Source of the DNA: Escherichia coli O157:H7
Lineage (GTDB): Bacteria; Pseudomonadota; Gammaproteobacteria; Enterobacterales; Enterobacteriaceae
Strand: one strand, 5' to 3'
NCBI RefSeq assembly: GCF_013167455.1
Contig: NZ_CP038328.1
Length of the DNA stretch: 64,000 nt
In this document: piece by piece, positions 1 through 64,000 of the stretch
How the letters are laid out: the number at the start of each line of letters is the position of its first letter
Numbering within the stretch: position 1 is the first letter of the stretch
The notes under the pieces: model-generated
Database searches by the model: none
What the model saw: the letters and a program-made list of their open reading frames with translations, nothing else
What the model was told of the DNA's origin: nothing
Program-made: the position numbers and the translations under genes

Positions 1-1537
1 CGAGTTTGTGTTTGTCGAAAACAACTCAGACGACAACTTTTTCGTCACTCCTGGCGGGGCGCTGGATCCGCGCCTGACCGGTGCCAACCGCTGGACCGGT
101 TTAAAATACAATGGTTCAGGAACCATCTATCAGCAAAGCCTCGGCTACATTGATAACGGTTACAACACCGGCCTTTATACCAACTGGAAGTTTGATATGT
201 GGCTGGAAAATTCACCAGTTTCATCTCCTTTAACTGGCTTGCGCTGCATCAACTGGTACGCTGGGTGTAATATGACCACCAGTCTTATCCTGCCGCAAAC
301 CACCGACACCAGTGGATTTTATGGCGCGACGGTGACCAGCGGCGGCGCGAAGTGGATGCACGGCATGTTGTCAGACGCGTTTTACCAGTATCTGCAACAA
401 ATGCCCGTCGGCAGCAGCTTTACAATGACCATCAATGCCTGCCAGACCTCTGTGAACTATGACGCCAGCAGCGGCGCACGCTGTAAGGATCAGGCCTCCG
501 GCAACTGGTATGTTCGCAACGTCACCCATACGAAAGCAGCAAATCTACGGTTGATAAATACCCACTCGCTGGCGGAAGTATTTATCAACAGCGACGGAGT
601 ACCGACTCTGGGCGAAGGGAACGCCGACTGCCGGACGCAAACCATCGGCAGCCGTTCAGGATTAAGTTGTAAGATGGTTAACTATACCCTGCAAACAAAC
701 GGACTCAGCAACACCTCAATCCATATATTCCCGGCGATCGCCAACTCGTCGTTAGCCTCGGCCGTCGGGGCGTACGATATGCAGTTCAGTCTGAATGGCA
801 GTTCATGGAAACCGGTGAGCAATACTGCCTATTACTACACCTTCAACGAGATGAAGAGCGCAGACTCGATCTATGTTTTCTTCTCGAGCAACTTCTTTAA
901 GCAGATGGTGAACCAGGGAATCAGCGATATCAACACCAAAGATCTATTCAACTTTCGCTTTCAGAACACCACATCACCGGAGTCTGGCTGGTATGAATTT
1001 TCTACCTCCAACACGCTGATTATCAAACCCCGTGATTTCAGCATCAGTATTATCTCCGATGAATATACTCAGACACCGTCGCGGGAGGGATATGTCGGCA
1101 GCGGCGAGTCGGCACTCGATTTCGGCTATATCGTAACCACCAGCGGTAAAACAGCTGCCGACGAAGTGCTGATCAAGGTGACCGGACCCGCGCAGGTGAT
1201 TGGCGGGCGCTCCTATTGTGTCTTCAGCTCCGATGACGGTAAGGCGAAAGTACCGTTCCCGGCGACGCTTTCCTTTATTACCCGCAACGGAGCTACAAAA
1301 ACCTACGATGCCGGGTGCGATGATAGCTGGCGGGATATGACCGATGCGCTGTGGTTGACCACACCGTGGACTGATATCTCTGGCGAAGTGGGGCAGATGG
1401 ATAAGACCACAGTCAAATTTTCGATTCCAATGGATAACGCCATTTCTCTGCGTACGGTAGATGATAACGGCTGGTTTGGCGAAGTCAGCGCTTCAGGAGA
1501 AATTCATGTTCAGGCGACGTGGCGTAACATTAACTAA
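1..1537 (+). CDS. ecpD: EcpD/YagW-like fimbrial tip adhesin of the common pilus (5' end cut by window start)
   Basis: Frame is open to the window edge; 509+ aa, Ser/Thr/Asn/Gly-rich secreted-protein composition; followed by chaperone, ykgJ, yagU, paoABCD in the conserved ecp-pao order (recalled synteny). Confidence 0.6.
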
Positions 1538-2216
1538 GGCCCTGCTGACAGCGGTCTGTATGCTGGCGGCACCTTTGACACAGGCGATTTCGGTCGGCAA
1601 TCTGACTTTTTCACTGCCGTCCGAGACTGACTTTGTCAGCAAACGTGTAGTGAATAACAACAAAAGCGCGCGGATATACCGTATTGCCATCAGTGCTATC
1701 GATAGCCCGGGCAGCAGTGAATTACGCACCCGACCGGTGGATGGTGAACTGCTTTTCGCCCCCCGCCAGCTGGCGTTGCAGGCTGGTGAGAGCGAGTATT
1801 TTAAATTTTACTATCATGGGCCACAGGATAACCGCGAGCGCTACTACCGGGTCTCATTTCGCGAGGTCCCCACTCGTAACCTGACAAAACGCAGCCCTAC
1901 CGGCGGTGAGGTTAGCACGGAGCCGGTGGTGGTGATGGATACCATTCTGGTAGTACGACCACGTCAGGTTCAGTTTAAATGGTCCTTCGATCAGGTGACC
2001 GGAACGGTAAGTAACACCGGCAACACGTGGTTTAAGCTACTGATTAAACCAGGATGTGATTCGACCGAAGAGGAAGGCGATGCCTGGTATCTACGTCCGG
2101 AAGACGTGGTTCATCAGCCTGAGTTACGTCAGCCGGGGAATCACTATCTGGTCTATAACGACAAATTCATTAAGATTAGCGATTCCTGTCCGGCTAAGCC
2201 CCCTTCGGCGGACTGA
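1506..2216 (+). CDS. ecpE: EcpE/YagV-like periplasmic pilus chaperone
   Basis: ATG at 1506 preceded by AGGAGA RBS; signal-peptide-like N-terminus ([15 protein letters not shown]); 236 aa, expected size and position after ecpD. Confidence 0.6.
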
Positions 2217-2528
2217 TACTTATCCATCGGTCGAGGGAAGAATTCCACCTCAGAGACTCAAAAATCGTTTAAATGATGTGGAAGCGATCGTCAATATCAC
2301 CTGTAACGATAGGCTTTCTCATATGCACACCACAGTGTTCAGGAGACACGGAAAGGTACCAGGCGGCCTGCTAACGAGTGGTTTCTTCACTAATTAGGAC
2401 GTAAAATCGGTAACGGCTGGAAATCATTCAATACTCACACTATCGAAAGTACACCAGCCAACCGCGATACGTCCCTGCATACGACGTACCGCAGTTCTCT
2501 TTACGATTTATAGCTGTACTGGTGAATT

Positions 2529-2858
2529 ATGAGCAATCTGAATCCATGCATGACGTGTGGTGCCTGTTGTGCATTTTTCCGCGTCTCTTTCTACTGGGCC
2601 GAAGCCGACGATGCTGGCGGCACTATTCCCGCCAGGCTCACTGAACAAATATCCCCTTTTCACCGATGCATGAGCGGAACTAATCAGAAAAACCCCCGAT
2701 GTATTGCCCTTGCAGGAACCCCGGGCAAAAATGCCTGCTGCACGATATATAAAAATCGATCGTCCACATGCAGAGAATTCGCCATGTCTGGTGAGAACGG
2801 AGTCGTCAATGAGGCTTGCAATCGTGCAAGGGCTAAATACGGGCTGACACCGTTATAA
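2529..2858 (+). CDS. ykgJ: YkgJ-like Cys-rich zinc/iron-chelating domain protein
   Basis: 109 aa with N-terminal CxxCxxCC motif ([11 protein letters not shown]); conserved position between ecp and yagU. Confidence 0.6.
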
Positions 2859-3105
2859 ATATACAATAATTATTTGCACTGCCCCGCCAGCTGTAATAGC
2901 GGGGCTTCGTTTTTCAGGGGTAACAAACCCCGATACTTCTTCTATTTGCCAGCAACAATGCCTCTCTTCTGTAGCGTTCTTCGGATCTACATCATCCTGA
3001 AGTAGCGCGATATACTCACTGACTATCTGAATCAGAATATAAAAAGCAATGTTTTTAACCTATAAAAATGGCGCTGTATTTGCGCCATTTTTATCATTCA
3101 ATGCA

Positions 3106-3720
3106 TTATCTGTTTGAGCCTAAAGGGATCTCAGGGTCTGGCTCATGAGTAATTCTGTTTCGTAAATCTCTGCGAATAATTTCAATGGACCAGAACCAGA
3201 CTAAATGTCCAAAAATTTCAGAAACATTCTCATACCACGGGAGATCAAACAGAGGTGGTGTCAGTCCCATGAGAGGGAATGAAATCATATGAACAAAAAG
3301 TTGGGCTAAAGCACCTGCCAGTAAGCCCTGCCAGAGTTTAATTTTTGGAAATACTTCTGCGACCACACAATAACCGACAGCAAACACTATCGAAAAGATA
3401 ATGTGCGTAACACCAACCCAGTTAAAGACATGCCCGGCAAAGGTATAAACAGCCGCATTGGGATCTGTCAGCCCCAGCCAGTCTCGAAGAAAAATATACG
3501 GAGGATTGAGAAAATTACGCGAGCAATCAATTTGCCCAGCAGCCCTGATTAATGATTCCGGGCCACACGCTGCATTAAACATATCCACCGGGCTACGTGG
3601 CGGCAATGGAACTTCAGCCCCCCACTTCACAAATGCGGAAACAACGCCAGCAATCAGCCCAATGAATGCAGCAAGACCATAACGTCTGCGGTTCGGTGGA
3701 GTTTGTTCAAATATATTCAT
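3106..3720 (-). CDS. yagU: YagU-like inner membrane protein (DUF1440)
   Basis: 204 aa with several hydrophobic helices; divergent from paoA as in E. coli. Confidence 0.6.
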
Positions 3721-4137
3721 ATCTACCCTGCTTGTACCATTATGTTATACACCTCTTTAGGAGTATTCATAAAACAAGGTAAATGTAAAGAACTGTATTG
3801 TTTTGTATAACAAGATGGTTGTCTAATCACCAAAGAATATAAGCACCATCATTTCTCCCTATTTTTATATTAGAAGTGACATAGATTTGCAGGGTGATGC
3901 AGAGCTGACAATCACAGGTTTCCTTATCGGTTTTTGCATCGTACAACTAAAGCAATAAACCAGCTCCCATCATCATCAACATCCCGGCGAACATGAATTT
4001 ATTAGCCGGGCTCATAGCTGCATTCGCGTTTTAAGAATAATCCTCCTGCTGTCGCCGACTATGCTTAACGTTTAAAAAAGCATCAGCACTCTCGCAACGC
4101 ACTCTTATTTTCCCCTTTAGAATACCGGAGGCCTGGT

Positions 4138-4827
4138 ATGAGCAACCAAGGCGAATACCCCGAAGATAATCGGGTTGGGAAGCATGAGCCGCACGATTTA
4201 AGTTTGACCCGTCGCGATCTGATTAAAGTGAGCGCCGCAACGGCGGCGGCCGCCGTGGTTTATCCTCATTCTACGCTTGCGGCAAGCGTTCCGGCAGCTA
4301 CACCCGCGCCTGAGATAATGCCCCTGACACTTAAGGTGAACGGCAAAACCGAGCAGCTTGAGGTGGATACCCGAACCACGCTACTGGACGCTTTGCGTGA
4401 AAATCTGCATTTGATCGGTACCAAGAAAGGTTGCGATCACGGACAGTGCGGAGCCTGTACCGTGCTGGTCAATGGTCGCAGGCTTAATGCCTGCCTGACG
4501 CTTGCAGTCATGCATCAGGGGGCCGAGATCACCACCATTGAAGGCCTGGGTTCACCAGATAATCTTCACCCCATGCAGGCGGCCTTTATCAAGCATGATG
4601 GCTTCCAGTGCGGCTACTGCACCTCCGGGCAAATTTGCTCATCAGTAGCGGTGCTAAAAGAGATTCAGGACGGCATTCCCAGTCACGTCACGGTCGATTT
4701 GGTTTCCCCTCCAGAAAGAACTGCCGATGAGATCCGTGAACGTATGAGCGGCAACATCTGTCGCTGTGGTGCATACGCTAACATCCTTGCCGCCATTGAA
4801 GACGCTGCGGGGGAGATAAAATCATGA
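4138..4827 (+). CDS. paoA: Periplasmic aldehyde oxidoreductase 2Fe-2S subunit PaoA (Tat-exported)
   Basis: Twin-arginine motif ([16 protein letters not shown]); ferredoxin cysteine clusters ([24 protein letters not shown]); 229 aa. Confidence 0.85.
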
Positions 4828-5780
4828 AGGCGTTTACCTATGAACGAGTGAACCCCCCCGCCGAGGCGGCACTTAGCGCTCAGCGCGTACCCGGCGCAAA
4901 ATTTATCGCGGGCGGGACCAATCTGCTGGACCTGATGAAGCTGGAAATTGAAACGCCCACCCACCTTATCGATGTGAACGGGCTCGGGCTCGATAAGATC
5001 GAAGTGACCGACGCGGGTGGGCTGCGCATCGGCGCACTGGTACGGAACACCGACCTGGTGGCTCACGAGCGCGTGCGTCGTGATTACGCGGTACTCTCCC
5101 GCGCCCTGCTCGCTGGCGCGTCTGGTCAGTTACGCAATCAGGCAACCACAGCAGGTAATCTGCTCCAGCGCACGCGCTGCCCCTATTTTTACGACACCAA
5201 TCAGCCCTGCAATAAGCGCCTGCCCGGGAGCGGCTGCGCGGCGCTTGAAGGCTTTAGCCGTCAGCACGCGGTGGTAGGCGTAAGCGAAGCCTGCATTGCC
5301 ACCCATCCGAGCGATATGGCGGTCGCAATGCGGTTGCTGGATGCGGTGGTGGAAACCATCACGCCGGAGGGAAAGACTCGCAGTATCACACTGGCTGATT
5401 TTTATCACCCACCGGGGAAAACGCCGCACATTGAAACCGCCCTGCTTCCCGGTGAGCTTATCGTTGCGGTGACGTTACCTCCGCCGCTCGGCGGAAAACA
5501 TATCTACCGTAAGGTGCGCGATCGCGCCTCCTACACCTTTGCCCTGGTATCGGTCGCGGCGATTATTCAGCCTGACGGCAGCGGGCGCGTCGCGCTGGGC
5601 GGAGTAGCACATAAGCCCTGGCGCATTGAGGCTGCGGATGCTCAGCTATCCCAGGGGGCGCAGGCCGTATATGACGCGCTGTTCGCCAGCGCCCATCCCA
5701 CCGCTGAAAACACCTTTAAACTCCTGTTGGCGAAGCGAACGCTTGCCTCCGTACTGGCTGAAGCGAGGGCACAAGCATGA
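4824..5780 (+). CDS. paoB: Aldehyde oxidoreductase FAD-binding subunit PaoB
   Basis: Overlapping start/stop with paoA and paoC; 318 aa CO-dehydrogenase flavoprotein-like; operon context. Confidence 0.8.
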
Positions 5781-7975
5781 AATTTGATAAACCCGCAGGG
5801 GAAAACCCGATCGATCAGCTGAAGGTTGTCGGTCGTCCCCATGACCGCATCGACGGACCGCTGAAAACTACCGGCACGGCACGCTACGCCTACGAATGGC
5901 ATGAAGAATCCCCCAACGCCGCCTATGGCTATATCGTCGGTTCCGCCATTGCCAAAGGACGCCTCACCGCCCTTGATACGGACGCCGCGCAAAAAGCGCC
6001 GGGCGTACTGCCTGTCATTACCGCCAGTAACGCCGGGGCACTCAGTAAAGGCGACAAAAACACCGCCAGGCTGTTAGGCGGCCCCACTATTGAGCACTAT
6101 CATCAGGCCATTGCTCTGGTAGTGGCCGAGACCTTCGAACAGGCGCGAGCGGCGGCCTCGCTGGTGCAGGCGCACTATCGCCGTAATAAAGGAGCTTACT
6201 CCCTGGCGGACGAAAAACAGGCCGTCAGTCAGCCGCCGGAAGACACGCCCGACAAGAACGTCGGTGACTTTGACGGGGCTTTCTCCTCCGCTGCGGTGAA
6301 GATTGATGCTACCTACACGACCCCGGACCAGAGCCATATGGCGATGGAGCCGCATGCCTCGATGGCCGTCTGGGATGGAAATAAGCTTACTCTCTGGACC
6401 TCAAATCAGATGATTGACTGGTGCCGCACCGATCTGGCAAAAACGCTGAAAGTGCCCGTGGAGAATGTGCGTATTATCTCCCCGTATATCGGCGGAGGGT
6501 TTGGCGGCAAGCTGTTCCTGAGAAGCGATGCGCTGCTGGCGGCCCTCGCCGCCCGAGCGGTGAAACGTCCGGTTAAAGTGATGCTCCCCCGCCCCTCTAT
6601 TCCCAATAACACCACGCACCGCCCCGCCACCCTTCAGCACTTGCGTATCGGTGCCGACCAGAGCGGGAAAATCACCGCTATCTCACATGAAAGCTGGTCT
6701 GGAAACCTGCCCGGCGGCACGCCGGAAACGGCGGTACAGCAAAGCGAATTACTCTACGCCGGGGCAAACCGTCATACCGGCCTGCGGCTCGCCACGCTTG
6801 ATTTGCCGGAAGGGAACGCCATGCGTGCGCCCGGCGAAGCCCCCGGTCTGATGGCGCTCGAAATCGCGATCGACGAACTGGCGGAAAAAGCGGGCATCGA
6901 TCCCGTCGAGTTTCGCATCCTGAATGACACTCAGATTGACCCCGCCGACCCGACGCGCCGCTTCTCTCGCCGTCAGCTTATCGAGTGCTTGCGCACCGGA
7001 GCGGATAAATTTGGTTGGAAGCAGCGCAACGCCACACCCGGACAGGTGCGCGACGGGGAGTGGCTAGTCGGCCACGGCGTCGCGGCGGGCTTTCGCAATA
7101 ATCTGCTGGAAAAATCGGGGGCTCGGGTTCACCTCGAACCAAACGGCACCGTTACCGTGGAAACGGACATGACCGACATTGGCACCGGCAGCTACACCAT
7201 TCTGGCCCAGACGGCAGCGGAAATGCTTGGCGTACCGCTGGAGCAGGTTGCGGTTCACCTCGGCGATTCCAGTTTCCCGGTTTCTGCGGGTTCTGGTGGA
7301 CAATGGGGCGCGAATACCTCCACCTCCGGCGTTTACGCCGCCTGTGTGAAGCTTCGCGAAATGATTGCCTCGGCAGTCGGGTTTGATCCTGAGCAGTCGC
7401 AGTTTGCCGACGGCAAGATTACCAACGGTACCCGAAGCGCCATACTACATGAGGCCACCGCAGGCGGCAGACTGACAGCGGAAGAGAGCATTGAATTCGG
7501 AACACTGAGCAAGGAGTACCAGCAGTCGACCTTTGCCGGGCATTTTGTGGAGGTCGGCGTGCATAGCGCGACGGGAGAAGTTCGGGTCCGGCGTATGCTC
7601 GCTGTGTGTGCTGCAGGACGCATCCTGAATCCGAAAACTGCACGCAGCCAAGTCATTGGCGCAATGACTATGGGCATGGGCGCGGCACTGATGGAGGAGC
7701 TGGCGGTGGATGACCGTTTGGGCTACTTCGTTAATCACGATATGGCGGGGTATGAGGTGCCGGTCCATGCGGATATCCCAAAACAGGAAGTGATTTTCCT
7801 GGATGATACCGACCCCATATCCTCCCCGATGAAGGCCAAAGGTGTCGGTGAGCTGGGCCTGTGCGGCGTGAGCGCGGCTATCGCCAACGCGGTGTATAAC
7901 GCCACCGGTATTCGGGTACGCGATTATCCCATCACTCTGGATAAGCTGCTCGATAAGCTGCCGGATGTGGTTTAA
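5777..7975 (+). CDS. paoC: Aldehyde oxidoreductase molybdopterin-binding subunit PaoC
   Basis: 732 aa xanthine-dehydrogenase-family large subunit; translationally coupled in the pao operon. Confidence 0.8.
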
Positions 7976-7984
7976 GGAGGAACA

Positions 7985-8941
7985 ATGTCATACCCGCTTT
8001 TTGATAAAGACGAACACTGGCATAAGCCAGAGCAGGCGTTTCTCACCGATGACCACCGGACCATTCTGCGCTTCGCCGTAGAGGCGCTAATGTCCGGTAA
8101 AGGAGCGGTGCTGGTGACGCTGGTGGAGATACGCGGCGGCGCGGCGCGCCCGCTCGGGGCGCAGATGGTGGTGCGCGAAGATGGTCGTTACTGCGGTTTT
8201 GTCTCTGGCGGCTGCGTGGAGGCCGCTGCCGCTTTTGAAGCGCTGGAGATGATGGGCTCAGGCTGCGATCGCGAAATTCGCTATGGCGAAGGTTCGCCGT
8301 GGTTTGACATCGTTCTGCCCTGCGGCGGTGGGATCACGCTGACGCTCCATAAACTACGCTCGGCACAGCCTCTGCTCGCCGTGCTGAACCGCCTGGAACA
8401 GAGAAAACCGGCGGGGCTGCGCTACGATCCGCAAGCACAATCGTTGGTGTGCCTGCCCACGCAAACCCGAACGGGCTGGAATCTCAATGGCTTTGAGGTG
8501 GGGTTCAGGCCATGCGTCAGGCTGATGATTTACGGACGTTCTCTTGAGGCGCAGGCAACCGCGAGTCTTGCAGCAGCCACAGGCTATGACAGCCATATCT
8601 TCGATCTTTTTCCGGCCTCAGCCAGCGCTCAGATCGATACCGATACGGCGGTCATTTTGCTGTGCCATGATCTCAACCGGGAGCTGCCAGTGTTGCAGGC
8701 CGCGCGAGAAGCAAAACCCTTTTATCTCGGCGCATTGGGCAGCTATCGAACCCACACGTTACGTCTGCAAAAGCTCCACGAGCTGGGATGGTCCAGGGAG
8801 GAGACAGCGCAAATCCGGGCACCCGTCGGGATATTCCCCAAAGCCCGGAATGCGCATACACTGGCCCTCTCCGTGCTGGCAGAAGTCGCCTCTGTACGTC
8901 TCCATCAGGAGGAGGATTCATGCCTGCCCCCGTCGTCCTGA
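7985..8941 (+). CDS. paoD: XdhC-like molybdenum cofactor insertion chaperone PaoD
   Basis: 318 aa directly after paoC with AGGAGG RBS; XdhC/CoxI-like; operon context. Confidence 0.7.
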   Translation: MSYPLFDKDEHWHKPEQAFLTDDHRTILRFAVEALMSGKGAVLVTLVEIRGGAARPLGAQMVVREDGRYCGFVSGGCVEAAAAFEALEMMGSGCDREIRYGEGSPWFDIVLPCGGGITLTLHKLRSAQPLLAVLNRLEQRKPAGLRYDPQAQSLVCLPTQTRTGWNLNGFEVGFRPCVRLMIYGRSLEAQATASLAAATGYDSHIFDLFPASASAQIDTDTAVILLCHDLNRELPVLQAAREAKPFYLGALGSYRTHTLRLQKLHELGWSREETAQIRAPVGIFPKARNAHTLALSVLAEVASVRLHQEEDSCLPPSS

Positions 8942-9119
8942 TCCTTGCGGCCGGGCGTGGAAAGCGCTTTCTCACCTCCGGGGGAAATACCATAAATTAA
9001 GAGAAAAATTTGCAGTAGCCGTTTTAGAAAATCACCTAAATCGTTTAAAAGAGCGCCCTACCCATAGTGGTTGCTCATCGCCTTGTGTAACTTTTTCAGC
9101 AACGCGCGCCCTCGCCGGA

Positions 9120-10313
9120 CTAAAGCGCACCGGCCTTCTGGCGTGCTGTAACAAAGGTCAGTACGCCCGCGCAAAGGAGCAGCACACTACTCATGGCAAA
9201 CGTACTCTGCCAGCCAAGGCGGTCAAACACGATGCCTCCTGCCGTTGATCCAAGGGCGATTGAGAGCTGAATCACCGCGACCATGAGCCCGCCTCCGGCT
9301 TCGGCGTTGTCAGGCAACGTACGCGCAATCCATGTCCACCATCCGGTTGGCGCGGCGGTGGCCAGCATGCCCCAGAGTCCTAACAGCAGCGAGACCATCC
9401 AGACGTGATGCCCGGTAAGCATCAGACCGATGGCAATGACGGCCATCAGTCCGGGTATGGCCATCAGCGTGGGGTAGAATTTTCTGTTGAGAAATATCGA
9501 AACAACCAGCGTGCCAATAAAACCGGCCACGCCGATAATCAGCAAAATCAACGACAAGCCTAAGGAATTAACCCGTGTCACCGACTCCAGAAATGGGCGC
9601 ACATAGGTGAATAGCGCAAACTGCCCCATGAAAAACAGGCCACAAGCTATCATGCCGACCACAACCATGCGGCGGCTAAATAAGCGGAATACCGCGCCAC
9701 ATGACGTGTGGCTTTTATTCGCATCCATGCTGGGCAGACTAATGCACTGCCAGATAAAGGCGACAACCGCCATGGGCACCAAGCACAAGAAAGCGCCTCG
9801 CCATCCGACCGTAGCCCCCAGATAGCTTCCCAGCGGCGCGGCCACGACCGTCGCCAGCGCATTACCGGCGTTGAAAATCGCCAGCGCACGCGTGACCTGA
9901 TGCTGCGGCACCAGACGAATCGCCGTTGCCGCTGACATCGACCAGAATCCGCCAATGGCCACACCAATCATCGCACGACCGACCATATACATCAGATAAC
10001 TGGTAGCCAGCGCAATAATAAGCCCCGATACGGCCATCAGAACCGTCATCCCCAGCAGCAGGAACTTACGATTCATCTTTCCAGCTAGCGTTGAAAGCGT
10101 CAGGCTGGTCAGAACCGCCAGCGCACCGGAGATAGCAATCCCCCGCCCTGCCAGCCCCTCCGTCACGCCCAGGTCACGGGCAATCGGCGTGAGCAGGCTG
10201 ACGGGCATAAATTCAGAAGCAATCAGCACAAACACGCACAGGGTCATGGCAAAAATACCGCCCCAGTATGCGTGCTGATGATGAGGTGATGGTGTTTGGC
10301 TTAGTGTCGACAT
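9120..10313 (-). CDS. MFS transporter (DHA1-like efflux permease)
   Basis: 397 aa, about 12 predicted transmembrane helices, MFS-type composition. Confidence 0.7.
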   Translation of the reverse strand: MSTLSQTPSPHHQHAYWGGIFAMTLCVFVLIASEFMPVSLLTPIARDLGVTEGLAGRGIAISGALAVLTSLTLSTLAGKMNRKFLLLGMTVLMAVSGLIIALATSYLMYMVGRAMIGVAIGGFWSMSAATAIRLVPQHQVTRALAIFNAGNALATVVAAPLGSYLGATVGWRGAFLCLVPMAVVAFIWQCISLPSMDANKSHTSCGAVFRLFSRRMVVVGMIACGLFFMGQFALFTYVRPFLESVTRVNSLGLSLILLIIGVAGFIGTLVVSIFLNRKFYPTLMAIPGLMAVIAIGLMLTGHHVWMVSLLLGLWGMLATAAPTGWWTWIARTLPDNAEAGGGLMVAVIQLSIALGSTAGGIVFDRLGWQSTFAMSSVLLLCAGVLTFVTARQKAGAL

Positions 10314-10388
10314 AGTGAAATTTCACAAAGATCAGGATAAAAGCCACCGGCCATAGACCGGTGGCTTTGCATCAATTCAGGGGAGGTT

Positions 10389-11546
10389 TTATTTCAGTTT
10401 GGTCTGGAAAAATTGTTCGAACTTCGCGAAAGGTATTTTTCCGGCCACGTTATCGTACAGGTCCACGTGATTTGCCCCTGGTACCACCACCAACTCTTTG
10501 TCTTTACTGCCAACCGCCTTGTAAGCATCTTCAGCAAAATAGCGTGAATGTGCTTTCTCACCGGTCACAATCAGCGTCGGAATGGTGATTTCACTGGCGT
10601 AGCTCAACAGCGGCATATTCATAAATAACAGCGGCATCGTTGCCGTCCACGCCCCGGTAGAGTTAACGGAACGTTCGTGGAAGCCGCGCGGCATGCGATA
10701 GTAGTCAAAGAACTCTTTCAGTACCGGATGAGGATTTGCCGGCAGCGTTTCTGGCAGAATGCGCTCGCCCGCACTGACCTTGCCGTTGCTATCGACATTA
10801 ATATCATGACCACCGTGAGCGAACGTTCCGCTCTGCGCATCCTTCCAGCGCTGTTCATTCAAATATTGCAGAACAGCACGACGGTCGGCGGTAGAATAAC
10901 GGTCTTCGCCATCCCCCACACCATGGCCCATCGCCCGGCTCATGTCATACATCACGCTGGTAGCAACCGCTTTAACGCGGGTATCCATCGCCGCGTCGTT
11001 CAGCGCCATGCCGCCCCAGCCACAAATACCGAGCAGCCCGATACGGTTGCGATCTACCTCTTTTTGCAGCCCTAAGAAATCCACCGCCGCGCTGAAATCT
11101 TCAGTGTTGATATCCGGTGAGGCGACATTTCGCGGATAGCCGCCGCTTTCCCCGGTGTAAGAAGGATCGAACGCCAGGGTAACAAACCCTCGTTCCGCCA
11201 GCGTCTGCGCATACAAGCCGCTGGATTGCTCTTTCACCGCGCCAAATGGCCCACTGACCGCAATCGCCGCCAGCTTGCGATCGCCACGGTCTTTAGGCAG
11301 GTAAAGATCGCCCACTAAGGTGATGCCATATCGGTTCGGGAACGAGACTTTACGGTGATCGACTTTCTGGCTCTCGGCGAACGTTTTATCCCATTTATCG
11401 GTCATGGACACAGGGGCATTAGGATTGGTTGAATCAGCATAACTCATTGTCGTGACTCCACTTAATGATGCGAAAAGCAGCATGACCGGCATCGCGGTTT
11501 TTAGCGTTCGGGTGAAGGCTTTCATAAAAATCCCCATAAAAAACAA
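10389..11546 (-). CDS. Secreted alpha/beta-fold hydrolase (dienelactone hydrolase / S15 peptidase-like)
   Basis: Signal peptide (AMPVMLLFASLSGVTTMSYA); nucleophile elbow-like GICGWGG; 385 aa. Confidence 0.55.
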   Translation of the reverse strand: MFFMGIFMKAFTRTLKTAMPVMLLFASLSGVTTMSYADSTNPNAPVSMTDKWDKTFAESQKVDHRKVSFPNRYGITLVGDLYLPKDRGDRKLAAIAVSGPFGAVKEQSSGLYAQTLAERGFVTLAFDPSYTGESGGYPRNVASPDINTEDFSAAVDFLGLQKEVDRNRIGLLGICGWGGMALNDAAMDTRVKAVATSVMYDMSRAMGHGVGDGEDRYSTADRRAVLQYLNEQRWKDAQSGTFAHGGHDINVDSNGKVSAGERILPETLPANPHPVLKEFFDYYRMPRGFHERSVNSTGAWTATMPLLFMNMPLLSYASEITIPTLIVTGEKAHSRYFAEDAYKAVGSKDKELVVVPGANHVDLYDNVAGKIPFAKFEQFFQTKLK

Positions 11547-11692
11547 CAGAGAGATACAGGTTTCCGACGGACAACGCTGCGGTGCTTTACTTTGATGGGG
11601 TCATTATAGTGAGCAGAATTAGTGCTGATTAGGGGGCGATTAATGCTAAGATTAATACCATATTGTTATAAATTAATGCTGAGATTGCCGGC

Positions 11693-12595
11693 ATGAAGGG
11701 GAATGTTTCAATGGCAAAAAGGGAGAACTACAACGAGCTATACCTGTTTATGCAGGTGGTGCGGGAAGGCAGCTTTACCGCAGCGGCTAAGCGGCTGGGT
11801 CTTGCTCAGTCAGGAGTCAGCCGTTCTGTTCGCGAGCTTGAAGAAAGGCTGGGCGTCCAGCTGCTGGTGCGCACCACGCGTAAACTGTCGCTGACGCAAG
11901 CAGGCGAGCAGCTCTACCAGAAGACGGCATCTGGATTTGAAATGTTAGATCTTGGGCTTGCCACGCTGGCGCACTATCGAGAGACGCCCTCCGGCACGGT
12001 GCGTATCAATGCCAGCCAGCACGCGATTGATAAATGCCTGCTGCCAAAGCTGGCGGTATTTAAACAGCGATATCCTGATATCCAGCTTGAACTGATAAAT
12101 GAGAGCCGGTTCGTCGATATCATCGAGGAAAGATTCGATGCAGGTGTCCGCCTGGGGCCTGAAGTCAGCCAGGGCATGGTCGCGGTACGCATCACGCCCG
12201 ATATGGAGATGGCAATTGTGGGGACTCCGGAACATTTTCGTCGCTATGGTTTTCCGCAAACCCCGGCGGATTTAAAGGCGCATCCCTGTATCGCCTATCA
12301 GTTTGCCGACGGCAGCGTATACCAGTGGGAACTCAATCAGGATGATAAAAAAATCACTCATCAACCCGAAGGACAATGGGCCTTTTCCGACAGCTATATG
12401 GAAGCAGAAGCCGCCCGGCTGGGCCTCGGGTTGGCCTATGTTCCTGTTGAACTGGTCGCGGATGATTTAGAACACGGTAAGCTTATCAGAGTGTTGCAGC
12501 GTTACAGCCTGCGAATGGAGGGATTGTTTCTCTATTACCCTCATCGCAACGTCTCCCCCGCTCTGCGGATGGTCATTGATACATTGAAAATCTGA
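11693..12595 (+). CDS. LysR-family transcriptional regulator
   Basis: N-terminal HTH (FTAAAKRLGLAQSGVSRSVRELEERLGVQLLVRTTRKLSLTQAG) plus substrate-binding domain; divergent from hydrolase gene. Confidence 0.8.
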   Translation: MKGNVSMAKRENYNELYLFMQVVREGSFTAAAKRLGLAQSGVSRSVRELEERLGVQLLVRTTRKLSLTQAGEQLYQKTASGFEMLDLGLATLAHYRETPSGTVRINASQHAIDKCLLPKLAVFKQRYPDIQLELINESRFVDIIEERFDAGVRLGPEVSQGMVAVRITPDMEMAIVGTPEHFRRYGFPQTPADLKAHPCIAYQFADGSVYQWELNQDDKKITHQPEGQWAFSDSYMEAEAARLGLGLAYVPVELVADDLEHGKLIRVLQRYSLRMEGLFLYYPHRNVSPALRMVIDTLKI

Positions 12596-13297
12596 ACGTT
12601 AACAACGACCGACTCTTCACTGTGCAATATTGTGTCAGGTAGTCACTCTGCGTTCAATTCCAGGGGCCGCTTTGAGCGAGAAAGAGCGGACTTATCTGTA
12701 CAAGGGGACTATCCAGCAATGGAGATCATCCAAAAGAAAAAACCACCTGGCTCCCCTCGACAACCTTAATCCGGGCATTTAGCCTCAATCAACATTTTCA
12801 TATCTGTCAGGTTACTTCATTATGAAAACCGATCAATACCGTTGTTTTTGTTGCAACAGTAGAATACGCGTATTTATCCCTCCATTTCTATTAATAACGG
12901 CAATAAACTGTTCATTTCACTGATATTTAAAATATGCATCCTTTTCAAGCTGTTCAGCGGCGTAAGAAAACGTATTAAATATGAATTCGACGATTTAACC
13001 ATTTCTGTCTGATTGGTAATCATCTGTGATTAATGCTGGTCTATTGATTACTCCAGCATTAACCGCTTAGGGATGTATTCTTCCTGTTGATATACAGCCC
13101 TCGAAAAAGAGAGAAAATAAAACTGTGTCCAATATTACTCTACCACTCCAGACCGAAGCATCGGTAGAATTAGCAGAACGACTGGTACAATAGATTGGGA
13201 TAGCGTCATTTGTCAGGTATTCCATTGCCTGACAAATGACAATTTTGAGTCAATAGACGTGCTTCTTGATCATGTCTTAAAAATTATACCATGAGCC

Positions 13298-13576
13298 TTA
13301 TGAAGCATCATTTTTACTGACTGGTGTTAACTTTGCTATCATATAAACTCTGTTCTTAAAAAACGCGCCCAGAATTTTATATGATTTCCCTTGTTTTTCT
13401 GCCTGTAAAGAAATTTCTTTTTCAGTGCTGTTAATGGTTGAACCGACGGCAGTAATCGTTTTGGCGACGCTACTGAATGATAATAAAGACAGTGCAACCA
13501 CAACAATTAAAGAACAGATAGTATTCACGCTAATTTCCCTGACAATTGAGAGGATGAGTTTTATATATAAAGACAT
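13298..13576 (-). CDS. Small secreted DUF1471 (YhcN/BhsA-like) stress protein (start uncertain)
   Basis: Signal peptide then about 55-aa domain ending SYKILGAFFKNRVYMIAKL, typical of DUF1471; AT-rich. Confidence 0.45.
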   Translation of the reverse strand: MSLYIKLILSIVREISVNTICSLIVVVALSLLSFSSVAKTITAVGSTINSTEKEISLQAEKQGKSYKILGAFFKNRVYMIAKLTPVSKNDAS

Positions 13577-13742
13577 TAAACATGAGTCATGTTTACTTCC
13601 TGTGAAAAATAATCTTTCTGTAATTAAACCTTCATCTCCTTCGGGGTGAGCAATACATAATGTATCTTGCTATGAAAAACACAGGGATATATAAATATTC
13701 CTTCTGACCTATTTAATAAAACGTGAATGTAAAAGTTATTCT

Positions 13743-14480
13743 TCAGTTTGCAGATGCAGTGGGTCTGATGGTAATTTCGGTTGTATCAACGCTTTCGGGA
13801 GATTCAATAATATGCCTTACAGCACGGGCAATATCCGCGGGTTGAAGTGCAACAGAACGGTAGGCGTCCATTGCCTTCATGGTTTCCACATGGGTAATGG
13901 TTGAAGCCAGTTCACTTTCGACAACGCCAGGATTTACGCAGGTCACACGGATTTTCGAGCTTTCCTGCCGTAAGCCATCAGAAATAGCCCGTACTGCAAA
14001 TTTTGATGCACAATAGACTGCGCCTGTGGGCACAACAGAAAGGGCACCAATAGAACCAAGATTGATTATCTGACCGGAACCCTGTGCTTCCATCACCGGA
14101 AGTACAGCGCCAATTCCCCACAGTACACCTTTGATATTCACGTCAATAGTGAGCGCCCATTCATCTTGTTTTCCTGCTGCAAGCGGTGAAAGCGGCATAA
14201 CGCCCGCATTATTGATAAGAACATCAACTCGCCCCCAGCTATCCAGCGCTGCTTGCACGAAATCGGCCATGGACTGTCGGTCTGTGACATCCAACTCCCG
14301 CGCTTTAGCAATTCCTCCTGCGCGGCAGATTTCGGTTGCAATGGCTTCGATACGCTCAACTCTGCGTGCTCCCAGTAAAACCTTTGCACCTGTCATTCCA
14401 AGCTCTCTGGCAATACCTTCCCCAATACCACTTGATGCGCCGGTAATTAATATGACCTTATCCATTACGTTCTCCTTCAA
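13743..14480 (-). CDS. Short-chain dehydrogenase/reductase (SDR) oxidoreductase
   Basis: TGASSGIG Rossmann motif, NNAG motif, catalytic YxxxK (YCASK); 245 aa. Confidence 0.85.
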   Translation of the reverse strand: MKENVMDKVILITGASSGIGEGIARELGMTGAKVLLGARRVERIEAIATEICRAGGIAKARELDVTDRQSMADFVQAALDSWGRVDVLINNAGVMPLSPLAAGKQDEWALTIDVNIKGVLWGIGAVLPVMEAQGSGQIINLGSIGALSVVPTGAVYCASKFAVRAISDGLRQESSKIRVTCVNPGVVESELASTITHVETMKAMDAYRSVALQPADIARAVRHIIESPESVDTTEITIRPTASAN

Positions 14481-14563
14481 ATGTGTTCGGAGAGAGAATA
14501 GAACTTTATGATTGGTTCCAGTATCCTGCTTTCAATGTACTCAGTGGTTAGCGGCATTAAACA

Positions 14564-15463
14564 ATGAAAATCGATCTTAATCTTTTACCCATTTTTATCG
14601 CGGTAGCAGAAGAGAGTAATTTTAGTAAAGCCGCCGCACGGCTGGGCGTTACCCGTTCAGCGGTCAGTCAGGGAATAAGACGCCTTGAAGATGCATTCGG
14701 GACAATGCTTGTAATGCGGACCACGCGCTCAGTTAATTTGACAGAAGCGGGAGAACGGCTGCATAAATCGCTGTCATTACCTTTATCCGGTATTGAGGCA
14801 GCGTTCGAAGAGATGGTTTCTGACCATGTGCCACGCGGACTTCTCAGAATCGCGGTGACGTCAATAGCTGAAGAATTTCTTTCAGGTCCGCTAATCGCTT
14901 CGTTTGCAGCAGCCAATCCAGCCGTTACGCTTGATATTGTTGTCACGGATGAGGAATTCGATATCGTGGCCGCAGGTTACGATGCTGGCGTAAGGCTCGG
15001 AGAGGTCATTGAAAAAGACATGATTGCTGTGCCCCTTACCGGCAGGCAGCGTGAAATGGTCGTTGCCTCTCCCTCCTATCTCGCAGCCAACAGCACACCT
15101 GTTCATCCGCGTGAACTTGTGAATCATAAGTGTATCGGCTGGCGTCAGTCCCCGGAGGTTGCGCCTTATCGCTGGCCATTTGAAGAAAACGGGAGAGCTT
15201 TCGACCTTGCGATTGAACCGCAGATTACGACTAATGATCTGCGTCTGATGTTGAGGCTGGCTCTTGCCGGCGGAGGAATAACAATTGCCACTCAGGAAAC
15301 TTTCAGGCCGTATATTGAAAGCGGTAAGCTTGTATCTCTGCTTGATGACTTTCTTCCACAATTTCCGGGCTTCTATCTGTATTTCCCACAGCGTCGCAAT
15401 ATTGCACCAAAGCTCCGCGCTCTGATTGACCACGTTAAGGAATGGCGGCAGCAATTGGCTTAA
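14564..15463 (+). CDS. LysR-family transcriptional regulator (divergent from SDR gene)
   Basis: HTH (FSKAAARLGVTRSAVSQGIRRLEDAFGTMLVMRTTRSVNLTEAG); 299 aa; classic divergent LysR-target arrangement. Confidence 0.8.
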   Translation: MKIDLNLLPIFIAVAEESNFSKAAARLGVTRSAVSQGIRRLEDAFGTMLVMRTTRSVNLTEAGERLHKSLSLPLSGIEAAFEEMVSDHVPRGLLRIAVTSIAEEFLSGPLIASFAAANPAVTLDIVVTDEEFDIVAAGYDAGVRLGEVIEKDMIAVPLTGRQREMVVASPSYLAANSTPVHPRELVNHKCIGWRQSPEVAPYRWPFEENGRAFDLAIEPQITTNDLRLMLRLALAGGGITIATQETFRPYIESGKLVSLLDDFLPQFPGFYLYFPQRRNIAPKLRALIDHVKEWRQQLA

Positions 15464-15589
15464 ATGTCTGCACCTGCATTGCCTGATGTCAGAACAGTAT
15501 TTTGATTAATTGCCAGGGTTACAATGGCACAAATGCGGCACAGGAGGAAACGTGGTGTATTTAAATATGGGGTAACTACTTGATTTAAA

Positions 15590-15608
15590 TGGTGCGATAA
15601 TAGGAACC
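15590..15608 (-). repeat. Degenerate direct repeat of the tRNA-Thr 3' end (distal att of the P4-like island)
   Basis: TGGTGCGATAATAGGAACC matches TGGTGCCGATAATAGGAGTC at 28475 with one deletion and two mismatches. Confidence 0.45.
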
Positions 15609-16138
15609 AATAATCGCCACCAACACAATGATTTTAATACATAAATTAAAATAGAAGATTTAAACTACACACACCCCTATACACATTGGTGAAGGCGTTC
15701 GCTTTCCGCGCATTCTCAAGGCAGAAAAAACTTTTTTTGGGGGAAAACTGTTCATACTACTCATTGTGTTTTTTTTCATTAATATTCAAAAAGATATGAA
15801 ATTAACGATTGATAAGAAGTGAACACTTTACTGTTCACCTTGACTGATTAATAAGTGCATAAAAACCTAATTTTTGAGCACGGAAGGTATTTGTTCCTTA
15901 CCCCATTTTTTCTCTTTAGTCCAGTACAACAAAAAATGCGCCCAACAGAAAACTGTTTTGAATTTAAATGCAATCGCTTTGTAGTGATTGTAACGTAAGT
16001 TGATTTGATGGGTGCGATTTTGTTTAGCGATAATGGTATGTTGTAAAAATCATTTCGTTGCAATAAAATTGCATCGCTACATTTTATAGACAATATCAAT
16101 TAAATTTTAATACTCATTATTAATTTTGAGGCTAACAA

Positions 16139-17095
16139 GTGACTAGTTATTCAAACTTTTCCAATCAAATAAAAGAAACCATCAATAATAAATTCGATCA
16201 TGAAATTCATGATTGGGACATTATAAAAAACTCAATCACAACTTTAATAAATAAAAATATCCATGGTGCAGGTAGAAATATCGTTGATTTTATAGATTTA
16301 GGTAACTGGGATTTTATTTCAAACTTTTCCTTTGATGACTCTACAAGAAGACTTGAATTAGAGTGGCACCCCAATGATAAATTCCATATATATATTGAGT
16401 CCGTTGTGTTTGTCGAGTTTAATGACACTATATATGCTTTCTTAAAGGGATACTATCACAATCAGTTATCTCTAAATAGAATATATAATACAAAATGCTC
16501 TTCATGTTCATTTGAAAACTCAGGTTCTTATATGGTAGACGTTTATAGAACGGTTAAAAGAGTAAATGAGACAATCCAGACCCCAAATATAAATTGCTAT
16601 ACTACATGTATTTTAACAAGGCCCGCAAATGGTCATGTTACATCTACAGGCTTCTCACGAAACCTCATGGATGCGATAAATATTTCATTAGCAGAGCACA
16701 AAATAGCCTCTTTACATAATGAAGTCATGAGTATTGAGGAATATGATCGTGATTCTTTACAAGAGAAAGGAAATACTGCCAGGAGATATTTAGAATATAT
16801 TCTCATGCTTGTTAATATTCGTATAATGCATTTAAACAACGTTCAATACCAAGAGCAAATGCTAGGTAGTTTAGTTTCTGTTATTGAGGCTCTGGACTAT
16901 GAACCATTAATGAAAAATGATGTTGAAATTACAAAGGACATCCTTAATGCTTGCAGCCACCACGGGGGGGTTAGAATTGAAAAGAAAGATGTAATTTTTT
17001 CTTTGGAAGTTATTGAAAACTTAATTAAAGCCATAAAGAAAACCGACATAAATAAATTACAACTCGATGGGATGTTTAAATCAATTCAAAAATAA
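16139..17095 (+). CDS. Hypothetical protein, very AT-rich orphan cargo gene inside the satellite island
   Basis: 318-aa ORF with GTG start, no recognisable motif, Asn/Ile/Lys-rich; lies between the distal att repeat and the primase 3' end. Confidence 0.45.
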   Translation: MTSYSNFSNQIKETINNKFDHEIHDWDIIKNSITTLINKNIHGAGRNIVDFIDLGNWDFISNFSFDDSTRRLELEWHPNDKFHIYIESVVFVEFNDTIYAFLKGYYHNQLSLNRIYNTKCSSCSFENSGSYMVDVYRTVKRVNETIQTPNINCYTTCILTRPANGHVTSTGFSRNLMDAINISLAEHKIASLHNEVMSIEEYDRDSLQEKGNTARRYLEYILMLVNIRIMHLNNVQYQEQMLGSLVSVIEALDYEPLMKNDVEITKDILNACSHHGGVRIEKKDVIFSLEVIENLIKAIKKTDINKLQLDGMFKSIQK

Positions 17096-17227
17096 ACATC
17101 ATCTAACAATGAATTAGATGCATTTTCCGCTGACGCCTTAGCATATAACTTTTAAATTTTATCGATATATATTTTGAGATAATTTCCTGTAGCGGATTTA
17201 AGACCGGCACAGCCGGTCTTAGGTCAG

Positions 17228-19618
17228 TTATTTCGCTGCAAACTCATCGCATTTTGGCAACCAGTCAGCATTGCTTTCCTCTCTTAGGGCCAGATTAGTC
17301 TGCATTCCTTGATTGGTCCGTCGTTTCTCATACTGCAGCCCATATTCCTTGAGCATTAACGGTAGCCCCTTGCCAAACATGGTCAGACTGAGCGTATTTT
17401 TATAGCCGTTAGCCTCCATGTAGACCAGATAGGCATGGTAGAGGTAAGTTCGAGGCTGACGTGGAACAATATTAGCGTTCCCCATAAACATGCCCGTGGT
17501 GTCAGGTAGGACCTCAAGGTAGCCGCAAAAATCAAAAGCTGAATCAGCATCACGTTTGATGGTGAGCGCTTCATCGGAGTTCTGCTGTGACTGAAGCAAT
17601 GTCCTGGCACTCATTGGGTCGCTGAAACGCTGCATAAGCTGGCGAACAATCACCGCTAGCTCACTGGCAATTTTCTCTTTGAGCTGGGTATCGCGTTCCT
17701 CCGGGGCTATCTGGTCGGGGAAATGCAGGATCACCCTTCGGCGTGAAACTCCACCACTACGATCAGTGAAGCGCATCGGATTATTGTTCACAGCCAGGAT
17801 GACCGCCGGGATGTGGGTTGAATAGGCGTTCTGATATTTGGGATCAACGGATACCGCATCGCCGCCAGTGATGGCTTTTAGTCCGGCCCCGTCACCGCTC
17901 CACTTTTCCTGGTCGGGAAGTCGAATCAGTGAAAAACCTATTAACGCAGCTCGTTCTCTTGGCGACTCAAGCATTTCAATGGTTGCCGAGGTCGCGTTAT
18001 CTTCACCCGCCAGCATGGTTGCTATTTCAGCAAGAATACTCTTTCCACTTCCGCCAGGGCCAGTGACCTCCAGAAACAGCTGCCAGTCATAACGGTTAGC
18101 CAGCACCATAAACAATGCAGCCAGAATAATGTCCCGTTTTTCAGGATTAAAACCTGCGGCACGATCCAGCCAGCGCCAGAATGCCGGGGCATGGGTTTCC
18201 AGTGACTCACCGTCAACGGGCTGCGTGTAATCCACCTCGCACAGCGTACGTAACCAGTGCTTCTTATCGTGCGGGCTGAACAATCCTGTCCGGGTATCGA
18301 GCACACCGTTGCGAAATCCGATAAGTTGCCGCGCCGGATTCTGCTGTTGCGGAACGATCAGTTTGAGGGTTTCCACGAGAGACGCAATTTTCGCGGATGA
18401 AAAAGGTGCGTCGAGGCGCTGAAACAGCGCAGCGACATCACGGGCAAAATCGGCGTAATAGATAACTTTCCAGGCCCCCGCCTCATAGCGTGAAAGGAGC
18501 TGCCCGTTCGGGTCTACTGCCAGTGAATTTTTATAGTGATCCACTACCCTCTGCGCTTTTTCGCTGACGCTCAGCGCGGTAAATTCAGCTTCGCTCATTG
18601 TGTCGAAGGGGCTGGCAACAGCTGGTTTTATTACTTCATGAATTGCATGCCGGGTGGCTTCTTCGCCGTTTTGCGTGAATGCATCGTTCCAGTCACCAAA
18701 CACAGGCGGGAGCGCCATTGTGCAATTGCAGGCCCCGGTAACAGCTGCGCCCCTTGTTTGCCCCGCACCGTTGAGATCGCGGTCAGCAGCAATAATTATC
18801 TGGTGCGTTGGGTACTCACTGCAGGCAATGCTCGCCAGGGAAAGGAAATTGACGGACGAAAAGGCCACCATGACAGCATCGCCAGTCAGATAGTTGATAG
18901 TAAGTGCGGTGGCATATCCTTCCGCTATCCAGAGCCGTTTGGCTGCTTTGGCAGTACCTTCAACCAGGTAAAAGGCATTCTTAACCTGACCGCCTTTAAG
19001 GAAGCATTTGCCCCCATTAGCGTTGATTAACTGCAGATTTACCAGCTCTCCATCTGCATACAATGGAACGACAAGATCTCCCGCGCGAAATGCCACACCA
19101 CCGACTTTATGCATAGCGGTTAATTCCCGGCAAGGCAGTGCAGGAAACCCTTTACTCGTCAGATAGGCATTGCCAGTGGTCTGGCGGGACTTATCAAACA
19201 AACGGGCAGCCAGCACTGCTGCAGCTTTTCTCCCGTCCTCTTTTTCAGGAGAACCAGATTCAAGCATTCCCTGAGATACTGGCAGCAGGTTTCCGATAAT
19301 GCCGTTTATTCTGTCTGCCGCTTCACTAATGCCTACATCCAGTACTTTACTTACAAGCGCCAGGCCATCACCTGCCCCGCACTGGTTACAGAACCACGTT
19401 CCCCGCCCTTCCTGGTCATCAAATCGAAAGCGGTCTTTCCCGGCACAGACCGGGCAGGGCTGGTGCCGATTTTTCAGTACATTTACGCCCAGCGCAGGTA
19501 AAATTCTTGACCAGTGACCCCGAGCTGCTTTCTCAGCCTGGCTAACTTTCATTCCTGACATTGTGCGGCCCTCCTTAGTGCAGCGCTGGTTTGTTGAGGT
19601 GACGGGAACAAAGTTCAT
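17228..19618 (-). CDS. P4 alpha-like primase/helicase (N-terminal start uncertain)
   Basis: Zinc-binding [14 protein letters not shown]...CNQCG motif, primase/Toprim region and P-loop ([11 protein letters not shown]) in a roughly 780-aa protein. Confidence 0.85.
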
Positions 19619-19898
19619 CCATGACCGTCATTCCGAGCAGTGAGAGAACCGGACAGGCTTTAAGCGGCCCCGACTCCATCAGATCCGAAAGCAACGCGCA
19701 GGCAATTTCCAGCCCTCTTTGCTGCCCATGCTGGCGCAGATAGAACCCTTCCAGCTCGCGGGCTATGGCATCTTCAAGTTCAGCGAGCGTCAGGCCGGAA
19801 TAACGTTCCTGATGATTGCTTAGAGCCAGCCAGGCACAGGCAACGGCACGGCGATACAGAGCGGCACGAAGTGCCAGAAGAGATTCACAGCATATCAT
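19575..19898 (-). CDS. Hypothetical satellite-phage protein upstream of primase
   Basis: 107-aa ORF with start overlapping the stop of the upstream ORF; left-operon position. Confidence 0.35.
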
Positions 19899-20119
19899 CA
19901 GGCCACCTCCGCATTCATCAGGTCGTCATGGCAGCGTTGCACCACTCCATCCAGTTGCTCTGTCATCAGATAAATGAGGGAAACCAGTTGTTCGCATTGG
20001 GCACCTGCTGGCTTTTCATAACAGTCCTGCAGGGCTGCCATGCCAGTTACATACTCACCCACATTGCGTAAATGTTTCAGCCTTACAACATCGTCGTAGG
20101 AAATCTCAAACTGGTTCAT
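19898..20119 (-). CDS. Hypothetical small satellite-phage protein (epsilon-like position)
   Basis: 73-aa ORF translationally coupled to downstream ORF. Confidence 0.35.
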
Positions 20120-20669
20120 AGCGTCACCTCCCCGGCAGGCAGCCGTGCAGAAAGGGAGAGTACATAATCTCGGACTAGCAAACGGCGCGCGGAACGCTCA
20201 TCGCAGGAGACAGTGCGAAGCATACAGATGCGGGGGTGAGTGTCAGCACGGCGGATTGCGGCAAACACAAAGACATATTGCGGGTGTGACGGGGTGAGGA
20301 TTGTAGCCATGATGGCAGCCTCCAATAAGTAGCGGTTATTGCTACCACCGGAAACGCCAATTTCACTGGTGGCAGCCCGAACGGGGTTGGCGTAACCGGC
20401 CTTATTGGAAACCGGCCAGCCCGAAGGCTGCCCCGCCCGGACTACCATTATCTCGATAGAACCATGGTGTAAGCATAAACACCACAGCCCTGAAAATGGT
20501 TGTGCCTGAGCTACGACGTAAAAAAAGACGCAAGGGGCGTCAATTGTCGCCAATAAGTTATACGGAACGCCAATTCCGGCTGCCGATTTTGCGACAGCGG
20601 AAAAACTATACCTGGAAATGACGACAGTAAGCAAGCCAGAATAAAGGTATTTAATGTATGCAGGTATCA

Positions 20670-20930
20670 TCATGCATCACATCCCCGCCCACGGGCGCTG
20701 ATGCGGTCCGCCATCCATGCGCTGACCTCAGACTGTGCCCAGGCGACATTTTTACCGCCAAGCGGGATCTGCTTCGGAAACGCATCGCGGCTGATCAGGT
20801 CGTAAACGGTCGAACGGGACAACCCGCATAAGTGCATCACCTCAGGCAGGCGTAAAAATCGCTCATGATGGTTCGATACAGGAAATAATGGCGCAGCAGG
20901 AGCTGGCGCAGACACAGAAATATTACGCAT
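20670..20930 (-). CDS. alpA: AlpA-family phage transcriptional regulator / excisionase-like
   Basis: [40 protein letters not shown] matches AlpA/MerR-like HTH. Confidence 0.7.
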
Positions 20931-21863
20931 TTATCTACCCTCTTTAATTTCCACAACAGTCCGGATGAATTTATCCGGGTTCAGGTAGTTCCTTATTATG
21001 TGTATATAAACCACCTGCGCACGCATTTTTTATTTAGCGTCACATATTGATTTTATGGAATTTAAAGCCCGATTAAACCATATAAAATGACATAATAAAT
21101 ACCATGCCTGCGGACTATAAATACAGGAGCATTAATAGGAACTACCATTCACCCAGGGTTTACTATCCTATGGGTCATTGCACCTGATAGTGCTAACCCC
21201 ACCGCCAATACAGCAAGGCAGTACAACTTCTACACGAGGCCTTGCATTGCAGGCCCCAATTTCCGGGCATATTTTTGAATCGCATCCAACTTATAAACAT
21301 TGGGCCTGCATAAAAACCTTGATATTAAATAACATCACCTTAAATCGTAAAATATATCCGAATGAATCCATAAAGAACCGGACAGATCTAGTTTTATAAA
21401 AATCAGTATGAAATGCAACACCATGGCCAGAGGCGAAAATGTTATTCCCCGGCAAAAACATGCAGTCTATTTATGTGCCTGTTGAATACTCCTGAATAAG
21501 GGTGAATAGTGGTGAGGAGCAAAAAACAAATAGCTACGAGGAATAAAAAAACCACCCATTATGAAAAAATACCATAAATAATTTTATTCCCATGTGAACA
21601 GTTATGAACAGTCGATGAATACTGCCATGCCAACCCTTCACCTTATAACCTTCTGTATTACCTATTTTTTTTACCTAAGTGAATAGTAGTGAATAGTTAA
21701 GGTAAGTCTGAAACAGCCTTAGTTAAACGAGGCCTTTTCTGGCTAGCCAAAAGAGGTCCGGGGCGGTTCAGTCTTTGTCTTGTCGCTCGCACAATGGCGT
21801 TCAATGGCAGCTTTGTATGCATCACAGCACAATTGACACCACGACAAACCACTAGGTGCTGAC

Positions 21864-22616
21864 ATGACAATCCCAGAACAGAACAATAACCCGATCGTTG
21901 AAATTTCTATCCCTGTTTCGACGCAACAGGCGCTTGAGAAAGTGAATGCCACCAAATCTGCATGGCTTGAAGCACGTCGTCAGCAAAAAGCGGCAGCGGA
22001 TAATATTGCGACAATCCGCCAGCGCCGCGCTGAAATGGAAGCCACGACGAACGCCCTGAATGAGGAGTGGCGCACGCTATTTCGTGAAAGTCAGGGCGTA
22101 GTCTCAAAGGAAATGAAAAAACTGCGCACGGAAATTGCGCTGGGACGAGAAACGCTTGAGGATTTTGATGAGCTGCTGGCGGCTCAGGAAAGCGAAAATG
22201 CACTTTTGCCGCAGGAGGCTGCGGAATTAGCCGGAAAGTATATCCACGCGCACGACACCCTTGTGGGTATTCGCGCAAAACAAATCTGGGAAGATTTTAT
22301 GCAGTCGCATGGAAAAGCACTAATCCAGACACTAAGCCTGCTCAAATCAACAATGGGCAGGGAAGCCAGCGCAGTTGTCGGTGTGGTGCATTCAGTTAAT
22401 GACCCGGACACACTGCTGAAAGATTTTATTCATAAACATATCACCAGACCGGCTCTGACTAACGATGCGATGCCCGAACAGGACCCCGTGTTTAAACTGG
22501 CGGGAGTTGCCCCGGATTATGCGGCCCGTCTGGATTTCAGTAATAAACTCTCTCCAGCAGCTATGCATAAAATGAAGGTTCGTCAGGAACGTGCTGAGAA
22601 GGAGAAAGCAGTATGA
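21864..22616 (+). CDS. P4 Sid-like (capsid size determination) or Psu-family helical protein
   Basis: 250-aa strongly alpha-helical protein, first gene of the rightward satellite operon; size matches Sid. Confidence 0.4.
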   Translation: MTIPEQNNNPIVEISIPVSTQQALEKVNATKSAWLEARRQQKAAADNIATIRQRRAEMEATTNALNEEWRTLFRESQGVVSKEMKKLRTEIALGRETLEDFDELLAAQESENALLPQEAAELAGKYIHAHDTLVGIRAKQIWEDFMQSHGKALIQTLSLLKSTMGREASAVVGVVHSVNDPDTLLKDFIHKHITRPALTNDAMPEQDPVFKLAGVAPDYAARLDFSNKLSPAAMHKMKVRQERAEKEKAV

Positions 22617-23164
22617 TGGCCCGAGTCACTCCAGACCAAGCGCTTATCAGTTTTAGAAATGCCCGTATTCTGTGGGCTGGACATAGTGAGAGCCGAAAAG
22701 CCGTTGAACAACAGATAGAATCACTCCTCACTGCCATGGAAAAACCAGCAGATTATGCTCGACAGCTCGAATTACAGCGGGAACATCTGGATGTGCTGAA
22801 ATGGCAAATTAACTGTGCTGCGCGCGAATGCATTTACTCGCAGCATCAACTGATGGAGGCCTGCACAGAAGACGCTCTCAGCAATTTTATGCAGGCGAAT
22901 GGAGCAGCCCTGACATCTGCACTGGCTCCGTTCCTGAAGGGGCGCGGAGGGGTTGACGTTGCGTCCCGTATATTACGCAATGCTCTGGTTCGCCAGCTGG
23001 CAATAACACCGCCTGAAATTGCCGGGGATTATCGTATGATTCTGGATGAATCCGGTGTGATGCCTGACCCCATGATGGTTCGTGATTGCCAGAGCTCTTA
23101 CACCCCTGCACAACAACTGCGCTTTCAGCAACGTCTGGATTACATTAACGGCATGCAGGAGTAA
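22613..23164 (+). CDS. P4 Psu-like (polarity suppression) protein
   Basis: 183-aa helical protein translationally coupled to preceding gene; size and position match Psu. Confidence 0.4.
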   Translation: MMARVTPDQALISFRNARILWAGHSESRKAVEQQIESLLTAMEKPADYARQLELQREHLDVLKWQINCAARECIYSQHQLMEACTEDALSNFMQANGAALTSALAPFLKGRGGVDVASRILRNALVRQLAITPPEIAGDYRMILDESGVMPDPMMVRDCQSSYTPAQQLRFQQRLDYINGMQE

Positions 23165-23169
23165 TATTA

Positions 23170-23442
23170 ATGGCACTTAAATGTCCCGAATGCGGTACGA
23201 CGGCACACGCCAGAACCTCCGCCTATGAAGCACCATCGGTTAAACGCTCATGGTATCAGTGCCAGAATCTTGAATGTTCCTACACATTTACCGCACTGGA
23301 AAGTGTGGATACGATAATCATGAAGCCCCGGCGCAATGAACAGGAATCAGAGAAAGCACAAATGCCGGAAAAACAACAGCAAACTCTCAATCGCTATGGC
23401 TCCGCGTCAAAGCTGTCAAGCCGTCAGCAAATTCCTGTCTGA
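23170..23442 (+). CDS. Ogr/Delta-family zinc-finger late transcription activator
   Basis: CPECG...AHARTS...YQCQNLECSYTF matches the Ogr/Delta C4 zinc finger. Confidence 0.8.
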   Translation: MALKCPECGTTAHARTSAYEAPSVKRSWYQCQNLECSYTFTALESVDTIIMKPRRNEQESEKAQMPEKQQQTLNRYGSASKLSSRQQIPV

Positions 23443-23462
23443 TTAGCAAAAAAAGCCCACGT

Positions 23463-23489
23463 AATCCCGGTCCAGTACTGGGATTTTTT
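23463..23489 (+). terminator. Rho-independent terminator after the ogr/delta gene
   Basis: AATCCCGGTCCAGTACTGGGATTTTTT: GC-containing palindrome followed by T6. Confidence 0.55.
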
Positions 23490-23851
23490 ACGCCTTTTCC
23501 CTGGCTGGCCTGAGAGCGCATGAGTGCATGTCTATAGCGCATGAAAACGCATGATTCTCATGCACCATTTTTGACGCGAAAGCCCTTGTGTGGTGGCTTC
23601 TGAGACGATTTGCGGAATGCATGAAAACCAGTCTGTTAAGCGAAGCGAGCAGGCGTGGGGGGCTGCGCGCGCTAAGGGGTTAGATTATAAAATATCAAAC
23701 GCCGGTGAGATCCATTATTGTGGAACCACCCGAAGGAAGTGTAGAGGCGAAAGTACCCAAAATAATTTTGCAAATTATTTAGAAATGAACTGAGCGCTCG
23801 AAACGAAATATAATTTCGAGCACCCCAATTAGCAGTTATATTTTTAATGTA

Positions 23852-24418
23852 TTAAACAGGATAAAAACCAGAGCTTCCATTCTTATTTAAGTTATGGATT
23901 TTATTTGCATCATTAATTTTTATTTGGAACGTCGGACCTTTATTCTCAAGAATTACAATCTGGAAATTATAGTCCCTTTTGATTAATGCGTGATAAAATG
24001 AATCACTGAGACTGACGCTATTAACATCCGATAGAGAACCCCCTCTATCTTTATCAAAGTGCGTCACTAATGGACTATCAAGCACAACAAATCCAATGAA
24101 TGGATTCCCTTTTCTTGATAAAAATTCCGCAAAGCAAATGGTAAATATAGCATGCATTACTGCACGGGTACCTTTACCAAACATTCCTCGGCGTTTCCCA
24201 TTGATATTAAAGTCATATGTATCTTCGTCAAATCGCACTTTGTTATCTTTAGAATTTTCAAAATTTATATCATTCAAAAAGTCTTGCATCGCTATTTCTA
24301 TATCATACAAATCAGCTACTGTTAAGGAGTCAAAGTCCTCGGCGGAGTATTTAAGTTCGTCAACATCATCTTCTTTATCTTGTAATGAAGATAGAATGCT
24401 ATGTTTTGTGTGATCCAT
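23852..24418 (-). CDS. Cargo ORF F: C-terminal ABC/SMC-like ATPase half (signature-like motif + Walker B-like)
   Basis: GKGTRAVMHAIFTICFAEFL followed by FIGFVVLDSPLVTHFD resembles ABC signature/Walker B/D-loop; start overlaps stop of ORF E (TAATG). Confidence 0.5.
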   Translation of the reverse strand: MDHTKHSILSSLQDKEDDVDELKYSAEDFDSLTVADLYDIEIAMQDFLNDINFENSKDNKVRFDEDTYDFNINGKRRGMFGKGTRAVMHAIFTICFAEFLSRKGNPFIGFVVLDSPLVTHFDKDRGGSLSDVNSVSLSDSFYHALIKRDYNFQIVILENKGPTFQIKINDANKIHNLNKNGSSGFYPV

Positions 24419-25008
24419 TAAAAGATTGTCTTTATATTCATAAAGTGATTCAAGAGATGAATGTATTGTTTTATATTTTTATCTTCTAACGTCTTAAAAT
24501 CACTTTTTTCTGATTGATAAATTTCATTAACATCATTTTTTCTTAACATAATTAATTCATGTTCGCGAACATTAGATCCGATTGATTCAATTAATCCTTT
24601 CAGCTGGCTTTTGATTTTCAATTTTTCTGCATTACACGACAAAAAACAATCATCATATGATATTTCATTTTCTTTTTTTTGCGGTGTATTACAGAACTCA
24701 CAATAAATATCTGCAAAATTATTTAAATAGAAATTCGCCTGTGATACAACATCTATTCTTTGTAGATCTATAAAGTATTGGTCTTTAAGAAGACTAAATC
24801 TTTCAATGAGTAATGATAAGTATTTTTCCCTGTCACTGATTGAATATAATTCATCACTTAACTCTTTTAATAATTGCTTCTTATCATCAAGTGCATCAAC
24901 AATACCTTTCAATATATCTTTCGATGATTCAATATCTTGCTCTACTTTCTCAAGTTCTCTTGAAACAATGACTTGATCATATTCAGGATAAATTAATTGC
25001 GCTTTCAA
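24418..25008 (-). CDS. Cargo ORF E: coiled-coil segment, likely middle part of the same ATPase
   Basis: 196 aa, K/E/L/D-rich helical composition; only TTG start; same frame as ORF D, separated by one TAA. Confidence 0.45.
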   Translation of the reverse strand: MKAQLIYPEYDQVIVSRELEKVEQDIESSKDILKGIVDALDDKKQLLKELSDELYSISDREKYLSLLIERFSLLKDQYFIDLQRIDVVSQANFYLNNFADIYCEFCNTPQKKENEISYDDCFLSCNAEKLKIKSQLKGLIESIGSNVREHELIMLRKNDVNEIYQSEKSDFKTLEDKNIKQYIHLLNHFMNIKTIF

Positions 25009-25038
25009 TTCCTCATAAATATTTGCAATTTGATTTTT

Positions 25039-25698
25039 TTAAAAATATCTTGCTTTTTTATTTGGTTTTTCTGCTAAGGAGTTAGTATCATCTCTCTGAG
25101 TTAAAAGGAATTTAAATTCAGACTTTCTTTTTGTCTCCTCGCTAGGAATATCAGAAAGAATTAACGACTTCTCAGTTAACACTCTTAATTCATCAATACA
25201 AAAAAATTCAAAAACATTATTAAGATTAAATTTATGAAGAGTATTACTTAAGTTTGTTCTTACTTTAGCCTCTTTGAAATTCAACCTACCATAAAAGTAT
25301 GATGAAAAACTCTTTTTAGACGAAGCACTTTTGGAAAAAACCATCAACAGATTAGCTTCACTAACATTTTCAATGCTCGAATCATATAATCTGTAATGGG
25401 CGCTATCCTGAAGAGACCTCTCAATTGTCATTACCCTACCTTGAAAATTAAATTCCAGATAGGCTAAATCATAACCTTGAGCATGATCGATATCTTTATT
25501 TTTTAGTTTTTCACTCCCTAATAAATATCGAATCAAATAATATATGTATGTTTTTCCAGAGTCAGAACCACCATATAAAATAGTCAATTTAGAACCAAAT
25601 TCAATTATAGCATCTAATTTATTGAATCCGGTTACCTTTATTTTTCTGAACGTAAAAAAATTGTCATTCATAATTAAATTCCATATCATATTTGCCAA
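25039..25698 (-). CDS. Cargo ORF D: N-terminal ABC/SMC-like ATPase head (Walker A)
   Basis: FRKIKVTGFNKLDAIIEFGSKLTILYGGSDSGKTYIYYL: SMC/AAA_15-like N-terminal strand plus Walker A GxxxxGKT. Confidence 0.55.
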   Translation of the reverse strand: MANMIWNLIMNDNFFTFRKIKVTGFNKLDAIIEFGSKLTILYGGSDSGKTYIYYLIRYLLGSEKLKNKDIDHAQGYDLAYLEFNFQGRVMTIERSLQDSAHYRLYDSSIENVSEANLLMVFSKSASSKKSFSSYFYGRLNFKEAKVRTNLSNTLHKFNLNNVFEFFCIDELRVLTEKSLILSDIPSEETKRKSEFKFLLTQRDDTNSLAEKPNKKARYF

Positions 25699-26137
25699 TT
25701 TTATTTTTTATAATTGATTGCAACTGCTCATCAGGAATATCACTATATAACTTAACCACCAAATTTATATTATGCTCCATCTGCGCAACATATTCATTAT
25801 GTAGAGAATTTGTAAATGCATATGTTTTTTCAGAAGCTTTATATACAAAACCACGATGTGTATAAATTTTTGAGGCTAGTTCATAGCCTTGCAACAAAGC
25901 CAATGATTCTAAAACAATCTCTCGTTTTAGGGCTAACTGAGCATCTCTACGGGGTATTGGAGGATGAAGACTAATCTCTTCAGGTAAAAAATCCTTAAGA
26001 TTTACTAAAATAAAATCAAAACAAATAAGCCGTTCAAGGCTTAATGAAGAAGGATAAATAGCGACGAGCACTTTCGCCATTCGACATGCCACTTCTAAAC
26101 TTGAATTATAAATTCTAACCATTATCTCACCGTCCAA
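25664..26137 (-). CDS. Cargo ORF C: hypothetical protein
   Basis: 157-aa ORF, AT-rich, overlaps neighbours by 16 and 35 nt; no recognisable motif. Confidence 0.4.
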   Translation of the reverse strand: MDGEIMVRIYNSSLEVACRMAKVLVAIYPSSLSLERLICFDFILVNLKDFLPEEISLHPPIPRRDAQLALKREIVLESLALLQGYELASKIYTHRGFVYKASEKTYAFTNSLHNEYVAQMEHNINLVVKLYSDIPDEQLQSIIKNKIGKYDMEFNYE

Positions 26138-26739
26138 ATTACTTCACCATCATTAACCAAATGATGGCATATTCCTTTTTTATCATTTGCTTCACATATT
26201 TTTGATAGTACTGAATGTGCAATTGGTGTCAGAACAGCCTGCTTCAAGACTGCATTACACCTAATAAATGCATAATTATGGTCTTCATAAAAGACGGGTT
26301 CAATTGAAGATGAAATGTAACATTTCAATGCTTTGAATACATCATCTTTAAATACTTCGCGGACAAAAACCTCAAGCGAAGATGCAAAATAAAAATCATT
26401 TCTACTATTATTAAAGTGTCGTCTGTATGGATCATCAAGCTCTAAGAAAGAACTATAAGTTTTATTTCCATGCTCTGAATAGGCTTGAAGCAGTGCATTA
26501 ACATATACAGACTCTTTTTTTGAATTGTATGTTGGAATTTCATTTGGAGGGATTCTCACGACATACAGCTCGTTAAAGTACTTAAAATAAAGGTGTGTAT
26601 TTGCAATATCATTTAAAATCAATGATAAGGGTAGAGAGTAAAAAATACTAAAATCAAAATCCTCAATATATTTTTTTATTTCATCATCTAATGGAATATC
26701 AATCTTTTTAGTTATTTTTTTGAAATTGCTGAATCCCAT
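26122..26739 (-). CDS. Cargo ORF B: hypothetical protein (possibly C-terminal part of a frameshifted gene with ORF A)
   Basis: 205-aa ORF overlapping ORF A by 28 nt across an A7 homopolymer. Confidence 0.4.
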   Translation of the reverse strand: MGFSNFKKITKKIDIPLDDEIKKYIEDFDFSIFYSLPLSLILNDIANTHLYFKYFNELYVVRIPPNEIPTYNSKKESVYVNALLQAYSEHGNKTYSSFLELDDPYRRHFNNSRNDFYFASSLEVFVREVFKDDVFKALKCYISSSIEPVFYEDHNYAFIRCNAVLKQAVLTPIAHSVLSKICEANDKKGICHHLVNDGEVIWTVR

Positions 26740-27017
26740 GAATCAAGGACTGCTTTTTTAAGCTCGTTTTTATTTTTCAATAAATTAGAAAATGTAGTAG
26801 ATAAATCATAGGGTGCCACAAAAAAGTACTTCTGAGGGATGGGATAATCACCATTCAGAGTAAAATAGATAAGTTTTCCAAACTCAACTACAACATCAGA
26901 GAACCCTAAACTTTTTTTGTACAGTTTGCATTGATAATTATCCCAAGAATAACCTTCTACGTTAGGATCCGATTTATATCCAACAACGTCTCTACCTTTA
27001 TCTCCAGCTCCTCCCAA
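26712..27017 (-). CDS. Cargo ORF A: Mrr-cat-like PD-(D/E)xK nuclease motif protein (no ATG start; possibly disrupted)
   Basis: GGAGDKGRDVVGY ... YQCKLYKK resembles the Mrr catalytic motifs (GDGGIDG ... QxK); frame stays open upstream to ATG GGA TGA TGA at 27087-27098. Confidence 0.4.
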   Translation of the reverse strand: MGGAGDKGRDVVGYKSDPNVEGYSWDNYQCKLYKKSLGFSDVVVEFGKLIYFTLNGDYPIPQKYFFVAPYDLSTTFSNLLKNKNELKKAVLDSWDSAISKK

Positions 27018-27130
27018 ACGTTCGCTCCACGGGTAATCATCTGATTTACAGACAATAAGCCAATCATGGACAAATACCTCCCATGTTCATCATCCCATGT
27101 CAATATTTCCGAAAGTGGTTGAGACACAAA

Positions 27131-28312
27131 TTAACTCCTTTTTAGTCTTTCAAATATCAAATTACTGTACCAGTCCATCATAGACTTCCTTCCACTAAAA
27201 TATTGAGCATGGTTATAAGTCCCCCTAATAGAATTTTTATCTACATGAGCCAACTGGATTTCAATCCAAGCACTCTCAAAACCTTGCTCATGCAGGATTG
27301 TAGAAAGGGTATGACGAAAACCATGTCCAGTGACTTTTCCTCCATACCCAATACGCTTAATGGCTTGATTTATACTCGCTTCGCTCATTGGCCTATTCGG
27401 ATCGTTCCGCCCTGGAAAAACATAACGATAGTTCCCTGTCATGATCTTGAGTTCATTGAGTAAATCTACCGCTTGAGATGATAAGGGCACAAGATGTGGC
27501 CTACGCATTTTCATCCTTTCAGCAGGAATTTCCCAAATAGCGTTATCCAGATCAAATTCTTGCCATAATGCCGCGCGTAATTCGATGGTTCTCACACCCG
27601 TAATCATCAGTAATTTCGTGGCTATCTGGACAAGCTTACTCCCGGAGTAACCCTCTAAGGCACGTAGAAAATCAGGTATCTCATCAGCTTTTAGGAATGG
27701 GAAATGATTGGATTGGTGTACTTCGAGAGCGCTGGAGAGATCAGCCGCAGGATTGTACTCCGCCCTACCCGTTGCAATTGCGTAGCGAAACACTTCGGAG
27801 CAACGCTGCCGCACTTTGCGCATTTTCTCCAACGCACCACGTTTCTCAATTTTACGCAGAACGTTCAGCAGCTCTAGCGGTTTAATCTCTCCCACAGGCC
27901 TTGTTCCGACATAAGGAAAAATGTCGTTCTTAAACGCTTCCATGATGTCTGATGCATATCCCGCCGACCATTTAGCAGATTTAAGTTGATGCCACTCTCT
28001 GGCTATCTTTTCGAAGGCGTTCTCTGACTCTGTTTGCATAGCTAGCTTTTGCTCTTTTCGAACCTCACTAGGGTTCTTTCCTTCTGCCACAAGTTTTCGA
28101 GCTTCATCACGACGGGAACGAGCATCGGCAAGGGTGATCGTTGGGTAAACACCAAGCGAGATCATTTTGGGTTTGCCGGCATAGCGATAGCGGAACCGCC
28201 AACTCTTGCTTCCATTAGGTTCTATAAGTAATGACAACCCTAGCCCATCTCCAAATGTATAGGCTTTAGCTTCAGGCTTAGCGCGGCGAATCTGCATATC
28301 GTTTAAAGGCAT
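27131..28312 (-). CDS. int: P4-type tyrosine integrase
   Basis: N-terminal P4-integrase-like region (AKAYTFGDGLGLSLLIEPNGSKSWRFRYRYAGK); C-terminal catalytic region with RxxHGFRHT..Y residues; adjacent to tRNA-derived att. Confidence 0.85.
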   Translation of the reverse strand: MPLNDMQIRRAKPEAKAYTFGDGLGLSLLIEPNGSKSWRFRYRYAGKPKMISLGVYPTITLADARSRRDEARKLVAEGKNPSEVRKEQKLAMQTESENAFEKIAREWHQLKSAKWSAGYASDIMEAFKNDIFPYVGTRPVGEIKPLELLNVLRKIEKRGALEKMRKVRQRCSEVFRYAIATGRAEYNPAADLSSALEVHQSNHFPFLKADEIPDFLRALEGYSGSKLVQIATKLLMITGVRTIELRAALWQEFDLDNAIWEIPAERMKMRRPHLVPLSSQAVDLLNELKIMTGNYRYVFPGRNDPNRPMSEASINQAIKRIGYGGKVTGHGFRHTLSTILHEQGFESAWIEIQLAHVDKNSIRGTYNHAQYFSGRKSMMDWYSNLIFERLKRS

Positions 28313-28474
28313 GTGTATAGGAATCCAGACCGAACAGGAACATATACACAATCCTATACACATTCAGTACCGGATTCTACTGGATGGTTACGGACTACTA
28401 TGGACTTAAAAGAATAAAAAATGTTATAAATCAGAGATTTTATGGACTAATACGGACGTTTGAGGAAGTTGAGA

Positions 28475-28520
28475 TGGTGCCGATAATAGGAGTCGAACCT
28501 ACGACCTTCGCATTACGAAT
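28475..28520 (-). repeat. 46-nt 3' fragment of tRNA-Thr (thrW-like): integrase-proximal att of the P4-like island, not an intact tRNA
   Basis: Reverse complement ATTCGTAATGCGAAGGTCGTAGGTTCGACTCCTATTATCGGCACCA is the anticodon-to-CCA part of tRNA-Thr(CGU) as recalled; 5' half absent. Confidence 0.7.
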
Positions 28521-28559
28521 TATAAGAATCCGCTTCTAATTCAAAGCATTACCCCATCA

Positions 28560-29273
28560 ACACTGCGCTCACACGTCCCACCACATCAAAACATGTAAAG
28601 CCTTGCAAGCCATTGCGAGGCCTTATGTGTCTCAGTTTTGTCCCACCTTGTATTACGACTTGCATAGCCAATGAAGATAAACGTGACGACAAACGGCGCA
28701 GCAGTCTTCTTTTCTTTCACGACTTCTCCAGCATGCATACCTTTCTGCCATGACTGAAGTGAATGCCTGTTATGAGCGAGGATTGGCCCAGATGAATCGC
28801 CCTGGACTGTTGCGATCGTGAAGCCATAGACTGGGCCGCAAGCACGGGAGGTTACGATAAAGCGACAGTGCAGGATGTCATGTTAGGAGCGATAGAAAAA
28901 CGCTTTGGCGATAAAGTACCGGAACAGTCCATCCAGTGGCTGACAGATAACGGTTCAGCGTATAGAGCGCATGAAACACGGCAGTTCGCCAGAGAGTTGA
29001 ATCTGGAGCCCTGCACAACGGCAATCAGCAGTCCTCAGAGTAATGGAATTGCAGAAAGGTTCGTGAAAACGATGAAGGAAGACTATATCGCGTTCATGCC
29101 GAAACCGAATGTAAGAACGGCATTGCATAATCTTGCAGTGGCGATCGAACATTACAATGAAAACCATCCGCACAGTGCGTTGGGTTATCGCTCTCCGCGA
29201 GAATATCGACGTCAGCGGGTAACGTTAACTTAAGATACACCCCCTGTCTGGAAATAAGGGGGCAAGAACAATG
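28560..29273 (+). mobile_element. 5'-truncated IS2-like (IS3 family) element with terminal inverted repeat
   Basis: OrfB C-terminus ([21 protein letters not shown]...[14 protein letters not shown]) followed by IS2-like end TGTCTGGAAATAAGGGGGCAA; left part degenerate, starts next to tRNA fragment. Confidence 0.55.
28868..29233 (+). pseudogene. IS3-family transposase OrfB C-terminal fragment
   Basis: 121-aa ORF covering only the end of the DDE integrase core; upstream frames broken. Confidence 0.6.
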
Positions 29274-29274
29274 A

Positions 29275-30027
29275 TCAGATTCCCTGGTGAGTAAGAATTT
29301 TACTTTCTGAACTCCTCTGAGAGTATTGACTTGGAGAAACACCAAAATAACGTCTAAATACATAAGTAAAGTATGAGACACTGGCATAACCACAGACCTT
29401 AGCTACTTTACTAATAGGATAACAACGAGTGCTGAGTAAATATTCAGCCATTTGCATCCTCTCATCAAGTATGATCTTACTGAATGATACCCCCTCTTCT
29501 TTCAATTTCCTCTTTAGTAAACTTTCGCTGAGATATAATCTTGATGATATATCCTTAAGACGCCATGGTGCAGATAAATCCGTATGAATAATCGTTTTAA
29601 CTTTAGCCCCTGTGCTTTTCAAACATCCAAACAGAAATACTCCAAATTGTTTTTCAGAAGAAAATGCAGAGAGACATGTAAAAGCAATAGACTCATCAAA
29701 AATTTCTATGTATTCAGCACAGTGATTAGCCCAACTAATTAATCCTTTAATTAAACTGAAGTCAGCAAAGTTTATTTTTAAATAAGATGGATATTCCCTA
29801 CAATCAGAAATATCCCTTAAGTTATTAGCTTTCAAATAGCGACTAATAAACTCAGCGCCAAAATCCGCCACTATCACTCTTTCAGGATATGTCAGGAAAA
29901 AATCTCTAGAGCTAGAGTCGACAAGTACAGATGAACCTCTCTCCAGAAACACACTCTCTTTTCCGAAATAAACATCAAAGGACTCCAAAATCAATATAAC
30001 TGAACATGTAGTTGCCATATCATCCAC
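29275..30027 (-). CDS. AraC-family transcriptional regulator (AT-rich, horizontally acquired)
   Basis: C-terminal dual HTH region (ISKVAKVCGYASVSYFTYVFRRYFGVSPSQY); 250 aa. Confidence 0.7.
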   Translation of the reverse strand: MDDMATTCSVILILESFDVYFGKESVFLERGSSVLVDSSSRDFFLTYPERVIVADFGAEFISRYLKANNLRDISDCREYPSYLKINFADFSLIKGLISWANHCAEYIEIFDESIAFTCLSAFSSEKQFGVFLFGCLKSTGAKVKTIIHTDLSAPWRLKDISSRLYLSESLLKRKLKEEGVSFSKIILDERMQMAEYLLSTRCYPISKVAKVCGYASVSYFTYVFRRYFGVSPSQYSQRSSESKILTHQGI

Positions 30028-30746
30028 CCAATTTAACTGAAACCAGGATGAAGTATATGTATATAAAGTTCACTTTGCCAAACTTCAGTATAAAAAACCA
30101 CTAAAAATAGGGTGTGATAAAAAATACCGTAACAATAAAGCAAAGGATTATAAATTCCGTTACAGTTACAAATGATACTCAAGAAACAATTCCTTAGGAA
30201 AAACTTATTTACAGCCAATAAGTAAGACACTTATATGATATCAAGTTTTCATAAAACATAACTAGGCTAAATAGCTGCGCCTAATACCGCTACACTTTTG
30301 CCAGCCCATGTTTGCCTCCGGGTATTGACCCCTTCTCTACGCAACTTCAGTTCCCACCACCAACTTTGCGGCAGCTTTGTAGGATCAATGTCTAAAAGAA
30401 TAATGGTGACCGATAAGAAAACGACTGAATAACTGCAGATTTTCGCTCGAAACCTTCCTGTCAGATCCATAGCGAATCAAGTGCTGAATGTCACAGTATC
30501 GAACAGAAAACAGTGACGATCTAACCCTTCAAGAATATTCTACGATTGTTCTGTTTAGGAAAAGCAAGGCGGGAAGTCGGGAGATAAGTCATTGATAAAG
30601 TGGCGGAGAGAGGGGGATTTGCCCCCCCGGTAGAGTTGCCCCTACTCCGGTTTTCGAGACCGGTCCAATCATCAAACGAAACATAAAATTAATTCACATT
30701 ATGAGGAAAAGTATCTTTTTTGTACTATGTAAATTCAAAGACTTAG

Positions 30747-31616
<870 letters not shown>

Positions 31617-31676
31617 GTCTTTAAGTGATAAGCATAAACCGCAGCACGATCTTCTTGCATACGACGTGCTACGGTT

Positions 31677-32231
31677 TCATTTATCTCCGACCGGAAACTT
31701 CTTATACAGTGTCGATATACCAACATCATAGATGATCGCCACCTTTTGGCGAGGAACGCCTGATGCAATTAATCGCCCGGCCTGCGCCCATTGTTCTGGT
31801 GTAAGTTTGGGACGACGTCCACCAATTCGTCCCTGTGCGCGAGCTGCTTCCAGTCCAGCTTTTGTTCGTTCAACAATCAGTTCACGCTCCATTTCAGCCA
31901 GGGCACCCATCACATGAAAGAAAAAGCGCCCCATTGGGGTACTGGTATCAATTGAATCCGTCAGACTACGAAAGTTGATGCCTCGTTCGCGCAACTCCTC
32001 CACCAGCACGACAAGATGCCGCATACTGCGCCCCAGTCGGTCCAGTTTCCAGACCACCAGCGTGTCACCTGCCGATAATGTCCTGAGCAGCTTTTTCAGT
32101 CCTGGTCTGTCGGACTTTGTACCGCTTATCTTGTCTTCAAAAATCAGCTCACATCCTGCACACTCCAGCGCATTACGCTGTAATTCCGTATTCTGGTTAT
32201 TTGTTGATACGCGGACATAGCCAATAAGCAT
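31677..32231 (-). CDS. Serine recombinase DNA invertase (Pin/Gin/Hin family)
   Basis: MLIGYVRVSTNNQNTELQ N-terminus with catalytic serine, resolvase fold, C-terminal HTH; adjacent to inverted-repeat-flanked tail-fibre segment. Confidence 0.85.
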   Translation of the reverse strand: MLIGYVRVSTNNQNTELQRNALECAGCELIFEDKISGTKSDRPGLKKLLRTLSAGDTLVVWKLDRLGRSMRHLVVLVEELRERGINFRSLTDSIDTSTPMGRFFFHVMGALAEMERELIVERTKAGLEAARAQGRIGGRRPKLTPEQWAQAGRLIASGVPRQKVAIIYDVGISTLYKKFPVGDK

Positions 32232-32258
32232 GAGCATTCCCCTGAGTAAAAACCGGGG

Positions 32259-32672
32259 ATGATGCCAGTTAGCCATAATCTCTGCATTTTCTTAAACGTT
32301 GGTTTGGGAGAAGCGGCAAAACGGGATGTGGGGACAGGGGAAAATCAGATACCGGACATGGCCTCTTTTGCCAGTGGTGATGGATGGATGAAATTACCCA
32401 ACGGGAAAATCCTGCAATATGGTCGTGGTGCGGTTACGCCGACATTATCGACGCAAACAATGAGAATTACATTCAGCATCCCTTTCTCCAAAAAAGCGGA
32501 CTGCGCCATGCTTACTCATTCTGGTGATGGCGGTGCGCCTTTAGGCGCTGGGCGAGGGTTCGTGATGACTGCAGAAGGCCCAACGTTAACCGGCTTTAAT
32601 TCTGCTTACAGAACGTCATCAACCAGCGACACGGTATCGATGAATTACAGTTGGTGGGCTGTTGGTGAGTAA
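32259..32672 (+). CDS. Alternative tail-fibre C-terminal variable cassette (silent orientation)
   Basis: ORF begins at the crossover site (…NVGLGEAAK…) and lacks its own N-terminal domain; followed by its own assembly chaperone. Confidence 0.5.
   Translation: MMPVSHNLCIFLNVGLGEAAKRDVGTGENQIPDMASFASGDGWMKLPNGKILQYGRGAVTPTLSTQTMRITFSIPFSKKADCAMLTHSGDGGAPLGAGRGFVMTAEGPTLTGFNSAYRTSSTSDTVSMNYSWWAVGE
32287..32312 (+). repeat. gix/pix-like recombination site (left inverted repeat of the invertible segment)
   Basis: TTTTCTTAAACGTTGGTTTGGGAGAA; its reverse complement matches 34178-34203 over the first 14 nt and about 20 of 26 overall. Confidence 0.6.
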
Positions 32673-32683
32673 TTTTATTCAGG

Positions 32684-33136
32684 GTGATTTATATGAATGA
32701 ATATGTTTATAGCGCAAGGCATAATGCTTTTTTCCCTGTGGATATGATTGATAAATATAAATCAGAGGGATGGGATTTATCAGACGCTAAGGAAGTAAAT
32801 CAAAATATTATCAGTGAGTTTATGGCTGAACCGCCACAAGGAAAAATCCGTATTGCCGGAGATGATGGGCTGCCTGCGTGGGCAGATATTCCTCCACCCA
32901 CGCATGAAGAACTTATTGAAATTACTGAATCAGAAAGACAGCTACTAATTAACCAGGCCAACGAATACATGAACAGTAAACAATGGCCCGGTAAAGCCGC
33001 TATTGGTCGTCTGAAAGGTGAGGAACTGGCGCAATATAATTTGTGGCTGGATTATCTGGATGCACTGGAGCTGGTTGATACCTCCAGTGCGCCAGATATT
33101 GAATGGCCTACGCCTCCGGCAGTTCAGGCCAGATGA
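32684..33136 (+). CDS. Tail fibre assembly protein (alternative cassette)
   Basis: 150 aa; conserved Tfa-like C-terminus (…DYLDALELVDTSSAPDIEWPTPP) shared with the convergent Tfa ORF. Confidence 0.6.
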   Translation: MIYMNEYVYSARHNAFFPVDMIDKYKSEGWDLSDAKEVNQNIISEFMAEPPQGKIRIAGDDGLPAWADIPPPTHEELIEITESERQLLINQANEYMNSKQWPGKAAIGRLKGEELAQYNLWLDYLDALELVDTSSAPDIEWPTPPAVQAR

Positions 33137-33710
33137 CATCCGGCGCGGTGCTGGTATCTGTTGCCGTCACCGCGTCAATGTAATCCAGCACAGCGTTAAG
33201 TCTGGTTGTTTCTGCCTGCGTCGGTTTACGTCCGGCCTGCAATTTCAGTTGAATCAGACTGATGGAAGCCATTGCTGCATCAATCAGTGACTGGCGCTGT
33301 GCTTCTGCCGCTTCTACTGCGGCACCGTGTTGTGCCTCAGTATCTGTCACCCATTTTTCACCATCCCATTTATCGAATGGCGTTAACGGGGCGATAGTGG
33401 TTGTATTTTCAGGATAATCACCCGGAGCTGTGATTTCTTTGGCGTCTCCCGTTTCGGTGTTATAGACGATTTCACCGCGATGGTCTGGCACATATTCCCA
33501 TGAGTTTAAATCCATCGAACGGCAGATAGCATAACCCGCCTTATGTATACCAGGTTCATCCAGACAGGAATATGCAGGGATACCGACACCAATGGCAAGA
33601 TATTCATTTGAAGTAGAAATATATTCCCGAGTTTTACCATCATAGTTATAGACGGTAATATTCCCCGCCTTCGTGGCAATAAGCTCGCTATTTAATACGG
33701 CGTTATCCAT
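33108..33710 (-). CDS. Tail fibre assembly protein (expressed cassette)
   Basis: 200 aa; C-terminus …LDYIDAVTATDTSTAPDVIWPELP, a paralogue of the opposite-strand Tfa. Confidence 0.65.
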   Translation of the reverse strand: MDNAVLNSELIATKAGNITVYNYDGKTREYISTSNEYLAIGVGIPAYSCLDEPGIHKAGYAICRSMDLNSWEYVPDHRGEIVYNTETGDAKEITAPGDYPENTTTIAPLTPFDKWDGEKWVTDTEAQHGAAVEAAEAQRQSLIDAAMASISLIQLKLQAGRKPTQAETTRLNAVLDYIDAVTATDTSTAPDVIWPELPEA

Positions 33711-44363: not shown

Positions 44364-44866
44364 CTGCGTCGTCGCTCAGGCTTCAGTGATTTACGTAATT
44401 CTCGCGCCAGAAAATAGCGTGTCCAGCTGCGGTTCTTTTCAAGCGTTTCCACCATAAAGTTATTACGTGGAGCCAGCCGCCAGCCGCTGCCACCGGATGC
44501 ACCACGATGATGACTACGACGACGTTTTGCTCCTCCCCGGACACCAAAAAACAGAAACGCCGGATAGAAGTCACCAGAGATCATCCGGTTCCCCTTCCCG
44601 TTGCGCTGGTTAGGGGCAATGCGTGTCATAAAACCGGCTCGCTTTTTACTGGCTCTCGGCACCATGTAACCAATCGAACGAGCCAGGCGTCCGGTCTGAT
44701 AACCGGGGTTTTCACCCGGTGCCGACCGCGCACGGCGCATCACCAGCCGACGGGCATCACGCATATGACGCTGCCCAATCGTGACAAACGCCCGCCGGAC
44801 ACGGGCGCGGTTAAAGCGCATCTCGGCGGGCTGCTGAACATCAACGTGAAAAAAGGGAGTCGCCAT
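44360..44866 (-). CDS. Phage virion morphogenesis protein (Mu G-like)
   Basis: 168 aa, basic, translationally coupled. Confidence 0.4.
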   Translation of the reverse strand: MATPFFHVDVQQPAEMRFNRARVRRAFVTIGQRHMRDARRLVMRRARSAPGENPGYQTGRLARSIGYMVPRASKKRAGFMTRIAPNQRNGKGNRMISGDFYPAFLFFGVRGGAKRRRSHHRGASGGSGWRLAPRNNFMVETLEKNRSWTRYFLARELRKSLKPERRRR

Positions 44867-45251
44867 TGCTGCCTCCGTGACTCTGCGTAAATTCGCCCAG
44901 TTCCGTACACTCCAGCAGCAGAAAGCGCCGCGCCCCGTTCAGATCGCGCTGACGTTTCACCCGGTACACACTGTCATCACAGACCACCTCATAATCAGCA
45001 GTGATCCCGCGGCGGTAGCGAATGGTGATGTAATGGGTGATGGCGTCCCCGGTCTGCGCGGTTTCCTGCCAGGTGGTGGCACTGGTCTGGATAACCTTCG
45101 CCCATGCCCGGAACGCAACCGGGTATTGAGGCTCCACGCCAAAGTTATCCGCGGGCATATCCACCCGCTGGCGGATCAGGACGCGTTTATTCAGTTCGCC
45201 GGGGTCCGGCAGTATGTAGGTTGCGCTGGTCTGCGCCTGACGAATTTTCAT
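44841..45251 (-). CDS. Head-tail joining protein
   Basis: 136 aa downstream of capsid gene. Confidence 0.4.
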   Translation of the reverse strand: MKIRQAQTSATYILPDPGELNKRVLIRQRVDMPADNFGVEPQYPVAFRAWAKVIQTSATTWQETAQTGDAITHYITIRYRRGITADYEVVCDDSVYRVKRQRDLNGARRFLLLECTELGEFTQSHGGSNGDSLFSR

Positions 45252-45616
45252 AGTGGTATAAGGCGATAAGGAGCAACCAACCAGTTAAAACTCATTGGCA
45301 ACTCCATTTTCTCAACGTCTGTAACCGTTGAGCGGTTTTCGTAGAAATGGCTGACAAGTAGCAGAAGTGCCAGCTTCACATCATCAGATATCACAAGCCC
45401 ATCAGGATCATCCGCAGGCCTGTCATCTGCGGTTGCATACAACTTACGGTTAAGGAAGTTTTCCGTACGACTCTGAGCGGCCTTACCAAGCAGTTCAAGC
45501 AACTCATCTTCATCAGAGAAATCATCATCCAGACGGAGCTGAAGCTTAATCTCTTCCATTTTTAACAGCATAAAACCTCCTGTGCCCGCCAGAACGCGGG
45601 CACAAAAAAACCGCAT
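45248..45616 (-). CDS. Head-tail connector / DNA-packaging protein
   Basis: 122 aa, acidic; gene order. Confidence 0.4.
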   Translation of the reverse strand: MRFFCARVLAGTGGFMLLKMEEIKLQLRLDDDFSDEDELLELLGKAAQSRTENFLNRKLYATADDRPADDPDGLVISDDVKLALLLLVSHFYENRSTVTDVEKMELPMSFNWLVAPYRLIPL

Positions 45617-45649
45617 TACGCGGCGTGCTGTATTACGTAAAAAGACTAA

Positions 45650-46879
45650 TCAACCACCAACGCTACCTTTCCCCACCAGCGCTTTAATGGCAGAGGTGTC
45701 TTCCAGGATACAGTCAAAACGATGGAAGGCCAGAAAACCGGTCTGATCATATTCCGCGTAACGCTCAACCAGACGTTTAAGAATCATGTATCGCACACGA
45801 CGGATAATGAAGCGATCAAAGTCACCACAGAACATGAATTTTTTACCCGCCCCGATATCATCAATTTCCTGATCAATGACATACGGTACATTCAACACTG
45901 AAGCAGGTGCCACACCAACAATATCCGGCAACCATAAAGGGCGTCCCTGACCGTCTTCCATCTCACTGATCAGTTTCAGCGTATTATCGTTAAACGCCAG
46001 GCGGAATTTCGGTCCGCGACGATATGCAGGATCAATGCTGTGTTTCAGAGCCAGAATTTCCTGCCACTTCACCGTATTTGCCGCGGCAGTCTGTGTTGTG
46101 CCGGTCACAGATGCGACCAGCCCTTTGGGTTGTTTAGGCGTACCAGCACCAGTTCCCTGAATCAGATAACGGGCTTCACCACGACCAATACGTTCAGCAA
46201 TGCGACGGGCAAGATAAGCTTCCATATCGATCGCACTGTCCTGCAGCAACTCATTAGACACACGAATTATTTTCGATGTCATTTTGAGCGCCCCAAGGCT
46301 TCCCATACCGAAATCGGTGTCTTCTTCACCGGCTTCTTCATTTTCGCCCAGCAGAACACCAACTTCGGAAGTACCATCAGCTGTTGCCCACTCCATAGTG
46401 CGACCGTCAGAAGTGGTAAGAATCTGCGCCACACTGGCGATGCCACCGTAGGATTTCATCTTCTCAACAACTTTCGCCAGGAATGTTTCTGGTACGGTAT
46501 ATCCGCCCTTTTCATCCTGAGCTACGCCCTGGGCACGAAGTTCACGCAACGCCTTTCGTTCTTCTGATGTCAGCTCACTGGCACCGTGACGCATCCACTT
46601 ATCAAAAACCTGAGCTCGTTTCTCATCCTGTTGTGGATTGTTTTCCGGATCAAGATTCTGACGCTGCTCTTCCTCATTGCTTTCAATGTACGCCTGATCC
46701 TGACGACGCAGTTCTTCTTCGCGTGCAATTCGTTCATCAAGCGCTTCCAGTTCGGATTTTGCTTTGTTCCACTCAGTGCGCTGCTCTTCCGTCCATGCGT
46801 TATCACCAATTTTTTCATTCAGGGCGCGCATGTCAGTTGCGATAGTATTACGTTTCTGTTTCAGTTCATGCAGTTTCAT
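45650..46879 (-). CDS. Major capsid protein (HK97 fold, N-terminal coiled-coil delta domain)
   Basis: 409 aa; coiled-coil N-terminus (…ELEALDERIAREEELRRQDQ…); follows protease and portal. Confidence 0.75.
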   Translation of the reverse strand: MKLHELKQKRNTIATDMRALNEKIGDNAWTEEQRTEWNKAKSELEALDERIAREEELRRQDQAYIESNEEEQRQNLDPENNPQQDEKRAQVFDKWMRHGASELTSEERKALRELRAQGVAQDEKGGYTVPETFLAKVVEKMKSYGGIASVAQILTTSDGRTMEWATADGTSEVGVLLGENEEAGEEDTDFGMGSLGALKMTSKIIRVSNELLQDSAIDMEAYLARRIAERIGRGEARYLIQGTGAGTPKQPKGLVASVTGTTQTAAANTVKWQEILALKHSIDPAYRRGPKFRLAFNDNTLKLISEMEDGQGRPLWLPDIVGVAPASVLNVPYVIDQEIDDIGAGKKFMFCGDFDRFIIRRVRYMILKRLVERYAEYDQTGFLAFHRFDCILEDTSAIKALVGKGSVGG

Positions 46880-46889
46880 GATGTTTCCT

Positions 46890-47507
46890 TTACGCGTTAA
46901 GAAGGGTCAGGACGCGTTCACGCGCCATACGTTGATTAATGGCTTTCTGTAGCGCGCCGCTGTTGCGCGCCTCCTGCCATGCTTTCATGGAGCGAACAGC
47001 CGAGTCAGCCTCCTGATAGGCAGGATATGTCACAGGACTGACATCCAGCAGACGGGAAAAGCGGGTTATCTCGCGAATAACAACCCCGTCCTCATCCTGA
47101 TACCACTCCTCGCCGTCACGGGCGACACGGAAAGCAAAAGATGACTGGTTAATATCTCCACGTTGCATCGGGGCCAGCACCAGATCACGAATGGTCTGTG
47201 TCTCCGGAGCCTGGATGTCATAGCGCAATCCGCGCTCATCAACTGAAAGATTCAGCGTGCCTGCTGCACTACGCCCAAGAATAAAATTAGGATCGTGGTT
47301 AAACAGTGCGCGTACATCATCACCAAGCACATCGTCAAAAGCGCCGGGCCGGATGATTTCGCGGAATGAACCAAATATCAGCTCAGAACGACAGTCAAAC
47401 ACCGATCCATAACCGATAATGTGCGCAGGGTTATCGTCATGCCGCTCAGCACGCACCTCACCGCTGTAACAACGGATTTCACGGTCATTCATTGGTTTTT
47501 CCCTCAT
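46890..47507 (-). CDS. Prohead protease (HK97 family)
   Basis: Position between portal and capsid; about 205 aa from internal start. Confidence 0.7.
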   Translation of the reverse strand: MREKPMNDREIRCYSGEVRAERHDDNPAHIIGYGSVFDCRSELIFGSFREIIRPGAFDDVLGDDVRALFNHDPNFILGRSAAGTLNLSVDERGLRYDIQAPETQTIRDLVLAPMQRGDINQSSFAFRVARDGEEWYQDEDGVVIREITRFSRLLDVSPVTYPAYQEADSAVRSMKAWQEARNSGALQKAINQRMARERVLTLLNA

Positions 47508-48711
47508 CATTTTTTGGGGGCTTAAAATCTCCTGCCGGGTTAGCAGCATTCACGCTTACCAGCATCTCATCCAGCCCTTCAACCGGATTCATATCCTCGA
47601 ATGCGCGGGCTTCATTACGGCTCATCCATCCATCGGTAATAGCGAAGTGATAGAATTGCGCGCGCTCCTGCGGAGTTCCGCGTAAAAGCCCCGTCAGATT
47701 GAACCTAACGTAATACCCGGCGGCTAACTCAGCGCGGGTAAACAAGCGACGGTTAAGCTCCTGCTCCCAGTTCGTTACCCACGGCATCATCGTGTAGCGG
47801 ACAAACTGAATCGCCTGCGCAGAAATATTGGAGAAGGTGGCTTTTTCGAGGTCATTAATCATGTGCGCAGGAATATTGAAAATACCGGCAATCATTGAAC
47901 GGTTCAGTTTCATCATGTCAATGATCTGAGCGTCAACTGGCGACACAGTCAGTGCCTTGTAATCCAGATCGGCTGGCAGCAGCATGGTTTTGTTTTCCTG
48001 GCTGCGTAACGCCTGCGATGCCTTCTGCCACTGATCTTTAAGCCAGCCCCAGCTGTCCTTATTGAGTCCGCTTTTAACGGATACTATCCCCGCCGGACGG
48101 GCATTACCGCTGAAGAAGCTTTCTGTGTATTTCTGACCGCTCATCCCCATGCCTATTGTTTCGGCATGTTGCATAATCGGACTCAGCCCCATCTTCTGAT
48201 TATTACCCAGCGCACGGATGTGGATCATATCGTCGGGGCTGATCGCAAACGCCCCATATTCGTTGTACAAACCGTAGGTATATCGGCCACCAGTATTCAT
48301 CAGCGTCGTTTCCCACGGCATACAGCAATCCAGGGATATGACTTCACCGCGACGATTACGTTTCACCCAGGTATACCCATTCCCCCAGCCAAGGATGTGA
48401 CGTTGCTTCAGTTCGCGCCATTTGTAACTGGTTTGCCAGGTATTGGGCTCATCATGAACCAGATAAAACGCCGGATGATCGCGTGCGGGCTCAACCTTCC
48501 CATTGTGCCTGCGCATAACATGCAACGGCATCTGGGCAAGGCTGGAAGACAGGACATAGATACAGGAATACACCGCAGCCAGTTTCATCGCAGTTTCAGG
48601 ACTGACATAAACGTCTGTCCGGAACAGCCCATCAGTATCAACGGCATCCCCGGTTATCGGGGTGGAAGGATTCTCCAGTGATTTACTTCTGAACAGAGCA
48701 TCAAGCAGCAC
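47485..48711 (-). CDS. Portal protein (HK97 family)
   Basis: 408 aa downstream of terminase large subunit. Confidence 0.7.
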   Translation of the reverse strand: MLLDALFRSKSLENPSTPITGDAVDTDGLFRTDVYVSPETAMKLAAVYSCIYVLSSSLAQMPLHVMRRHNGKVEPARDHPAFYLVHDEPNTWQTSYKWRELKQRHILGWGNGYTWVKRNRRGEVISLDCCMPWETTLMNTGGRYTYGLYNEYGAFAISPDDMIHIRALGNNQKMGLSPIMQHAETIGMGMSGQKYTESFFSGNARPAGIVSVKSGLNKDSWGWLKDQWQKASQALRSQENKTMLLPADLDYKALTVSPVDAQIIDMMKLNRSMIAGIFNIPAHMINDLEKATFSNISAQAIQFVRYTMMPWVTNWEQELNRRLFTRAELAAGYYVRFNLTGLLRGTPQERAQFYHFAITDGWMSRNEARAFEDMNPVEGLDEMLVSVNAANPAGDFKPPKNDEGKTNE

Positions 48712-48858
48712 GCGTCCCCCTTCTGGCCATAGCCAGTGCGCCCACCAGCAGTAAACCGCCGGACAGCATCAGAGCCGGAGCCATACCAAACTGCAGGTAA
48801 AACCCGCACGTAAGCAGGCCAAAACCAGCCAGCCCGATAACATCAGCAATTAGTGATT

Positions 48859-50592
48859 TCATAGAATTAAGAGAGCATCGTCCGGATCAAGAGATGAGAG
48901 GAAATCGTCGGGTTCTTTGAGCATTGCCCGACCGATCGCCATAATCAGCGCAACCGCACCATCGATTTTGTTTTCCGCCTGCTCCTTGACAGGCTTCACC
49001 ACATCATCGTTACCCGGAATGGTTTTGCCGACCACGTTGCCGATACACCAGGTCATGATGGGATTGCCGTCATGATGAAAGCGCCCCGATTCAATCGCCG
49101 CTTCCAGCTCTTTCATCGGATCGGACATGTTGGTGTAGTTCTGAATGATGGTGATGGGGTTCAGGTCTTCATCAGCAAGGTCATGCGACAGCCCGGTCGC
49201 CCCGAAGGGGTCGATGGGTGACTCACTGACCGGGCTGATTTTGTTCGCCGCTTTGGCCTCCTCGAGGATGTACCGATAATCCACCTCCGCACCAGCGGTA
49301 ACAGTCAGAACGCCCATTTCCACCCATTTCTGAAAGCGTTCGGCTGTCCGGCGATCTTCATTTTTCTCGACGCTGTACACCGTGTCATACGGTACCCAGA
49401 AACGCGGGGCCACACTGTAGTAATGCGTTTTACCGTCAATCTCGCGGGTATAAAGTCGCGCCATGCTGTTCATATCCAGCTTACGCGCCAGGTCAAAGGC
49501 CAGAATGCACGGCTGCCCCTCGAACTGCTCAAGGGTCAGTGATTTATCCTCGCAGCTCTGCCAGCTCACCAGGTTGAAATACGCCGAACGCGCCGACACC
49601 CAGATATTGAGGTGTTTTGTTTTAAAGACGTTTGCCAGACGGGCGTTATTTTTCGCACGCTGCTGCTGACTTAACAAAAATTCGCGATAAACCGACACGC
49701 CAATATTTGGATTGGCTTTTTCCAGCACCTGCGGGTCGATCCAGTCGTCACCTTCATCAACGGTATAGATGATCCCGAACAGTTCATCGTTGGGTACCGA
49801 ACCGTTGAGCATCTCGATAACTTCCCGCCGCTTGTCGTAGCACGGCCCCTCAATGTTGTACCCGGCGGTGGTGATGGCCCACATCAGTGGCTGACGTCGC
49901 GCCCCCATCCCGGTAAGCATCGTGGTATAAAGCGCATCGGTGGCGTGCTCGTGATATTCATCCACCACCGCACAGTGGGGTGATGAACCATCACCAGGGT
50001 TACCGATCAGCGGTTCAAACCGCGCACCATCCTCCGGACGGTTCATGTTTGAGGCGTTAACCTCAATCCCGAACGCTTCCGTCAGCATGGGTGTGCGTTT
50101 ACACATCAGTCGTGCCGGACGAAAGACTTCCCATGCCTGTTTCTCCGTCGTGGCACCGGAATACACTTCCGCGCCGAACTCGTTATCACAGGCAAAACAA
50201 TACAGGGCGACACCGGCAGAGATTGCCGATTTGCCGTTCTTACGGGGGATTTCGGTATACACCTCCCGGAAGCGGCGCAGCCGGGAGCCTTTATTGACCC
50301 AGCCAAACGCGCAGCAGATCACAAAGAGCTGCCACGGCTCCAGCGTGATGGGCATCCGTTTGAATGCCCACTCACCCTTGGTGTGCGGCAACAGCTGAAT
50401 AAATTTCGCGGCCCGTTCAGCCAGGTCCTTGTCGAAGCGGTAACGAAACGACTTACTTTTTTCCGCCATCAGGTCATCAAGATGGCGCTGGCAGGCCTGA
50501 ATCACAAACTGGCAGGCCACAATCTTTCCGCGCACGACATCACGGGCATACTGATTTGCAGCATTTACGTTGGGGTAAGATTTCCGGCTCAT
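48859..50592 (-). CDS. Terminase large subunit
   Basis: 577 aa; ATPase and nuclease regions; overlaps small subunit stop. Confidence 0.8.
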
Positions 50593-51092
50593 GATTCGAT
50601 AATTTTCAGAAACGGGTTAGTGGCTTTCTTCTGCCCCGCCAGGCCAATCAGACGCTGGCGGCTGCTGGGGTCGAGTCCGAGCATTGCCCCCGTACTGCTC
50701 ATCTCGGACTCCTGTTCTTTTTTGGCGGTCAGCTCCGGATTTTTGACCATGCCGCCCATTGCACCGGTGATGGTGTTGCCCTGTCTGGCAATATTTTTCA
50801 CGGCACGTCGCCAGAACTCATAGGCCACGCACCACCGCTCAAGCACCGCGAGGTCAGTCACGCACAGCAGGCCCTGACCGCAGAGTTCTTTGGTTGTCAG
50901 TTGCCACATGATCGTGGCGAGAGGGAGATCTTCTTCAGCGAACCACTCCGGTGGCTCAACACCTTTGATGGGCGTAAAAACAGGTTCATCTTTGTTCAGG
51001 GCTCGCTTGCCGGGGTTTCCGGCCAGCGCCTTGCGCGCCGTTGGCTTGGGGCGACGCCCGGAACGCCCCGCCGTTCCAGCCATATGCGGCAC
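50589..51092 (-). CDS. Terminase small subunit (P27 family-like)
   Basis: 167 aa, basic N-terminus; coupled to large subunit. Confidence 0.6.
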
Positions 51093-51208
51093 TCCTGGTT
51101 AAATTTCATTTTTCGCGGGTATAAAAAAACGATGGGGCGGGCAGTCCGGAAGACGTCAGGTCACAGGGATTTGACCCGCCCCTCCCCTCTGGCAGTGGGA
51201 ACTGGTTC

Positions 51209-51559
51209 TTACTTCAGCCGTTCACGGGCCGTCTTCGCCTTATGACACGGCCAGCACAGGCTCTGCAGATTGCTGTCGGCATCAGTGCCGCCATGCGCTT
51301 TAGGGATGATGTGGTCAACGGTTTTCGCCTCGCGCACCACACCGGCACGCAAACACAACTGACACAGGCCTTTGTCACGCTTTAGTACACGCCCCCGGAT
51401 AACATCCCATTTCGAACCATAACCGCGCTGGTGTCGGGACTGGCCTGGCTTGTATTGCTTCCAGCCCTCGCTTTTGTGGCTTTCGCAATAACCTGACGGG
51501 TCAGTCGTGGTATGGCGGCAGCCGCGAACTCGGCAGGCTTTTGGGGTTCGTGGTGGCAT
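51209..51559 (-). CDS. HNH endonuclease (packaging-associated)
   Basis: CxxC ... HIIPKAHGG ... CWPCH zinc-finger HNH motif; immediately upstream of terminase genes. Confidence 0.7.
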   Translation of the reverse strand: MPPRTPKACRVRGCRHTTTDPSGYCESHKSEGWKQYKPGQSRHQRGYGSKWDVIRGRVLKRDKGLCQLCLRAGVVREAKTVDHIIPKAHGGTDADSNLQSLCWPCHKAKTARERLK

Positions 51560-52084
51560 ATGTACTCCAATGAAGAAGCTACCGACATAGCCTCCTCCAT
51601 TCGTCGTGAAACTATTTTCATCTACCCAGTAATGAATTCTTTGAAGAGTTGTAATCAATACAACTCGCTAATGGAGAGGCTTGTCTCACACGTGAGACAA
51701 GCTTCCTGTTTGATTTACTGGACACTATAGAAGGACAGAATGCCTTCCTCACTCGAATCACATCAATTAAGGAGGTTCAACATGTTTCATTCCACAAGTC
51801 ATCAGGCTGTAATTATGGCAGCATCAGTTTGTGCCACAGACCTTTTCCGCTTCACTTTGAGCCTGATTCATTTCTACCTGACCGGCTCGCCTCTATCTTT
51901 TTAATCCCCGCTTTATCCAAATTGCATTGCCAGAATGCCGACAACAGACTGACATTCAAATCCTGACTACCTCCAATAGTCTGACCGTACACCTATATAG
52001 TTTTAATTTTCATCAATCCATTTAACTATCGTTTAATTGTTGTCACATAGGATTCTGCCGTTTTTAACAATGCAGGATAATAAG

Positions 52085-52378
52085 ATGAAAAAAATGTTAT
52101 TTTCTGCCGCTCTGGCAATGCTTATTACAGGATGTGCTCAACAGACGTTTACTGTTGGAAACAAACCGACAGCAGTAACACCAAAGGAAACCATCACCCA
52201 TCATTTCTTCGTTTCGGGAATTGGACAGGAGAAAACTGTTGATGCAGCCAAAATTTGTGGCGGCGCAGAAAATGTGGTTAAAACAGAAACCCAGCAAACA
52301 TTCGTAAATGGATTGCTCGGTTTTATTACTTTAGGCATTTATACTCCGCTGGAAGCGCGGGTGTATTGCTCACAATAA
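52085..52378 (+). CDS. bor: Bor-family outer membrane lipoprotein (serum-resistance moron)
   Basis: MKKMLFSAALAMLITGCAQ lipobox; about 97 aa; opposite strand to the lysis genes. Confidence 0.7.
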   Translation: MKKMLFSAALAMLITGCAQQTFTVGNKPTAVTPKETITHHFFVSGIGQEKTVDAAKICGGAENVVKTETQQTFVNGLLGFITLGIYTPLEARVYCSQ

Positions 52379-52409
52379 TTGCATGAGTTGCCCATCGATA
52401 TGGGCAGCG

Positions 52410-52868
52410 CTATCTGCACTGCTCATTAATATACTTCTGGGTTCCTTCCAGTTGTTTTTGCATAGTGATCAGCCTCTCTCTGAGGGTGAAATAATCCCGT
52501 TCAGCGGTGTCTGCCAGTCGGGGGGAGGCTGCATTATCCACGCCGGAGGCGGTGGTGGCTTCACGCACTGACTGACAGACTGCTTTGATGTGCAACCGAC
52601 GACGACCAGCGGCAACATCATCACGCAGAGCATCATTTTCAGCTTTCGCATCAGCTAACTCCTTCGTGTATTTTGCATCGAGCGCAGCAACATCACGCTG
52701 ACGCATCTGCATGTCAGTAATTGTCGAGTTCGCCAGCTTCAGTTCTCTGGCATTTTTGTCGCGCTGGGCTTTGTAGGTAATGGCGTTATCGCGGTAATGA
52801 TTAGCCCATGACAAGCAAACGATGATGCAGATAACCAGAGCGGAAATAATCGCGGTTACTCTGCTCAT
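52410..52868 (-). CDS. Rz i-spanin
   Basis: N-terminal TM helix then coiled-coil periplasmic domain; follows endolysin. Confidence 0.75.
52469..52651 (-). CDS. Rz1 o-spanin lipoprotein embedded in Rz (+1 frame)
   Basis: Lipobox LVVVGC followed by proline-rich [15 protein letters not shown]; entirely within Rz. Confidence 0.7.
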
Positions 52869-53341
52869 ACCTCAATCTCTCTGACCGTTCCGCCTGCTTC
52901 TTTGAATTTTGCAATCAGGCTGTCAGCCTTATGCTCGAACTGACCGTAACCAGCGCCCGGCAACGAAGCCCAGATATTGCTGCAACGGTCGATAGCCTGA
53001 CGAATATCACCACGATCAATCATCGGTAAAGCGCCACGTTCTTTAATCTGCTGCAATGCCACAGCGTCCTGGCTTTTGGGGGAGAAGTCTTTCAAACCAA
53101 GCTGTTTACGGTAAGCATCCCACCAACGTGAAAGAAGCTGGTAACGTCCGGCGGCTGTTGATTTGAGTTTGGGGTTTAGCGTGACAAGTTTGCGAGGGTG
53201 ATCGGAGTAATCAGTGAAGAGTTCACCACCGACAATAACGTCATAACCGTGGTTACGTGTCGGTTGTCGTCCGTTATCCGTTCCTTCTGACCAAGCCACC
53301 ATATCAAGGAAAGCTTTACGCTGGGAATTTAGTACCTGCAT
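52865..53341 (-). CDS. Endolysin (lambda R-like lytic transglycosylase / lysozyme)
   Basis: 158 aa with …[10 protein letters not shown]… catalytic region; between holin and Rz. Confidence 0.8.
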
Positions 53342-53344
53342 AAA

Positions 53345-53680
53345 TTACTCCTTAGAGCCACCAAATTTGTTACCGATTACTCGCATTGCAGCCCCACGAA
53401 TAGCATCGACACCGATCAGCCCCACCCCACCACCAATGGCAACAGAAAGTGATTTAGGCCATCCGACATACTCAAGAGCGGATGCAAAGGTCAGCGTCAG
53501 AGCGCCACATAGCAAAATCTCGAGCGTTTTTCGCTTCCAGCCACCACCACCGCCAAAATAGGCGATGCGCAAACCAGCCATAACGATCGACATAATCACT
53601 GCACCCAGCGGTGTGTCTCCACGCCACCAGCTCTGAAACAACTCCAGCCAGTCCGGCCAGGTATTTGGGTTATGAGGCAT
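53345..53680 (-). CDS. Holin (class I-like; start uncertain, ORF open to 53776)
   Basis: Three hydrophobic segments and charged C-terminus; immediately upstream of endolysin. Confidence 0.55.
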   Translation of the reverse strand: MPHNPNTWPDWLELFQSWWRGDTPLGAVIMSIVMAGLRIAYFGGGGGWKRKTLEILLCGALTLTFASALEYVGWPKSLSVAIGGGVGLIGVDAIRGAAMRVIGNKFGGSKE

Positions 53681-53816
53681 TTCGTCATCTCTCACCTCGC
53701 GATATTTGCGGGTGCTGTGTTGGAAATAAAAAGGCCACGCAACGTGGCCACCAGAATTATTTCCCCACCAGTTCACTTACCTCTTTCACCGTCTGATTAA
53801 ACCGCTCTGACTCAAG

Positions 53817-54131
53817 TTAAACACCTAACGCCCGACGCCCCAGCGCCATTGCTGCTTTTATTGTGGAACCGAATCCCATAAAGAAATCAGCAACCAGATC
53901 ACCAGGTCGACTACTGGCATTGATTATTTGCCTGAGCATATCCGCCGGTTTCTCGCACGGATGTTTACCCGGGTAGAACTGAACGGGCTTATGCGTCCTG
54001 ACATCGGTATAAGGCACGGAGACTGATACGGAGAAATAGCGCCGGTGAGATTTAAACTCATCCAGCAATTCAGAAGATTTGCAATTCAGTGAATCATGAG
54101 ATACCACCAACTGGTGGTAGGATTGTCTCAA
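53817..54131 (-). pseudogene. Fragment of N6-adenine DNA methyltransferase (C-terminal part only)
   Basis: HPCEKP and DFFMGFGSTIKAA resemble MTase catalytic and SAM-binding motifs; 104-aa ORF with no N-terminal domain. Confidence 0.45.
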
Positions 54132-54302
54132 CTAGTGAGCTTTATACATTTAAGTGCGATGCACAGATAATAACCACGCCAATGGAATATCACACACAAA
54201 ATTGATAGAACACTAACAATAAGCCACAAAATAATTCACAATTTATTTTTACAGTGGATAAGTAGCAAAGTAGTGAATGTGAATAACGGCTAACTAAGAT
54301 GA

Positions 54303-54330
54303 AACAAAAAGCCCCACAATATGTGGGGCT
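54303..54330 (-). terminator. Rho-independent terminator downstream of the moron genes
   Basis: Minus strand AGCCCCACATATTGTGGGGCTTTTTG hairpin plus T-run. Confidence 0.5.
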
Positions 54331-54388
54331 CCTTCGCGATTTATAGTAAAATAATCGATTCTCTAGCTGAAAAAATCTTTAAAAATTA

Positions 54389-54622
54389 TCAGCAATACGC
54401 AAGTTTTTTACCGTCATCCGGTACTAGTTTGATCACTACACCAGGATTCTTACGCTCTAACATCTGAGTTTGACTCCATGTAATACCAAAGGTTTCCATT
54501 GGAGATGCATTGCCAGCAAAGAGTTCGGCGACGACTTTAGCTGCCTCAATCTCTATCTGCTCATGATGTTTCATAAAAATCCCCTTGTTCAGCACTAAGC
54601 TGTAGTTGCTTCTTTGAAGCAT
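54389..54622 (-). CDS. Hypothetical small protein (moron; probable start at internal Met, about 61 aa)
   Basis: ORF between Q and lysis cassette, bracketed by terminators; no motif. Confidence 0.35.
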   Translation of the reverse strand: MLQRSNYSLVLNKGIFMKHHEQIEIEAAKVVAELFAGNASPMETFGITWSQTQMLERKNPGVVIKLVPDDGKKLAYC

Positions 54623-54765
54623 AAAGGCAACAAAGTTTGTTACCTGAAGATGTATAAAGTAAAGCGTAGTACATTTTGTGTGTGCTTTGTGTGGATCCAG
54701 ATTGCATCAACTAAAAGAGGTTTTCAATACTTTTGTAATGATTCTGGAGAAATTAAGAATCTAAC

Positions 54766-55308
54766 TCACACTGATTGGTTAGGTAAAACGCTCCTAAGCA
54801 CCATTGCGCAACCACCTCGTTCGTAATCAGCAATGTACTCAAAACCACTTTCAGTATAGTATCTTATTGCCCCATCAACTGGACTAACTAAAGCTATCGA
54901 ATCAATAGATTCACCCTGAAGGTTCAGAAATCGTGCATATGCAGAGAAGCAATCCAAAACGATACCAAGCATCTGATGGTCTAGGTCTTCATGTGCATCA
55001 TTACGTTTTTCCATCCAGCAAATATGCACCGCATTTTTCGGCTTACAGTAACACCCAAATGCAAATCCAATAGGCTCCCCACGATAATAAACAACTAGTT
55101 TTATCGGGTGTTCTTCCATCATATCCATAAACACTCGCGACTTTAGTCCGGGATCCCACCGCAGTTTATTGTTAGCCTTGAGGAACTCCATATCTTTTAG
55201 TACCAGCTCGTCGGCATATACGAGCCCTAACGACTTATGAGGGAAGCGCCCTTTTAAATACTCTGCAACATTTTTAAATACTGCTGTTTGGAAGGCTTGA
55301 AACATCAT
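54766..55308 (-). CDS. Hypothetical protein, possibly GNAT-fold acetyltransferase-like (moron)
   Basis: C-terminal …DGAIRYYTESGFEYIADYERGG… resembles GNAT motif B; 180 aa. Confidence 0.35.
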   Translation of the reverse strand: MMFQAFQTAVFKNVAEYLKGRFPHKSLGLVYADELVLKDMEFLKANNKLRWDPGLKSRVFMDMMEEHPIKLVVYYRGEPIGFAFGCYCKPKNAVHICWMEKRNDAHEDLDHQMLGIVLDCFSAYARFLNLQGESIDSIALVSPVDGAIRYYTESGFEYIADYERGGCAMVLRSVLPNQSV

Positions 55309-55386
55309 GTCGATCCAGACGAGACGAAAGTTTAAATTCTACCTACTCGCCGAATACCATTTCAATGCCACACATCTAAAATTCCG

Positions 55387-55414
55387 AAAAAAAACCCGCA
55401 CATCAGCGGGTTTT
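55387..55414 (-). terminator. tR'-like rho-independent terminator just downstream of Q
   Basis: Minus strand AACCCGCTGATGTGCGGGTT followed by T8. Confidence 0.6.
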
Positions 55415-55519
55415 CTACTTTTTATTAAAGCCGGACACACAATGCCTATCATTGAGAAAATATTATCCATTTTTTTTGAAAAATGCAAGCATCATGTCGC
55501 CATTTTCGTCGAAAATCAT

Positions 55520-56272
55520 TCATCTCGTCACTTTCCTCAATTGTGTCTCAGCATACGCTTCTTCCTGCCAGCACTTTGTAACCAGTTTATCAATGACATC
55601 TGCATATCCTTTGTACCACTGATAATCCGTCAGGTCTGGTACCAGCTTCTGGACATGAAGCCGCGCCAGTGTGGTTGGTAAACGGCTAAACCGGTTTCCA
55701 TTGCAACGCCCACAAACCTTATAAACAGGCGTGCCATGAAGCCTGGTTCTTTTTTCATCCAGGACAATACCTTTACCCTTACACCCTCTGCACGCTGTGC
55801 TGACTTCTCCCTTACCATGACAATGCTGACACAGTTCCTTCACCCACTCTTCCTTGATAACAGATTCCCCGCTTCTGGAGTGTTTCACCACCTCGCGCAA
55901 TACATCATGAAATCCAGTACCAGCACAATGCTCACAGCGAGCCTTACTTGCCGCAGACCTGGAATAATCAGCAAAGGCAAAATTCACAAGGTAAGGAATG
56001 ATCTGTAGCCGGGTTTCTTCACTCAATTTGTTCAATGTCGGGTTATCCAGTGCCATCGCGTAATTGAGCAGACCTTCAATCGCAAACTGAGGATCCTGAA
56101 CACCAACTTTTGCCAGGAATAAGGCAAACCCAAGCGGTGCTTTCGACTGCACCATCCCCTGCGCAGCCATTACATCCGTAATTGTTAAACCACCAGAGCC
56201 TGTCGCCGGTGCGTCATCGCTCAATTTTGGAGATTTTGGGGAGTAATATTTCGGTAAGGCTTCAAAGTTCAT
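55520..56272 (-). CDS. Q: Late antiterminator Q
   Basis: 250 aa; Cys-rich zinc-binding region (CEHCAGTG…CQHCHGKG…CRGCKGKG…CGRCNG); position before tR' and lysis genes. Confidence 0.75.
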   Translation of the reverse strand: MNFEALPKYYSPKSPKLSDDAPATGSGGLTITDVMAAQGMVQSKAPLGFALFLAKVGVQDPQFAIEGLLNYAMALDNPTLNKLSEETRLQIIPYLVNFAFADYSRSAASKARCEHCAGTGFHDVLREVVKHSRSGESVIKEEWVKELCQHCHGKGEVSTACRGCKGKGIVLDEKRTRLHGTPVYKVCGRCNGNRFSRLPTTLARLHVQKLVPDLTDYQWYKGYADVIDKLVTKCWQEEAYAETQLRKVTR

Positions 56273-56285
56273 GCTCGTTCTCCAC

Positions 56286-57281
56286 TTACGCCAGTACGCC
56301 TATTGCCAGCGCACGATCGATAAAACGAAATATCAGCTCCAGCTGGGAGCCATACTTCTCTTCAAATGCCACGGTATCCGCATGCAGCTCGTCGTGATGC
56401 TTTCTGCACAAAGGCAACACAAAGAGGTCATGCGCTTTTGTACCCATTCCTCCCTGACCGTGACCTATCAGGTGGTGGGGATCATCAGCAGGCTTTCCAC
56501 AACATGCACACGGCTGTGTCTTAACCCAGCGCGTGTACTTTTCATTAACCCAGCGGCGACGTTTTGGGCGTAACATAAAAGACTCCGGCGACTCAGGATC
56601 CACTTTCAGCGCCAGCACCTTTTTCGCTTTATCCTGGATGATGCTGGTGGCAGGAACCGAAGGCACAAGGTCACTTTCCCGGGTAACAGACGGCACAACA
56701 GGCTTCGGTAATCTAAGTGCCTTACGGGCTGCACTTTCCGGTAAGGCATCCGCCAGGTCATTACGAATCAGCCACCAGCACAGTTCCGGCATTGTCACAA
56801 CGTGACTGTCATCAAAACCGAGATCCCGACGCACAACAGACAACACCCAGCGGGCACAGTTATCCGTTGCCATTGATTCCAGCCGTTCCGTGAACTGATC
56901 GCGCAGCTGGTTATCGCAGTGCCAGCACAGACGGATTGCGCCCGGAGCGTGTCGCATTGTGGTCATGTTCTCGCTGTGCCAGTCGGAATGAGGCCACTGG
57001 CAGCCTTTTTCACGAAGTAACCAGCTTTCAAGACATTCCACGCCACCAGCACGACGGATCACTGCCTCATTGCGGAACACGGCCCGAACGGCAGGATCAT
57101 CCGCCAGCGGTTGTGATGCCGCCGGAACGGCACCACTGGCGAAAGATGAATAACGTTCCGGCTCAGGCTCCAGCAGGACACGCCCCTGCATAAACAGGGG
57201 CATCAGCTCTGAACCTGGCCTGAACAATACGATCCCCATACGCGGGGCAATTTCAGGAGTCAGTAGTGCTCTCACGGTCAC
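56286..57281 (-). CDS. DUF968-family phage protein (YdfU-like)
   Basis: 331 aa; C-terminal Cys/His cluster (CACCGKPADDPHHL…CRKHH); lambdoid Nin-region position. Confidence 0.55.
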   Translation of the reverse strand: MTVRALLTPEIAPRMGIVLFRPGSELMPLFMQGRVLLEPEPERYSSFASGAVPAASQPLADDPAVRAVFRNEAVIRRAGGVECLESWLLREKGCQWPHSDWHSENMTTMRHAPGAIRLCWHCDNQLRDQFTERLESMATDNCARWVLSVVRRDLGFDDSHVVTMPELCWWLIRNDLADALPESAARKALRLPKPVVPSVTRESDLVPSVPATSIIQDKAKKVLALKVDPESPESFMLRPKRRRWVNEKYTRWVKTQPCACCGKPADDPHHLIGHGQGGMGTKAHDLFVLPLCRKHHDELHADTVAFEEKYGSQLELIFRFIDRALAIGVLA

Positions 57282-57282
57282 C

Positions 57283-58092
57283 TCAATGAACGGTATCGAG
57301 CAGCTTTAACAGCTCAGGGAATCGGGATTCGAAGAAATGCGGCTGCGTCTCGCGCGGATTTGCGGGACTGGTGATGTTCTTGCCGAACATGCAGCCTTTC
57401 GCTGTCAGCGACCAGAATTTTTTGATGTTGTTAATCGCAGTGCGGCTGTATCGTTCACGTTGTTCAACGATCCCCAGCTTCGCCATCTGGTGATATGCCT
57501 GATTAGCTGTCAGGCGGATACCATACTGCTTCAGCAGTGCACTCAATGATAGCGTGGGGCGGCTTGAGCCATCAGGCGCGTCAGCAGGAGCATCAATGGC
57601 ATAGCGCGGTGCCAGATTCGGTAAGCCAACAGCCTCCTGGAGTTTCTGACAGGCACCAAGCACTGAAGAGTTAGACAGGTTTAACTCCCGGCGCATAAAG
57701 TCCAGCAGGATCACGCCAGCCTGCATCTTGTCAGCAGCCTGTCCGGATAATTTTTCCGGTGCGCTGGTTACCATATCGAAAGTACGGATCACCTTCAGAT
57801 GGAATGACGGGCTGATCCACATTGCATAGGCATACACCAGTTCCTTGCAGACATACGTTCCCCGTTCATTTCCCCCATGAATCACACTCACCGGGTCAAC
57901 ACCCAAATTCTGGGTGTTGGTCAATTCATGAACAAGCTCAACAGTTTGTTGGCTGGAAAGAAACTTTCCCGGCTCCTTGGTTCTGGCATTTGCACCAGAT
58001 GCTACTGCTGCGCGATGCAGATCGTTCAGGCTGTAACGCCCATAAGCATCACGACGAACTTCAATACCATCAATGACCATCAGATTATTCAT
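57283..58092 (-). CDS. KilA-N domain protein
   Basis: N-terminus MVIDGIEVRRDAYGRYSLNDLHRAAV typical of KilA-N/APSES. Confidence 0.6.
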   Translation of the reverse strand: MNNLMVIDGIEVRRDAYGRYSLNDLHRAAVASGANARTKEPGKFLSSQQTVELVHELTNTQNLGVDPVSVIHGGNERGTYVCKELVYAYAMWISPSFHLKVIRTFDMVTSAPEKLSGQAADKMQAGVILLDFMRRELNLSNSSVLGACQKLQEAVGLPNLAPRYAIDAPADAPDGSSRPTLSLSALLKQYGIRLTANQAYHQMAKLGIVEQRERYSRTAINNIKKFWSLTAKGCMFGKNITSPANPRETQPHFFESRFPELLKLLDTVH

Positions 58093-58111
58093 ACTTCGTT
58101 TCTCCTCTTAA

Positions 58112-58501
58112 TCAGGCGGCTGCACCCGCCGTTTTCTCGTACTTACTGATAGTGATCTCGACCTTCCCTTCCGGGATAACCGGTCCCCACTCCACCAGCA
58201 TTCTTTTCACCTGACTGTCGTCTTCCCACACACCCGCGTGGGTCAGGGCGTCAAACAGCGCCTTGTTATAGTTGTCCAGATCGCGGATCCGGTTATCCGG
58301 AGGAAACAACACGATCTCCACTGAAGCAGGTGCCGACGTTGGTTTCGGCAGACGACGTAACTGCTCAACTATTGCTGCGCACGCCGCGCTCTGGAATTTT
58401 CGCCCCGCCGCGCTTATCAGGCTCTTACCAGCAAACGCCCCTTTGTTGGGGTGTCGCCAGTACGTGTTCACGCTGGGCGGAAAAGGCAGGATCAGCTTCA
58501 T
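58112..58501 (-). CDS. rusA: RusA-like Holliday junction resolvase
   Basis: MKLILPFPPSVNTYW… characteristic RusA N-terminus; 129 aa. Confidence 0.8.
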   Translation of the reverse strand: MKLILPFPPSVNTYWRHPNKGAFAGKSLISAAGRKFQSAACAAIVEQLRRLPKPTSAPASVEIVLFPPDNRIRDLDNYNKALFDALTHAGVWEDDSQVKRMLVEWGPVIPEGKVEITISKYEKTAGAAA

Positions 58502-58824
58502 ACTTTCAGGTCCCTCTCATGTAACCAGTGGGTTGCACGCAGCCTTGCGTTTTCCTCACCGGCAAGCAGTGCGCGGATAATCCCGACCGCCTCGCTGTCG
58601 TCGTCCTTCACCGCGGTATGAAGCGTTATCCCCCGGGCCACGCCACGCTTTATCGTGATGACGCCTTTTTTCTCCAGTGCGCGAAGATGCTCCACCGCTG
58701 CATTCACTGAACGGTATCCCAGCATGGTTGCCACCTCCTGATTGGTTGGCGGGAAGCCACGTTCTTTCTGATAAGAAATCAGCATATCCAGCACCTGCTG
58801 CTGGCATTGAGTTAACGTCGTCAT
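58498..58824 (-). CDS. LexA-N-terminal-like winged-helix DNA-binding protein
   Basis: LTQCQQQVLDMLISYQKERGFPPTNQEVATMLGYRSVNAAVEHLRALEKKGVI resembles the LexA DNA-binding domain; no peptidase domain. Confidence 0.5.
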   Translation of the reverse strand: MTTLTQCQQQVLDMLISYQKERGFPPTNQEVATMLGYRSVNAAVEHLRALEKKGVITIKRGVARGITLHTAVKDDDSEAVGIIRALLAGEENARLRATHWLHERDLKV

Positions 58825-59474
58825 GCCGCCATCTCCCTGACCAGTTTTTCTGCCTGCTGGCGAACCTGCGCCAGAAAGGCCTCACCACATGCCTCAAGTT
58901 CATAGCGCCCGATGTAGCTGATTGCCGGTCCCTTCCAGGTCTTGTCGAAAACAGCAATAGCACCAGCGAAGAAAGCGCCTGTCGGCACCTGCTTCTCATC
59001 CTTCGGGATAAACCAGGCAGGCAGTTCAAAACCAATACGCCCGCGAATAAAAGCAATATGATCTGCATCTTCCGGCCACCACACTTCGCTGGTGGCAGCT
59101 TTGATCAGGAAAACATAGCGCCCGCCTTTATCACGCATGGCACTGGCATGCTTCATGATGTAACGCATGCCGGTGATGTATTGCCCCTCATGCTGACTGG
59201 CGCGGCTGTATGGGGGATTACCAAAGGCAGCACCTTTAAGCTCCGCAAGACGTTCTGACCAGTCATGCGCCAGCGCGTTGTCTTCCGCAGTGTAATAAGC
59301 GGCACATTTGGCGTTATCACCGTCAGTGAACAGATCCAGAACAAACGGGCCAAACAGGGTGTTAATTCCCCAGAAAATGTTGTCCGGCGTGCGCCACTGA
59401 TCGCCCACTTCCTTCAGTTCATGGGCTGGTTTGTTCCGCAGCTCCACCAGCGCCTGGCAATATTTATTACTCAT
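58821..59474 (-). CDS. Phage N6-adenine DNA methyltransferase (Dam-like)
   Basis: NPPY catalytic motif (AAFGNPPYSRA); ORF open to 59507, ATG at 59474 preferred. Confidence 0.7.
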   Translation of the reverse strand: MSNKYCQALVELRNKPAHELKEVGDQWRTPDNIFWGINTLFGPFVLDLFTDGDNAKCAAYYTAEDNALAHDWSERLAELKGAAFGNPPYSRASQHEGQYITGMRYIMKHASAMRDKGGRYVFLIKAATSEVWWPEDADHIAFIRGRIGFELPAWFIPKDEKQVPTGAFFAGAIAVFDKTWKGPAISYIGRYELEACGEAFLAQVRQQAEKLVREMAA

Positions 59475-59968
59475 TAAGCCCCCACGTAATTCCCTGACAG
59501 ATACCACTCTTCACCCGATACAGCGCGCTTGCTGCTTTTCCGTAAGCACCGCTCACGACGCGCCAGAAAATTGTTTCGTTCTGGCTGGGAGTGGCTTTCA
59601 CGGAATGCCGCCATCCACACCGTTGCAGCACGACGGTATAAGCCCCTGGACTCCAGTTCTTCAGCCTGGCGGGTCAGGCACAAAATCACCCGGGGATCGT
59701 TAGTGCCGACATAGAAATTGCGCACAGGTCTGGTTTCACGAACTGGTTGTGGTTCCGGCTCCTGCGCTCTCTCAGTCAGGCGCGGGAAATGTCTGCGTGT
59801 ATCCCCTTCACAACGGTGAGCCACACGCCCACTCTGACGTAACTTGCTTGCAGACTGCAGAACGCGCTGCCGTGAGTAACCTGCAAAAGCATCCGCAATG
59901 TCTCCGGAAGTACAGCCCGGATGGGCTTCAATGAATTTCTGAACGTCATTCAAAAGACTCATGCTCAC
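59474..59968 (-). CDS. Hypothetical phage protein
   Basis: 164 aa, basic, between replication and methylase genes. Confidence 0.35.
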   Translation of the reverse strand: MSMSLLNDVQKFIEAHPGCTSGDIADAFAGYSRQRVLQSASKLRQSGRVAHRCEGDTRRHFPRLTERAQEPEPQPVRETRPVRNFYVGTNDPRVILCLTRQAEELESRGLYRRAATVWMAAFRESHSQPERNNFLARRERCLRKSSKRAVSGEEWYLSGNYVGA

Positions 59969-60906
59969 CCCCTGAATCCTGCCGGGATCTGGCTGTAGTC
60001 CACGTTGTCGTAACTGGCTTTGAAGTACGGGTCCTCGCGTTTTTCGGTGTACGTGCTGACGGACGGCGATAAGCGCAGGGAAAGCTCATCCCATTTTTCC
60101 CGCAGCTTCGACGGGCTGAGCACGTTACGGCACCAGAACGGATCGCGACTGACGCGGCTGTACATCTCGCAGATTTGTTTATGAGTACGACCATCCTGCA
60201 CACACATCAGGCGAATTTCGTTTGCCCAGGCTGTCCAGTTCGGTTCTTTGGGACGAACCACCTCGCCGTCACATTCGGCGGCATGCTCGTACAGGGCGAT
60301 GATTTTTTTCCAGAGCCACTGTGCACAGGTCAAATCATCCTGCGTCCCCCACTGGCGCTTTTTAGGGCTGAATACAACCGCATCAGGATGGCGAGTTAAA
60401 AAATCCTGTTCATCCGTCTGCGTGTCCGGTTGCGAAGCGTCCGGACGAGAAGGTTTTTTATCTGACGGATCATGTTTTGATTTTACTGACGGATCCCCGC
60501 CAGATTCTGACGGGTGAAAACCCGCTTTTTTGCCAGATTTCGACGCATCAAATTTTGACGGGTCAGATTTTGATGCGTCAGATTTTGACGGGTCAGAATC
60601 TGACAGTTGAGAAAATGCCGCTGCCTGAAGCTTCGCAACGTTAAGCTGATAAACATTCGACGCATTGCGGTTACCCTGGCGACGCGCCTTACGCGTTAAC
60701 CAGCCTTCTGCTTCCAGCCGTGCGATAGCCGTTCTGACGGTGCTCATCCCCGCGCCAATCTGGCGGGCAATGGTTTCAATTGATGGCCAGCACACACCTT
60801 CGTCATTACTGAAATCAGCCAGGCGGGCCATAATTGCCACGCTGGATAACTTCATGCCTGACGCAGCGCAACCATCCCATACATAGCCGGTTAATTTAGT
60901 GCTCAT
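59965..60906 (-). CDS. Replication initiation protein (lambda O-like, iterons embedded)
   Basis: N-terminal winged-helix region, internal repetitive SKSD/ASKS linker encoded by DNA iterons, C-terminal domain. Confidence 0.6.
   Translation of the reverse strand: MSTKLTGYVWDGCAASGMKLSSVAIMARLADFSNDEGVCWPSIETIARQIGAGMSTVRTAIARLEAEGWLTRKARRQGNRNASNVYQLNVAKLQAAAFSQLSDSDPSKSDASKSDPSKFDASKSGKKAGFHPSESGGDPSVKSKHDPSDKKPSRPDASQPDTQTDEQDFLTRHPDAVVFSPKKRQWGTQDDLTCAQWLWKKIIALYEHAAECDGEVVRPKEPNWTAWANEIRLMCVQDGRTHKQICEMYSRVSRDPFWCRNVLSPSKLREKWDELSLRLSPSVSTYTEKREDPYFKASYDNVDYSQIPAGFRG
60450..60610 (+). repeat. Iteron array (putative phage replication origin) inside the replication gene
   Basis: About eight tandem copies of TGACGG(A/G)TCA-like units (e.g. 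GATTTTGACGGGTCAGATTTTGATGCGTCAGATTTTGACGGGTCAGAATCTGACAG). Confidence 0.55.
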
Positions 60907-60915
60907 GACCGACCT

Positions 60916-61254
60916 CTATTTCCCTGAATTTACGACGAAACTGTTCGAGCGGGCTGAAGCACTCATGCTCATAGCCTTCGCGGAGGTAGATAACCCGTTG
61001 TGTTTCCGGTTCCCAACGAATGACTCTGACGGGCACTCCGTAGTGATCTTTGAACCAGCGGTTAACTTGTCGCAAAGGACTGTCTCCTTTTGCCTGTTGA
61101 AATCACCCACAGCCCACTCTGCAAAGCTGTGGGTTACAATTTCCCTGTCACCTGGTACATTCACTGCATAGCAATACTCCACCTTCGCTTTTCCACCCGG
61201 TACAGGAAGTGCAATCAGTTGCGAGCGACGGTAGTGTGTTGTTAAACTGTTCAT
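60916..61254 (-). CDS. Hypothetical phage early protein
   Basis: 112-aa ORF between cII-position gene and replication gene; no motif. Confidence 0.3.
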
Positions 61255-61802
61255 GCGTTAGTTTCTCCACAGTCACGACACGCCACGGCGCCCGGAGCTG
61301 CACACTCGCGGGCGTCATTACTTTCTGAAATGCAAAAAATTTTGTAGACCAGTGCTGCATGCTCCTGCAGCTTCGAAATTGAGAGGTACAGCTCGTCGTT
61401 AATTGCTGTCTTCTCATGCGGTTCCACTACACCGTCTTCAATTGCTGAACGAATCTGTTTTGAATAACTGCCGATCTGTTCAATGACCTCCAGCAGGCGT
61501 TGGTTGATATCGGCGTTGTCCACATCCTCGACATCAGGAAGAGACACAAAGACGCCATTTGCAGACTGCGCCACAGCGTCAGCAATGAAGTGAGTTCCAC
61601 CAGCACGTTGCAAAATCATTGCCCATCCCAGCGGGAAAATCTGATCGCCATCGGCACGAAGGCGGTTAAATAATGCGTTCTCTGTTACATCCAGCCAGTC
61701 AGCAGCTTCAGCGTACCCCCCCGGCAACGCTGCGATAGTTTTTCTGACAGCTTTCACGTACCACTCAGGCTGTTTTTCTACTTTCCAGTGATGCTTACCC
61801 AC
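61251..61802 (-). CDS. Phage early regulatory protein (cII-position; YdaT/CII-like?)
   Basis: 183 aa directly downstream of cro-like gene with start/stop overlap. Confidence 0.35.
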
Positions 61803-62055
61803 GGTTCACCTCCTGTTCCTGTGGTTTAAACCCATTCTGGTTTTGGCTAGATTGAAAACGTGCCGGATAAAGAATCTGCATTTCGCTGACTTCACCCTTA
61901 AAAAAATTGGCTAAACGTTCTGCAAGCTCGATAGATGGAATCTGCTCCAGCCTCTCAATACGACTCAACGTCGCTGGATTGACTTGAACACCCGCAGCAA
62001 CATGCTGCAAAGTGAAACCATGCGCCTTACGCACATTTCGTAATGGTGATTGCAT
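61795..62055 (-). CDS. cro: Cro-like HTH regulator
   Basis: HTH (HGFTLQHVAAGVQVNPATLSRIERLEQIPSIELAERLANFF); divergent from cI across an operator-rich spacer. Confidence 0.6.
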   Translation of the reverse strand: MQSPLRNVRKAHGFTLQHVAAGVQVNPATLSRIERLEQIPSIELAERLANFFKGEVSEMQILYPARFQSSQNQNGFKPQEQEVNRG

Positions 62056-62152
62056 ACGCCCTCCAAATATTGCGCGTTATGCATGTTATTTCACGCAATT
62101 ATTTTGCGCAAGTTGATTTGCTTATCACGCAATAAAGAAATGTAATAAACGC
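62056..62152 (+). promoter_or_regulatory. cI/cro divergent promoter-operator region (OR-like)
   Basis: Repeated CACGCAA / TTGCGCA half-sites including palindrome TTGCGCAA and two TCACGCAAT copies. Confidence 0.5.
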
Positions 62153-62845
62153 ATGAACATAGGAAACCGAGTCAGACAACTTCGCCAAGCGAAGAACATG
62201 AAAATCGCCGATCTCGCTGAAGCGATAGGAGTAGATGCGGCGAACATCTCGCGCTTAGAAACGGGTAAGCAAAAACAATTTACCGAACAAACACTGAGTA
62301 ATATTGCCAAGAGCTTAGGTGTTGATATTGCTGATCTCTTTACCTCTGCCCACAAAAGTAATACTGTATATAAAAACAGTAATAATGAGGATGTTGCGCA
62401 GGTGAAGGATGTGTTCCGTATTGAAATGCTGGATATCAGTGCCAGTGCGGGAAATGGCCTTATCCAGGGCGGTGATGTCATTGATGTGATTCATGCCATC
62501 GAATACAGAACTGATAATGCTGTATCAATGTTCGGCGGACGACCAGCCAATCACATCAAAGTTATCAACGTTCGTGGGGACAGTATGTGTCCAACCATTG
62601 AGCCAGGAGATCTCATCTTCGTTGATGTCAGCATCAATCAGTTTGATGGTGATGGTATATATGTCTTTGGTTTTGATGACAAAATATACGTTAAAAGACT
62701 TCAAATGATTCCTGACAAACTGCTGGTGATTTCTGATAACCAGATTTACCGTGAATGGGGAATTACTAGCGAAAACGAACACCGATTCATGGTCTTTGGA
62801 AAGGTCTTAATCAGTCAGTCGCAAACCCTTAAGAGACATAATTAA
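62153..62845 (+). CDS. cI: CI-like prophage repressor (HTH + S24 LexA-like peptidase domain)
   Basis: N-terminal HTH (VRQLRQAKNMKIADLAEAIGVDAANISRLETGKQ); C-terminal S24 motifs (VRGDSMCPTIEPGDLIFVD … VKRL). Confidence 0.85.
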   Translation: MNIGNRVRQLRQAKNMKIADLAEAIGVDAANISRLETGKQKQFTEQTLSNIAKSLGVDIADLFTSAHKSNTVYKNSNNEDVAQVKDVFRIEMLDISASAGNGLIQGGDVIDVIHAIEYRTDNAVSMFGGRPANHIKVINVRGDSMCPTIEPGDLIFVDVSINQFDGDGIYVFGFDDKIYVKRLQMIPDKLLVISDNQIYREWGITSENEHRFMVFGKVLISQSQTLKRHN

Positions 62846-62863
62846 CCTCAATATCCCATCCAT

Positions 62864-62887
62864 CGGCCACCGAAAGGTGGCTTTTTA
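62864..62887 (+). terminator. Rho-independent terminator after cI
   Basis: GGCCACCGAAAGGTGGC followed by TTTTT. Confidence 0.6.
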
Positions 62888-62899
62888 TTACCTATAAAT

Positions 62900-62936
62900 T
62901 TGCATATCTCGCAAATACCACTTGCATATCTCGCAA
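62900..62936 (+). promoter_or_regulatory. Two direct repeats of TTGCATATCTCGCAA (candidate OL operators / PL promoter)
   Basis: Identical 15-mers at 62900-62914 and 62922-62936; second gives TTGCAT -35 with 17-nt spacer to TATCTT. Confidence 0.4.
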
Positions 62937-63122
62937 TTTAATTTTATCTTTTATTCCAGACCAACTACAGGATTACAACAAAATCTGGTTGCAACACGGT
63001 GCATGTGTCGTAAGCAGTCAGTAAATGTCAAAAACGAACAGGCAGGACGCCCACGAAGTAGCCGCCTGGGGCATATGAAGTCCAGGATGATTCGTTGAGT
63101 CATGTTGTGCCACTAGGCACTC

Positions 63123-63419
63123 ATGTTAAAGCAGGTGTATGAAATGAAAGTCCAGATTTTAAACAATAACTGTGAAGTCGTTTGGTCATACGACATAGCC
63201 GCCCCTGTAGATCAGAGCGGCGATAGCTGGACCAATGGGAAACATCAGATTATGGCTGGAGTTGTGTTCTCTTTACGCCGTGCTTTAGAACAGGCTGAAG
63301 TCTTTCCATCAGACCCTGAATGGAAATGGCCTTTTTCTATTTGTCCAAATTCGGAGAGTACATTTCAGAAAATTGGTCAGAAAGTCGCACTCGAAGAGCA
63401 TCAGCCAACTGTTTCCTGA
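63123..63419 (+). CDS. Hypothetical phage early-left protein
   Basis: 98-aa ORF downstream of the PL-like promoter. Confidence 0.3.
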   Translation: MLKQVYEMKVQILNNNCEVVWSYDIAAPVDQSGDSWTNGKHQIMAGVVFSLRRALEQAEVFPSDPEWKWPFSICPNSESTFQKIGQKVALEEHQPTVS

Positions 63420-63582
63420 TTTTTTCAGGTAACTCGTCGGCATCGCAGAAACAACAACGCTCGATCATGTTGAAAGCCGATTCGTAGAACTGTTTTTGCT
63501 GAGTGTCGCTGAGACAGGAAAAGAGCGACGTTACGATGATTTTATTAATTGCATTATCAAGTTCTTTTTCATCAAAAGTCAT
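63337..63582 (-). CDS. Hypothetical small acidic phage protein
   Basis: 81-aa ORF; partly overlaps the opposite-strand ORF, so at most one may be real over the overlap. Confidence 0.3.
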   Translation of the reverse strand: MTFDEKELDNAINKIIVTSLFSCLSDTQQKQFYESAFNMIERCCFCDADELPEKIRKQLADALRVRLSDQFSEMYSPNLDK

Positions 63583-63837
63583 TTGATTTTCCTTTTATGT
63601 ATACGGGCTTAAAAGGATACCACCGAGCCTGAAGTGGTGAAAAGACAGGCACATAACAGCTAAGTATTTTCAACCAGAGAGAATCCTTAGCGTTGTGGTG
63701 AATGCGGCTCAGCGCACGCGGGTTAAGGTTGAGGCTGACAGTCGACCTTCTGTGGATACCCACCCGCCTGGTGTGCAACCTTCGCCAGGCACCGGGAGGC
63801 ACCCGGCACCACAACTTTATGCTGTGTGTAGTCTTAG

Positions 63838-63885
63838 CGGTACCAGCTTGTACCCTTGCTTCCGGCTGGTACCGTCCTTTTTACA
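63838..63885 (+). terminator. Putative rho-independent terminator / structured RNA element
   Basis: CGGTACCAGC … GCTGGTACCG arms followed by TCCTTTTT. Confidence 0.35.
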
Positions 63886-64000
63886 AAACAGAGAAGAGCA
63901 TCACCGGACGACGGGCTCATAACCCAATCCATCCGGGCGGCTGCCACCGCAGGTGTTCTTCTCTGTTTTGTGGAGAAACTAACCGCCCCTACGGGGGCAT

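Follow-up and report, generated by a model that had tools for sequence, protein, structure and literature searches.

O island 9 of Escherichia coli O157:H7 probably consists of two unrelated LysR-controlled modules and was lost from K-12 by deletion

The window analysed here is a stretch of 64,000 nucleotides from Escherichia coli O157:H7, identical (100%) to other O157:H7 genomes. The block considered below is the already published O island 9 (OI-9), an identification that follows from this identity together with the matching gene content and the published size of 6132-6133 bp, with genes z0342-z0348 (Liu et al. 2019, Virulence, PMC6768210; review, PMC8565820). An earlier note, made from the letters of this DNA, had described six genes, and their coordinates and strands were right: the same genes are present in the RefSeq annotation of identical O157:H7 genomes, and the families are as it named them (MFS_1; alpha/beta hydrolase; HTH_1 with LysR_substrate, twice; adh_short) by Pfam and NCBIfam. 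The published OI-9 identity and the virulence regulator OvrB (PMC6768210) had been overlooked there. The features of the locus are as follows.

8996..15124, no strand: extent of O island 9, from blastn junctions against K-12 strain EMG2
9120..10313, minus strand: z0348, 12-TM MFS transporter, DHA1/NepI-like (MFS_1, E 2.7e-37)
10389..11525, minus strand: z0347, alpha/beta hydrolase of the PA2218/YcjY family (PDB 2HDW and 5XB6 matches; dN/dS 0.04)
11602..11673, no strand: conserved footprint in the divergent ovrB/z0347 promoter region, from an alignment of nine enterobacterial intergenic regions
11711..12595, plus strand: z0346, OvrB, LysR-type regulator (HTH_1 and LysR_substrate)
12826..12894, plus strand: ykgR' pseudogene fragment (RefSeq pseudogene)
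13016..13098, minus strand: ykgL-like remnant with a stop codon inside (74% nucleotide identity to the K-12 ykgL region)
13298..13576, minus strand: z0344, predicted small exported protein (weak PF07338/BhsA matches)
13743..14465, minus strand: z0343, classical NADP(H)-type SDR (motifs TGASSGIG, GARR, NNAG, YCASK)
14501..14518, no strand: candidate LysR box, GAAC-N10-GTTC, a perfect dyad within the 98 bp that separate the divergent genes z0342 and z0343
14564..15463, plus strand: z0342, LysR-type regulator, intact yagP (HTH_1 and LysR_substrate)
15590..15605, no strand: remnant resembling the 3' end of thrW (tRNA-Thr), that is, an att site, from comparison with strain A_5

The first module (9103-12680) comprises the OvrB regulator, an alpha/beta hydrolase that is predicted to be exported, and a NepI-like MFS transporter; z0347 and z0348 form a two-gene operon divergent from ovrB. 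The regulator gene is identified as ovrB by the gene order z0345-z0346-z0347, in which z0347 is the hydrolase gene, and the conserved sequence MAKRENYN places its start at 11711. The nine ovrB/z0347 intergenic regions are about 75-80% identical overall, and the footprint at 11602-11673 is nearly invariant; it contains a candidate site of the T-N11-A type, TAATACCATATTGTTA, at 11653-11668, while the 15-mer ATTAATGCTAAGATT at 11639-11653 recurs at 11672-11686 as a direct repeat.

The hydrolase matches PDB 2HDW (PA2218) with E 1.9e-123 and YcjY (5XB6) with E 2.5e-44. Its nucleophile position is occupied by a cysteine (C142 in RefSeq numbering) that aligns with the serine of GLSMGG in serine hydrolases, and both C142 and His327 are invariant in 81 of 81 sequences. 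The description of this protein as a secreted hydrolase was borne out: a predicted 30-aa signal peptide, MKAFTRTLKTAMPVMLLFASLSGVTTMSYA followed by D, is kept among enterobacterial homologues, and a strongly hydrophobic stretch precedes the conserved domain in 62 of 80 homologues across phyla, a count that is a proxy based on hydrophobicity and not the output of a signal-peptide predictor. By eye, these leaders include Sec, Tat and lipoprotein types. The gene end given previously (11546) is that of the longest open reading frame; we prefer a start at 11525, and the RefSeq start at 11447 removes the signal peptide. In other phyla, frequent neighbours of the hydrolase are cupin, aldo/keto reductase, flavodoxin/FMN reductase, SDR, hexapeptide acetyltransferase and cyclophilin-like genes. 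For z0348 we favour the long form, with a start at 10313, over the RefSeq one (10247) on sequence grounds: the 22 additional N-terminal codons are also present in the Kluyvera copy, and we take them to correspond to the first NepI transmembrane helix.

The sequence between the two modules (12596-13297) has a GC content of 39.7%, in agreement with its description as an AT-rich 0.7-kb spacer, but it is not empty. The ykgR' fragment consists of the last 22 codons of the gene, preceded by a stop, with 82% amino acid identity to K-12 YkgR, and marks the left edge of a segment syntenic with other Escherichia; the ykgL-like remnant gives tblastn identities of 54-58% at the amino acid level. The published z0345 appears to be spurious, its place in the spacer being taken by these two remnants.

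The second module (12826-15605) includes, besides the ykgR fragment, a small protein with predicted export, an NADP-type SDR and the LysR regulator Z0342. The open reading frame of z0344 encodes 92 aa; its true start is likely the GTG at 13528, which gives 76 aa and a signal peptide ending in SLLSFSSVA before KT, and forms of 76 aa are common among its homologues. Nearly all of these are from Escherichia/Shigella; a 56%-identical one adjoins an SDR on a Klebsiella plasmid. Calling this protein DUF1471-like is at best tentative, as z0344 and the plasmid homologue both score below threshold with PF07338 (E 0.04-0.11, 13-14 bits; cut-off 27), and the NCBIfam BhsA match is also below threshold (E 0.003, 18 bits; cut-off 90). 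Z0343 has the complete SDR cofactor and catalytic motifs, and matches PDB 3TFO (E 6.8e-122), then clavulanic acid dehydrogenase, YMR226C and YdfG-like entries. The z0342/z0343 intergenic region is nearly invariant among E. coli, E. fergusonii, a divergent Escherichia lineage and the Klebsiella plasmid copy. At 15590..15605 homology to island-free strains stops and the satellite island starts; strain A_5 has an intact tRNA-Thr at this point, and a search for tRNA genes throughout the window found none.

All six genes are under purifying selection (dN/dS 0.04-0.20), as measured in the more distant comparisons, against another genus or against the divergent Escherichia lineage; pairs of close E. 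coli strains differ at too few sites to inform on this. The values are 0.06-0.13 for ovrB, 0.12-0.19 for z0348, 0.20 for z0344 (against divergent Escherichia), 0.06-0.14 for z0343 and 0.06-0.11 for z0342.

The proposal that the locus holds two independent regulator-target pairs is supported by their distribution: the modules vary separately in 5426 complete E. coli genomes, are found apart in other genera and on plasmids, and have pseudogene debris between them. Module 1 is present in 912 of these genomes and module 2 in 387-437; 429 carry the two together, and about 480 have module 1 without module 2. The block is not conserved in all close relatives; such conservation would have counted against acquired cassettes. 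Module 1 recurs in Kluyvera genomosp. 1 at 91.8% identity over exactly 9103-12680 in an unrelated context, its LysR-hydrolase-MFS trio is found at about 20 proteobacterial loci, and among the matches listed for other Escherichia species (one representative genome per species) it had none. Module 2 with an intact ykgR is syntenic, by proBA/thrW, in an E. fergusonii assembly (96%) and in the divergent Escherichia lineage (89%); the former copy may be a recombinational import, given its low dS (0.06), and the latter is the stronger evidence for synteny. An IncFIB plasmid of Klebsiella also carries the trio of small protein, SDR and LysR regulator, with flanking IS5/IS903B. Of the two modules, the first alone has the look of a cassette that moved horizontally long ago.

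The block had been said to occupy the position of yagP, which is wrong: its last gene (14564-15463) is itself the intact yagP. The K-12 gene, annotated as "LysR substrate-binding domain-containing protein", lacks its N-terminus and corresponds to positions 15125-15463, the last 112 codons (3' 339 nt) of Z0342, with 98% amino acid identity, whereas the window has an intact 299-aa gene with the HTH domain and a divergent SDR partner. K-12 lacks OI-9, as do about half of the complete E. coli genomes. The missing segment (about 6.13 kb) runs from 54 bp past paoD to the middle of z0342 with the microhomology CATAA at the junction, which leaves the OI-9 endpoints ambiguous by these 5 nt, and exactly this junction is present in 2685 of the 5426 genomes. 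The remnant and the microhomology junction together identify the K-12 state as derived, through a single ancient deletion of 6.13 kb that cut yagP short. The polarity of the suggested acquisition at yagP is therefore reversed: the K-12 allele descends from a block-bearing ancestor, which is compatible with later re-spread by homologous recombination. Other strains (A_5, Survcare321) have further deletion or island-replacement variants. Compared with Survcare321, the block has a dS of 0.03-0.085 and paoC/paoD one of 0.06-0.10, and divergence equal to that of the flanking pao genes argues against a recent acquisition in the O157 lineage. We consider it highly probable that OI-9 consists of two unrelated LysR-controlled modules side by side between paoD and the thrW integration hotspot, with decayed ykgR/ykgL between them, and that K-12 lost it by deletion.

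OvrB binds the LEE1 promoter and directly activates ler, and promotes adherence and colonisation, in LEE-positive E. coli; deletion of ovrB reduces adherence, LEE expression and mouse colonisation, and deletion of any of six other OI-9 genes has no such phenotype (PMC6768210). These results favour a block that is primarily a virulence-regulation island, in which OvrB-dependent LEE activation was selected in O157, with the remaining genes as redundant passengers. We regard this as possible but rather doubtful, because the LysR-hydrolase-MFS trio occurs in many bacteria that lack LEE, with dN/dS of 0.04-0.19 on all three genes, and the other block genes of O157 are intact and under purifying selection. 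Conservation of the trio outside LEE-bearing bacteria suggests instead that control of LEE is lineage-specific and was added to an older function.

That both modules serve one pathway and are kept together by selection, with the hydrolase opening an ester or lactone, the SDR oxidising or reducing the product, and the transporter and small protein as accessories, seems unlikely. It would fit the co-occurrence in 429 genomes, the Z0343-like SDRs (44-50% identity) within about 3.5 kb of hydrolase homologues at 3 of 80 distant loci (L042, L059, L060), and the aldo/keto and other reductases often found beside these homologues. It fits poorly with the E. coli genomes that have module 1 alone, with module 1 in Kluyvera, Klebsiella, Enterobacter and Hafnia without an adjoining Z0343-type SDR, with module 2 alone on plasmids and in other Escherichia, and with a separate regulator for each module across intervening debris.

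Least probable is an acquired island, or two cassettes, inserted at the yagP site in O157 or twice in two pathogenic clades: absence from K-12 and the O island label (PMC6768210), relatives of both modules on plasmids and in other genera, the sharp homology edges of module 1 against the Kluyvera copy and the adjoining thrW integration hotspot speak for it, but the yagP remnant refutes acquisition as the explanation of the difference between K-12 and O157, and dS equal to the pao flanks, genes of 50-57% GC that do not look foreign, a block with no integrase, IS element or flanking repeats, and a module 2 that occupies the same place in the divergent Escherichia lineage all stand against it.

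Under the preferred reading of two modules, each regulator would bind the candidate conserved site in its own short divergent promoter, and OvrB or YagP would switch on its neighbours in response to a small-molecule ligand. Z0347 may act in the periplasm to hydrolyse an ester, lactone or thioester, Z0348 may transport the substrate or the product through the inner membrane, and Z0343 may reduce a carbonyl compound; in sum, this would amount to small-molecule detoxification or scavenging rather than a full catabolic pathway. The detoxification or redox role is putative; 2HDW (PA2218) and 5XB6 (YcjY) are uncharacterised structures, and literature titles and abstracts gave no function for yagP, PA2218 or YcjY.

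The block is the same locus as OI-9 of EDL933, with equal size (about 6.13 kb) and the same gene list: two LysR regulators, an oxidoreductase, two hypothetical ORFs, a hydrolase and an MFS transporter. The published authors read OI-9 as a laterally acquired island, gained twice (PMC6768210, PMC8565820), whereas we find two modules of different histories and a K-12 state produced by a deletion cutting yagP. Z0347 shares with PA2218 and YcjY a cysteine at the nucleophile position in GICG(W/A)G and a C-terminal (A/G)(N/S)H(V/M)DLYD that holds the histidine, but differs from both in its predicted export and its pairing with an MFS transporter; YcjY is a distant paralogue, and it lacks a comparable leader, since its solved 306-residue chain aligns from residue 4. 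Dienelactone hydrolase (Cys-His-Asp, PF01738) has the same alpha/beta fold and cysteine nucleophile, but membership of Z0347 is not established: the match is borderline (21.2 bits, cut-off 21) and lacks an independently significant stretch, a large insertion separates the nucleophile from the histidine, and export is predicted. Among DHA1 MFS exporters (NepI, SotB/Cmx group), NepI is the best NCBIfam similarity of Z0348, over its full length, at 282 bits and so far under the equivalog cut-off of 584. Module 2 recalls RclR-RclABC and the small periplasmic BhsA/YdgH (DUF1471) stress proteins in having a regulator divergent from a reductase and a small, predictedly exported protein of about 55-60 mature residues. 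It differs from the former in having a LysR-type regulator and an SDR in place of an AraC-type regulator and a flavoprotein reductase, and from the latter in that Z0344 falls under the PF07338 cut-off; about 7 kb separate module 2 from rclABC in the divergent Escherichia lineage.

Open reading frames (ORFs) listed for window 6000-19000, Pfam and the RefSeq annotation together bear out the genes, and the AT-rich gap between them, that the earlier note had described.

Features between paoD and the satellite island (coordinates and strands of genes from the ORF listing, domains from Pfam; the two remnants from homology)
9120-10313, minus strand: MFS transporter (MFS_1)
10389-11546 (longest ORF), minus strand: alpha/beta hydrolase (alpha/beta-hydrolase families)
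11693-12595 (longest ORF), plus strand: LysR1 (HTH_1 and LysR_substrate)
12826-12894: ykgR', 22 C-terminal codons with a stop before them (82% amino acid identity, 90% nucleotide identity)
13016-13098: ykgL-like remnant (74% nucleotide identity)
13298-13576, minus strand: 92-aa ORF (small protein; no Pfam match)
13743-14480 (ORF), minus strand: SDR (adh_short)
14564-15463, plus strand: LysR2 (HTH_1 and LysR_substrate)

The block is flanked on the left by paoC/paoD (paoD: Pfam XdhC) and on the right by an AT-rich 318-aa ORF followed by a P4-like primase. The GC content is 39.7% in the gap, 50-57% in the genes of the block and 49.5% in the entire window. In a megablast search of 5426 complete E. 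coli genomes, window 9000-15600 is 100% identical to O157:H7 strains, and RefSeq annotates these identical genomes with the same six genes and, within the gap, with a fragment of a ykgR pseudogene.

The block is already known: it is catalogued as O island 9 (OI-9), and its regulator gene ovrB has experimental support as an activator of the LEE. OI-9 has been described as a segment of 6132-6133 bp (z0342-z0348; Liu et al. 2019, PMC6768210; review PMC8565820), and our computed deletion of ~6.13 kb and our gene list, which is identical to the published one, identify the block with it. The seven published ORFs, located between yagQ/paoD and the thrW-side island and absent from K-12, are two LysR regulators (z0342 and z0346), an oxidoreductase (z0343), two hypothetical genes (z0344 and z0345), a hydrolase (z0347) and an MFS transporter (z0348) (PMC6768210, PMC8565820). 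From the gene order, with the regulator adjoining the hydrolase, z0346/OvrB is our LysR1. OvrB binds the LEE1 promoter and activates ler, promoting adherence and mouse colonisation, and single deletions of the other six OI-9 genes had no such effect; the same authors proposed that OI-9 was acquired twice (PMC6768210).

The empty state of K-12 points to a different history. In K-12 EMG2 the paoD-side homology ends at window 8995, and 50 bp past paoD lies yagP, annotated as 'LysR substrate-binding domain-containing protein, missing N-terminus', whose region aligns to window 15125-15605 at 96.9%. The yagP fragment corresponds to the last 112 codons of LysR2 (98% amino acid identity), and the junction carries CATAA microhomology. 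Since yagP consists of 3' codons of LysR2 and begins at such a junction, the K-12 state is, judging from the alignments, derived by a deletion of ~6.13 kb from a block-bearing ancestor. The earlier note had the block occupying the yagP position; the relation is rather that the block contains the intact yagP, of which K-12 keeps those last 112 codons. A 121-nt probe spanning the junction (coverage of at least 80%) found it in 2685 of the 5426 genomes, and so a single deletion allele is the commonest state of the locus.

Other states of the locus are rarer. Module 1 (window 9103-12680: LysR1, hydrolase and MFS transporter) is present in 912 of the 5426 genomes, the unique part of module 2 (window 12826-15605: ykgR', small protein, SDR and LysR2) in 387-437, and both modules in 429; ~310 of these genomes belong to the O157/O55:H7 clone. 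In strain A_5 a second deletion has removed 13185-15232, and what is left of yagP, a shorter fragment, directly adjoins an intact tRNA-Thr and proBA. In strain Survcare321, everything right of 13058 has given way to another island, of defence type, at the thrW hotspot. In that strain's own locus (L003, 13030-19410) this island, which takes the place of module 2 in some strains, comprises an AbiE toxin-antitoxin pair (AbiEi/AbiEii), a large reverse transcriptase (1069 aa) and an integrase remnant, beside thrW. In a few O157:H7 strains, F8798 and F6667 among them, module 2 is broken in its SDR/LysR region by IS1203 (IS3 family) insertions, and decay of the block is thus still under way.

Divergence within E. 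coli tells against a recent gain in O157. Relative to Survcare321, dS is 0.096 for paoC and 0.060 for paoD in the flank, and 0.085 for the MFS gene, 0.027 for the hydrolase and 0.062 for LysR1 in the block: the divergence of the block tracks that of its flanks. Nor does the block resemble a mobile genomic island: the ORF listing and the RefSeq annotation give no mobility genes (integrase or transposase) within 8996-15124, the repeats searched for as island marks around the block or module 1 did not exceed chance, and gene GC is 50-57%. With K-12 in a deleted state and block dS following the pao flanks, the recent gain is not upheld; the expectation that the block would not be conserved in all relatives is borne out by its variable presence among the 5426 genomes. 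We therefore read OI-9 as an ancestral segment that one deletion removed from K-12 and from roughly half of E. coli, which corrects the polarity of the difference, and its link with pathogenic clades would then reflect retention in some lineages and not two gains.

The two regulator-target pairs had been taken to be independent, and the separate occurrence and different histories of the modules agree with this, newly resolving OI-9 into two parts. For module 1, a scan using one genome per species as representative found at least 595 relatives of the hydrolase. Among the matches listed, seven exceed 85% amino acid identity (Kluyvera genomosp. 1, Enterobacter, 'Escherichia sp. ESNIH1', Hafnia and an Enterobacteriaceae MAG), and no named sister Escherichia species appears. 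In Kluyvera genomosp. 1 strain L2 (L006, 8766-12342), module 1 is found at 91.8% nucleotide identity over exactly window 9103-12680 (dS 0.25-0.35), where its neighbours (genes for an FMN monooxygenase and for binding proteins of ABC transporters) are unrelated to those in E. coli. Between Kluyvera and E. coli, core genes would be expected to differ far more than this, and the cassette has therefore probably been exchanged between the two lineages. More widely, the LysR-hydrolase-MFS trio occurs in ~20 proteobacterial loci, with regulator identity down to 36-52%. In Klebsiella pneumoniae (L087) the trio (LysR 85%, hydrolase 89% and MFS 75% amino acid identity) comes with an extra aldo/keto reductase and adjoins the mppA/mpaA/ycjG region; in E. 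coli K-12 that region presumably holds ycjY, a distant paralogue, beside a LysR gene of its own (pgrR). An SDR-LysR pair at the Klebsiella locus was considered as module 2 and rejected (27% and 30% amino acid identity).

Module 2 has another history. An E. fergusonii contig (L088; 96%, in the order proB-proA-LysR-SDR-small-ykgR) and a divergent Escherichia lineage (L089; 89%) are both colinear with window 12826-15605. In the divergent lineage, LysR, three aldo/keto reductases, ADH, LysR and rclCBA-rclR come after an intact ykgR. Because its dS is low (0.06), the E. fergusonii copy may be a recombinational import, and the divergent lineage (dS 0.18-0.35) is the stronger evidence for an old residence of module 2 at this site. 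A small protein-SDR-LysR trio (56%, 90% and 87% amino acid identity) also lies between IS5 and IS903B on a Klebsiella IncFIB plasmid.

The two modules are separated by pseudogene debris, the ykgR and ykgL-like remnants. Homology of module 2 with E. fergusonii and the divergent lineage begins inside ykgR, which is intact at this spot in both, and in K-12 the real ykgR-ykgMO-ykgL lies ~15 kb leftward, before ecp. The gap remnants, together with the real ykgR-ykgL beyond ecp, suggest that the ykgMO-ecp-yagU-pao-module 1 segment sits between two diverged copies of an ancestral ykgR-ykgL segment. At the right edge, the sequence TGGTGCGATAATAGGA (15590-15605) matches the 3' end of tRNA-Thr (thrW), which is intact there in island-free strains; it is an att remnant and forms part of the satellite island next to the block. 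The whole 64-kb window has no tRNA gene, and the islands integrated here consequently run past the window. The 318-aa ORF (16139-17095, plus strand, ~30% GC), which the att remnant and the P4-like primase (17228-19618) enclose, matched nothing in Pfam, NCBIfam or PADLOC and might serve the satellite island as cargo or in defence; PADLOC likewise returned no defence-system match for the hydrolase or the small protein.

Both regulators are LysR-type proteins of ~300 aa, with the HTH_1 domain N-terminal and LysR_substrate C-terminal (LysR1: HTH_1 E 1.2e-23, LysR_substrate E 2e-35; LysR2: HTH_1 E 8.5e-22, LysR_substrate E 5.4e-35). Neither is one of the named equivalogs tried (YafC, AaeR, GcvA and others), the best of which, YafC, scored 193 and 162 bits (cut-off 470). 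LysR1/OvrB (dN/dS 0.06-0.13) most likely starts at 11711 and not at 11693. Each LysR gene diverges from its adjoining target-side gene, and the intergenic regions hold conserved candidate sites. Between ovrB and z0347, positions 11602-11673 are nearly invariant in nine enterobacterial loci that are otherwise ~75-80% identical, and this stretch includes a T-N11-A-type site (11653-11668); the 98-bp region between z0342 and z0343 is nearly invariant, with a perfect GAAC-N10-GTTC dyad at 14501-14518. These two sites are candidate LysR boxes. The 15-mer ATTAATGCT(A/G)AGATT occurs twice in the ovrB-z0347 promoter region, 33 nt apart (11639-11653 and 11672-11686), and other genera conserve only the first copy.

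Z0343 is a classical NADP(H)-dependent SDR (TGASSGIG at residue 8, GARR at 32, NNAG at 85 and YCASK at 151) whose nearest structure is 3TFO, followed by clavulanic acid dehydrogenase, YMR226C and YdfG-type enzymes; identity with YdfG itself (3-hydroxy acid dehydrogenase) was rejected at 134.6 bits against the NCBIfam cut-off of 411. The small protein had been called DUF1471-like, a label that its scores do not carry: it reaches 13.0-14.3 bits against PF07338 (DUF1471 / YdgH_BhsA-like; the Klebsiella plasmid homologue, 13.9; gathering score 27) and 18 bits against NCBIfam BhsA (cut-off 90), and none of 86 homologues has a precomputed Pfam domain. Detectable homologues are almost all from Escherichia/Shigella. 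By inspection it has a Sec signal peptide (...LSLLSFSSVA|KTITAV...; in the plasmid homologue ...FLSSFSTMA|QIVTAV...) and a mature part of ~55 aa. The signal peptide, the conserved plasmid homologue and a dN/dS of 0.20 indicate that it is probably a real gene. Its many database contigs had raised the idea of a second paralogous copy, which was dropped when megablast gave one locus per genome.

Z0348 is a 12-TM member of the MFS superfamily (MFS_1, E 2.7e-37) most like NepI, and is not NepI itself (282 bits against an equivalog cut-off of 584). The Kluyvera copy shares its long start (10313), which, going by the NepI sequence, presumably restores the first transmembrane helix. For Z0347, a strongly hydrophobic stretch precedes the conserved domain in 62 of 80 homologues; by eye, the leaders include twin-arginine motifs in alphaproteobacteria as well as lipoprotein-like types. 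As the leader is conserved in enterobacteria, the RefSeq start at 11447 drops a signal peptide and a start at 11525 is to be preferred; with the signal peptide so given back, Z0347 is predicted to be periplasmic.

Hydrolases of the Z0347 type are found at 55-67% identity across Proteobacteria, Bacteroidota, Firmicutes, gut Melainabacteria and a Methanobacterium. In other phyla they recurrently neighbour a secreted cupin, a hexapeptide acetyltransferase, PF18050 cyclophilin-like proteins, an aldo/keto reductase, flavodoxin/FMN reductases and SDRs; this neighbourhood of redox or xenobiotic type is the sole pointer to the putative 'detoxification' role named in the earlier note. In Proteobacteria the hydrolase is repeatedly paired with an OvrB-type LysR and a NepI-like MFS transporter. 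It is conceivable, though improbable, that the three form an unrecognised widespread system that senses and processes one common small molecule (for example, a gut or plant ester or lactone), and that this molecule or its hydrolysis product is the physiological ligand by which OvrB tunes the LEE in EHEC.

Compared with known enzymes, Z0347 belongs with PA2218 (2HDW, E 1.9e-123 over residues 8-349) and YcjY (5XB6, E 2.5e-44), its nearest solved structures, with which it shares full-length similarity and the conserved Cys and His at canonical positions. Both are uncharacterised, the structures already solved including that of a ~70%-identical homologue, and no function for yagP, PA2218 or YcjY was found in the literature by title or abstract. 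Z0347 falls below the equivalog cut-off for the UilS quorum-quenching lactonase (NF047920; 67.5 bits against 400), and against dienelactone hydrolase (PF01738) it scores 21.2 bits (cut-off 21) with no independently significant stretch. All 81 aligned family members have C142 and H327, and C142 takes the place of the nucleophile Ser (motif GLSMGG) of the Ser-type relatives 8B4U and 9PJB, from which we infer a cysteine nucleophile for the family. The family is very widely conserved, with cysteine in the nucleophile place; the signal to which OvrB responds might be the ligand of this hydrolase. Dienelactone hydrolases have a cysteine nucleophile, and the Z0347 family would be like them in this respect.

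Follow-up and report, generated by a model that had tools for sequence, protein, structure and literature searches.

The window, that is, the whole 64,000-nucleotide stretch of DNA that was analyzed, differs from the E. coli O157:H7 chromosome NZ_CP066753.1 only by 3 SNPs and one inverted segment, and coordinates past its end, called extended here, were taken from this matching chromosome. The segment from 15606 to 28491 is Sp2, a P4-like satellite prophage known from the Sakai strain of E. coli O157:H7. The Sakai RefSeq record NC_002695.2 annotates 'prophage Sp1' at 300042-310627 and 'prophage Sp2, P4-like phage' at 310628-323514 with the same junction sequences as those in the window, and the satellite region is 100% identical across hundreds of O157 genomes. 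A preliminary description of this DNA had called the region a P4-like satellite, and the gene set identified by Pfam, Rfam, and blastp against P4 bears this out, since the integrase, alpha, AlpA/Vis, DUF5375, Sid, Psu, Ogr/Delta, and a C4-type RNA are all there. The satellite and its ends are made up of the following features.

15590..15605, minus strand: satellite distal att site, TGGTGC-GATAATAGGA, which lacks one C of the last 17 nt of thrW and matches the other 16
15606..28474, minus strand: satellite prophage body, corresponding to Sakai Sp2, which is annotated there including the int-proximal core (12,887 bp)
15676..15686, plus strand: CCTATACACAT, candidate arm-type motif for integrase binding, close to the distal att site
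16139..17095, plus strand: orf318, an orphan cargo gene of low GC content that lies between the distal att site and alpha
17228..19561, minus strand: alpha primase-helicase, 73% to P4 alpha over 771 aa
19575..19898, minus strand: DUF5375 protein, cnr-like, homologue of P4 ORF106 (71% identity)
19898..20119, minus strand: 73-aa protein matching PHROG family phrog_10110
20116..20673, minus strand: Ash-family ORF, 68% to the P4 'cI' ORF, overlapping the immunity RNAs
20365..20452, minus strand: C4-type antisense RNA (Rfam C4, 84 bits against a gathering score of 45 bits)
20521..20611, minus strand: isrK-type RNA (20521-20598, 71.9 bits) and c4-a1b1 target element (20559-20611)
20670..20930, minus strand: AlpA/Vis-type excisionase-regulator (PF05930, E = 1.2e-19; 63% to P4 ORF88)
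21864..22616, plus strand: Sid homologue, capsid size determination (phrog_6165, E = 5e-96; 23% to P4 Sid over 243 aa)
22613..23164, plus strand: Psu homologue (PF07455, E = 4.8e-42; 31% to P4 Psu)
23170..23442, plus strand: Ogr/Delta zinc-finger late activator (PF04606, E = 1e-16; 90 aa, a single unit like P2 Ogr)
23618..23680, plus strand: divergent cos-like region, syntenic and colinear with P4 cos, 41 of 59 positions identical to the P4 cos junction
23852..27127, minus strand: Lamassu (ABC-3C) defence hotspot cargo, GC 0.30, by PADLOC profiles
27131..28312, minus strand: P4-type tyrosine integrase, 38% to P4 Int over 404 aa, catalytic motifs conserved
28311..28363, no strand assigned: two inverted copies of the CCTATACACAT motif, between int and the proximal att site
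28475..28520, minus strand: exact 46-nt thrW 3' fragment, by alignment to thrW

The integrase has the Pfam domains Arm-DNA-bind_3, Phage_int_M, and Phage_integrase, and alpha has Zn_Ribbon_Prim, Toprim_3, D5_N, DUF5906, and Pox_D5. The gene order of P4 (NC_001609), namely, int, variable cargo, cos region, late operon, immunity RNA and vis, cnr-like gene, alpha, and att, is also that of the satellite, and the two share a C4-type immunity RNA, a family that includes the P4 CI RNA, and integration at the 3' end of a tRNA gene. P4 has leuX as its target whereas the satellite uses thrW. The late operon is sid-psu-delta in the satellite and sid-delta-psu in P4, and delta is a single Ogr-like unit of 90 aa in the former against 166 aa in the latter. 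The satellite also differs in its divergent cos region, in Lamassu replacing gop/beta/cII in the hotspot, in the extra orf318 between alpha and att, and in having no homologue of epsilon. No blastp match to P4 epsilon was found among the ORFs of the satellite, and an epsilon homologue lies in Sp13, not in Sp2 (PMC2669165). The scheme of Moura de Sousa & Rocha (2021, PMC8628076) has seven P4-like core components, int, psu, delta, sid, alpA, epsilon, and alpha, and with all of these except epsilon (6 of 7) Sp2 counts as a 'Type B' variant that is still P4-like. The 73-aa phrog_10110 protein is probably the family of about 75 aa that is present in 61% of P4-like elements and absent from P4 (PMC8628076).

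The cargo between the late operon and int is a Lamassu system of which all three components were recognized, with E values from 1e-31 to 1e-49. Its genes, all on the minus strand, are as follows.

25039-25671, 24418-25008, 23852-24418: LmuB, split in three ORFs (PADLOC profile positions 3-199, 231-412, 428-608)
25664-26122: LmuC, the Lamassu middle component, intact
26122-26739, 26712-27127: LmuA, split in two ORFs (PADLOC profile positions 44-140 and 141-333)

The window thus does not hold an intact set of the LmuA effector, the SMC-like ATPase LmuB, and LmuC, and RefSeq flags the LmuA and LmuB pieces as frameshifted or pseudogenes. Judged by its reading frames, this cargo is pseudogenised and would be dead in O157:H7, and the Sp2 Lamassu should not count as an active defence system in this lineage. 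Variable low-GC cargo between the late operon and int, adjacent to the cos region, is what has been described for the psu-int anti-phage hotspot (Rousset et al. 2022, PMC9122126; PMC8628076), and at the same att site Sp2 has Lamassu whereas an O169:H41 relative has Gabija-like genes (an ATP-dependent nuclease and a UvrD helicase). Sp2 differs from the hotspot systems in that its system is pseudogenised, with LmuA in 2 pieces and LmuB in 3, and in that it has a second variable gene between alpha and att where P4 has none (PMC8628076).

Whether Sp2 can still move was considered from its cos region and from work on Sakai. A search for the P2/P4 cos 19-mer with up to 3 mismatches gave no match anywhere in the window. 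Since the DNA of the late-operon region found no match in a phage collection even in distant mode, the comparison with P4 was made at the protein level. In Sakai, without a helper phage, Asadulghani et al. (2009, PMC2669165) found that Sp2 did not circularize, replicate, or become packaged, and the P2-like Sp13 that resides in Sakai is defective and lacks most morphogenetic genes (PMC2669165). The satellite retains apparently intact int, vis/alpA, alpha, sid, psu, an Ogr-like delta, and the C4-type immunity RNA. The most likely state of Sp2 is that it is quiescent and largely stranded, with no epsilon, a divergent cos, and a broken Lamassu, although non-excision was measured in Sakai only.

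Three co-oriented thrW cores lie at 15590, 28475, and extended 66695, and the full tRNA is at 66695 only. Repeats of the tRNA 3' end are thus found at each boundary, including both ends of the satellite as the preliminary description had said, and the intact tRNA is found solely at the outermost integrase. ARAGORN finds no intact tRNA in the window, in agreement with that description, and its expectation that the intact thrW and the integrase of the large prophage lie beyond the window end was correct, because the two adjoin each other 2.7 kb past it, the tRNA-Thr(CGU) being at extended 66695-66770 with a tyrosine integrase, proA, and proB as its neighbors. Both points on which the description could have failed were tested, and a tRNA-Thr does lie nearby and the repeats do align to tRNA-Thr. 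The copy at 28475-28520, which had been reported as 46 nt of tRNA-Thr(CGU) beside the integrase, matches the last 46 nt of thrW exactly on the complementary strand and, with a score of 92, aligns locally to thrW better than any other part of the window, whichever strand is taken. The proximal att core of the satellite consists of the first 17 nt of this copy, 28475-28491, and the distal att site of an SfV-like prophage takes up all 46 nt.

The left copy had been described as a degenerate 19-nt repeat at 15590-15608. The repeat exists at 15590-15605, while the trailing ACC is element DNA. Taken alone this copy is not significant, as a local alignment score of at least 27 was reached in 6 of 30 shuffles of the window, and for this reason comparative junction evidence was relied on. 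The native chromosomal flank downstream of thrW lies directly to the left of 15590-15605, the K-12 homology of this flank (window 15125-15605) ends exactly at the left copy, and the same is seen against empty-site genomes, in which an intact thrW follows the left flank directly, its 3' end first. These junctions show that the left copy is real despite its weak shuffle statistics. The candidate arm-type motif CCTATACACAT has 3 exact copies in the 64 kb, each within 165 nt of a satellite end, whereas 0.51 copies are expected by chance and 1 of 100 shuffles reaches 3.

The left repeat, which had been called degenerate, lacks one C, but decay does not account for this. The single-C form is present in O55:H7 DEC5A, in Sakai, in the O169:H41 relative, and in four IMG/VR contigs, and in the relative and the four contigs the single-C core is joined to five other distinct element arms. 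Because the same form recurs beside five distinct arms, the single-C copy would derive from the attP of the satellite, and the missing C is best explained as attP-derived. A one-nucleotide deletion in the left core as a lineage-specific lesion behind the non-excision of Sp2 was also considered and was rejected, since the O169:H41 relative, which is diverged and has other cargo, and the four metagenomic/viral contigs share the form. A free attP of a circular satellite was searched for in IMG/VR with the pattern TTGAGATGGTGC[N0-1]GATAATAGGAAC and none was found; all four matches are integrated junctions, either in tandem arrays or distal with different flanking DNA alongside, and all four have the single-C form. 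One of these contigs is an independent tandem with a second integrase-bearing element between a satellite integrase and an intact thrW, and the intervening element has weak DNA similarity to the alpha and int of this satellite. What looks like a degenerate short att repeat can therefore be a faithful attB x attP hybrid.

The attP of the satellite, as reconstructed, would be TGGTGCGATAATAGGAAC with one C where thrW has CC. This difference would place strand exchange 3'-terminal of that position, within about (A)TGGTGC, so that, with an asymmetric attP, only the last 6-7 nt of the tRNA gene would be open to exchange. A separate suggestion concerns orf318. Its product has a beta-rich N-terminal domain and a HEPN-like fold in the C-terminal half, its residues R215, R216, E219, and H274 are invariant, no family match to it was found in Pfam, PHROG, NCBIfam, or PADLOC, and its distribution across Enterobacterales is patchy. 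Possibly orf318 is a single-gene determinant of anti-phage defence or abortive infection that has not been described before and that occupies a second variable slot between alpha and att. We hold this suggestion only tentatively and consider it rather unlikely.

The states of the locus in the population can be observed directly. The reconstructed empty site, LysR-thrW-proA, was found in 948 of 5426 genomes with identity up to 99%. The satellite-only junction, that is, the int arm joined to an intact thrW and proA, is 100% identical in four O157 genomes and 99.8% in O55:H7 DEC5A, all of which have the whole satellite directly at intact thrW, and the tandem junction was found in 281 genomes. These states fit an order in which the satellite came first and the SfV-like phage later, an order read from which lineages carry which state and not from a phylogeny. 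We propose that a P4-type tyrosine integrase inserted the satellite at the 3' end of thrW, the att core being the last 17 nt of the tRNA gene, and that this integration would have kept thrW intact while the single-C copy landed at the distal junction, 15590-15605. O55:H7 and some of the O157 genomes would still have this single occupancy. A temperate SfV-like phage, with an attP sharing 46 nt with thrW, would later have entered the regenerated thrW in the O157:H7 lineage, placing the 46-nt tRNA fragment against the satellite integrase and displacing the intact tRNA by 38 kb, past the window end. It could be that the four satellite-only O157 genomes do not show the ancestral state but have lost the SfV-like prophage secondarily. 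A shared attB would be the sole reason for the two elements being neighbors, and the SfV-like phage is no helper of the P2 type. Overall, Sp2 entering thrW, an SfV-like phage later entering the same attB, and a satellite that is now quiescent or largely stranded is the best explanation of the locus, and we give it a probability of about 0.9.

The opposite order, in which the SfV-like prophage or an Sp1-type remnant came first and the satellite then entered the displaced 46-nt fragment at its distal end, is conceivable because this fragment holds the complete 17-nt satellite core and could in principle act as a secondary attB, and because an incoming phage can use the att site of a resident prophage, as Sp10 does at the Rac attR (PMC2669165). 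However, O55:H7 DEC5A and the four O157 genomes have the satellite at intact thrW with no SfV-like prophage and with junctions of 99.8-100%, the distal junction is identical in all of these genomes, and the SfV-like prophage would have to have been lost later and precisely in each satellite-only genome. We therefore consider this order improbable.

On the side of the large prophage, past the 46-nt fragment, the features are the following.

28521..64000, minus strand: SfV-like prophage, continuing to extended 66694, with its integrase and the intact thrW (66695-66770) beyond the window
28799-29233: IS3 fragment, at the near end of the SfV-like prophage
29275-30018: YdeO/GadX-like AraC regulator, at the near end of the SfV-like prophage

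The preliminary description had put an IS fragment, an AraC gene, and a second prophage beyond the satellite. All of these are present, but the first two belong to the cargo at the end of the prophage, where a GIY-YIG gene also lies, and do not form a separate island. The prophage is full-length, 38 kb, and 79% of 25 kb of it is 96.8% identical to SfV. Its reconstructed attP is 98.7-99.6% identical to those of SfIV, SfV, SfI, and SfII through 125 nt to the right of the 46-nt core. A third thrW element made up of the IS3 fragment and the AraC gene (28521-30230) and stacked between the satellite and the large prophage might be suspected, since the GC of this segment is below that of the prophage body, a truncated transposase is present, and matches to phages of the collection extend no further along the reconstructed attP than 125 nt past the core, but it is highly improbable because there is no further thrW-like repeat from 28520 to the prophage structural genes (other local alignments score at most 23), the attP arm of the SfV family makes up the 125 nt that follow the core on its right, an O9:H10 genome has the thrW core, the SfV arm, and the IS fragment together (99.5%) with no satellite integrase sequence matched adjacent, and the Sakai annotation places the IS/AraC genes in Sp1. 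Cargo beside an att fragment should thus be assigned by comparison of phage attP arms and not by proximity. The AraC regulator is a candidate for PatE (z0321), a lead taken from PMC10877973.

The stacking of Sp2 with an SfV-like prophage at thrW is already known, having been annotated and studied since 2001, and is ordinary; the thrW locus has been called a 'compound prophage' (PMC8190617). It is a textbook tandem accretion at a tRNA attB and has little importance beyond correct annotation, although sequenced E. coli genomes still show its empty, single, and double states, all three, so that it can serve well in teaching and as a benchmark for boundary calling. The Sp2/Sp1 tandem of Sakai agrees with this locus in gene order, in the junctions at each of the three thrW cores, which are identical, and in the broken AAA-ATPase pseudogene (LmuB); it differs in having a 10.6-kb Sp1 remnant with a pseudogenised integrase whereas this strain has the full 38-kb SfV-like prophage. 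The Shigella serotype-converting phages SfV, SfIV, SfI, and SfII, whose P22-type attP matches thrW, share the integrase and attP (98.7-99.6% identical). Sf phages carry gtr genes in the segment next to attP, and in place of these O-antigen modification genes the prophage here has the IS3 fragment, the YdeO/GadX-like AraC gene, and the GIY-YIG gene. The K-12 cryptic prophage CP4-6 uses the same attB and has at its distal end, beside the LysR gene yagP, a 49-nt thrW fragment orthologous to window 15590. It is a distinct 34-kb element whose intF lies inverted at the far end, and its tRNA fragment is longer, with CC intact.

The 46 nt at 28475-28520, TGGTGCCGATAATAGGAGTCGAACCTACGACCTTCGCATTACGAAT, match the 3' part of the tRNA-Thr(CGU) gene thrW exactly on the complementary strand, as the preliminary description had read them, and form by far the top-scoring thrW-like alignment in the window, in which ARAGORN found no intact tRNA gene, also as described. 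The intact thrW and the integrase of the large second prophage, an SfV-like one, had been expected past the window end. On the extended region of NZ_CP066753.1 an intact tRNA-Thr gene does lie 2.7 kb beyond it, between a tyrosine integrase and proA/proB (extended 66695-66770). Many E. coli O157:H7 chromosomes match the region at 100% identity, and in register the window differs from NZ_CP066753.1 only by three SNPs and an inversion of 32294-34196. The left copy of the repeat, TGGTGC-GATAATAGGA at 15590-15605, has 16 of the 17 terminal thrW nucleotides, its CC pair being short of one C, and is not significant alone because 6 of 30 window shuffles gave an equal or better local alignment. The repeat is nevertheless certain because of the comparative junction evidence.

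Three artificial junctions were built and searched in 5426 complete E. coli genomes. The empty site, in which the LysR flank runs into thrW and proA, was found at full length in 948 of them at up to 99% identity. Thus, the DNA left of 15590 is the native sequence immediately downstream of thrW. The satellite integrase arm followed by intact thrW and proA was found in four O157 genomes at 100% identity and in O55:H7 DEC5A at 99.8%; these five carry the complete satellite directly at thrW without the second prophage. The real tandem junction (window 27950-29050) was found in 281 genomes, and alignment of all junctions makes three co-oriented cores evident. The satellite would have integrated first at thrW, a state kept in O55:H7, and the SfV-like phage would next have used the regenerated thrW, leaving the displaced 46-nt fragment beside the satellite integrase. 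The reverse order, in which the satellite entered a fragment already displaced by the SfV-like prophage, is possible in principle because that fragment contains the satellite core, but it would require the SfV-like prophage to have been lost precisely more than once and is very improbable.

K-12 chromosomal homology to the window stops exactly at 15605. The K-12 island CP4-6 ends in a 49-nt thrW fragment orthologous to the distal position of the satellite. In this part of K-12 (NC_000913.3 295696-297205) the P4-type integrase gene intF stands beside the displaced fragment, on the island's far end, and the position and orientation of intF, opposite to the usual tRNA-int arrangement, suggest a rearrangement or a composite origin of CP4-6. 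ecpDE-ykgJ-yagU-paoABCD occupies the left part of the window. The stretch 8996-15124, which separates paoD from the yagP-like LysR gene, is without counterpart in K-12 MG1655. It encodes an MFS transporter, an alpha/beta hydrolase, a LysR regulator and an SDR oxidoreductase and also holds a ykgR fragment, a hypothetical gene and the N-terminal part of a LysR gene; it would represent either a deletion in K-12 or an O-island beside the att site.

The left copy had been taken as 19 nt long and degenerate. Three of these bases, ACC, are element DNA, and the single-C form TGGTGCGATAATAGGAAC, common to the window, Sakai and DEC5A, recurs in a diverged O169:H41 satellite and four IMG/VR contigs and is best explained without decay. 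These five further junctions have five distinct right-arm sequences alongside. The simplest reading of the alignments is that attP of this satellite family carries one C where thrW has CC. Strand exchange would then fall on the 3'-terminal side of the single C, within (A)TGGTGC, so that CC stays in the regenerated tRNA and the single C ends up at the distal junction. We infer this from a reconstructed attP because no free attP of the satellite was recovered, the four IMG/VR matches being integrated junctions. L013 (IMGVR_UViG_2869822064_000005, 1-13246) and L012 are independent examples of tandem accretion at thrW, in the order satellite integrase with its arm, single-C core, second integrase-bearing element and intact tRNA-Thr(CGU). 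In one of the four IMG/VR contigs, the second element of such a tandem resembles the alpha and int DNA of the satellite in the window weakly.

Between the cores lies a P4-type gene set, in agreement with the element having been called a P4-like satellite.

Parts of the satellite, in order from the integrase end
integrase, 38% identity to P4 Int, catalytic motifs conserved
cargo block, low GC (0.30)
cos-like region, colinear with P4 cos, divergent
sid and psu, homologues of P4 Sid and Psu
delta, 90 aa, Ogr-like
immunity RNAs, a C4-type antisense RNA (84 bits) with isrK and a1b1 elements
AlpA/Vis, 63% identity to P4 ORF88
73-aa ORF, function not assigned
DUF5375, 71% identity to P4 ORF106
alpha, 73% identity to P4 alpha

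By blastp against P4 epsilon, no homologue was found among the satellite ORFs, in line with the earlier report on Sp2 (PMC2669165), and the satellite is a six-of-seven variant in the seven-component scheme of PMC8628076. The P2/P4 cos 19-mer has no match at up to 3 mismatches in the window, and the syntenic block 23618-23680 shares only 69% identity with the cos junction of P4; small indels also set it apart from the cos-like block of the O169:H41 satellite. The 64 kb contain three copies of an 11-nt motif, CCTATACACAT, each within 165 nt of a satellite end, and these are plausible candidate arm-type integrase sites. An ORF labelled 'Icd-like / Ash' (20116-20673, -), 68% identical to the P4 'cI' ORF, overlaps three Rfam RNA elements.

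RNA elements under the Ash ORF (Rfam)
20365-20452, C4 antisense RNA
20521-20598, isrK
20559-20611, c4-a1b1

Therefore, the Ash protein may in part be an annotation artefact of an immunity region that codes for RNA.

A Lamassu (ABC-3C) system makes up the low-GC block (23852-27127, -), which occupies the psu-int hotspot that Rousset et al. reported for P4-like satellites (PMC9122126). LmuA is spread over two ORFs matching successive halves of one PADLOC profile and LmuB over three matching successive thirds; RefSeq labels these pieces frameshifted or pseudogenes, and LmuC is the only intact component. Judged from its reading frames, the system is broken. In DEC5A the breaks differ, LmuB being in two pieces and LmuC having an internal stop, and therefore decay continued independently in both lineages. 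The O169:H41 relative at thrW has Gabija-like genes in this place and lacks orf318 (16139-17095, +). Tests of Sp2 in Sakai found neither circularization nor replication nor packaging, and Sp13, the P2-like prophage resident there, is defective (PMC2669165). These results, the lack of an epsilon homologue, the divergence of cos and the broken Lamassu together make the satellite look quiescent and probably stranded.

The tandem arrangement itself is already known: the RefSeq Sakai record has "prophage Sp1" and "prophage Sp2, P4-like phage" at exactly these boundaries, Sp2 was functionally assessed in 2009 (PMC2669165), and long-read studies called the thrW locus a compound prophage (PMC8190617). 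The additions made here are small, namely, the putative attP-derived left core, the decayed Lamassu, a predicted HEPN-like orf318 and the reassignment of the IS/AraC segment.

An IS fragment, an AraC gene and a second prophage had been placed beyond the satellite. All are present, but the first two are prophage cargo and not a separate island.

Cargo of the SfV-like prophage next to the core
28799-29233, +, IS3-family transposase fragment
29275-30018, -, YdeO/GadX-like AraC regulator
30843-31616, +, LEM-3-like GIY-YIG nuclease gene

The reconstructed attP of this prophage (integrase end, 46-nt core and window 28521 onward) matches SfIV, SfV, SfI and SfII at 98.7-99.6%, reaching 125 nt past the core. 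Since the core-flanking DNA is thus an Sf-phage attP arm, the three genes belong inside the SfV-like prophage, and the IS3/AraC segment, which adjoins that arm, was rejected as a third island. In an O9:H10 genome the core, arm and IS fragment co-occur, and no match to the satellite integrase was seen beside them. The place next to attP that these three genes take here is filled by gtr genes in the Sf phages of Shigella. The AraC regulator is probably PatE (z0321) of OI-8 (PMC10877973). Of 25 kb of the prophage, 79% is 96.8% identical to SfV. Given its HK97-type head and P27-type terminase, the SfV-like phage is not a P2-type helper; it and the satellite are neighbours solely via the shared attB. 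The 1.9 kb at 32294-34196, inverted relative to NZ_CP066753.1 and with a 20-nt overlap at each end, is the invertible tail-fibre/tail-fibre-assembly segment beside pinE in this prophage; the switch is therefore caught in opposite states in the two assemblies.

Follow-up and report, generated by a model that had tools for sequence, protein, structure and literature searches.

Near the left border of a P4-like satellite in the Escherichia coli O157:H7 chromosome lies a single gene whose product has no informative name, and the question raised by this locus is what such a gene does there. The gene, ECs_0304, occupies 16139..17095 on the plus strand (all positions refer to the window, the whole 64,000-nucleotide stretch of DNA that was analysed), and the open reading frame listing, translation and annotation agree on a product of 318 amino acids with a GTG start. 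In RefSeq the product is WP_000205213.1, 'hypothetical protein', and the Sakai annotation places ECs_0304 within the feature 'prophage Sp2, P4-like phage'. The surrounding region (15400–17300) is 100% identical to many O157:H7 genomes, as expected of E. coli O157:H7 chromosome. The first-pass annotation had described a lone, AT-rich gene at the edge of the satellite and proposed that single-gene cargo of this kind is often an abortive-infection or anti-phage gene.

The gene is present as described. A Shine-Dalgarno sequence, GAGG, can be read 7 nt 5' of the GTG (16128..16131, plus strand), and the start is also supported by the homologues, whose N-termini align at residue 1. A consensus scan found two weak sigma-70-like promoter matches upstream on the plus strand (16041–16069 and 16087–16114), each with 9 of 12 consensus positions; the number of such matches was not above that in shuffled sequences, and the matches within 16041..16114 are candidates only. 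The GC content of ECs_0304 is 31.3%, compared to 50–52% in core genes (52% in the primase gene, 51% in psu and 50% in the sid-like gene) and 50% in the flanking LysR gene. The long AT-rich non-coding flanks that had been reported measure 530 bp upstream and 132 bp downstream. Across the downstream 132 bp, ECs_0304 faces the minus-strand gene for a P4 alpha-type primase-helicase (17228–19561 or 17228..19618), so the two genes are convergent, as had been stated. A terminator scan detected a GC-rich hairpin with a 14-bp stem between their stop codons (17195..17225, assigned to neither strand), which is likely a terminator common to both.

An open frame of this length is not expected by chance, even in AT-rich DNA. 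At the base composition of ECs_0304, stops should occur roughly once in 12 codons, and the chance of 318 open codons is very small (P ~1.7e-12). When the sequence between 15608 and 17227 was shuffled 2000 times, the longest open stretch was 142 codons, compared to 319 in the real sequence. The dN/dS ratio of ECs_0304 is 0.06 relative to a homologue of 80% identity and 0.13 relative to one of 71% identity, values that indicate purifying selection, with dS near saturation in these comparisons. The low chance of the open frame, the dN/dS ratios and about 100 clusters of homologues together show that ECs_0304 is a genuine gene. It was found in 306 of 5426 complete E. coli genomes; among the matches listed, the carriers were all O157:H7, O55:H7 or without a serotype label, and every copy was annotated as protein-coding with no pseudogene flag. 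Identity was at least 99% in 305 of 307 matching records. One copy from IMG/VR (L027) was considered as a possible pseudogene and rejected as such – its sequence is almost that of the window, the differences are mostly small insertions or deletions, several of them in homopolymer runs, and its frameshifts fit assembly errors.

The satellite is bounded by copies of the 3' end of thrW, a tRNA-Thr gene. On the left, an outer, degenerate att copy (15571..15607, minus strand), recognised by local alignment to thrW and from the Sp2 limits, comprises the thrW 3' end and its downstream flank; the part between 15588 and 15607 is the degenerate copy of the 3' end itself, and corresponds to the degenerate att repeat that the first-pass annotation had placed at 15590. 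Other E. coli have an intact tRNA-Thr gene at this position, and most E. coli genomes have tRNA-Thr or its att remnant next to the sequence that reaches to about 15605 of the window. A second, inner att-like copy (15990..16036, minus strand), located by aligning 15571–15598 with 15989–16018, lies 100 bp 5' of ECs_0304. On the right, a perfect thrW 3' copy (28475..28520, minus strand, 46 of 46 bases matching) lies just upstream of the integrase gene and marks the right border of Sp2, where it meets the Sp1 remnant. The Sp2 feature in the Sakai annotation corresponds to 15606–28492 of the window, with the Sp1 remnant coming next. ARAGORN found no tRNA genes in the window. Given these att positions and the Sp2 limits, ECs_0304 is inside the satellite whichever of the two left att copies is used, and it is the sole gene between att and the primase gene, the conserved core gene on the other side of this cargo slot.

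This interval is a place where P4-like satellites carry cargo. [quoted passage not shown] A comparison across P4-like islands, which had been proposed as a check, showed that the content of the primase-att slot varies among sister satellites. Among satellites whose primases are 77–92% identical to that of Sp2, similarity ends a few bases inside the 3' end of the primase gene. In three sister satellites with the same order of core genes, one slot contains two unrelated hypothetical genes, another a SIR2-like gene, and the third is empty. The SIR2-like gene encodes 365 amino acids, matches the PADLOC SIR2 model (E 3.5e-9), and is found in a satellite at the very same thrW site. ECs_0304 is therefore inside an att-bounded satellite, in an interval that is variable among satellites sharing core genes. 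It resembles the defence cargo of P4-like satellites in being an AT-rich gene in a slot that varies among sister elements, but it lies outside the main psu/delta-int hotspot (PMC9122126; 10.64898/2026.02.27.708500). It is absent from the systems named or tested in Rousset 2022 (PMC9122126) and in the preprint (10.64898/2026.02.27.708500).

Homologues of ECs_0304 have a similar setting. At 90% identity, a word-indexed search yielded 36 clusters, every one annotated as hypothetical, from Escherichia, Citrobacter, Providencia, Pantoea, Pectobacterium, Proteus, Serratia, Enterobacter, Klebsiella, Salmonella, Buttiauxella and Aeromonas. At 50% identity, 102 clusters came from an exhaustive profile search through 1.84 billion representatives, and a second homology search from the family alignment added almost no homologues. 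Foldseek neighbours with the same two-domain architecture occur in Paenibacillus, Clostridium, Sporocytophaga, Phocaeicola, Synechocystis (Sll1401) and a planctomycete. The family of about 100 clusters extends from Enterobacterales through Firmicutes, Bacteroidota and Cyanobacteria, and is of modest size.

Eight of these loci are varied in type. The Citrobacter homologue is within an ICE, flanked by an orphan N6/N4 methylase and ArdC, and a type I restriction/modification system with an AAA_15/21 gene is a few kb away; the Proteus homologue is in a variable chromosomal islet; and an E. coli homologue of 45% identity immediately follows a P4-type integrase at proBA-thrW and adjoins a three-gene block (Y4jQ, a receiver protein and a 387-aa protein). 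In Providencia the gene comes right after Ogr/Delta in a satellite remnant, in Pantoea it is in a lambdoid prophage, and in Pectobacterium it is in a mobilisable island (with MobA) at thrW. The Aeromonas homologue is in an islet of 32% GC within a chromosome of 60% GC, and a homologue of 31% identity comes immediately after the P4-type integrase of an integrase/AlpA island that adjoins mutS. In every host the homologues have 28–34% GC, including the 60%-GC Aeromonas. Across the eight loci the flanks share no conserved sequence, and there is no conserved partner gene – the proteins encoded next to it show no relationship between loci. Beside ECs_0304 itself there are no tandem repeats and no Rfam RNA; the only Rfam matches in Sp2 are the P4 C4/isrK RNAs, which are expected and lie away from the gene. 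A partner gene or RNA antitoxin was considered and rejected, as there were no repeats, conserved flanks, related neighbours or adjacent Rfam hits. The ECs_0304 family travels as a lone cassette of mobile elements.

By sequence methods the protein has no recognisable domain, in agreement with the first-pass annotation. ECs_0304 as a query gave nothing significant against Pfam, NCBIfam, PHROGs or PADLOC; in PADLOC-DB v2.0.0 no family matched at E <= 1, and 30 distant members of the family gave only marginal PADLOC matches (E >= 0.007). Family profiles searched against PDB sequences returned only noise. No clear homology of ECs_0304 to a housekeeping or structural protein, which had been named as the finding that would speak against an anti-phage role, was seen in these searches.

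Structure prediction and Foldseek, which had been suggested as a check, gave a clearer result. The AlphaFold2 model, built from a 22-sequence alignment, has a pLDDT of 80.8 and a pTM of 0.79 and contains two predicted domains. The N-terminal domain (residues 1–168; 16139..16642, plus strand) is modelled as alpha/beta, with two helices followed by a nine-strand sheet. The C-terminal domain (residues 170–318; 16646..17092, plus strand) is modelled as six helices that include a four-helix up-and-down bundle with an insert between helices 2 and 3, the arrangement found in HEPN domains, and its closest structural matches are the HepT-type toxins of MNT-HEPN toxin-antitoxin pairs. In its predicted structure, the C-terminal half of ECs_0304 is a HEPN fold. 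Foldseek searches of AFDB50 found full-length neighbours (316–364 columns, TM ~0.6, E 1e-10 to 1e-16), seven of which carry the automatic name 'DUF4145 domain-containing' and two 'HEPN domain-containing'. Pfam gave no support for membership in DUF4145 – in a test of PF13643 at E <= 10 for the query and at E <= 0.1 for sets A2 (16 sequences), A3 (41) and A5 (30), none of the 87 family members matched, nor did any match a Pfam HEPN model. Because the neighbours are named DUF4145 yet the family has no Pfam DUF4145 match, the modelled domain is best filed as a HEPN fold that is DUF4145-like, with membership by sequence unproven. Two readings of the N-terminal domain were also rejected: a PD-(D/E)xK nuclease, as E87 is not conserved in distant members, and an EF-hand at the DFIDxGxWD loop, where the spacing is wrong and the Pfam match to Cbl_N2 reaches only E 0.08.

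Conservation is concentrated at a few polar positions. In an alignment of 41 family sequences, with identities down to 16%, four residues are invariant (R215, E219, H274 and G277), and eleven are nearly so: D50, F51, D53, W57, D58 and W76 in the N-terminal domain and N212, R216, G243, N270 and S273 in the HEPN domain. The N-terminal residues form a conserved acidic/aromatic loop, V-D50-F-I-D53-x-G-x-W57-D58, together with W76. In the alignments of the C-terminal domain, one conserved helix of the type GNTxRRxxExxL(K) contains R215-R216-Y-L-E219 (16781..16795, plus strand), an R-x3-E pattern, and a second conserved segment, N270-A-C-S273-H274 (16946..16960, plus strand), places N-x-x-S-H where HEPN domains have Rx4-6H. 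The core shared by 30 distant members reads K-[AG]-N-T-x-R-R-x-x-E-x-x-L-K ... L-G-D-L ... N-E-L-S-H-D-S-G. The first helix thus agrees with Ex3[KR], a motif common to the HEPN superfamily (PMC3710099): E219 is invariant, and the residue at +4 is always K in sets A2 and A5, which are distant, while the enterobacterial subgroup has M, K or I there. The second segment departs from Rx4-6H. H274 is kept, but position −4 is N270, position −5 is L269 in ECs_0304 and A in distant members, and positions −4 to −8 from H274 lack arginine throughout the family alignments. HEPN clades that conserve the H without the R are documented, for example c2405 in the DUF4145-like group (PMC3710099), and the equivalent histidine is catalytic in the DUF4145-type HEPN RNase RAZR (PMC13017515). 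An arginine is required in RAZR (PMC13017515), PrrC (PMC1484252) and DARNA (preprint). Conservation of this kind in ECs_0304 fits an enzyme better than a scaffold.

Several known systems resemble ECs_0304 in part. Three single proteins that join a HEPN domain to a sensor domain are proven Abi-type defences: RAZR/PD-T7-4, DARNA/PD-T7-3 and ApeA (PMC13017515; 10.64898/2026.01.26.701840). RAZR, from E. coli, combines a zinc finger with a DUF4145-type HEPN domain and is activated by assembly on phage ring proteins (PMC13017515). Its N-terminus is a Cys4 zinc ribbon, whereas that of ECs_0304 is a predicted nine-strand alpha/beta domain; RAZR needs R146 in an R-x7-H motif, whereas the ECs_0304 family has no Arg near the His; and ECs_0304 matches neither Pfam DUF4145 nor a PDB chain by sequence. 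ApeA, a ligand-activated tRNA anticodon nuclease, has N-terminal and Mid domains followed by a C-terminal HEPN domain (10.64898/2026.01.26.701840). The likeness here is of layout – a single gene in which an N-terminal region of obscure ancestry precedes a C-terminal HEPN domain – but ApeA has roughly double the length, is mainly helical and carries a canonical Arg/His site. Foldseek matches to proteins named 'ApeA N-terminal domain-containing' were too weak to be meaningful (E ~0.07–0.16, TM ~0.26), and ECs_0304 had no match to the Pfam models HEPN_Apea and ApeA_NTD.

The HepT toxins, and the minimal HEPN proteins TTHA0636, AF0298 and HI0074, are stand-alone proteins of about 120–150 amino acids with an adjoining MNT antitoxin and an Rx4H motif. 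In contrast to HepTA, ECs_0304 has neither an MNT neighbour nor the motif arginine, and it has an additional N-terminal domain of 168 amino acids; there was no neighbouring ORF in an operon with it in the window, and no conserved neighbour in the eight loci. The c2405-type HEPN proteins, which are found on mobile DNA of E. coli, are similar in that the His is kept, the Arg is lost and the N-terminal domain is associated with Abi (PMC3710099). That domain is AbiTii, whose Pfam model does not match ECs_0304; the comparison is by description only.

A likeness of pattern connects ECs_0304 with the anticodon nucleases PrrC and RloC. The triad of PrrC, established by mutagenesis, is Arg320-x3-Glu324 ... 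His356 (PMC1484252), and the invariant R215-x3-E219 ... H274 of ECs_0304 follows the same pattern, which is a likeness of pattern only. Both groups are on mobile or defence DNA. PrrC and RloC join an ABC ATPase to the HEPN domain, whereas ECs_0304 has no ABC ATPase and no linkage to a restriction/modification system in the window; Pfam and NCBIfam detected no P-loop domain, and the N-terminal domain is modelled as a beta-rich fold. Pfam AAA_13 gave weak matches in two or three distant members, outside the R-E-H core. Kinship to PrrC/RloC found no support, and the concatenated R-x3-E...SH cores of all 30 members gave no AAA_13 match.

The best explanation, with a probability of roughly 55%, is that ECs_0304 is a single-protein, sensor-gated HEPN RNase that acts by abortive infection. 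ECs_0304 would occupy the minor primase-att accessory slot of Sp2 as its only cargo gene, and its product would be a cytoplasmic, two-domain effector against phage. The N-terminal alpha/beta domain, with its D-x-x-D-x-G-x-W-D loop, would be a sensor or autoinhibitory module that responds to a protein, nucleic acid or small molecule from the phage. Recognition would free the HEPN domain at the C-terminus to cleave RNA of the cell (tRNA, rRNA or mRNA), most likely as a dimer or larger oligomer whose active site is composite, as in the metal-independent HEPN endoRNases; translation would halt and phage production would be blocked. The site itself would be a non-canonical one, with H274, N270 and S273 at the Rx4-6H position, and R215 and E219 of the preceding long helix may supply its basic and acidic groups. 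RNase activity, sensing, oligomerisation and an anti-phage phenotype are what we infer for ECs_0304, because no known defence model matches it and the canonical arginine is absent.

The anti-phage proposal of the first-pass annotation is thus partly borne out. The predicted HEPN fold, which serves many Abi-type systems as their RNase module, the variable hotspot slot and the carriage as a single gene of mobile elements all favour it, and ECs_0304 is a good candidate for an anti-phage defence gene. Counting against a role in defence are the missing Rx4-6H arginine, a HEPN assignment that comes from predicted structure, the lack of a match in PADLOC, and the small size of the family. In the literature and database names covered, there was no prior work on ECs_0304, its homologues or their motifs. 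A more unusual reading is less likely: the family may represent an unrecognised class of single-protein immune RNases without the arginine, with a HEPN site built from two helices (R-x3-E and N-x2-S-H) and a sensor whose fold is new among characterised defence proteins, or, less expected still, a counter-defence version of these. In such a class, the sensor could bind a small molecule or cation through the D-x-x-D-x-G-x-W-D loop; in the counter-defence version, the same chemistry would be turned by mobile elements on the recipient cell, to destroy one of its immune signals or RNAs.

It is doubtful that the HEPN domain is non-catalytic and serves to bind RNA or protein, or as a regulatory module, so that the protein modulates gene expression of the satellite or the host. 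Binding or regulatory roles have been suggested for MtlR and for nucleotidyltransferase-fused HEPN domains, and inactive, binding-only clades are on record (PMC3710099); the absence of the Rx4-6H arginine throughout the family would fit such a role. However, a HEPN domain may still be an RNase when other polar residues are conserved in it, and the inactive clades that serve as binding modules have no conserved polar residues (PMC3710099), whereas R215, E219, N270, S273 and H274 are the most conserved residues of this family across phyla. A P4-specific regulator would also be unexpected as the lone cargo of ICEs, lambdoid prophages and islets in many genera.

About equally unlikely is that ECs_0304 is a selfish toxin, serving addiction or competition between elements, with the N-terminal domain as a cis-acting antitoxin. 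Such a module would stabilise the element, or interfere with helper phage or rivals, rather than protect the host from lytic phages. The resemblance of the predicted HEPN domain to HepT-type toxins of MNT-HEPN pairs is in keeping with this, as is the fact that the family is always on mobile elements and moves alone, and ECs_0304 is still intact in Sakai, where Sp2 is immobile (PMC2669165). However, neither an MNT gene nor any other antitoxin gene was found beside it, the flanks showed no conserved RNA or repeats, and the mechanism overlaps heavily with abortive infection. Many such toxins prove to be phage defences.

In the Citrobacter ICE, the homologue is between two counter-defence genes, the orphan DNA methylase and ArdC. 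This context counts against defence and suggests a counter-defence factor whose HEPN-type site destroys an immune signal, such as cyclic oligonucleotides, or the immune RNA of the recipient; some HEPN enzymes do degrade cyclic oligoadenylate signals (DARNA preprint). A factor of this kind would aid satellites, ICEs and prophages in settling in new hosts. Gene context alone cannot separate defence from anti-defence, but the Citrobacter locus is the single context in support, ECs_0304 has no similarity to known anti-defence proteins, and most of the other loci are typical defence slots (after Ogr/Delta, after integrases, or the primase-att slot shared with a SIR2-like gene), which makes this explanation distinctly improbable. 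A decaying remnant with no current function is hardly credible – Sp2 is inactive in Sakai (PMC2669165) and its main-hotspot system is, by annotation, already a pseudogene, but all 306 carriers have an intact frame with no pseudogene flag among the matches listed, dN/dS relative to homologues is 0.06–0.13, the AlphaFold2 model is confident, and the sole 'frameshifted' copy, L027, fits assembly errors.

An abortive-infection HEPN RNase in this position would be plausible rather than surprising to specialists. HEPN-based single-gene defence cargo of satellite hotspots is a well-known kind; the N-terminal domain and the R-less motif layout of the ECs_0304 family are undescribed. If the preferred reading is true, HEPN immune RNases would gain a new sensor domain and a non-canonical active-site layout that lacks the arginine, and the minor primase-att hotspot of P4-like satellites would have its first functional example in ECs_0304. 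A profile of the family would annotate proteins that are currently 'hypothetical' and are missed by Pfam, NCBIfam, PHROGs and PADLOC. For the organism, it would mean that O157:H7 and O55:H7 carry a functional, unlisted anti-phage gene on Sp2, a satellite whose main-hotspot system has become a pseudogene, with a bearing on phage susceptibility and on phage-based control of E. coli O157:H7.

The Psu/Delta-integrase main hotspot of the P4-like satellite Sp2 (23852–27017, minus strand; 30.5% GC) contains an 'ABC-three component' system. The AAA/ABC ATPase of this system is broken into three ORFs on the minus strand (23852–24418, 24418–25008 and 25039–25698), and is annotated in Sakai as the pseudogene ECs_0293. 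Because the ATPase is split in this way, the main defence cargo of Sp2 looks inactivated, in contrast to ECs_0304, the 318-aa HEPN-fold gene of the same satellite, which is intact. The RNA-based immunity region of the satellite is intact, since Rfam recovers the P4 immunity RNA set at 20365–20611 (minus strand). The C4 antisense RNA scores 84 bits and isrK 72 bits, and the c4 a1b1 target, at 44.6 bits, is slightly under the gathering threshold.

A copy of ECs_0304 from the same O157 locus in IMG/VR (UViG_2923272612_000005, L027 905–1860) has apparent frameshifts at many points. Short indels account for most of its differences from the window, and several fall in homopolymer runs; we therefore rejected the interpretation of this copy as a pseudogene – the frameshifts are almost certainly an assembly artefact.

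Two degenerate att copies (15571–15607 and 15990–16036) are parted by an AT-rich spacer of 380 bp. Within the spacer, a 22-mer at 15666–15687 is 86% identical to 28343–28364, immediately upstream of the integrase start. The spacer may be a relic of a second P4-type element formerly integrated in tandem. Of the tRNA gene thrW, the integration site, the window has only a 46-nt 3' fragment (28475–28520), at the junction of Sp2 with the Sp1 remnant.

The slot that ECs_0304 occupies, between the primase and att, is filled by a 365-aa SIR2-like gene (L029 3289–4386) in a P4-like sister satellite of E. coli CFSAN064035, integrated at the same thrW site as Sp2. The protein matches PADLOC SIR2 models (best E 3.5e-9), and no recognised complete system was found around the gene within the stretch examined.

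Extra domains are present in some distant relatives of ECs_0304 (P0070, P0072, P0075, P0077, P0085, P0090, P0103; P0049, P0086, P0126, P0133). One group has an N-terminal extension of ~190 aa with an 'LMYxGRGD' motif, matched weakly by Pfam DUF3775 in 5 of 16 sequences. Another has a C-terminal extension of ~250 aa with a conserved 'LV(I/V)DENG...YPV...W..GN.YVGK' motif; a 595-residue structural neighbour from Phocaeicola vulgatus is of this type.

Just one homologue has a neighbour that could be its operon partner: in a Pantoea prophage (L013 8919–9974, L014 8060–9115), a 351-aa ORF containing a GIY-YIG-like 'YIGQA...RL..H' string terminates 27 nt upstream. A DNA methylase/HATPase_c_3/Response_reg_2 block adjoins the locus in L014. 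In an E. coli thrW island (L009 11446–16327; likewise L010, L011 and L025), a 45%-identical homologue immediately follows the integrase and is adjoined by a convergent three-gene block. This block encodes proteins of 387 aa (receiver-like in its N-terminal part), 149 aa (Response_reg) and 1091 aa (Y4jQ, PF27260), and may represent an uncharacterised defence system.

What the first reader, a model, noticed from the sequence alone, without database searches (positions are those of the whole stretch)
20120..20670. Long ORF-poor, GC-rich structured region between alpA and the left-operon ORFs: possible immunity RNA region
Seen in sequence: the only ORF here (185 aa, 20116-20673) is low-complexity and implausible as a protein, while the DNA has several GC-rich inverted repeats. 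Established knowledge: P4 immunity is mediated by a small processed CI RNA encoded in the leader of the left operon upstream of alpha. Inference: this interval may encode the equivalent RNA and its targets.
Basis: inference. Interest (0 to 1): 0.4.

Follow-up and report, generated by a model that had tools for sequence, protein, structure and literature searches.

The report
P4-type RNA immunity region of a satellite prophage
This stretch is the antisense-RNA "immunity" switch of a P4-like satellite prophage of E. coli O157:H7 (a small repressor RNA, its two target sites, a terminator and an overlapping kil gene); it is a well-understood kind of system, here with its own recognition sequences.

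Summary
On the minus strand, between the alpA/vis-like gene and the alpha primase operon, Rfam finds a C4/CI antisense RNA (20452-20365, 84 bits, cutoff 45). It also finds an IsrK/seqA-type leader ending in a hairpin plus T-run (20598-21, 71.9 bits, cutoff 50). Phage P4 gives the same hits in the same order, and the DNA aligns to the P4 immunity region at about 69% identity.

Two single-stranded segments of the RNA (CCAAUAAG and ACGCCAA) are complementary to a site pair upstream (seqA) and a site pair downstream (seqC). The downstream pair abuts the ribosome-binding site of a kil/Icd-like gene. Across 61 distinct P4-like loci these pairings hold in 100% and 98.7% of cells, with 12 compensatory pairs each. 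P4 uses different recognition sequences, so this element should be heteroimmune to P4.

It is the counterpart of P4 eta, with kil nested at its end. Its last 64 codons evolve like a real gene. The first 121 codons show no coding-type constraint, yet the frame stays open in 68 of 70 relatives.

This is a new member of a known kind, and interest is low.

The parts
20670..20930 (-). alpA/vis-like gene (86 aa). Its stop overlaps the eta start (ATGA).
   Evidence: PF05930 Phage_AlpA, 70.3 bits. PHROG excisionase/regulator. Coding-type third-position variability. ATGA overlap read from the sequence.
20116..20673 (-). eta-like reading frame (185 codons) that runs through the promoter, leader, CI gene and seqC and ends with kil.
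   Evidence: 57% identical to the 199-codon P4 eta frame. Frame open in 68 of 70 distinct relatives, against 4-6 stops in the other frames. No third-position excess upstream of kil. Pfam Phage_ASH at aa 22-132.
20605..20634 (-). PLE-like constitutive promoter: -35 TTGCTT (20634-20629), 18-nt spacer, -10 TATAGT (20610-20605).
   Evidence: Aligns with the TATAGT annotated as a -10 in P4 record X02534. GGCTTGC and TA(T/C)AGT are conserved in all relatives. Not flagged by the consensus scan because the -35 is weak.
20521..20598 (-). IsrK/seqA-type leader RNA: two hairpins, target sites a1 and b1, and terminator t1.
   Evidence: Rfam isrK RF01394, 71.9 bits (cutoff 50). c4-a1b1 RF03163, 44.6 bits (cutoff 46.7) at 20559-20611. 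Hairpins paired in 86-100% of cells.
20567..20573 (-). a1 target (UUGGCGU) in the loop of the second leader hairpin.
   Evidence: Perfect complement of CI a'. 100% paired across 61 loci, with 6 of 7 pairs compensatory.
20550..20557 (-). b1 target (CUUAUUGG).
   Evidence: Perfect complement of CI b'. 100% paired, with 6 of 8 pairs compensatory.
20521..20541 (-). t1-like intrinsic terminator (GACGC-CCCUU-GCGUC followed by U7).
   Evidence: Terminator scan. Stem paired in 100% of cells, with G-C to C-G swaps in 13 loci. Forms the 3' end of the isrK model match.
20365..20452 (-). CI (C4-type) antisense immunity RNA gene: a 17-bp closing stem (20447-20431 with 20386-20370) and two hairpins.
   Evidence: Rfam C4 RF01695, 84 bits (cutoff 45), E 1e-16. 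MFE -50.8 kcal/mol, z -4.9. 99.9% of cells paired and 9 compensatory pairs across 42 distinct sequences.
20401..20408 (-). b' specificity segment (CCAAUAAG) in the loop of the second CI hairpin.
20387..20393 (-). a' specificity segment (ACGCCAA) in the junction between hairpin 2 and the closing stem.
20354..20360 (-). a2 target (UUGGCGU) of seqC, in the loop of a conserved hairpin.
   Evidence: Extended 13-nt complementarity with the a' region (I1).
20321..20329 (-). b2 target (CUUAUUGGA) of seqC. It overlaps the kil Shine-Dalgarno GGAGG, and the kil ATG lies 10 nt downstream.
20116..20310 (-). kil/Icd-like gene (64 aa), nested in the eta frame. Its 5' part is C-rich and G-poor (rut-like).
   Evidence: NCBIfam phage_ICD_like, 63.9 bits. 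Codon-position entropy 0.30/0.28/0.84. 41% C against 17% G at 20300-20223. Stop overlaps the next ORF's ATG.
17228..20119 (-). Regulated downstream genes: orf73 (19898-20119), a DUF5375 orf of 107 aa (19575-19898), and the alpha primase-helicase (17228-19618).

Best explanation
The interval is the immunity region of a P4-like satellite prophage of E. coli O157:H7, probably the element called Sp2 in strain Sakai. It most likely works as in phage P4.

In the lysogen:
1. A constitutive promoter (-10 TATAGT, 20610-20605, minus strand) inside the eta frame transcribes a leader.
2. A stable antisense RNA of roughly 70-80 nt, CI (gene 20452-20365), is cut out of that leader.
3. CI exposes two recognition segments, b' CCAAUAAG and a' ACGCCAA.
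4. CI pairs with a1/b1 (seqA) on nascent leaders. This favours termination at the hairpin plus U-run t1 (20541-20521), yields a 77-nt IsrK-like RNA, and autoregulates CI.
5. CI also pairs with a2/b2 (seqC). The b2 site covers the kil ribosome-binding site, so kil is not translated.
6. The untranslated, C-rich kil RNA then terminates. By analogy with P4 this is partly Rho-dependent.
7. As a result orf73, the DUF5375 gene and the alpha replication gene stay off.

When a late promoter upstream of alpA fires:
1. Ribosomes pass from alpA into eta through the ATGA overlap.
2. They translate through the whole region and carry transcription past the terminators.

Shown here: the homology, the RNA structure, the three-way complementarity with covariation, the overlap of b2 with the kil ribosome-binding site, the terminator motif, the conserved open frame and the gene overlaps.

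Inferred from P4: RNA processing, the termination events themselves, Rho involvement and the late promoter.
For: - Rfam C4 scores 84 bits and isrK 71.9 bits, both above their gathering cutoffs. They are the only such hits in the 64-kb window.
- P4 gives the same three hits in the same order.
- The region is about 69% identical to and collinear with P4 8180-8961.
- The CI fold is -50.8 kcal/mol with z -4.9.
- CI structure: 99.9% of cells paired and 9 compensatory pairs, against 28-53% paired in slid controls.
- CI-seqA pairing holds in 100% of cells and CI-seqC in 98.7%, across 61 distinct loci. Each has 12 compensatory pairs, and slid controls give 36-52%.
- At least 5 a-alleles and at least 9 b-alleles occur, always matched at all three copies.
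- b2 ends 10 nt before the kil ATG and overlaps GGAGG.
- The t1 hairpin plus T-run is present and conserved.
- The eta frame is open in 68 of 70 relatives, against 4-6 stops in the other frames. Shuffles give P(0 stops) = 0.0065.
- kil and alpA show a coding signature, and the rest of eta does not.
- The 5' part of kil has the highest C/G ratio in the operon.
- The literature describes the P4 mechanism and the equivalences IsrK = seqA and C4 = CI: PMC3632133, PMC4825925, PMC10111431.
Against: - There is no expression data for this locus. Transcript ends, RNase P processing and termination are all by analogy.
- The c4-a1b1 model scores just below its cutoff (44.6 against 46.7). P4 itself also does (44.1).
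- The -35 hexamer is weak, and the generic promoter scan did not flag the promoter.
- The host element lacks an epsilon homologue. Its O157 helper is reported to be degraded (PMC2669165), so the satellite's lytic programme may rarely run.
- The near-identical copies in about 306 genomes are largely one clone (O157). They say little about selection on this particular allele.
Confidence: 0.88

Rival explanations
1. The interval is simply a protein-coding gene: a 185-aa 'Icd-like/Ash' regulator, as annotated in RefSeq and PHROGs. On this view the RNA-model matches are a by-product of conserved coding sequence.
For: RefSeq annotates the whole ORF as a host cell division inhibitor Icd-like protein. 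It matches Pfam Phage_ASH at 104.6 bits and PHROG 6928 'transcriptional repressor' at 248 bits. The open frame is conserved.
Against: - The first 121 codons show no third-position excess (0.38-0.94 at all three positions). alpA and kil in the same alignment show it clearly.
- Variation in that part is organised as base-pair covariation within CI and between CI and two distant sites. A protein constraint cannot produce this pattern.
- The old 'cI protein' annotation of P4 is superseded by the finding that the repressor is an RNA (PMC4825925, PMC10111431).
Confidence: 0.03
2. The RNA switch is a P1 c4/icd/ant-type translational switch rather than a P4-type terminator switch. CI acts essentially only by occluding the kil (icd-like) ribosome-binding site. 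Downstream genes are silenced through translational coupling and polarity, and termination at t1 plays no regulatory part.
For: The Rfam family was defined on P1/P7 C4. kil carries the Icd-like domain. b2 overlaps the SD. All genes of the operon overlap by ATGA/TGATG-type junctions. The rut-like stretch lies inside kil.
Against: - The locus is collinear with P4, not P1, and is about 69% identical to it.
- The upstream a1/b1 pair and the t1 terminator are as strictly conserved and covarying as the downstream pair. This argues that seqA/t1 has a function.
- The two models overlap. In P4 the translational block of kil is itself thought to be the route to termination (PMC10111431).
Confidence: 0.07
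3. The region is an inactive relic. The prophage is defective, and the RNAs are no longer made or no longer matter.
For: The O157 Sakai P4-like prophage is described as atypical, and its P2-like partner as degraded (PMC2669165). There is no epsilon homologue. Two relatives (L068, L074) have a broken eta frame.
Against: Every element is intact in the window: the promoter hexamers, the terminator, all 27 CI base pairs, the perfect 7-9-nt complementarity at all four target sites, and the intact kil, eta, alpA and alpha frames. TraDIS in S. Typhi found the IsrK-like elements of P4-like prophages to be required (PMC3632133).
Confidence: 0.06

Closest known systems
Phage P4 immunity region (PLE - seqA - t1 - cI - seqC - kil/eta - timm)
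   Same: - Same gene order: alpA/vis, eta with internal promoter, leader, CI, kil, then the alpha operon.
- About 69% nucleotide identity.
- Same three Rfam hits.
- Same CI fold.
- Same arrangement of two-part targets upstream and downstream, with b2 on the kil SD.
- eta is 57% identical and kil much more.
   Different: - The recognition sequences differ: a' is ACGCCAA here and UUCUCAC in P4, and b' is CCAAUAAG here and CCUGUGAA in P4. Cross-immunity with P4 is therefore not expected.
- There is a 39-nt in-frame deletion between t1 and CI.
- Downstream of kil there is a 73-aa ORF unrelated to P4 epsilon, and orf151 is absent.
P1/P7 C4 antisense RNA with icd-ant (Rfam RF01695, RF03163)
   Same: An RNA of the same Rfam family, processed from the leader of the operon it represses. 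It has a'/b' segments and a1b1/a2b2 targets, and the first downstream ORF is Icd-like.
   Different: In P1 the regulated product is an antirepressor (Ant), and the host is a plasmid prophage. Here the regulated genes are satellite replication genes, and an overlapping eta frame provides read-through.
Salmonella Gifsy-1 IsrK / STnc1160 and the IsrK-C4 modules of lambdoid (including Stx) phages
   Same: The leader matches the isrK model. Stx1a and Stx2a phages and phage 2H10 carry the same IsrK + C4 pair. PMC4825925 calls SeqA a structural homologue of IsrK.
   Different: [quoted passage not shown] Their specificity segments differ from the window's. The exception is a' of 2H10, which is identical (ACGCCAA).

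Membership tests
C4/CI antisense RNA (Rfam RF01695; P4 CI) | Covariance-model score at or above the curated gathering cutoff | tested here: met
   84.0 bits against a cutoff of 45, full-length match to model positions 1-87. P4 itself scores 74.9.
C4/CI antisense RNA (Rfam RF01695; P4 CI) | Long closing stem enclosing two hairpins, supported by covariation | tested here: met
   27 pairs, 99.9% of cells paired, 9 pairs with compensatory changes, slid controls 28-53%. The MFE structure matches the model.
C4/CI antisense RNA (Rfam RF01695; P4 CI) | Two exposed segments (a', b') complementary to a site pair upstream and a site pair downstream in the same transcript | tested here: met
   Perfect matches of 7 and 8 nt upstream and 7 and 9 nt downstream. 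100% and 98.7% of cells paired across 61 loci, with 12 compensatory pairs each.
C4/CI antisense RNA (Rfam RF01695; P4 CI) | Downstream target overlaps the ribosome-binding site of the first translated gene (kil/icd) | tested here: met
   In CUUAUUGGAGGCUGCCAUCAUG, b2 overlaps GGAGG and the ATG lies 10 nt after b2.
C4/CI antisense RNA (Rfam RF01695; P4 CI) | Mature RNA produced by processing of the leader transcript, and conferring immunity in trans | not testable with these tools
   Needs Northern or RNA-seq end mapping and trans-repression assays.
IsrK/seqA leader (Rfam RF01394) and c4-a1b1 (RF03163) | Model score at or above the cutoff | tested here: inconclusive
   isrK scores 71.9 against 50, which is met. 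c4-a1b1 scores 44.6 against 46.7, just below, as does P4 at 44.1.
IsrK/seqA leader (Rfam RF01394) and c4-a1b1 (RF03163) | Ends in an intrinsic terminator (P4 t1) directly after the a1/b1 sites | tested here: met
   GACGCCCCUUGCGUC plus U7 at 20541-20521. Stem 100% paired with G-C to C-G swaps.
P4 eta/kil nested genes | Reading frame that starts at the alpA/vis stop, spans the promoter and the CI gene, and ends with kil | tested here: met
   185 codons, ATGA overlap with alpA, 57% identical to the P4 eta frame.
P4 eta/kil nested genes | Frame is maintained in relatives despite nucleotide divergence and indels | tested here: met
   0 stops in 68 of 70 distinct sequences, against a mean of 4.2 and 5.9 stops in the other frames. 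All length variants (182-199 codons) are in frame.
P4 eta/kil nested genes | Translation of eta/kil suppresses termination | not testable with these tools
   Known for P4 only, as summarised in PMC10111431. The primary paper is not held in the library.
Pfam PF10554 Phage_ASH as a genuine protein domain | Amino-acid-level purifying selection (third codon positions more variable than first and second) | tested here: not met
   Entropy by codon position across the PF10554-matching part is 0.49/0.33/0.39 (leader), 0.76/0.87/0.94 (spacer), 0.38/0.43/0.39 (CI) and 0.68/0.57/0.50 (seqC). For kil it is 0.30/0.28/0.84.
P4-like satellite | Core set: integrase, psu, delta/ogr, sid, alpA and alpha in P4 order | tested here: met
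   RefSeq annotation of the identical locus and Pfam hits. True epsilon (PF25738) is absent.

The most novel reading that the evidence does not exclude
P4-like satellites carry a combinatorial, two-module RNA 'immunity code'. In 64 sequences I found at least 5 a-alleles and at least 9 b-alleles in at least 23 combinations. Every allele is written three times: in seqA, in CI and in seqC. The a and b copies are interleaved (a1 b1 ... b' a' ... a2 b2), so a single crossover cannot exchange one module alone. The window (a = ACGCCAA, b = CCAAUAAG) is one such type. It is orthogonal to P4 and to the C4 RNAs of the Stx phages examined (two converting-phage genomes from the phage database). The pattern implies recurrent concerted change, or mosaic gene conversion, driven by selection for heteroimmunity among satellites and phages that share hosts. 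As far as I could find, this diversity has not been catalogued.
Probability: 0.35. Interest if true: 0.45.

Novelty: new member of a known kind. Interest (0 to 1): 0.2.

Why it matters
For this locus the finding mainly corrects annotation. RefSeq labels the whole interval as one 'Icd-like' protein and lists no RNA gene. In fact the interval holds a repressor RNA, its targets, a terminator and a nested kil gene.

It predicts that this O157:H7 satellite is heteroimmune to P4 and to the Stx-phage C4 modules examined, which bears on which satellites and phages can coexist or be mobilised in EHEC.

More generally, the alignment built here shows that protein families such as Pfam Phage_ASH, which one survey lists as its 'epsilon' marker for P4-like satellites, largely reflect translated RNA sequence.

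Tried and rejected
- The primary P4 papers (Forti 1999 on eta/kil, Sabbattini 1995, the Lindqvist 1993 review) are not held in the library. The eta/kil mechanism is therefore cited from the summary in PMC10111431 and otherwise from memory.
- One literature search on kil/eta/timm returned only unrelated papers.
- A search for the C4/isrK RNAs in O157 literature found nothing.
- The generic promoter scan did not flag the PLE-like promoter, because its -35 matches only 3 of 6 positions. It did flag an unrelated site at 20246-20219, which I do not interpret.
- The claim that the region is GC-rich was rejected.
- The weak sub-threshold Rfam hits (snoU105B, CRISPR-DR22, IS009 fragment; E 0.1-0.2) were dismissed as chance.
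- I considered whether the 73-aa ORF replaces P4 epsilon by homology. It shows no similarity.
- I considered cross-immunity with the Stx-phage C4 RNAs examined. Their a'/b' segments differ from the window's.
- I did not use the large protein searches or structure prediction, because the ORF question was settled by family scans and comparative codon analysis.

Full report
**Where the feature lies.** Upstream on that strand is an 86-aa AlpA-family gene (20670-20930; PF05930). Downstream are a 73-aa ORF, a 107-aa DUF5375 ORF and a 796-aa primase-helicase with Zn-ribbon, Toprim, D5_N and Pox_D5 domains (17228-19618). The same DNA is 100% identical in many E. coli O157:H7 chromosomes. About 306 complete genomes carry it at 99% identity or more, and 988 of 5426 genomes hold a detectable relative. 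In RefSeq the locus is flanked by an integrase, a set of defence-type genes, and ogr/delta-like, psu and sid-like genes. It is therefore a P4-like satellite prophage. It is probably the one called Sp2 in strain Sakai, which was reported to carry an ogr-like gene and to lack epsilon (PMC2669165).

**Checking the observation.** The interval is not especially GC-rich: it is 53-55% GC, against 52-54% in alpha. It is strongly structured, however. A gathering-threshold Rfam scan of the whole window gives three hits, and two fall here:
- C4 antisense RNA at 20452-20365 (84 bits, cutoff 45).
- isrK at 20598-20521 (71.9 bits, cutoff 50).

A permissive scan adds c4-a1b1 at 20611-20559 (44.6 bits, cutoff 46.7). 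The CI candidate folds to -50.8 kcal/mol with z = -4.9.

**Homology with P4.** The minus strand of 20000-21000 aligns to P4 positions 8180-8961 at 69% identity and is collinear with it. P4 itself gives the same three Rfam hits in the same order. Two papers state that IsrK and C4 are the structural homologues of P4 seqA and CI RNA (PMC3632133; PMC4825925).

The TATAGT at 20610-20605 aligns with the hexamer annotated as a -10 in the old P4 record. With TTGCTT at 20634-20629 it forms the PLE-like promoter. The isrK match starts 7 nt after the -10. It ends in a GACGC/GCGUC hairpin followed by U7 (20541-20521), which is the counterpart of P4 terminator t1.

**The RNA and its targets.** CI exposes CCAAUAAG (b', 20408-20401) in the loop of its second hairpin. 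It exposes ACGCCAA (a', 20393-20387) in the adjoining junction. Perfect complements lie at two places:
- Upstream: a1 at 20573-20567 and b1 at 20557-20550.
- Downstream: a2 at 20360-20354 and b2 at 20329-20321.

The b2 site runs into the GGAGG that precedes an ATG at 20310. P4 has different segments (CCUGUGAA and UUCUCAC) with matching targets of its own.

**Comparative test.** I fetched 80 P4-like loci through their alpha genes and extracted 70 distinct immunity regions.
- *CI structure.* On 42 distinct CI sequences the Rfam-type structure is paired in 99.9% of cells. Nine pairs carry compensatory changes, and slid controls give 28-53%.
- *CI-target pairing.* On 61 distinct leader-to-kil sequences, CI-seqA pairing holds in 100% of 915 cells and CI-seqC in 98.7% of 975 cells. 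Twelve pairs in each carry compensatory changes, and slid controls give 36-52%.
- *Allele diversity.* At least five a-alleles and nine b-alleles occur in many combinations, and they always match at all three copies.
- *Local hairpins.* The leader hairpins, t1 and two hairpins around a2 are also conserved.

This is about as strong as in-silico evidence for an antisense RNA and its targets can be.

**The ORF.**
- Pfam Phage_ASH over aa 22-132.
- NCBIfam Icd-like over aa 133-179.
- PHROG 'repressor' families.
- 57% identity to the 199-codon P4 frame that starts at the vis stop.

That P4 frame is eta, with kil as its terminal part. According to the summary in PMC10111431, a constitutive promoter lies inside eta. 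Its transcript is terminated through the CI/seqA interactions and is processed to give CI. Kil is translated from read-through transcripts. Full-length Eta is translated only from an upstream late promoter, coupled to alpA, and this translation prevents termination.

The comparative data fit that picture:
- The eta frame is open in 68 of 70 distinct relatives, while the other two frames carry 4-6 stops. A shuffled sequence is stop-free with probability 0.0065.
- Length variants, including the 39-nt difference from P4, are all in frame.
- Codon-position variability shows a clear coding signature for alpA (0.36/0.25/1.07) and kil (0.30/0.28/0.84). It shows none for the 121 codons upstream of kil.

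So the frame is kept open, but its amino-acid sequence is not what is conserved. The Phage_ASH 'domain' is largely translated RNA sequence.

**Mechanism.**
- *Shown.* All parts of the P4 switch are present, intact and mutually complementary. The downstream target covers the kil ribosome-binding site. An intrinsic terminator follows the upstream target. The 5' part of kil is the most C-rich, G-poor stretch of the operon (41% C, 17% G), as expected for a Rho entry site. The genes alpA, eta, orf73, orf107 and alpha overlap or abut.
- *Inferred from P4.* CI is processed from the leader. Pairing with seqA promotes termination at t1 and autoregulates CI. Pairing with seqC blocks kil translation and leads to termination before the replication genes. 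Transcription from a late promoter upstream of alpA escapes because ribosomes translate eta.

**Comparison and novelty.** This is a member of the P4 CI / P1 C4 family and is not a new mechanism. What is particular to it is its specificity pair (ACGCCAA + CCAAUAAG), which differs from P4. It also differs from the IsrK-C4 modules of the Stx1a and Stx2a phages examined (b' CCGUUGAC; a' CUGCGAA or GUGCAAA). Phage 2H10 shares the a' segment only. I found no paper describing the RNA of this O157 element, and RefSeq annotates no RNA there. The reassorting two-module code across satellites is the one aspect that may deserve a broader study.

**Verdict.** This is a new member of a known kind, and interest is low (0.2).

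Noticed in passing
window 20116-20673; L001 (P4) 1695-2294 and 2287-2574: Pfam PF10554 (Phage_ASH) is listed as the 'epsilon' profile in the methods of a survey of P4-like satellites (PMC8628076). On P4, however, it matches the eta/'cI ORF' region that overlies the CI RNA. True epsilon matches PF25738. The 'epsilon' component counted in such surveys may therefore really be the immunity region.
   Followed up: partly
window 19898-20119 (-): The 73-aa ORF at the position of P4 epsilon has no similarity to epsilon and belongs to PHROG 10110 of unknown function. This agrees with the report that O157 Sakai Sp2 lacks epsilon (PMC2669165).
   Followed up: partly
window 20931-21863: This is an AT-rich (36-44% GC) ORF-free interval between alpA and the sid-like gene. 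It holds three pairs of 10-bp-spaced TGAAYAGT / GGTGAATA repeats (21493/21503, 21595/21605, 21680/21690). They resemble the P4 ori type-I repeat GGTGAACA. The interval is probably the replication origin plus the divergent late promoters.
   Followed up: partly
L084, L085, L086 (Stx1a phage, Stx2a phage, phage 2H10): These lambdoid phages, two of them Stx-converting, carry homologous IsrK + C4 modules inside ORFs annotated as Ant or regulator. Their specificity segments differ from the window's, except that 2H10 has the identical a' segment ACGCCAA.
   Followed up: partly
window 23852-27127 (-): A cluster between the delta/ogr-like gene and the integrase is annotated in RefSeq as ABC-three-component system proteins, an AAA ATPase and hypothetical proteins. 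It lies at the known defence hotspot of P4-like satellites (PMC9122126 is listed).
   Followed up: no
window 2901-3100 (-): Rfam IS009 (RF02111) matches at 190.8 bits, well above its cutoff. It is unrelated to the finding.
   Followed up: no
L068, L074, L050: Two relatives have a disrupted eta frame: L068 through a 1-nt insertion just before the kil ATG, and L074 also. L050 carries a second, partial copy of the alpA-promoter-seqA segment about 550 bp upstream of the complete one.
   Followed up: no
L076, L053, L074 leader b1 site: In these loci the upstream b1 site pairs with b' through a G-U wobble (CUCAGUG against CAUUGAG), while the downstream b2 site is fully Watson-Crick. This may be an intermediate in a change of specificity.
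   Followed up: no

What the first reader, a model, noticed from the sequence alone, without database searches (positions are those of the whole stretch)
23852..27098. AT-rich six-ORF cargo locus in the P4-like psu/delta-integrase hotspot: Mrr-like nuclease motif + two unknown proteins + split SMC/ABC-like ATPase (candidate novel or degraded anti-phage system)
Seen in sequence: six co-oriented minus-strand ORFs fill the interval between ogr/delta and the integrase. ORF A carries GGAGDKGRDVVGY…YQCKLYKK, resembling the Mrr-cat PD-(D/E)xK motifs. ORF D has an SMC/AAA_15-like N-terminus with Walker A GGSDSGKT; ORF E is coiled-coil-like; ORF F has ABC signature-like GKGTRAVMHAIF and Walker B-like FVVLDSPLVTHFD. 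D+E+F therefore look like one roughly 600-aa SMC/ABC ATPase. ORFs B and C have no motif I can recognise. Established knowledge: P4-like satellites carry anti-phage systems at exactly this position; nuclease plus SMC-like ATPase (plus small protein) is the Lamassu-like architecture, and nuclease plus AAA_15 ATPase is Septu-like. Inference: this is a defence system, either a new arrangement or a decaying Lamassu/Septu-like relative. I cannot assign it to a family without profile searches.
Basis: partly seen in the sequence, partly recalled or inferred. Interest (0 to 1): 0.9.

Follow-up and report, generated by a model that had tools for sequence, protein, structure and literature searches.

The report
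Decayed Lamassu defence operon in satellite
The six small ORFs are the broken pieces of an ordinary three-gene Lamassu anti-phage operon (lmuA-lmuC-lmuB) carried by a P4-like satellite prophage of E. coli O157:H7; the locus has been published as "Lamassu-var" and here it is a pseudogene array, not a new system.

Summary
Six co-oriented minus-strand ORFs (31% GC) lie between ogr/delta and the integrase of the P4-like prophage Sp2 of E. coli O157:H7. They are not six genes. Defence-system profiles and intact orthologues show one short (type II) Lamassu operon:
- ORF A + ORF B, plus a 14-codon head at 27127, make up lmuA (335 aa; Mrr-like nuclease plus CTD6).
- ORF C is lmuC (152 aa, intact).
- ORFs D + E + F make up lmuB (606 aa; Rad50/SMC-like ATPase with a CxxC apex).

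Colinear, gap-free orthologues with all three genes intact exist in Proteus mirabilis (87-93% aa identity) and in P4-like satellites of Pantoea and Citrobacter. The window copy has four lesions: two 1-nt deletions in lmuA, and one nonsense codon plus one 1-nt deletion in lmuB. Two of them are shared by all 307-308 E. coli carriers, all of the O157:H7/O55:H7 lineage. Other strains add further frameshifts, a nonsense codon and an IS1203 insertion. Substitutions within the clade are 11 nonsynonymous to 1 synonymous. No genome has a repaired allele.

An O55:H7 allele of this locus was published as "Lamassu-var" (PMC11754643), with only a small-plaque phenotype. Verdict: an already known kind of system, inactivated here. 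Low interest.

The parts
26122..27127 (-). lmuA pseudogene: Mrr-like PD-(D/E)xK nuclease domain (about residues 1-135), linker, then CTD6 domain (residues 206-332). The ancestral product is 335 aa; here it is broken into three frames.
   Evidence: PADLOC LmuA PDLC03852 covers model positions 44-140 (ORF A, 1e-31) and 141-333 (ORF B, 4e-44). The reconstruction aligns without gaps to intact 335-aa orthologues at 93% and 87% identity. Pfam CTD6 scores 3.5e-29. D43, D47, Q66, C67, K68, E82 and K85 are invariant across 43 homologues. The AF2 model (pLDDT 92.8) best matches solved LmuA chains.
27083..27084 (-). Lesion 1 (window sublineage only): a 1-nt deletion in lmuA codon 15 (CAATGG to CATGG).
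   Evidence: Window versus Sakai, DEC5B, CB9615, TB182A, Proteus and Pantoea. PGAP flags the CDS as 'frameshifted' in strain ECP19-598. Four genomes match the window's 3501-base query stretch base for base, against 3502 bases in the others.
26715..26721 (-). Lesion 2 (all E. coli carriers): a 1-nt deletion in a homopolymer (A7 on the coding strand, ancestrally A8) at lmuA codons 137-139. It separates the nuclease core from the rest of the protein.
   Evidence: DNA alignment with intact orthologues. The protein junction ...SAISKKI(S/T)KK... is restored by adding one A. No E. coli genome has the repaired run.
25664..26122 (-). lmuC (152 aa from the ATG at 26122): the ABC-3C 'middle component 2'. 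It is the only intact gene of the operon.
   Evidence: PADLOC LmuC PDLC03871 at 2.9e-36, full length. The 152-aa orthologues at the same position carry Pfam MC2 PF20288. PGAP names it 'ABC-three component system middle component 2'.
23852..25671 (-). lmuB pseudogene: Rad50/SMC-like ABC ATPase, ancestrally 606 aa. Its features are Walker A GGSDSGKT, a coiled coil with a CxxC apex, GKGTR, and Walker B VVLDS. Here it is in three pieces (ORFs D, E, F).
   Evidence: PADLOC LmuB PDLC03863 covers model positions 3-199, 231-412 and 428-608 of 610 (8e-50, 1.6e-21, 5e-37). The reconstruction is colinear with intact 606-aa P0001 (87%) and P0002 (75%). The AF2 model of P0001 best matches solved LmuB chains 9uxh_F, 9hqu and 9nyg, then Rad50/SMC.
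25039..25041 (-). Lesion 3 (seen in O157:H7 alleles, absent from the three O55:H7 alleles examined): a nonsense mutation, TTA (Leu211) to TAA, in lmuB.
   Evidence: The O55:H7 strains and all intact orthologues have Leu at this codon.
24476..24480 (-). Lesion 4 (all E. coli carriers): a 1-nt deletion in a homopolymer (A5, ancestrally A6) at about lmuB codon 398, in the descending coiled-coil helix.
   Evidence: No E. coli genome has the repaired run.
23792..23825 (-). Terminator-like hairpin (13 pairs) 27 nt after the lmuB stop codon; probable operon end.
   Evidence: This is a consensus scan only.
27131..28312 (-). Satellite integrase. Its stop codon lies 3 nt upstream of the lmuA start, as in the intact orthologous satellites.
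22613..23442 (+). psu (22613-23164) and ogr/delta (23170-23442): the other border of the satellite's cargo hotspot.
   Evidence: Orthologous satellites carry Pfam Psu and Ogr_Delta at the same position.

Best explanation
The locus is a pseudogenised short (type II) Lamassu operon with an Mrr-like nuclease effector, in the order lmuA-lmuC-lmuB. It sits in the integrase-psu/delta cargo hotspot of the P4-like satellite prophage Sp2 of E. coli O157:H7.

**How the intact ancestor would work.** This is inferred from published structures of other short Lamassu systems, not tested here. Two LmuB protomers and LmuC hold the C-terminal domain of a monomeric LmuA, which keeps the nuclease silent. When LmuB senses DNA ends, LmuA is released. 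It oligomerises through its C-terminal domain and cuts DNA, aborting the infection.

**State in this window (shown).**
- lmuA is frameshifted at codon 15 and again at codons 137-139.
- lmuB has a stop at codon 211 and a frameshift at about codon 398.
- Only lmuC is intact.

**Consequence (inferred).** No full-length ATPase and no nuclease-CTD fusion can be made. The canonical sensor-sequestration-release mechanism therefore cannot operate, and the cassette is drifting neutrally.
For: - All six ORFs hit LmuA, LmuC and LmuB profiles colinearly.
- Intact orthologous operons of 335 + 152 + 606 aa exist in Proteus mirabilis (L006) and in P4-like satellites at the same int-psu position (L007-L009 Pantoea, L012 Citrobacter). 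The reconstructed proteins align to them without gaps.
- LmuA carries Pfam CTD6, and 5 of 43 homologues hit Mrr_cat. The orthologous LmuC proteins carry MC2.
- Structure models best match solved Lamassu LmuA and LmuB chains.
- The Walker B motif hhhhDS and the CxxC apex fit the 'short Lamassu' description in PMC12663957.
- Decay is visible as two lesions shared by all E. coli copies, plus lineage-specific ones:
  - O157: TAA at 25040.
  - Window sublineage: deletion at 27083/84.
  - CB9615 and TB182A: deletion near 24504-24509.
  - CB9615: insertion near 25199-25207, and CAA to TAA at 25032.
  - DEC5B: insertion near 24535-24542.
  - At least one strain, M1300706002 (two more hits carry the same annotation): IS1203 inside lmuB.
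- The 12 substitutions within the clade are 2 nonsense, 9 missense and 1 synonymous.
- None of 307 genomes has either shared frameshift repaired.
- Sakai annotates lmuB (ECs_0293) as a pseudogene.
Against: - PMC11754643 cloned the O55:H7 TB182A allele. By my alignment it has three frameshifts but no nonsense codon. The authors saw smaller plaques for T2, T4, T6 and RB69, so some residual or fragment-borne activity cannot be excluded.
- lmuC is intact, and the catalytic and ATPase motifs are unmutated.
- The cassette has not been deleted in any of the 300-odd genomes.
- The lmuA frameshift site is A AAA AAA followed by TAA, a sequence that could in principle allow low-level -1 slippage.
Confidence: 0.9

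Rival explanations
1. The fragments form a functional 'split' Lamassu variant (the 'Lamassu-var' of the Domainator paper). Separately translated half-heads of LmuB reassemble, as engineered split Rad50 heads do. A free Mrr nuclease core and a free CTD6 protein act together with LmuC.
For: - PMC11754643 reports reduced plaque size of T-even phages with the TB182A allele.
- The shared lmuA frameshift falls just after the predicted nuclease core (helix 120-135).
- The stop of ORF E and the start of ORF F overlap (TAATG), which would allow re-initiation.
- lmuC is intact.
Against: - At least seven further independent inactivating events occurred in a clade with at most 0.4% divergence, and substitutions are 11 nonsynonymous to 1 synonymous. 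That is not what a selected split system would show.
- The window allele also loses the LmuA N-terminus and truncates LmuB at codon 211.
- Published work shows that all three Lamassu components, the ATPase site and the effector are required (10.1101/2022.05.11.491447), and that nuclease activation needs CTD-mediated tetramerisation (10.1101/2025.03.14.643221).
- The published phenotype was plaque size only, visible only at the highest dilutions.
Confidence: 0.06
2. Expression is rescued or phase-varied by slippage at the homopolymer tracts (A7 in lmuA, A5 in lmuB). This would give a low dose or an on/off switch of a toxic abortive-infection system.
For: - Both shared lesions, and all but one of the lineage-specific indels, lie in A/T runs.
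- The lmuA site reads A AAA AAA TAA, which is slippery-heptamer-like with an adjacent stop.
Against: - No genome among 307 carries an in-frame run at either site; the best match to a repaired query is 99.2%, that is one gap.
- There is no RNA structure 3' of the site (z = +1.4; 192 of 200 shuffles fold at least as well).
- Intact orthologues do not have the A8 run (AAT AAA ATA and AAG AAA ATA), so the tract is not a conserved feature.
- Slippage cannot rescue the TAA nonsense codon at 25040, nor the non-homopolymer deletion at 27083/84 in this window.
Confidence: 0.03
3. It is a different or new nuclease-plus-ATPase system (Septu-, Gabija- or PARIS-like), or the breaks are sequencing errors.
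For: Weak PADLOC hits of ORF D to GajA (1.9e-6), AriA (1.2e-5) and PtuA (1.7e-3).
Against: - Those hits cover only the shared P-loop N-terminus and are more than 40 orders of magnitude weaker than the LmuB hit.
- There is no HNH, helicase or Toprim partner.
- The breaks are identical in more than 300 independently assembled complete genomes, including the Sakai and EDL933 reference strains.
Confidence: 0.01

Closest known systems
'Lamassu-var' of E. coli O55:H7 TB182A (CP038295:4116517-4120474), Domainator paper, NAR 2024 (PMC11754643)
   Same: It is the same locus, at least 99.6% identical, in the same satellite between psu/delta and the integrase. Both ancestral frameshifts are shared. It was the most frequent cluster (259 of 910) in that paper's E. 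coli P4-like hotspot survey.
   Different: TB182A lacks the O157 nonsense codon and the window's codon-15 deletion, but has its own extra deletion near 24504-24509. The paper treats it as a new variant with '3 to 9 CDSs' and never mentions frameshifts, pseudogenes or the O157/O55 lineage. Here it is shown to be a broken canonical three-gene operon confined to one clonal lineage.
Short / type II Lamassu (V. cholerae DdmABC, Salmonella enterica LmuACB; PMC12663957, 10.1101/2025.03.14.643221, 10.1101/2025.06.23.660979)
   Same: The three-gene lmuA-lmuC-lmuB architecture. LmuB is a Rad50/SMC-like ATPase with a Walker B of the hhhhD[Q/S/T/E] type. LmuA is an N-terminal nuclease plus a C-terminal domain. 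These entries are the best structural matches.
   Different: The effector is Mrr-like rather than Cap4. LmuB has a CxxC apex, which the V. cholerae LmuB lacks. Sequence identity is only about 10-14% in the structural alignments, and sequence searches of the PDB find nothing. The window copy is inactivated.
Lamassu-Mrr of E. coli SE15 (Millman et al. 2022, 10.1101/2022.05.11.491447)
   Same: An experimentally validated Lamassu-family system in E. coli described as having an Mrr-family LmuA effector and acting by abortive infection.
   Different: It is not detectably similar at the DNA level. Two distant blastn searches of all complete E. coli genomes, one with the window locus and one with a 45%-identical Citrobacter orthologue, found only the O157/O55 locus. 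No direct protein comparison was made.
ABC-three component (ABC-3C) systems of Krishnan, Burroughs, Iyer and Aravind (Pfam CTD6 PF20282, MC2 PF20288)
   Same: LmuA carries CTD6 and the orthologous LmuC proteins carry MC2. PGAP names the ORFs 'ABC-three component system protein' and 'middle component 2'.
   Different: None in kind. ABC-3C is the earlier computational name for the same family.
Rad50/SbcC zinc-hook SMC-like ATPases
   Same: The fold of LmuB: split ABC head, antiparallel coiled coil, and an invariant CxxC at the apex.
   Different: LmuB is much shorter (606 aa), has no Mre11/SbcD partner, and has Ser instead of Glu after the Walker B Asp.

Membership tests
Lamassu (short / type II) | LmuB: an SMC/Rad50-like ABC ATPase with Walker A, a long coiled coil, and a C-terminal half-head with signature-like and Walker B motifs | tested here: met
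   PADLOC LmuB covers positions 3-608 of 610 across ORFs D, E and F. GGSDSGKT, CxxC, GKGxR and LDSPLVTH are invariant. The AF2 model has helices 233-319 and 339-438 between the two half-heads. Foldseek best hits are LmuB chains 9uxh_F (5.9e-14), 9hqu and 9nyg.
Lamassu (short / type II) | LmuA: an N-terminal effector domain fused to a conserved C-terminal (oligomerisation/sequestration) domain | tested here: met
   PADLOC LmuA covers positions 44-333 of 336 across ORFs A and B. Pfam CTD6 scores 3.5e-29. Foldseek best hits are LmuA chains 9nxx, 9ny1 and 9uxh_C.
Lamassu (short / type II) | LmuC: a small middle component encoded between lmuA and lmuB | tested here: met
   PADLOC LmuC at 2.9e-36, full length. 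The orthologues carry PF20288 MC2.
Lamassu (short / type II) | All component genes intact (a complete system) | tested here: not met
   There are four disabling lesions in the window: two in lmuA and two in lmuB. It is a member by descent, but a pseudogenised one.
Lamassu (short / type II) | Anti-phage or anti-plasmid activity that depends on the LmuB ATPase, the LmuA effector and LmuC | not testable with these tools
   The only data are a small-plaque phenotype of the O55:H7 allele in PMC11754643, without mutant controls.
Mrr-like PD-(D/E)xK restriction endonuclease (LmuA effector type) | A D...(Q/E)xK catalytic motif on an alpha-beta-beta-beta-alpha-beta core; a match to Pfam Mrr_cat | tested here: inconclusive
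   D47 and Q66-C67-K68 are invariant in 43 homologues. The fold matches MspJI, Cap4, Avs3 and FokI nuclease domains. The protein itself gives no Mrr_cat hit even at E<=10, and only 5 of 43 homologues hit at E<=0.001. The fold-level assignment is firm; the Mrr subfamily assignment rests on transitive homology.
Septu (PtuA/PtuB) | A PtuA ATPase paired with a PtuB HNH nuclease | tested here: not met
   PtuA scores only E 1.7e-3 on residues 16-62 of ORF D. There is no HNH protein, and the LmuB profiles win by more than 40 orders of magnitude.
Gabija (GajA/GajB) | A GajA OLD-family ATPase-Toprim nuclease plus a GajB UvrD-like helicase | tested here: not met
   GajA hits (down to 1.9e-6) cover only the N-terminal P-loop region. 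There is no Toprim domain and no helicase.
P4-like satellite cargo hotspot | A variable cassette between the integrase and psu/delta of an element that also has sid, alpA, and a primase-helicase | tested here: met
   PGAP annotation of the window's source strain: primase-helicase 17228-19561, DUF5375, Icd-like, HTH, sid-like 21864-22616, psu, delta and integrase. Sakai annotates 'prophage Sp2, P4-like phage'. Orthologous satellites carry Pfam Psu, Ogr_Delta, Phage_AlpA, Phage_ASH and D5_N. PMC11754643 notes that Psu is only about 31% identical to P4 Psu.

The most novel reading that the evidence does not exclude
The broken cassette is not fully dead. Fragments could retain a weak, non-canonical anti-T-even effect that explains the small plaques in PMC11754643 and the cassette's retention in every O157:H7/O55:H7 genome. 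Candidates are the standalone 138-aa Mrr nuclease core present in most O157/O55 strains, the intact LmuC, LmuB half-proteins, or rare slippage-derived full-length products.
Probability: 0.07. Interest if true: 0.4.

Novelty: already known. Interest (0 to 1): 0.15.

Why it matters
The value is mainly as a correction and a caution.

1. The 'most frequent P4-like hotspot system in E. coli' (259 of 910 hotspots in PMC11754643) matches, in size and source, a single clonal, pseudogenised Lamassu copy. Here it was found in 307-308 of 5,426 complete genomes, all in the O157:H7/O55:H7 lineage wherever the serotype is shown, and at least 99.6% identical. Its apparent abundance would then reflect oversampling of that lineage. 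Equating the 259 with this clade is my inference; I did not inspect the paper's hotspot list.
2. It is a clear in-situ example of a defence cassette decaying inside an otherwise intact-looking P4-like satellite. A 2026 preprint (10.64898/2026.02.27.708500) reports such cases to be rare, at under 1% of P4 pseudogenes.
3. Intact close orthologues from Proteus (87-93% aa identity) and Pantoea (75-87%) are now identified. They could be tested to learn what this Lamassu subtype (Mrr, CTD6, MC2) actually defends against.

None of this opens a new mechanism.

Tried and rejected
- **Sequence searches of the PDB** with profiles of LmuA (43 sequences) and LmuB (5 sequences) found nothing meaningful. Only fold comparison linked them to solved Lamassu structures.
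- **NCBIfam** had no family for any of the three proteins.
- **Pfam Mrr_cat** does not hit the protein directly.
- **Repaired or phase-ON alleles:** queries carrying A8 or A6 found none in 307 E. coli genomes.
- **A frameshift-stimulating RNA structure** after the A7-TAA site: none.
- **More distant intact relatives in complete E. coli genomes**, by distant blastn with the window locus and with the Citrobacter orthologue: only the same O157/O55 locus came back.
- **The O157:H7 FRIK944 system** that Rousset et al. found inactive: it is a different two-gene cytidine-deaminase cargo, so it is irrelevant.
- **A tRNA attachment site** next to the integrase: ARAGORN found none in 10-32 kb.
- **Septu and Gabija readings** were rejected on profile scores and missing partner genes.
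- **Sequencing error** was rejected because the lesions recur in hundreds of independent assemblies.


Full report
**Source and observation.** The window is E. coli O157:H7. Bases 23700-27200 are 100% identical to strain ECP19-598 and differ from Sakai and EDL933 by one base. Sakai annotates the surrounding element as 'prophage Sp2, P4-like phage'. The locus is 31% GC in a 49.5% GC window. It lies between ogr/delta (23170-23442, + strand) and the integrase (27131-28312, - strand), next to psu and a sid-like gene. Further along the element are an HTH regulator, an Icd-like gene, DUF5375 and a primase-helicase. The one correction is that the locus starts at the GTG at 27127, not at 27098.

**What the ORFs are.** Scanning the ORFs against PADLOC profiles gives strong hits that run colinearly along three models:

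| ORF | Profile | Model positions | E-value |
|---|---|---|---|
| A | LmuA (PDLC03852) | 44-140 of 336 | 1e-31 |
| B | LmuA (PDLC03852) | 141-333 | 4e-44 |
| C | LmuC (PDLC03871) | full length | 2.5e-36 |
| D | LmuB (PDLC03863) | 3-199 of 610 | 8e-50 |
| E | LmuB (PDLC03863) | 231-412 | 1.6e-21 |
| F | LmuB (PDLC03863) | 428-608 | 5e-37 |

Hits of ORF D to GajA, AriA and PtuA cover only the P-loop region and are more than 40 orders of magnitude weaker. The 'six-ORF locus' is therefore a three-gene lmuA-lmuC-lmuB Lamassu operon in pieces. Three-frame translation shows how the pieces connect:
- lmuA starts at the GTG at 27127, changes frame after 14 codons, and changes frame again at ...SAISKK.
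- lmuB carries an in-frame TAA (...KKARYF*KNQIANIY...).
- lmuB then changes frame near ...LEDKNIK/TIHSSLE...

**Intact orthologues.** A database search with the reconstructed LmuB found full-length 606-aa proteins in Proteus mirabilis (P0001, 87% identity) and Pantoea alhagi (P0002, 75%). Their loci encode 335-aa LmuA (Pfam CTD6), 152-aa LmuC (Pfam MC2) and 606-aa LmuB in the same order.
- In Pantoea and in two other assemblies, the operon sits in a P4-like satellite in exactly the window's position: int - lmuA - lmuC - lmuB - delta - psu - sid - alpA ... primase.
- A Citrobacter braakii satellite carries a 45%-identical version in the same slot.
- In Proteus the cassette lies in a different island next to smpB.

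The reconstructed O157 LmuA and LmuB align to these proteins end to end without a single internal gap: 93% and 87% identity for LmuA, 87% and 75% for LmuB.

**Exact lesions.** An eight-sequence DNA alignment places them.

Shared by all five E. coli alleles examined; none of the 307 carrier genomes has either site repaired:
- A 1-nt deletion in the A-run at 26715-26721 (A7 where the ancestor had A8), at lmuA codons 137-139.
- A 1-nt deletion in the A-run at 24476-24480 (A5 where the ancestor had A6), at about lmuB codon 398.

Seen in O157:H7 alleles, absent from the three O55:H7 alleles examined:
- TTA to TAA at 25039-25041, lmuB codon 211.

Only in the window's sublineage (four genomes match the query stretch exactly):
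- A 1-nt deletion at 27083/84, lmuA codon 15.

In other strains:
- CB9615 and TB182A have a deletion near 24504-24509.
- CB9615 also has an insertion near 25199-25207 and a CAA to TAA change at 25032.
- DEC5B has an insertion near 24535-24542.
- M1300706002 has IS1203 inserted in lmuB, and two further hits carry the same annotation.

That makes at least nine independent disabling events in a clade whose copies differ by no more than 0.4%. The 12 base substitutions within the clade are 2 nonsense, 9 missense and 1 synonymous. This is the signature of relaxed or absent selection. Queries carrying the repaired homopolymers matched no genome better than with one gap, so there is no ON allele and no sign of phase variation. 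The RNA downstream of the A7-TAA site is less structured than its shuffles (z = +1.4), so nothing suggests programmed frameshifting.

**Family assignment.**
- *LmuA.* Pfam finds CTD6 (ABC-3C C-terminal domain 6) at residues 206-332 (3.5e-29). Among 43 full-length homologues, G42, D43, G45, D47, Q66, C67, K68, E82 and K85 are invariant. That is the D...QxK pattern of Mrr-type PD-(D/E)xK nucleases. Five of the 43 hit Pfam Mrr_cat at E<=0.001, but the E. coli protein itself does not. An AlphaFold model (pLDDT 92.8) best matches the solved LmuA chains 9nxx, 9ny1 and 9uxh, followed by the MspJI, Cap4, Avs3 and FokI nuclease domains.
- *LmuB.* Twenty homologues keep the Walker A motif GGSDSGKT, a CxxC pair plus a third Cys, GKGxR, and LDSPLVTH. 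The model shows two half-heads joined by helices 233-319 and 339-438, with the CxxC at the apex. It best matches the solved Lamassu LmuB chains 9uxh_F (5.9e-14), 9hqu, 9hqx, 9ux7 and 9nyg, then Rad50 and SMC heads.
- *Agreement with the literature.* PMC12663957 describes short Lamassu as having Walker B hhhhD[Q/S/T/E], zero to two CxxC hooks, and Mrr among its LmuA effector types. The present system (VVLDS, one CxxC, Mrr-like) fits that description.

**Mechanism.** For the intact ancestor I infer the mechanism shown for other short Lamassu systems (10.1101/2025.03.14.643221; PMC12663957):
1. An LmuB dimer plus LmuC sequesters the C-terminal domain of monomeric LmuA.
2. Binding of DNA ends releases LmuA.
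3. LmuA tetramerises through its C-terminal domain and cleaves DNA, aborting the infection.

Millman et al. showed that the ATPase site, the effector and lmuC are all required in the Lamassu-family systems they tested (10.1101/2022.05.11.491447). The window copy can make neither a full LmuB (stop at codon 211, before the coiled coil and the C-terminal half-head) nor an LmuA in which the nuclease is joined to CTD6. Its LmuA reading frame is also lost after 14 codons. The sequence shows the breaks directly. That the system is inactive is an inference, at about 0.9 confidence.

**Prior knowledge.** PGAP already names ORFs B and C 'ABC-three component system protein' and 'middle component 2'. The Domainator paper (PMC11754643) found this locus to be the most frequent cluster among E. 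coli P4-like hotspots: 259 of 910, '3 to 9 CDSs', with Psu about 31% identical to P4 Psu. It called the locus 'Lamassu-var' on the basis of PADLOC. The authors cloned CP038295:4116517-4120474 and saw only smaller plaques for T2, T4, T6 and RB69 at the highest dilutions. CP038295 is O55:H7 strain TB182A. Its allele carries the two founding frameshifts plus a third. The paper does not mention frameshifts, pseudogenes or the O157/O55 lineage.

What this analysis adds is that 'Lamassu-var' is a frameshifted canonical three-gene Lamassu. It is confined to one clonal lineage: 307-308 of 5,426 complete E. coli genomes, all at least 99.6% identical. Intact orthologues exist elsewhere. A 2026 preprint reports that defence pseudogenes are rare in P4 hotspots, so this locus is a conspicuous exception.

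**Verdict.** The 'novel arrangement' and Septu readings, and the high interest score, are not supported. The kind of system is already known and the copy is inactivated. The only residual uncertainty is whether the fragments retain a weak non-canonical activity, at about 0.07.

Noticed in passing
window 16139-17095 (+): An AT-rich (28-35% GC) 318-aa ORF of unknown function lies just beyond the satellite's primase-helicase gene. It has no PADLOC hit and no Pfam hit at E<=0.001. It could be a second cargo gene at the other end of the satellite.
   Followed up: partly
L005/L006 (Proteus mirabilis) 6543-9821: The closest intact copy of the cassette (LmuA 93%, LmuB 87% aa identity; 89% DNA identity) is not in a P4-like satellite. 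It lies in an island next to smpB, with its own integrase, a DUF927 protein and an rve transposase. The same Lamassu cassette has therefore moved between unrelated mobile elements and between genera.
   Followed up: partly
window 27131-28500: ARAGORN finds no tRNA gene next to the satellite integrase anywhere in 10-32 kb. The orthologous Pantoea-type satellites sit immediately after proB-proA. The attachment site of Sp2 in O157:H7 was not identified.
   Followed up: no
window 28799-30018: Directly outside the integrase lie a truncated IS integrase-core pseudogene (28799-29233) and an AT-rich AraC-family regulator (29275-30018, about 34% GC). This looks like another patch of horizontally acquired, partly decayed DNA.
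   Followed up: no
window 30843-35174: A LEM-3-like GIY-YIG nuclease gene is followed by pinE, invertible tail-fibre and tail-fibre-assembly genes, and baseplate genes. This appears to be the start of a separate prophage or prophage remnant adjacent to the satellite.
   Followed up: no
L013 (E. coli O157:H7 M1300706002) 1790-3003: In this strain an IS1203 element with its programmed-frameshift transposase is inserted inside the lmuB N-terminal fragment. Two further hits, strains 6535WT and 6535NalR, carry the same annotation. This is a further independent hit on the already dead gene.
   Followed up: yes
window 24418-24420 and 26712-26739: The stop of ORF E overlaps the ATG of ORF F (TAATG), and ORFs A and B overlap by 28 nt. 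These overlaps mimic translational coupling, but they are by-products of the 1-nt deletions.
   Followed up: yes
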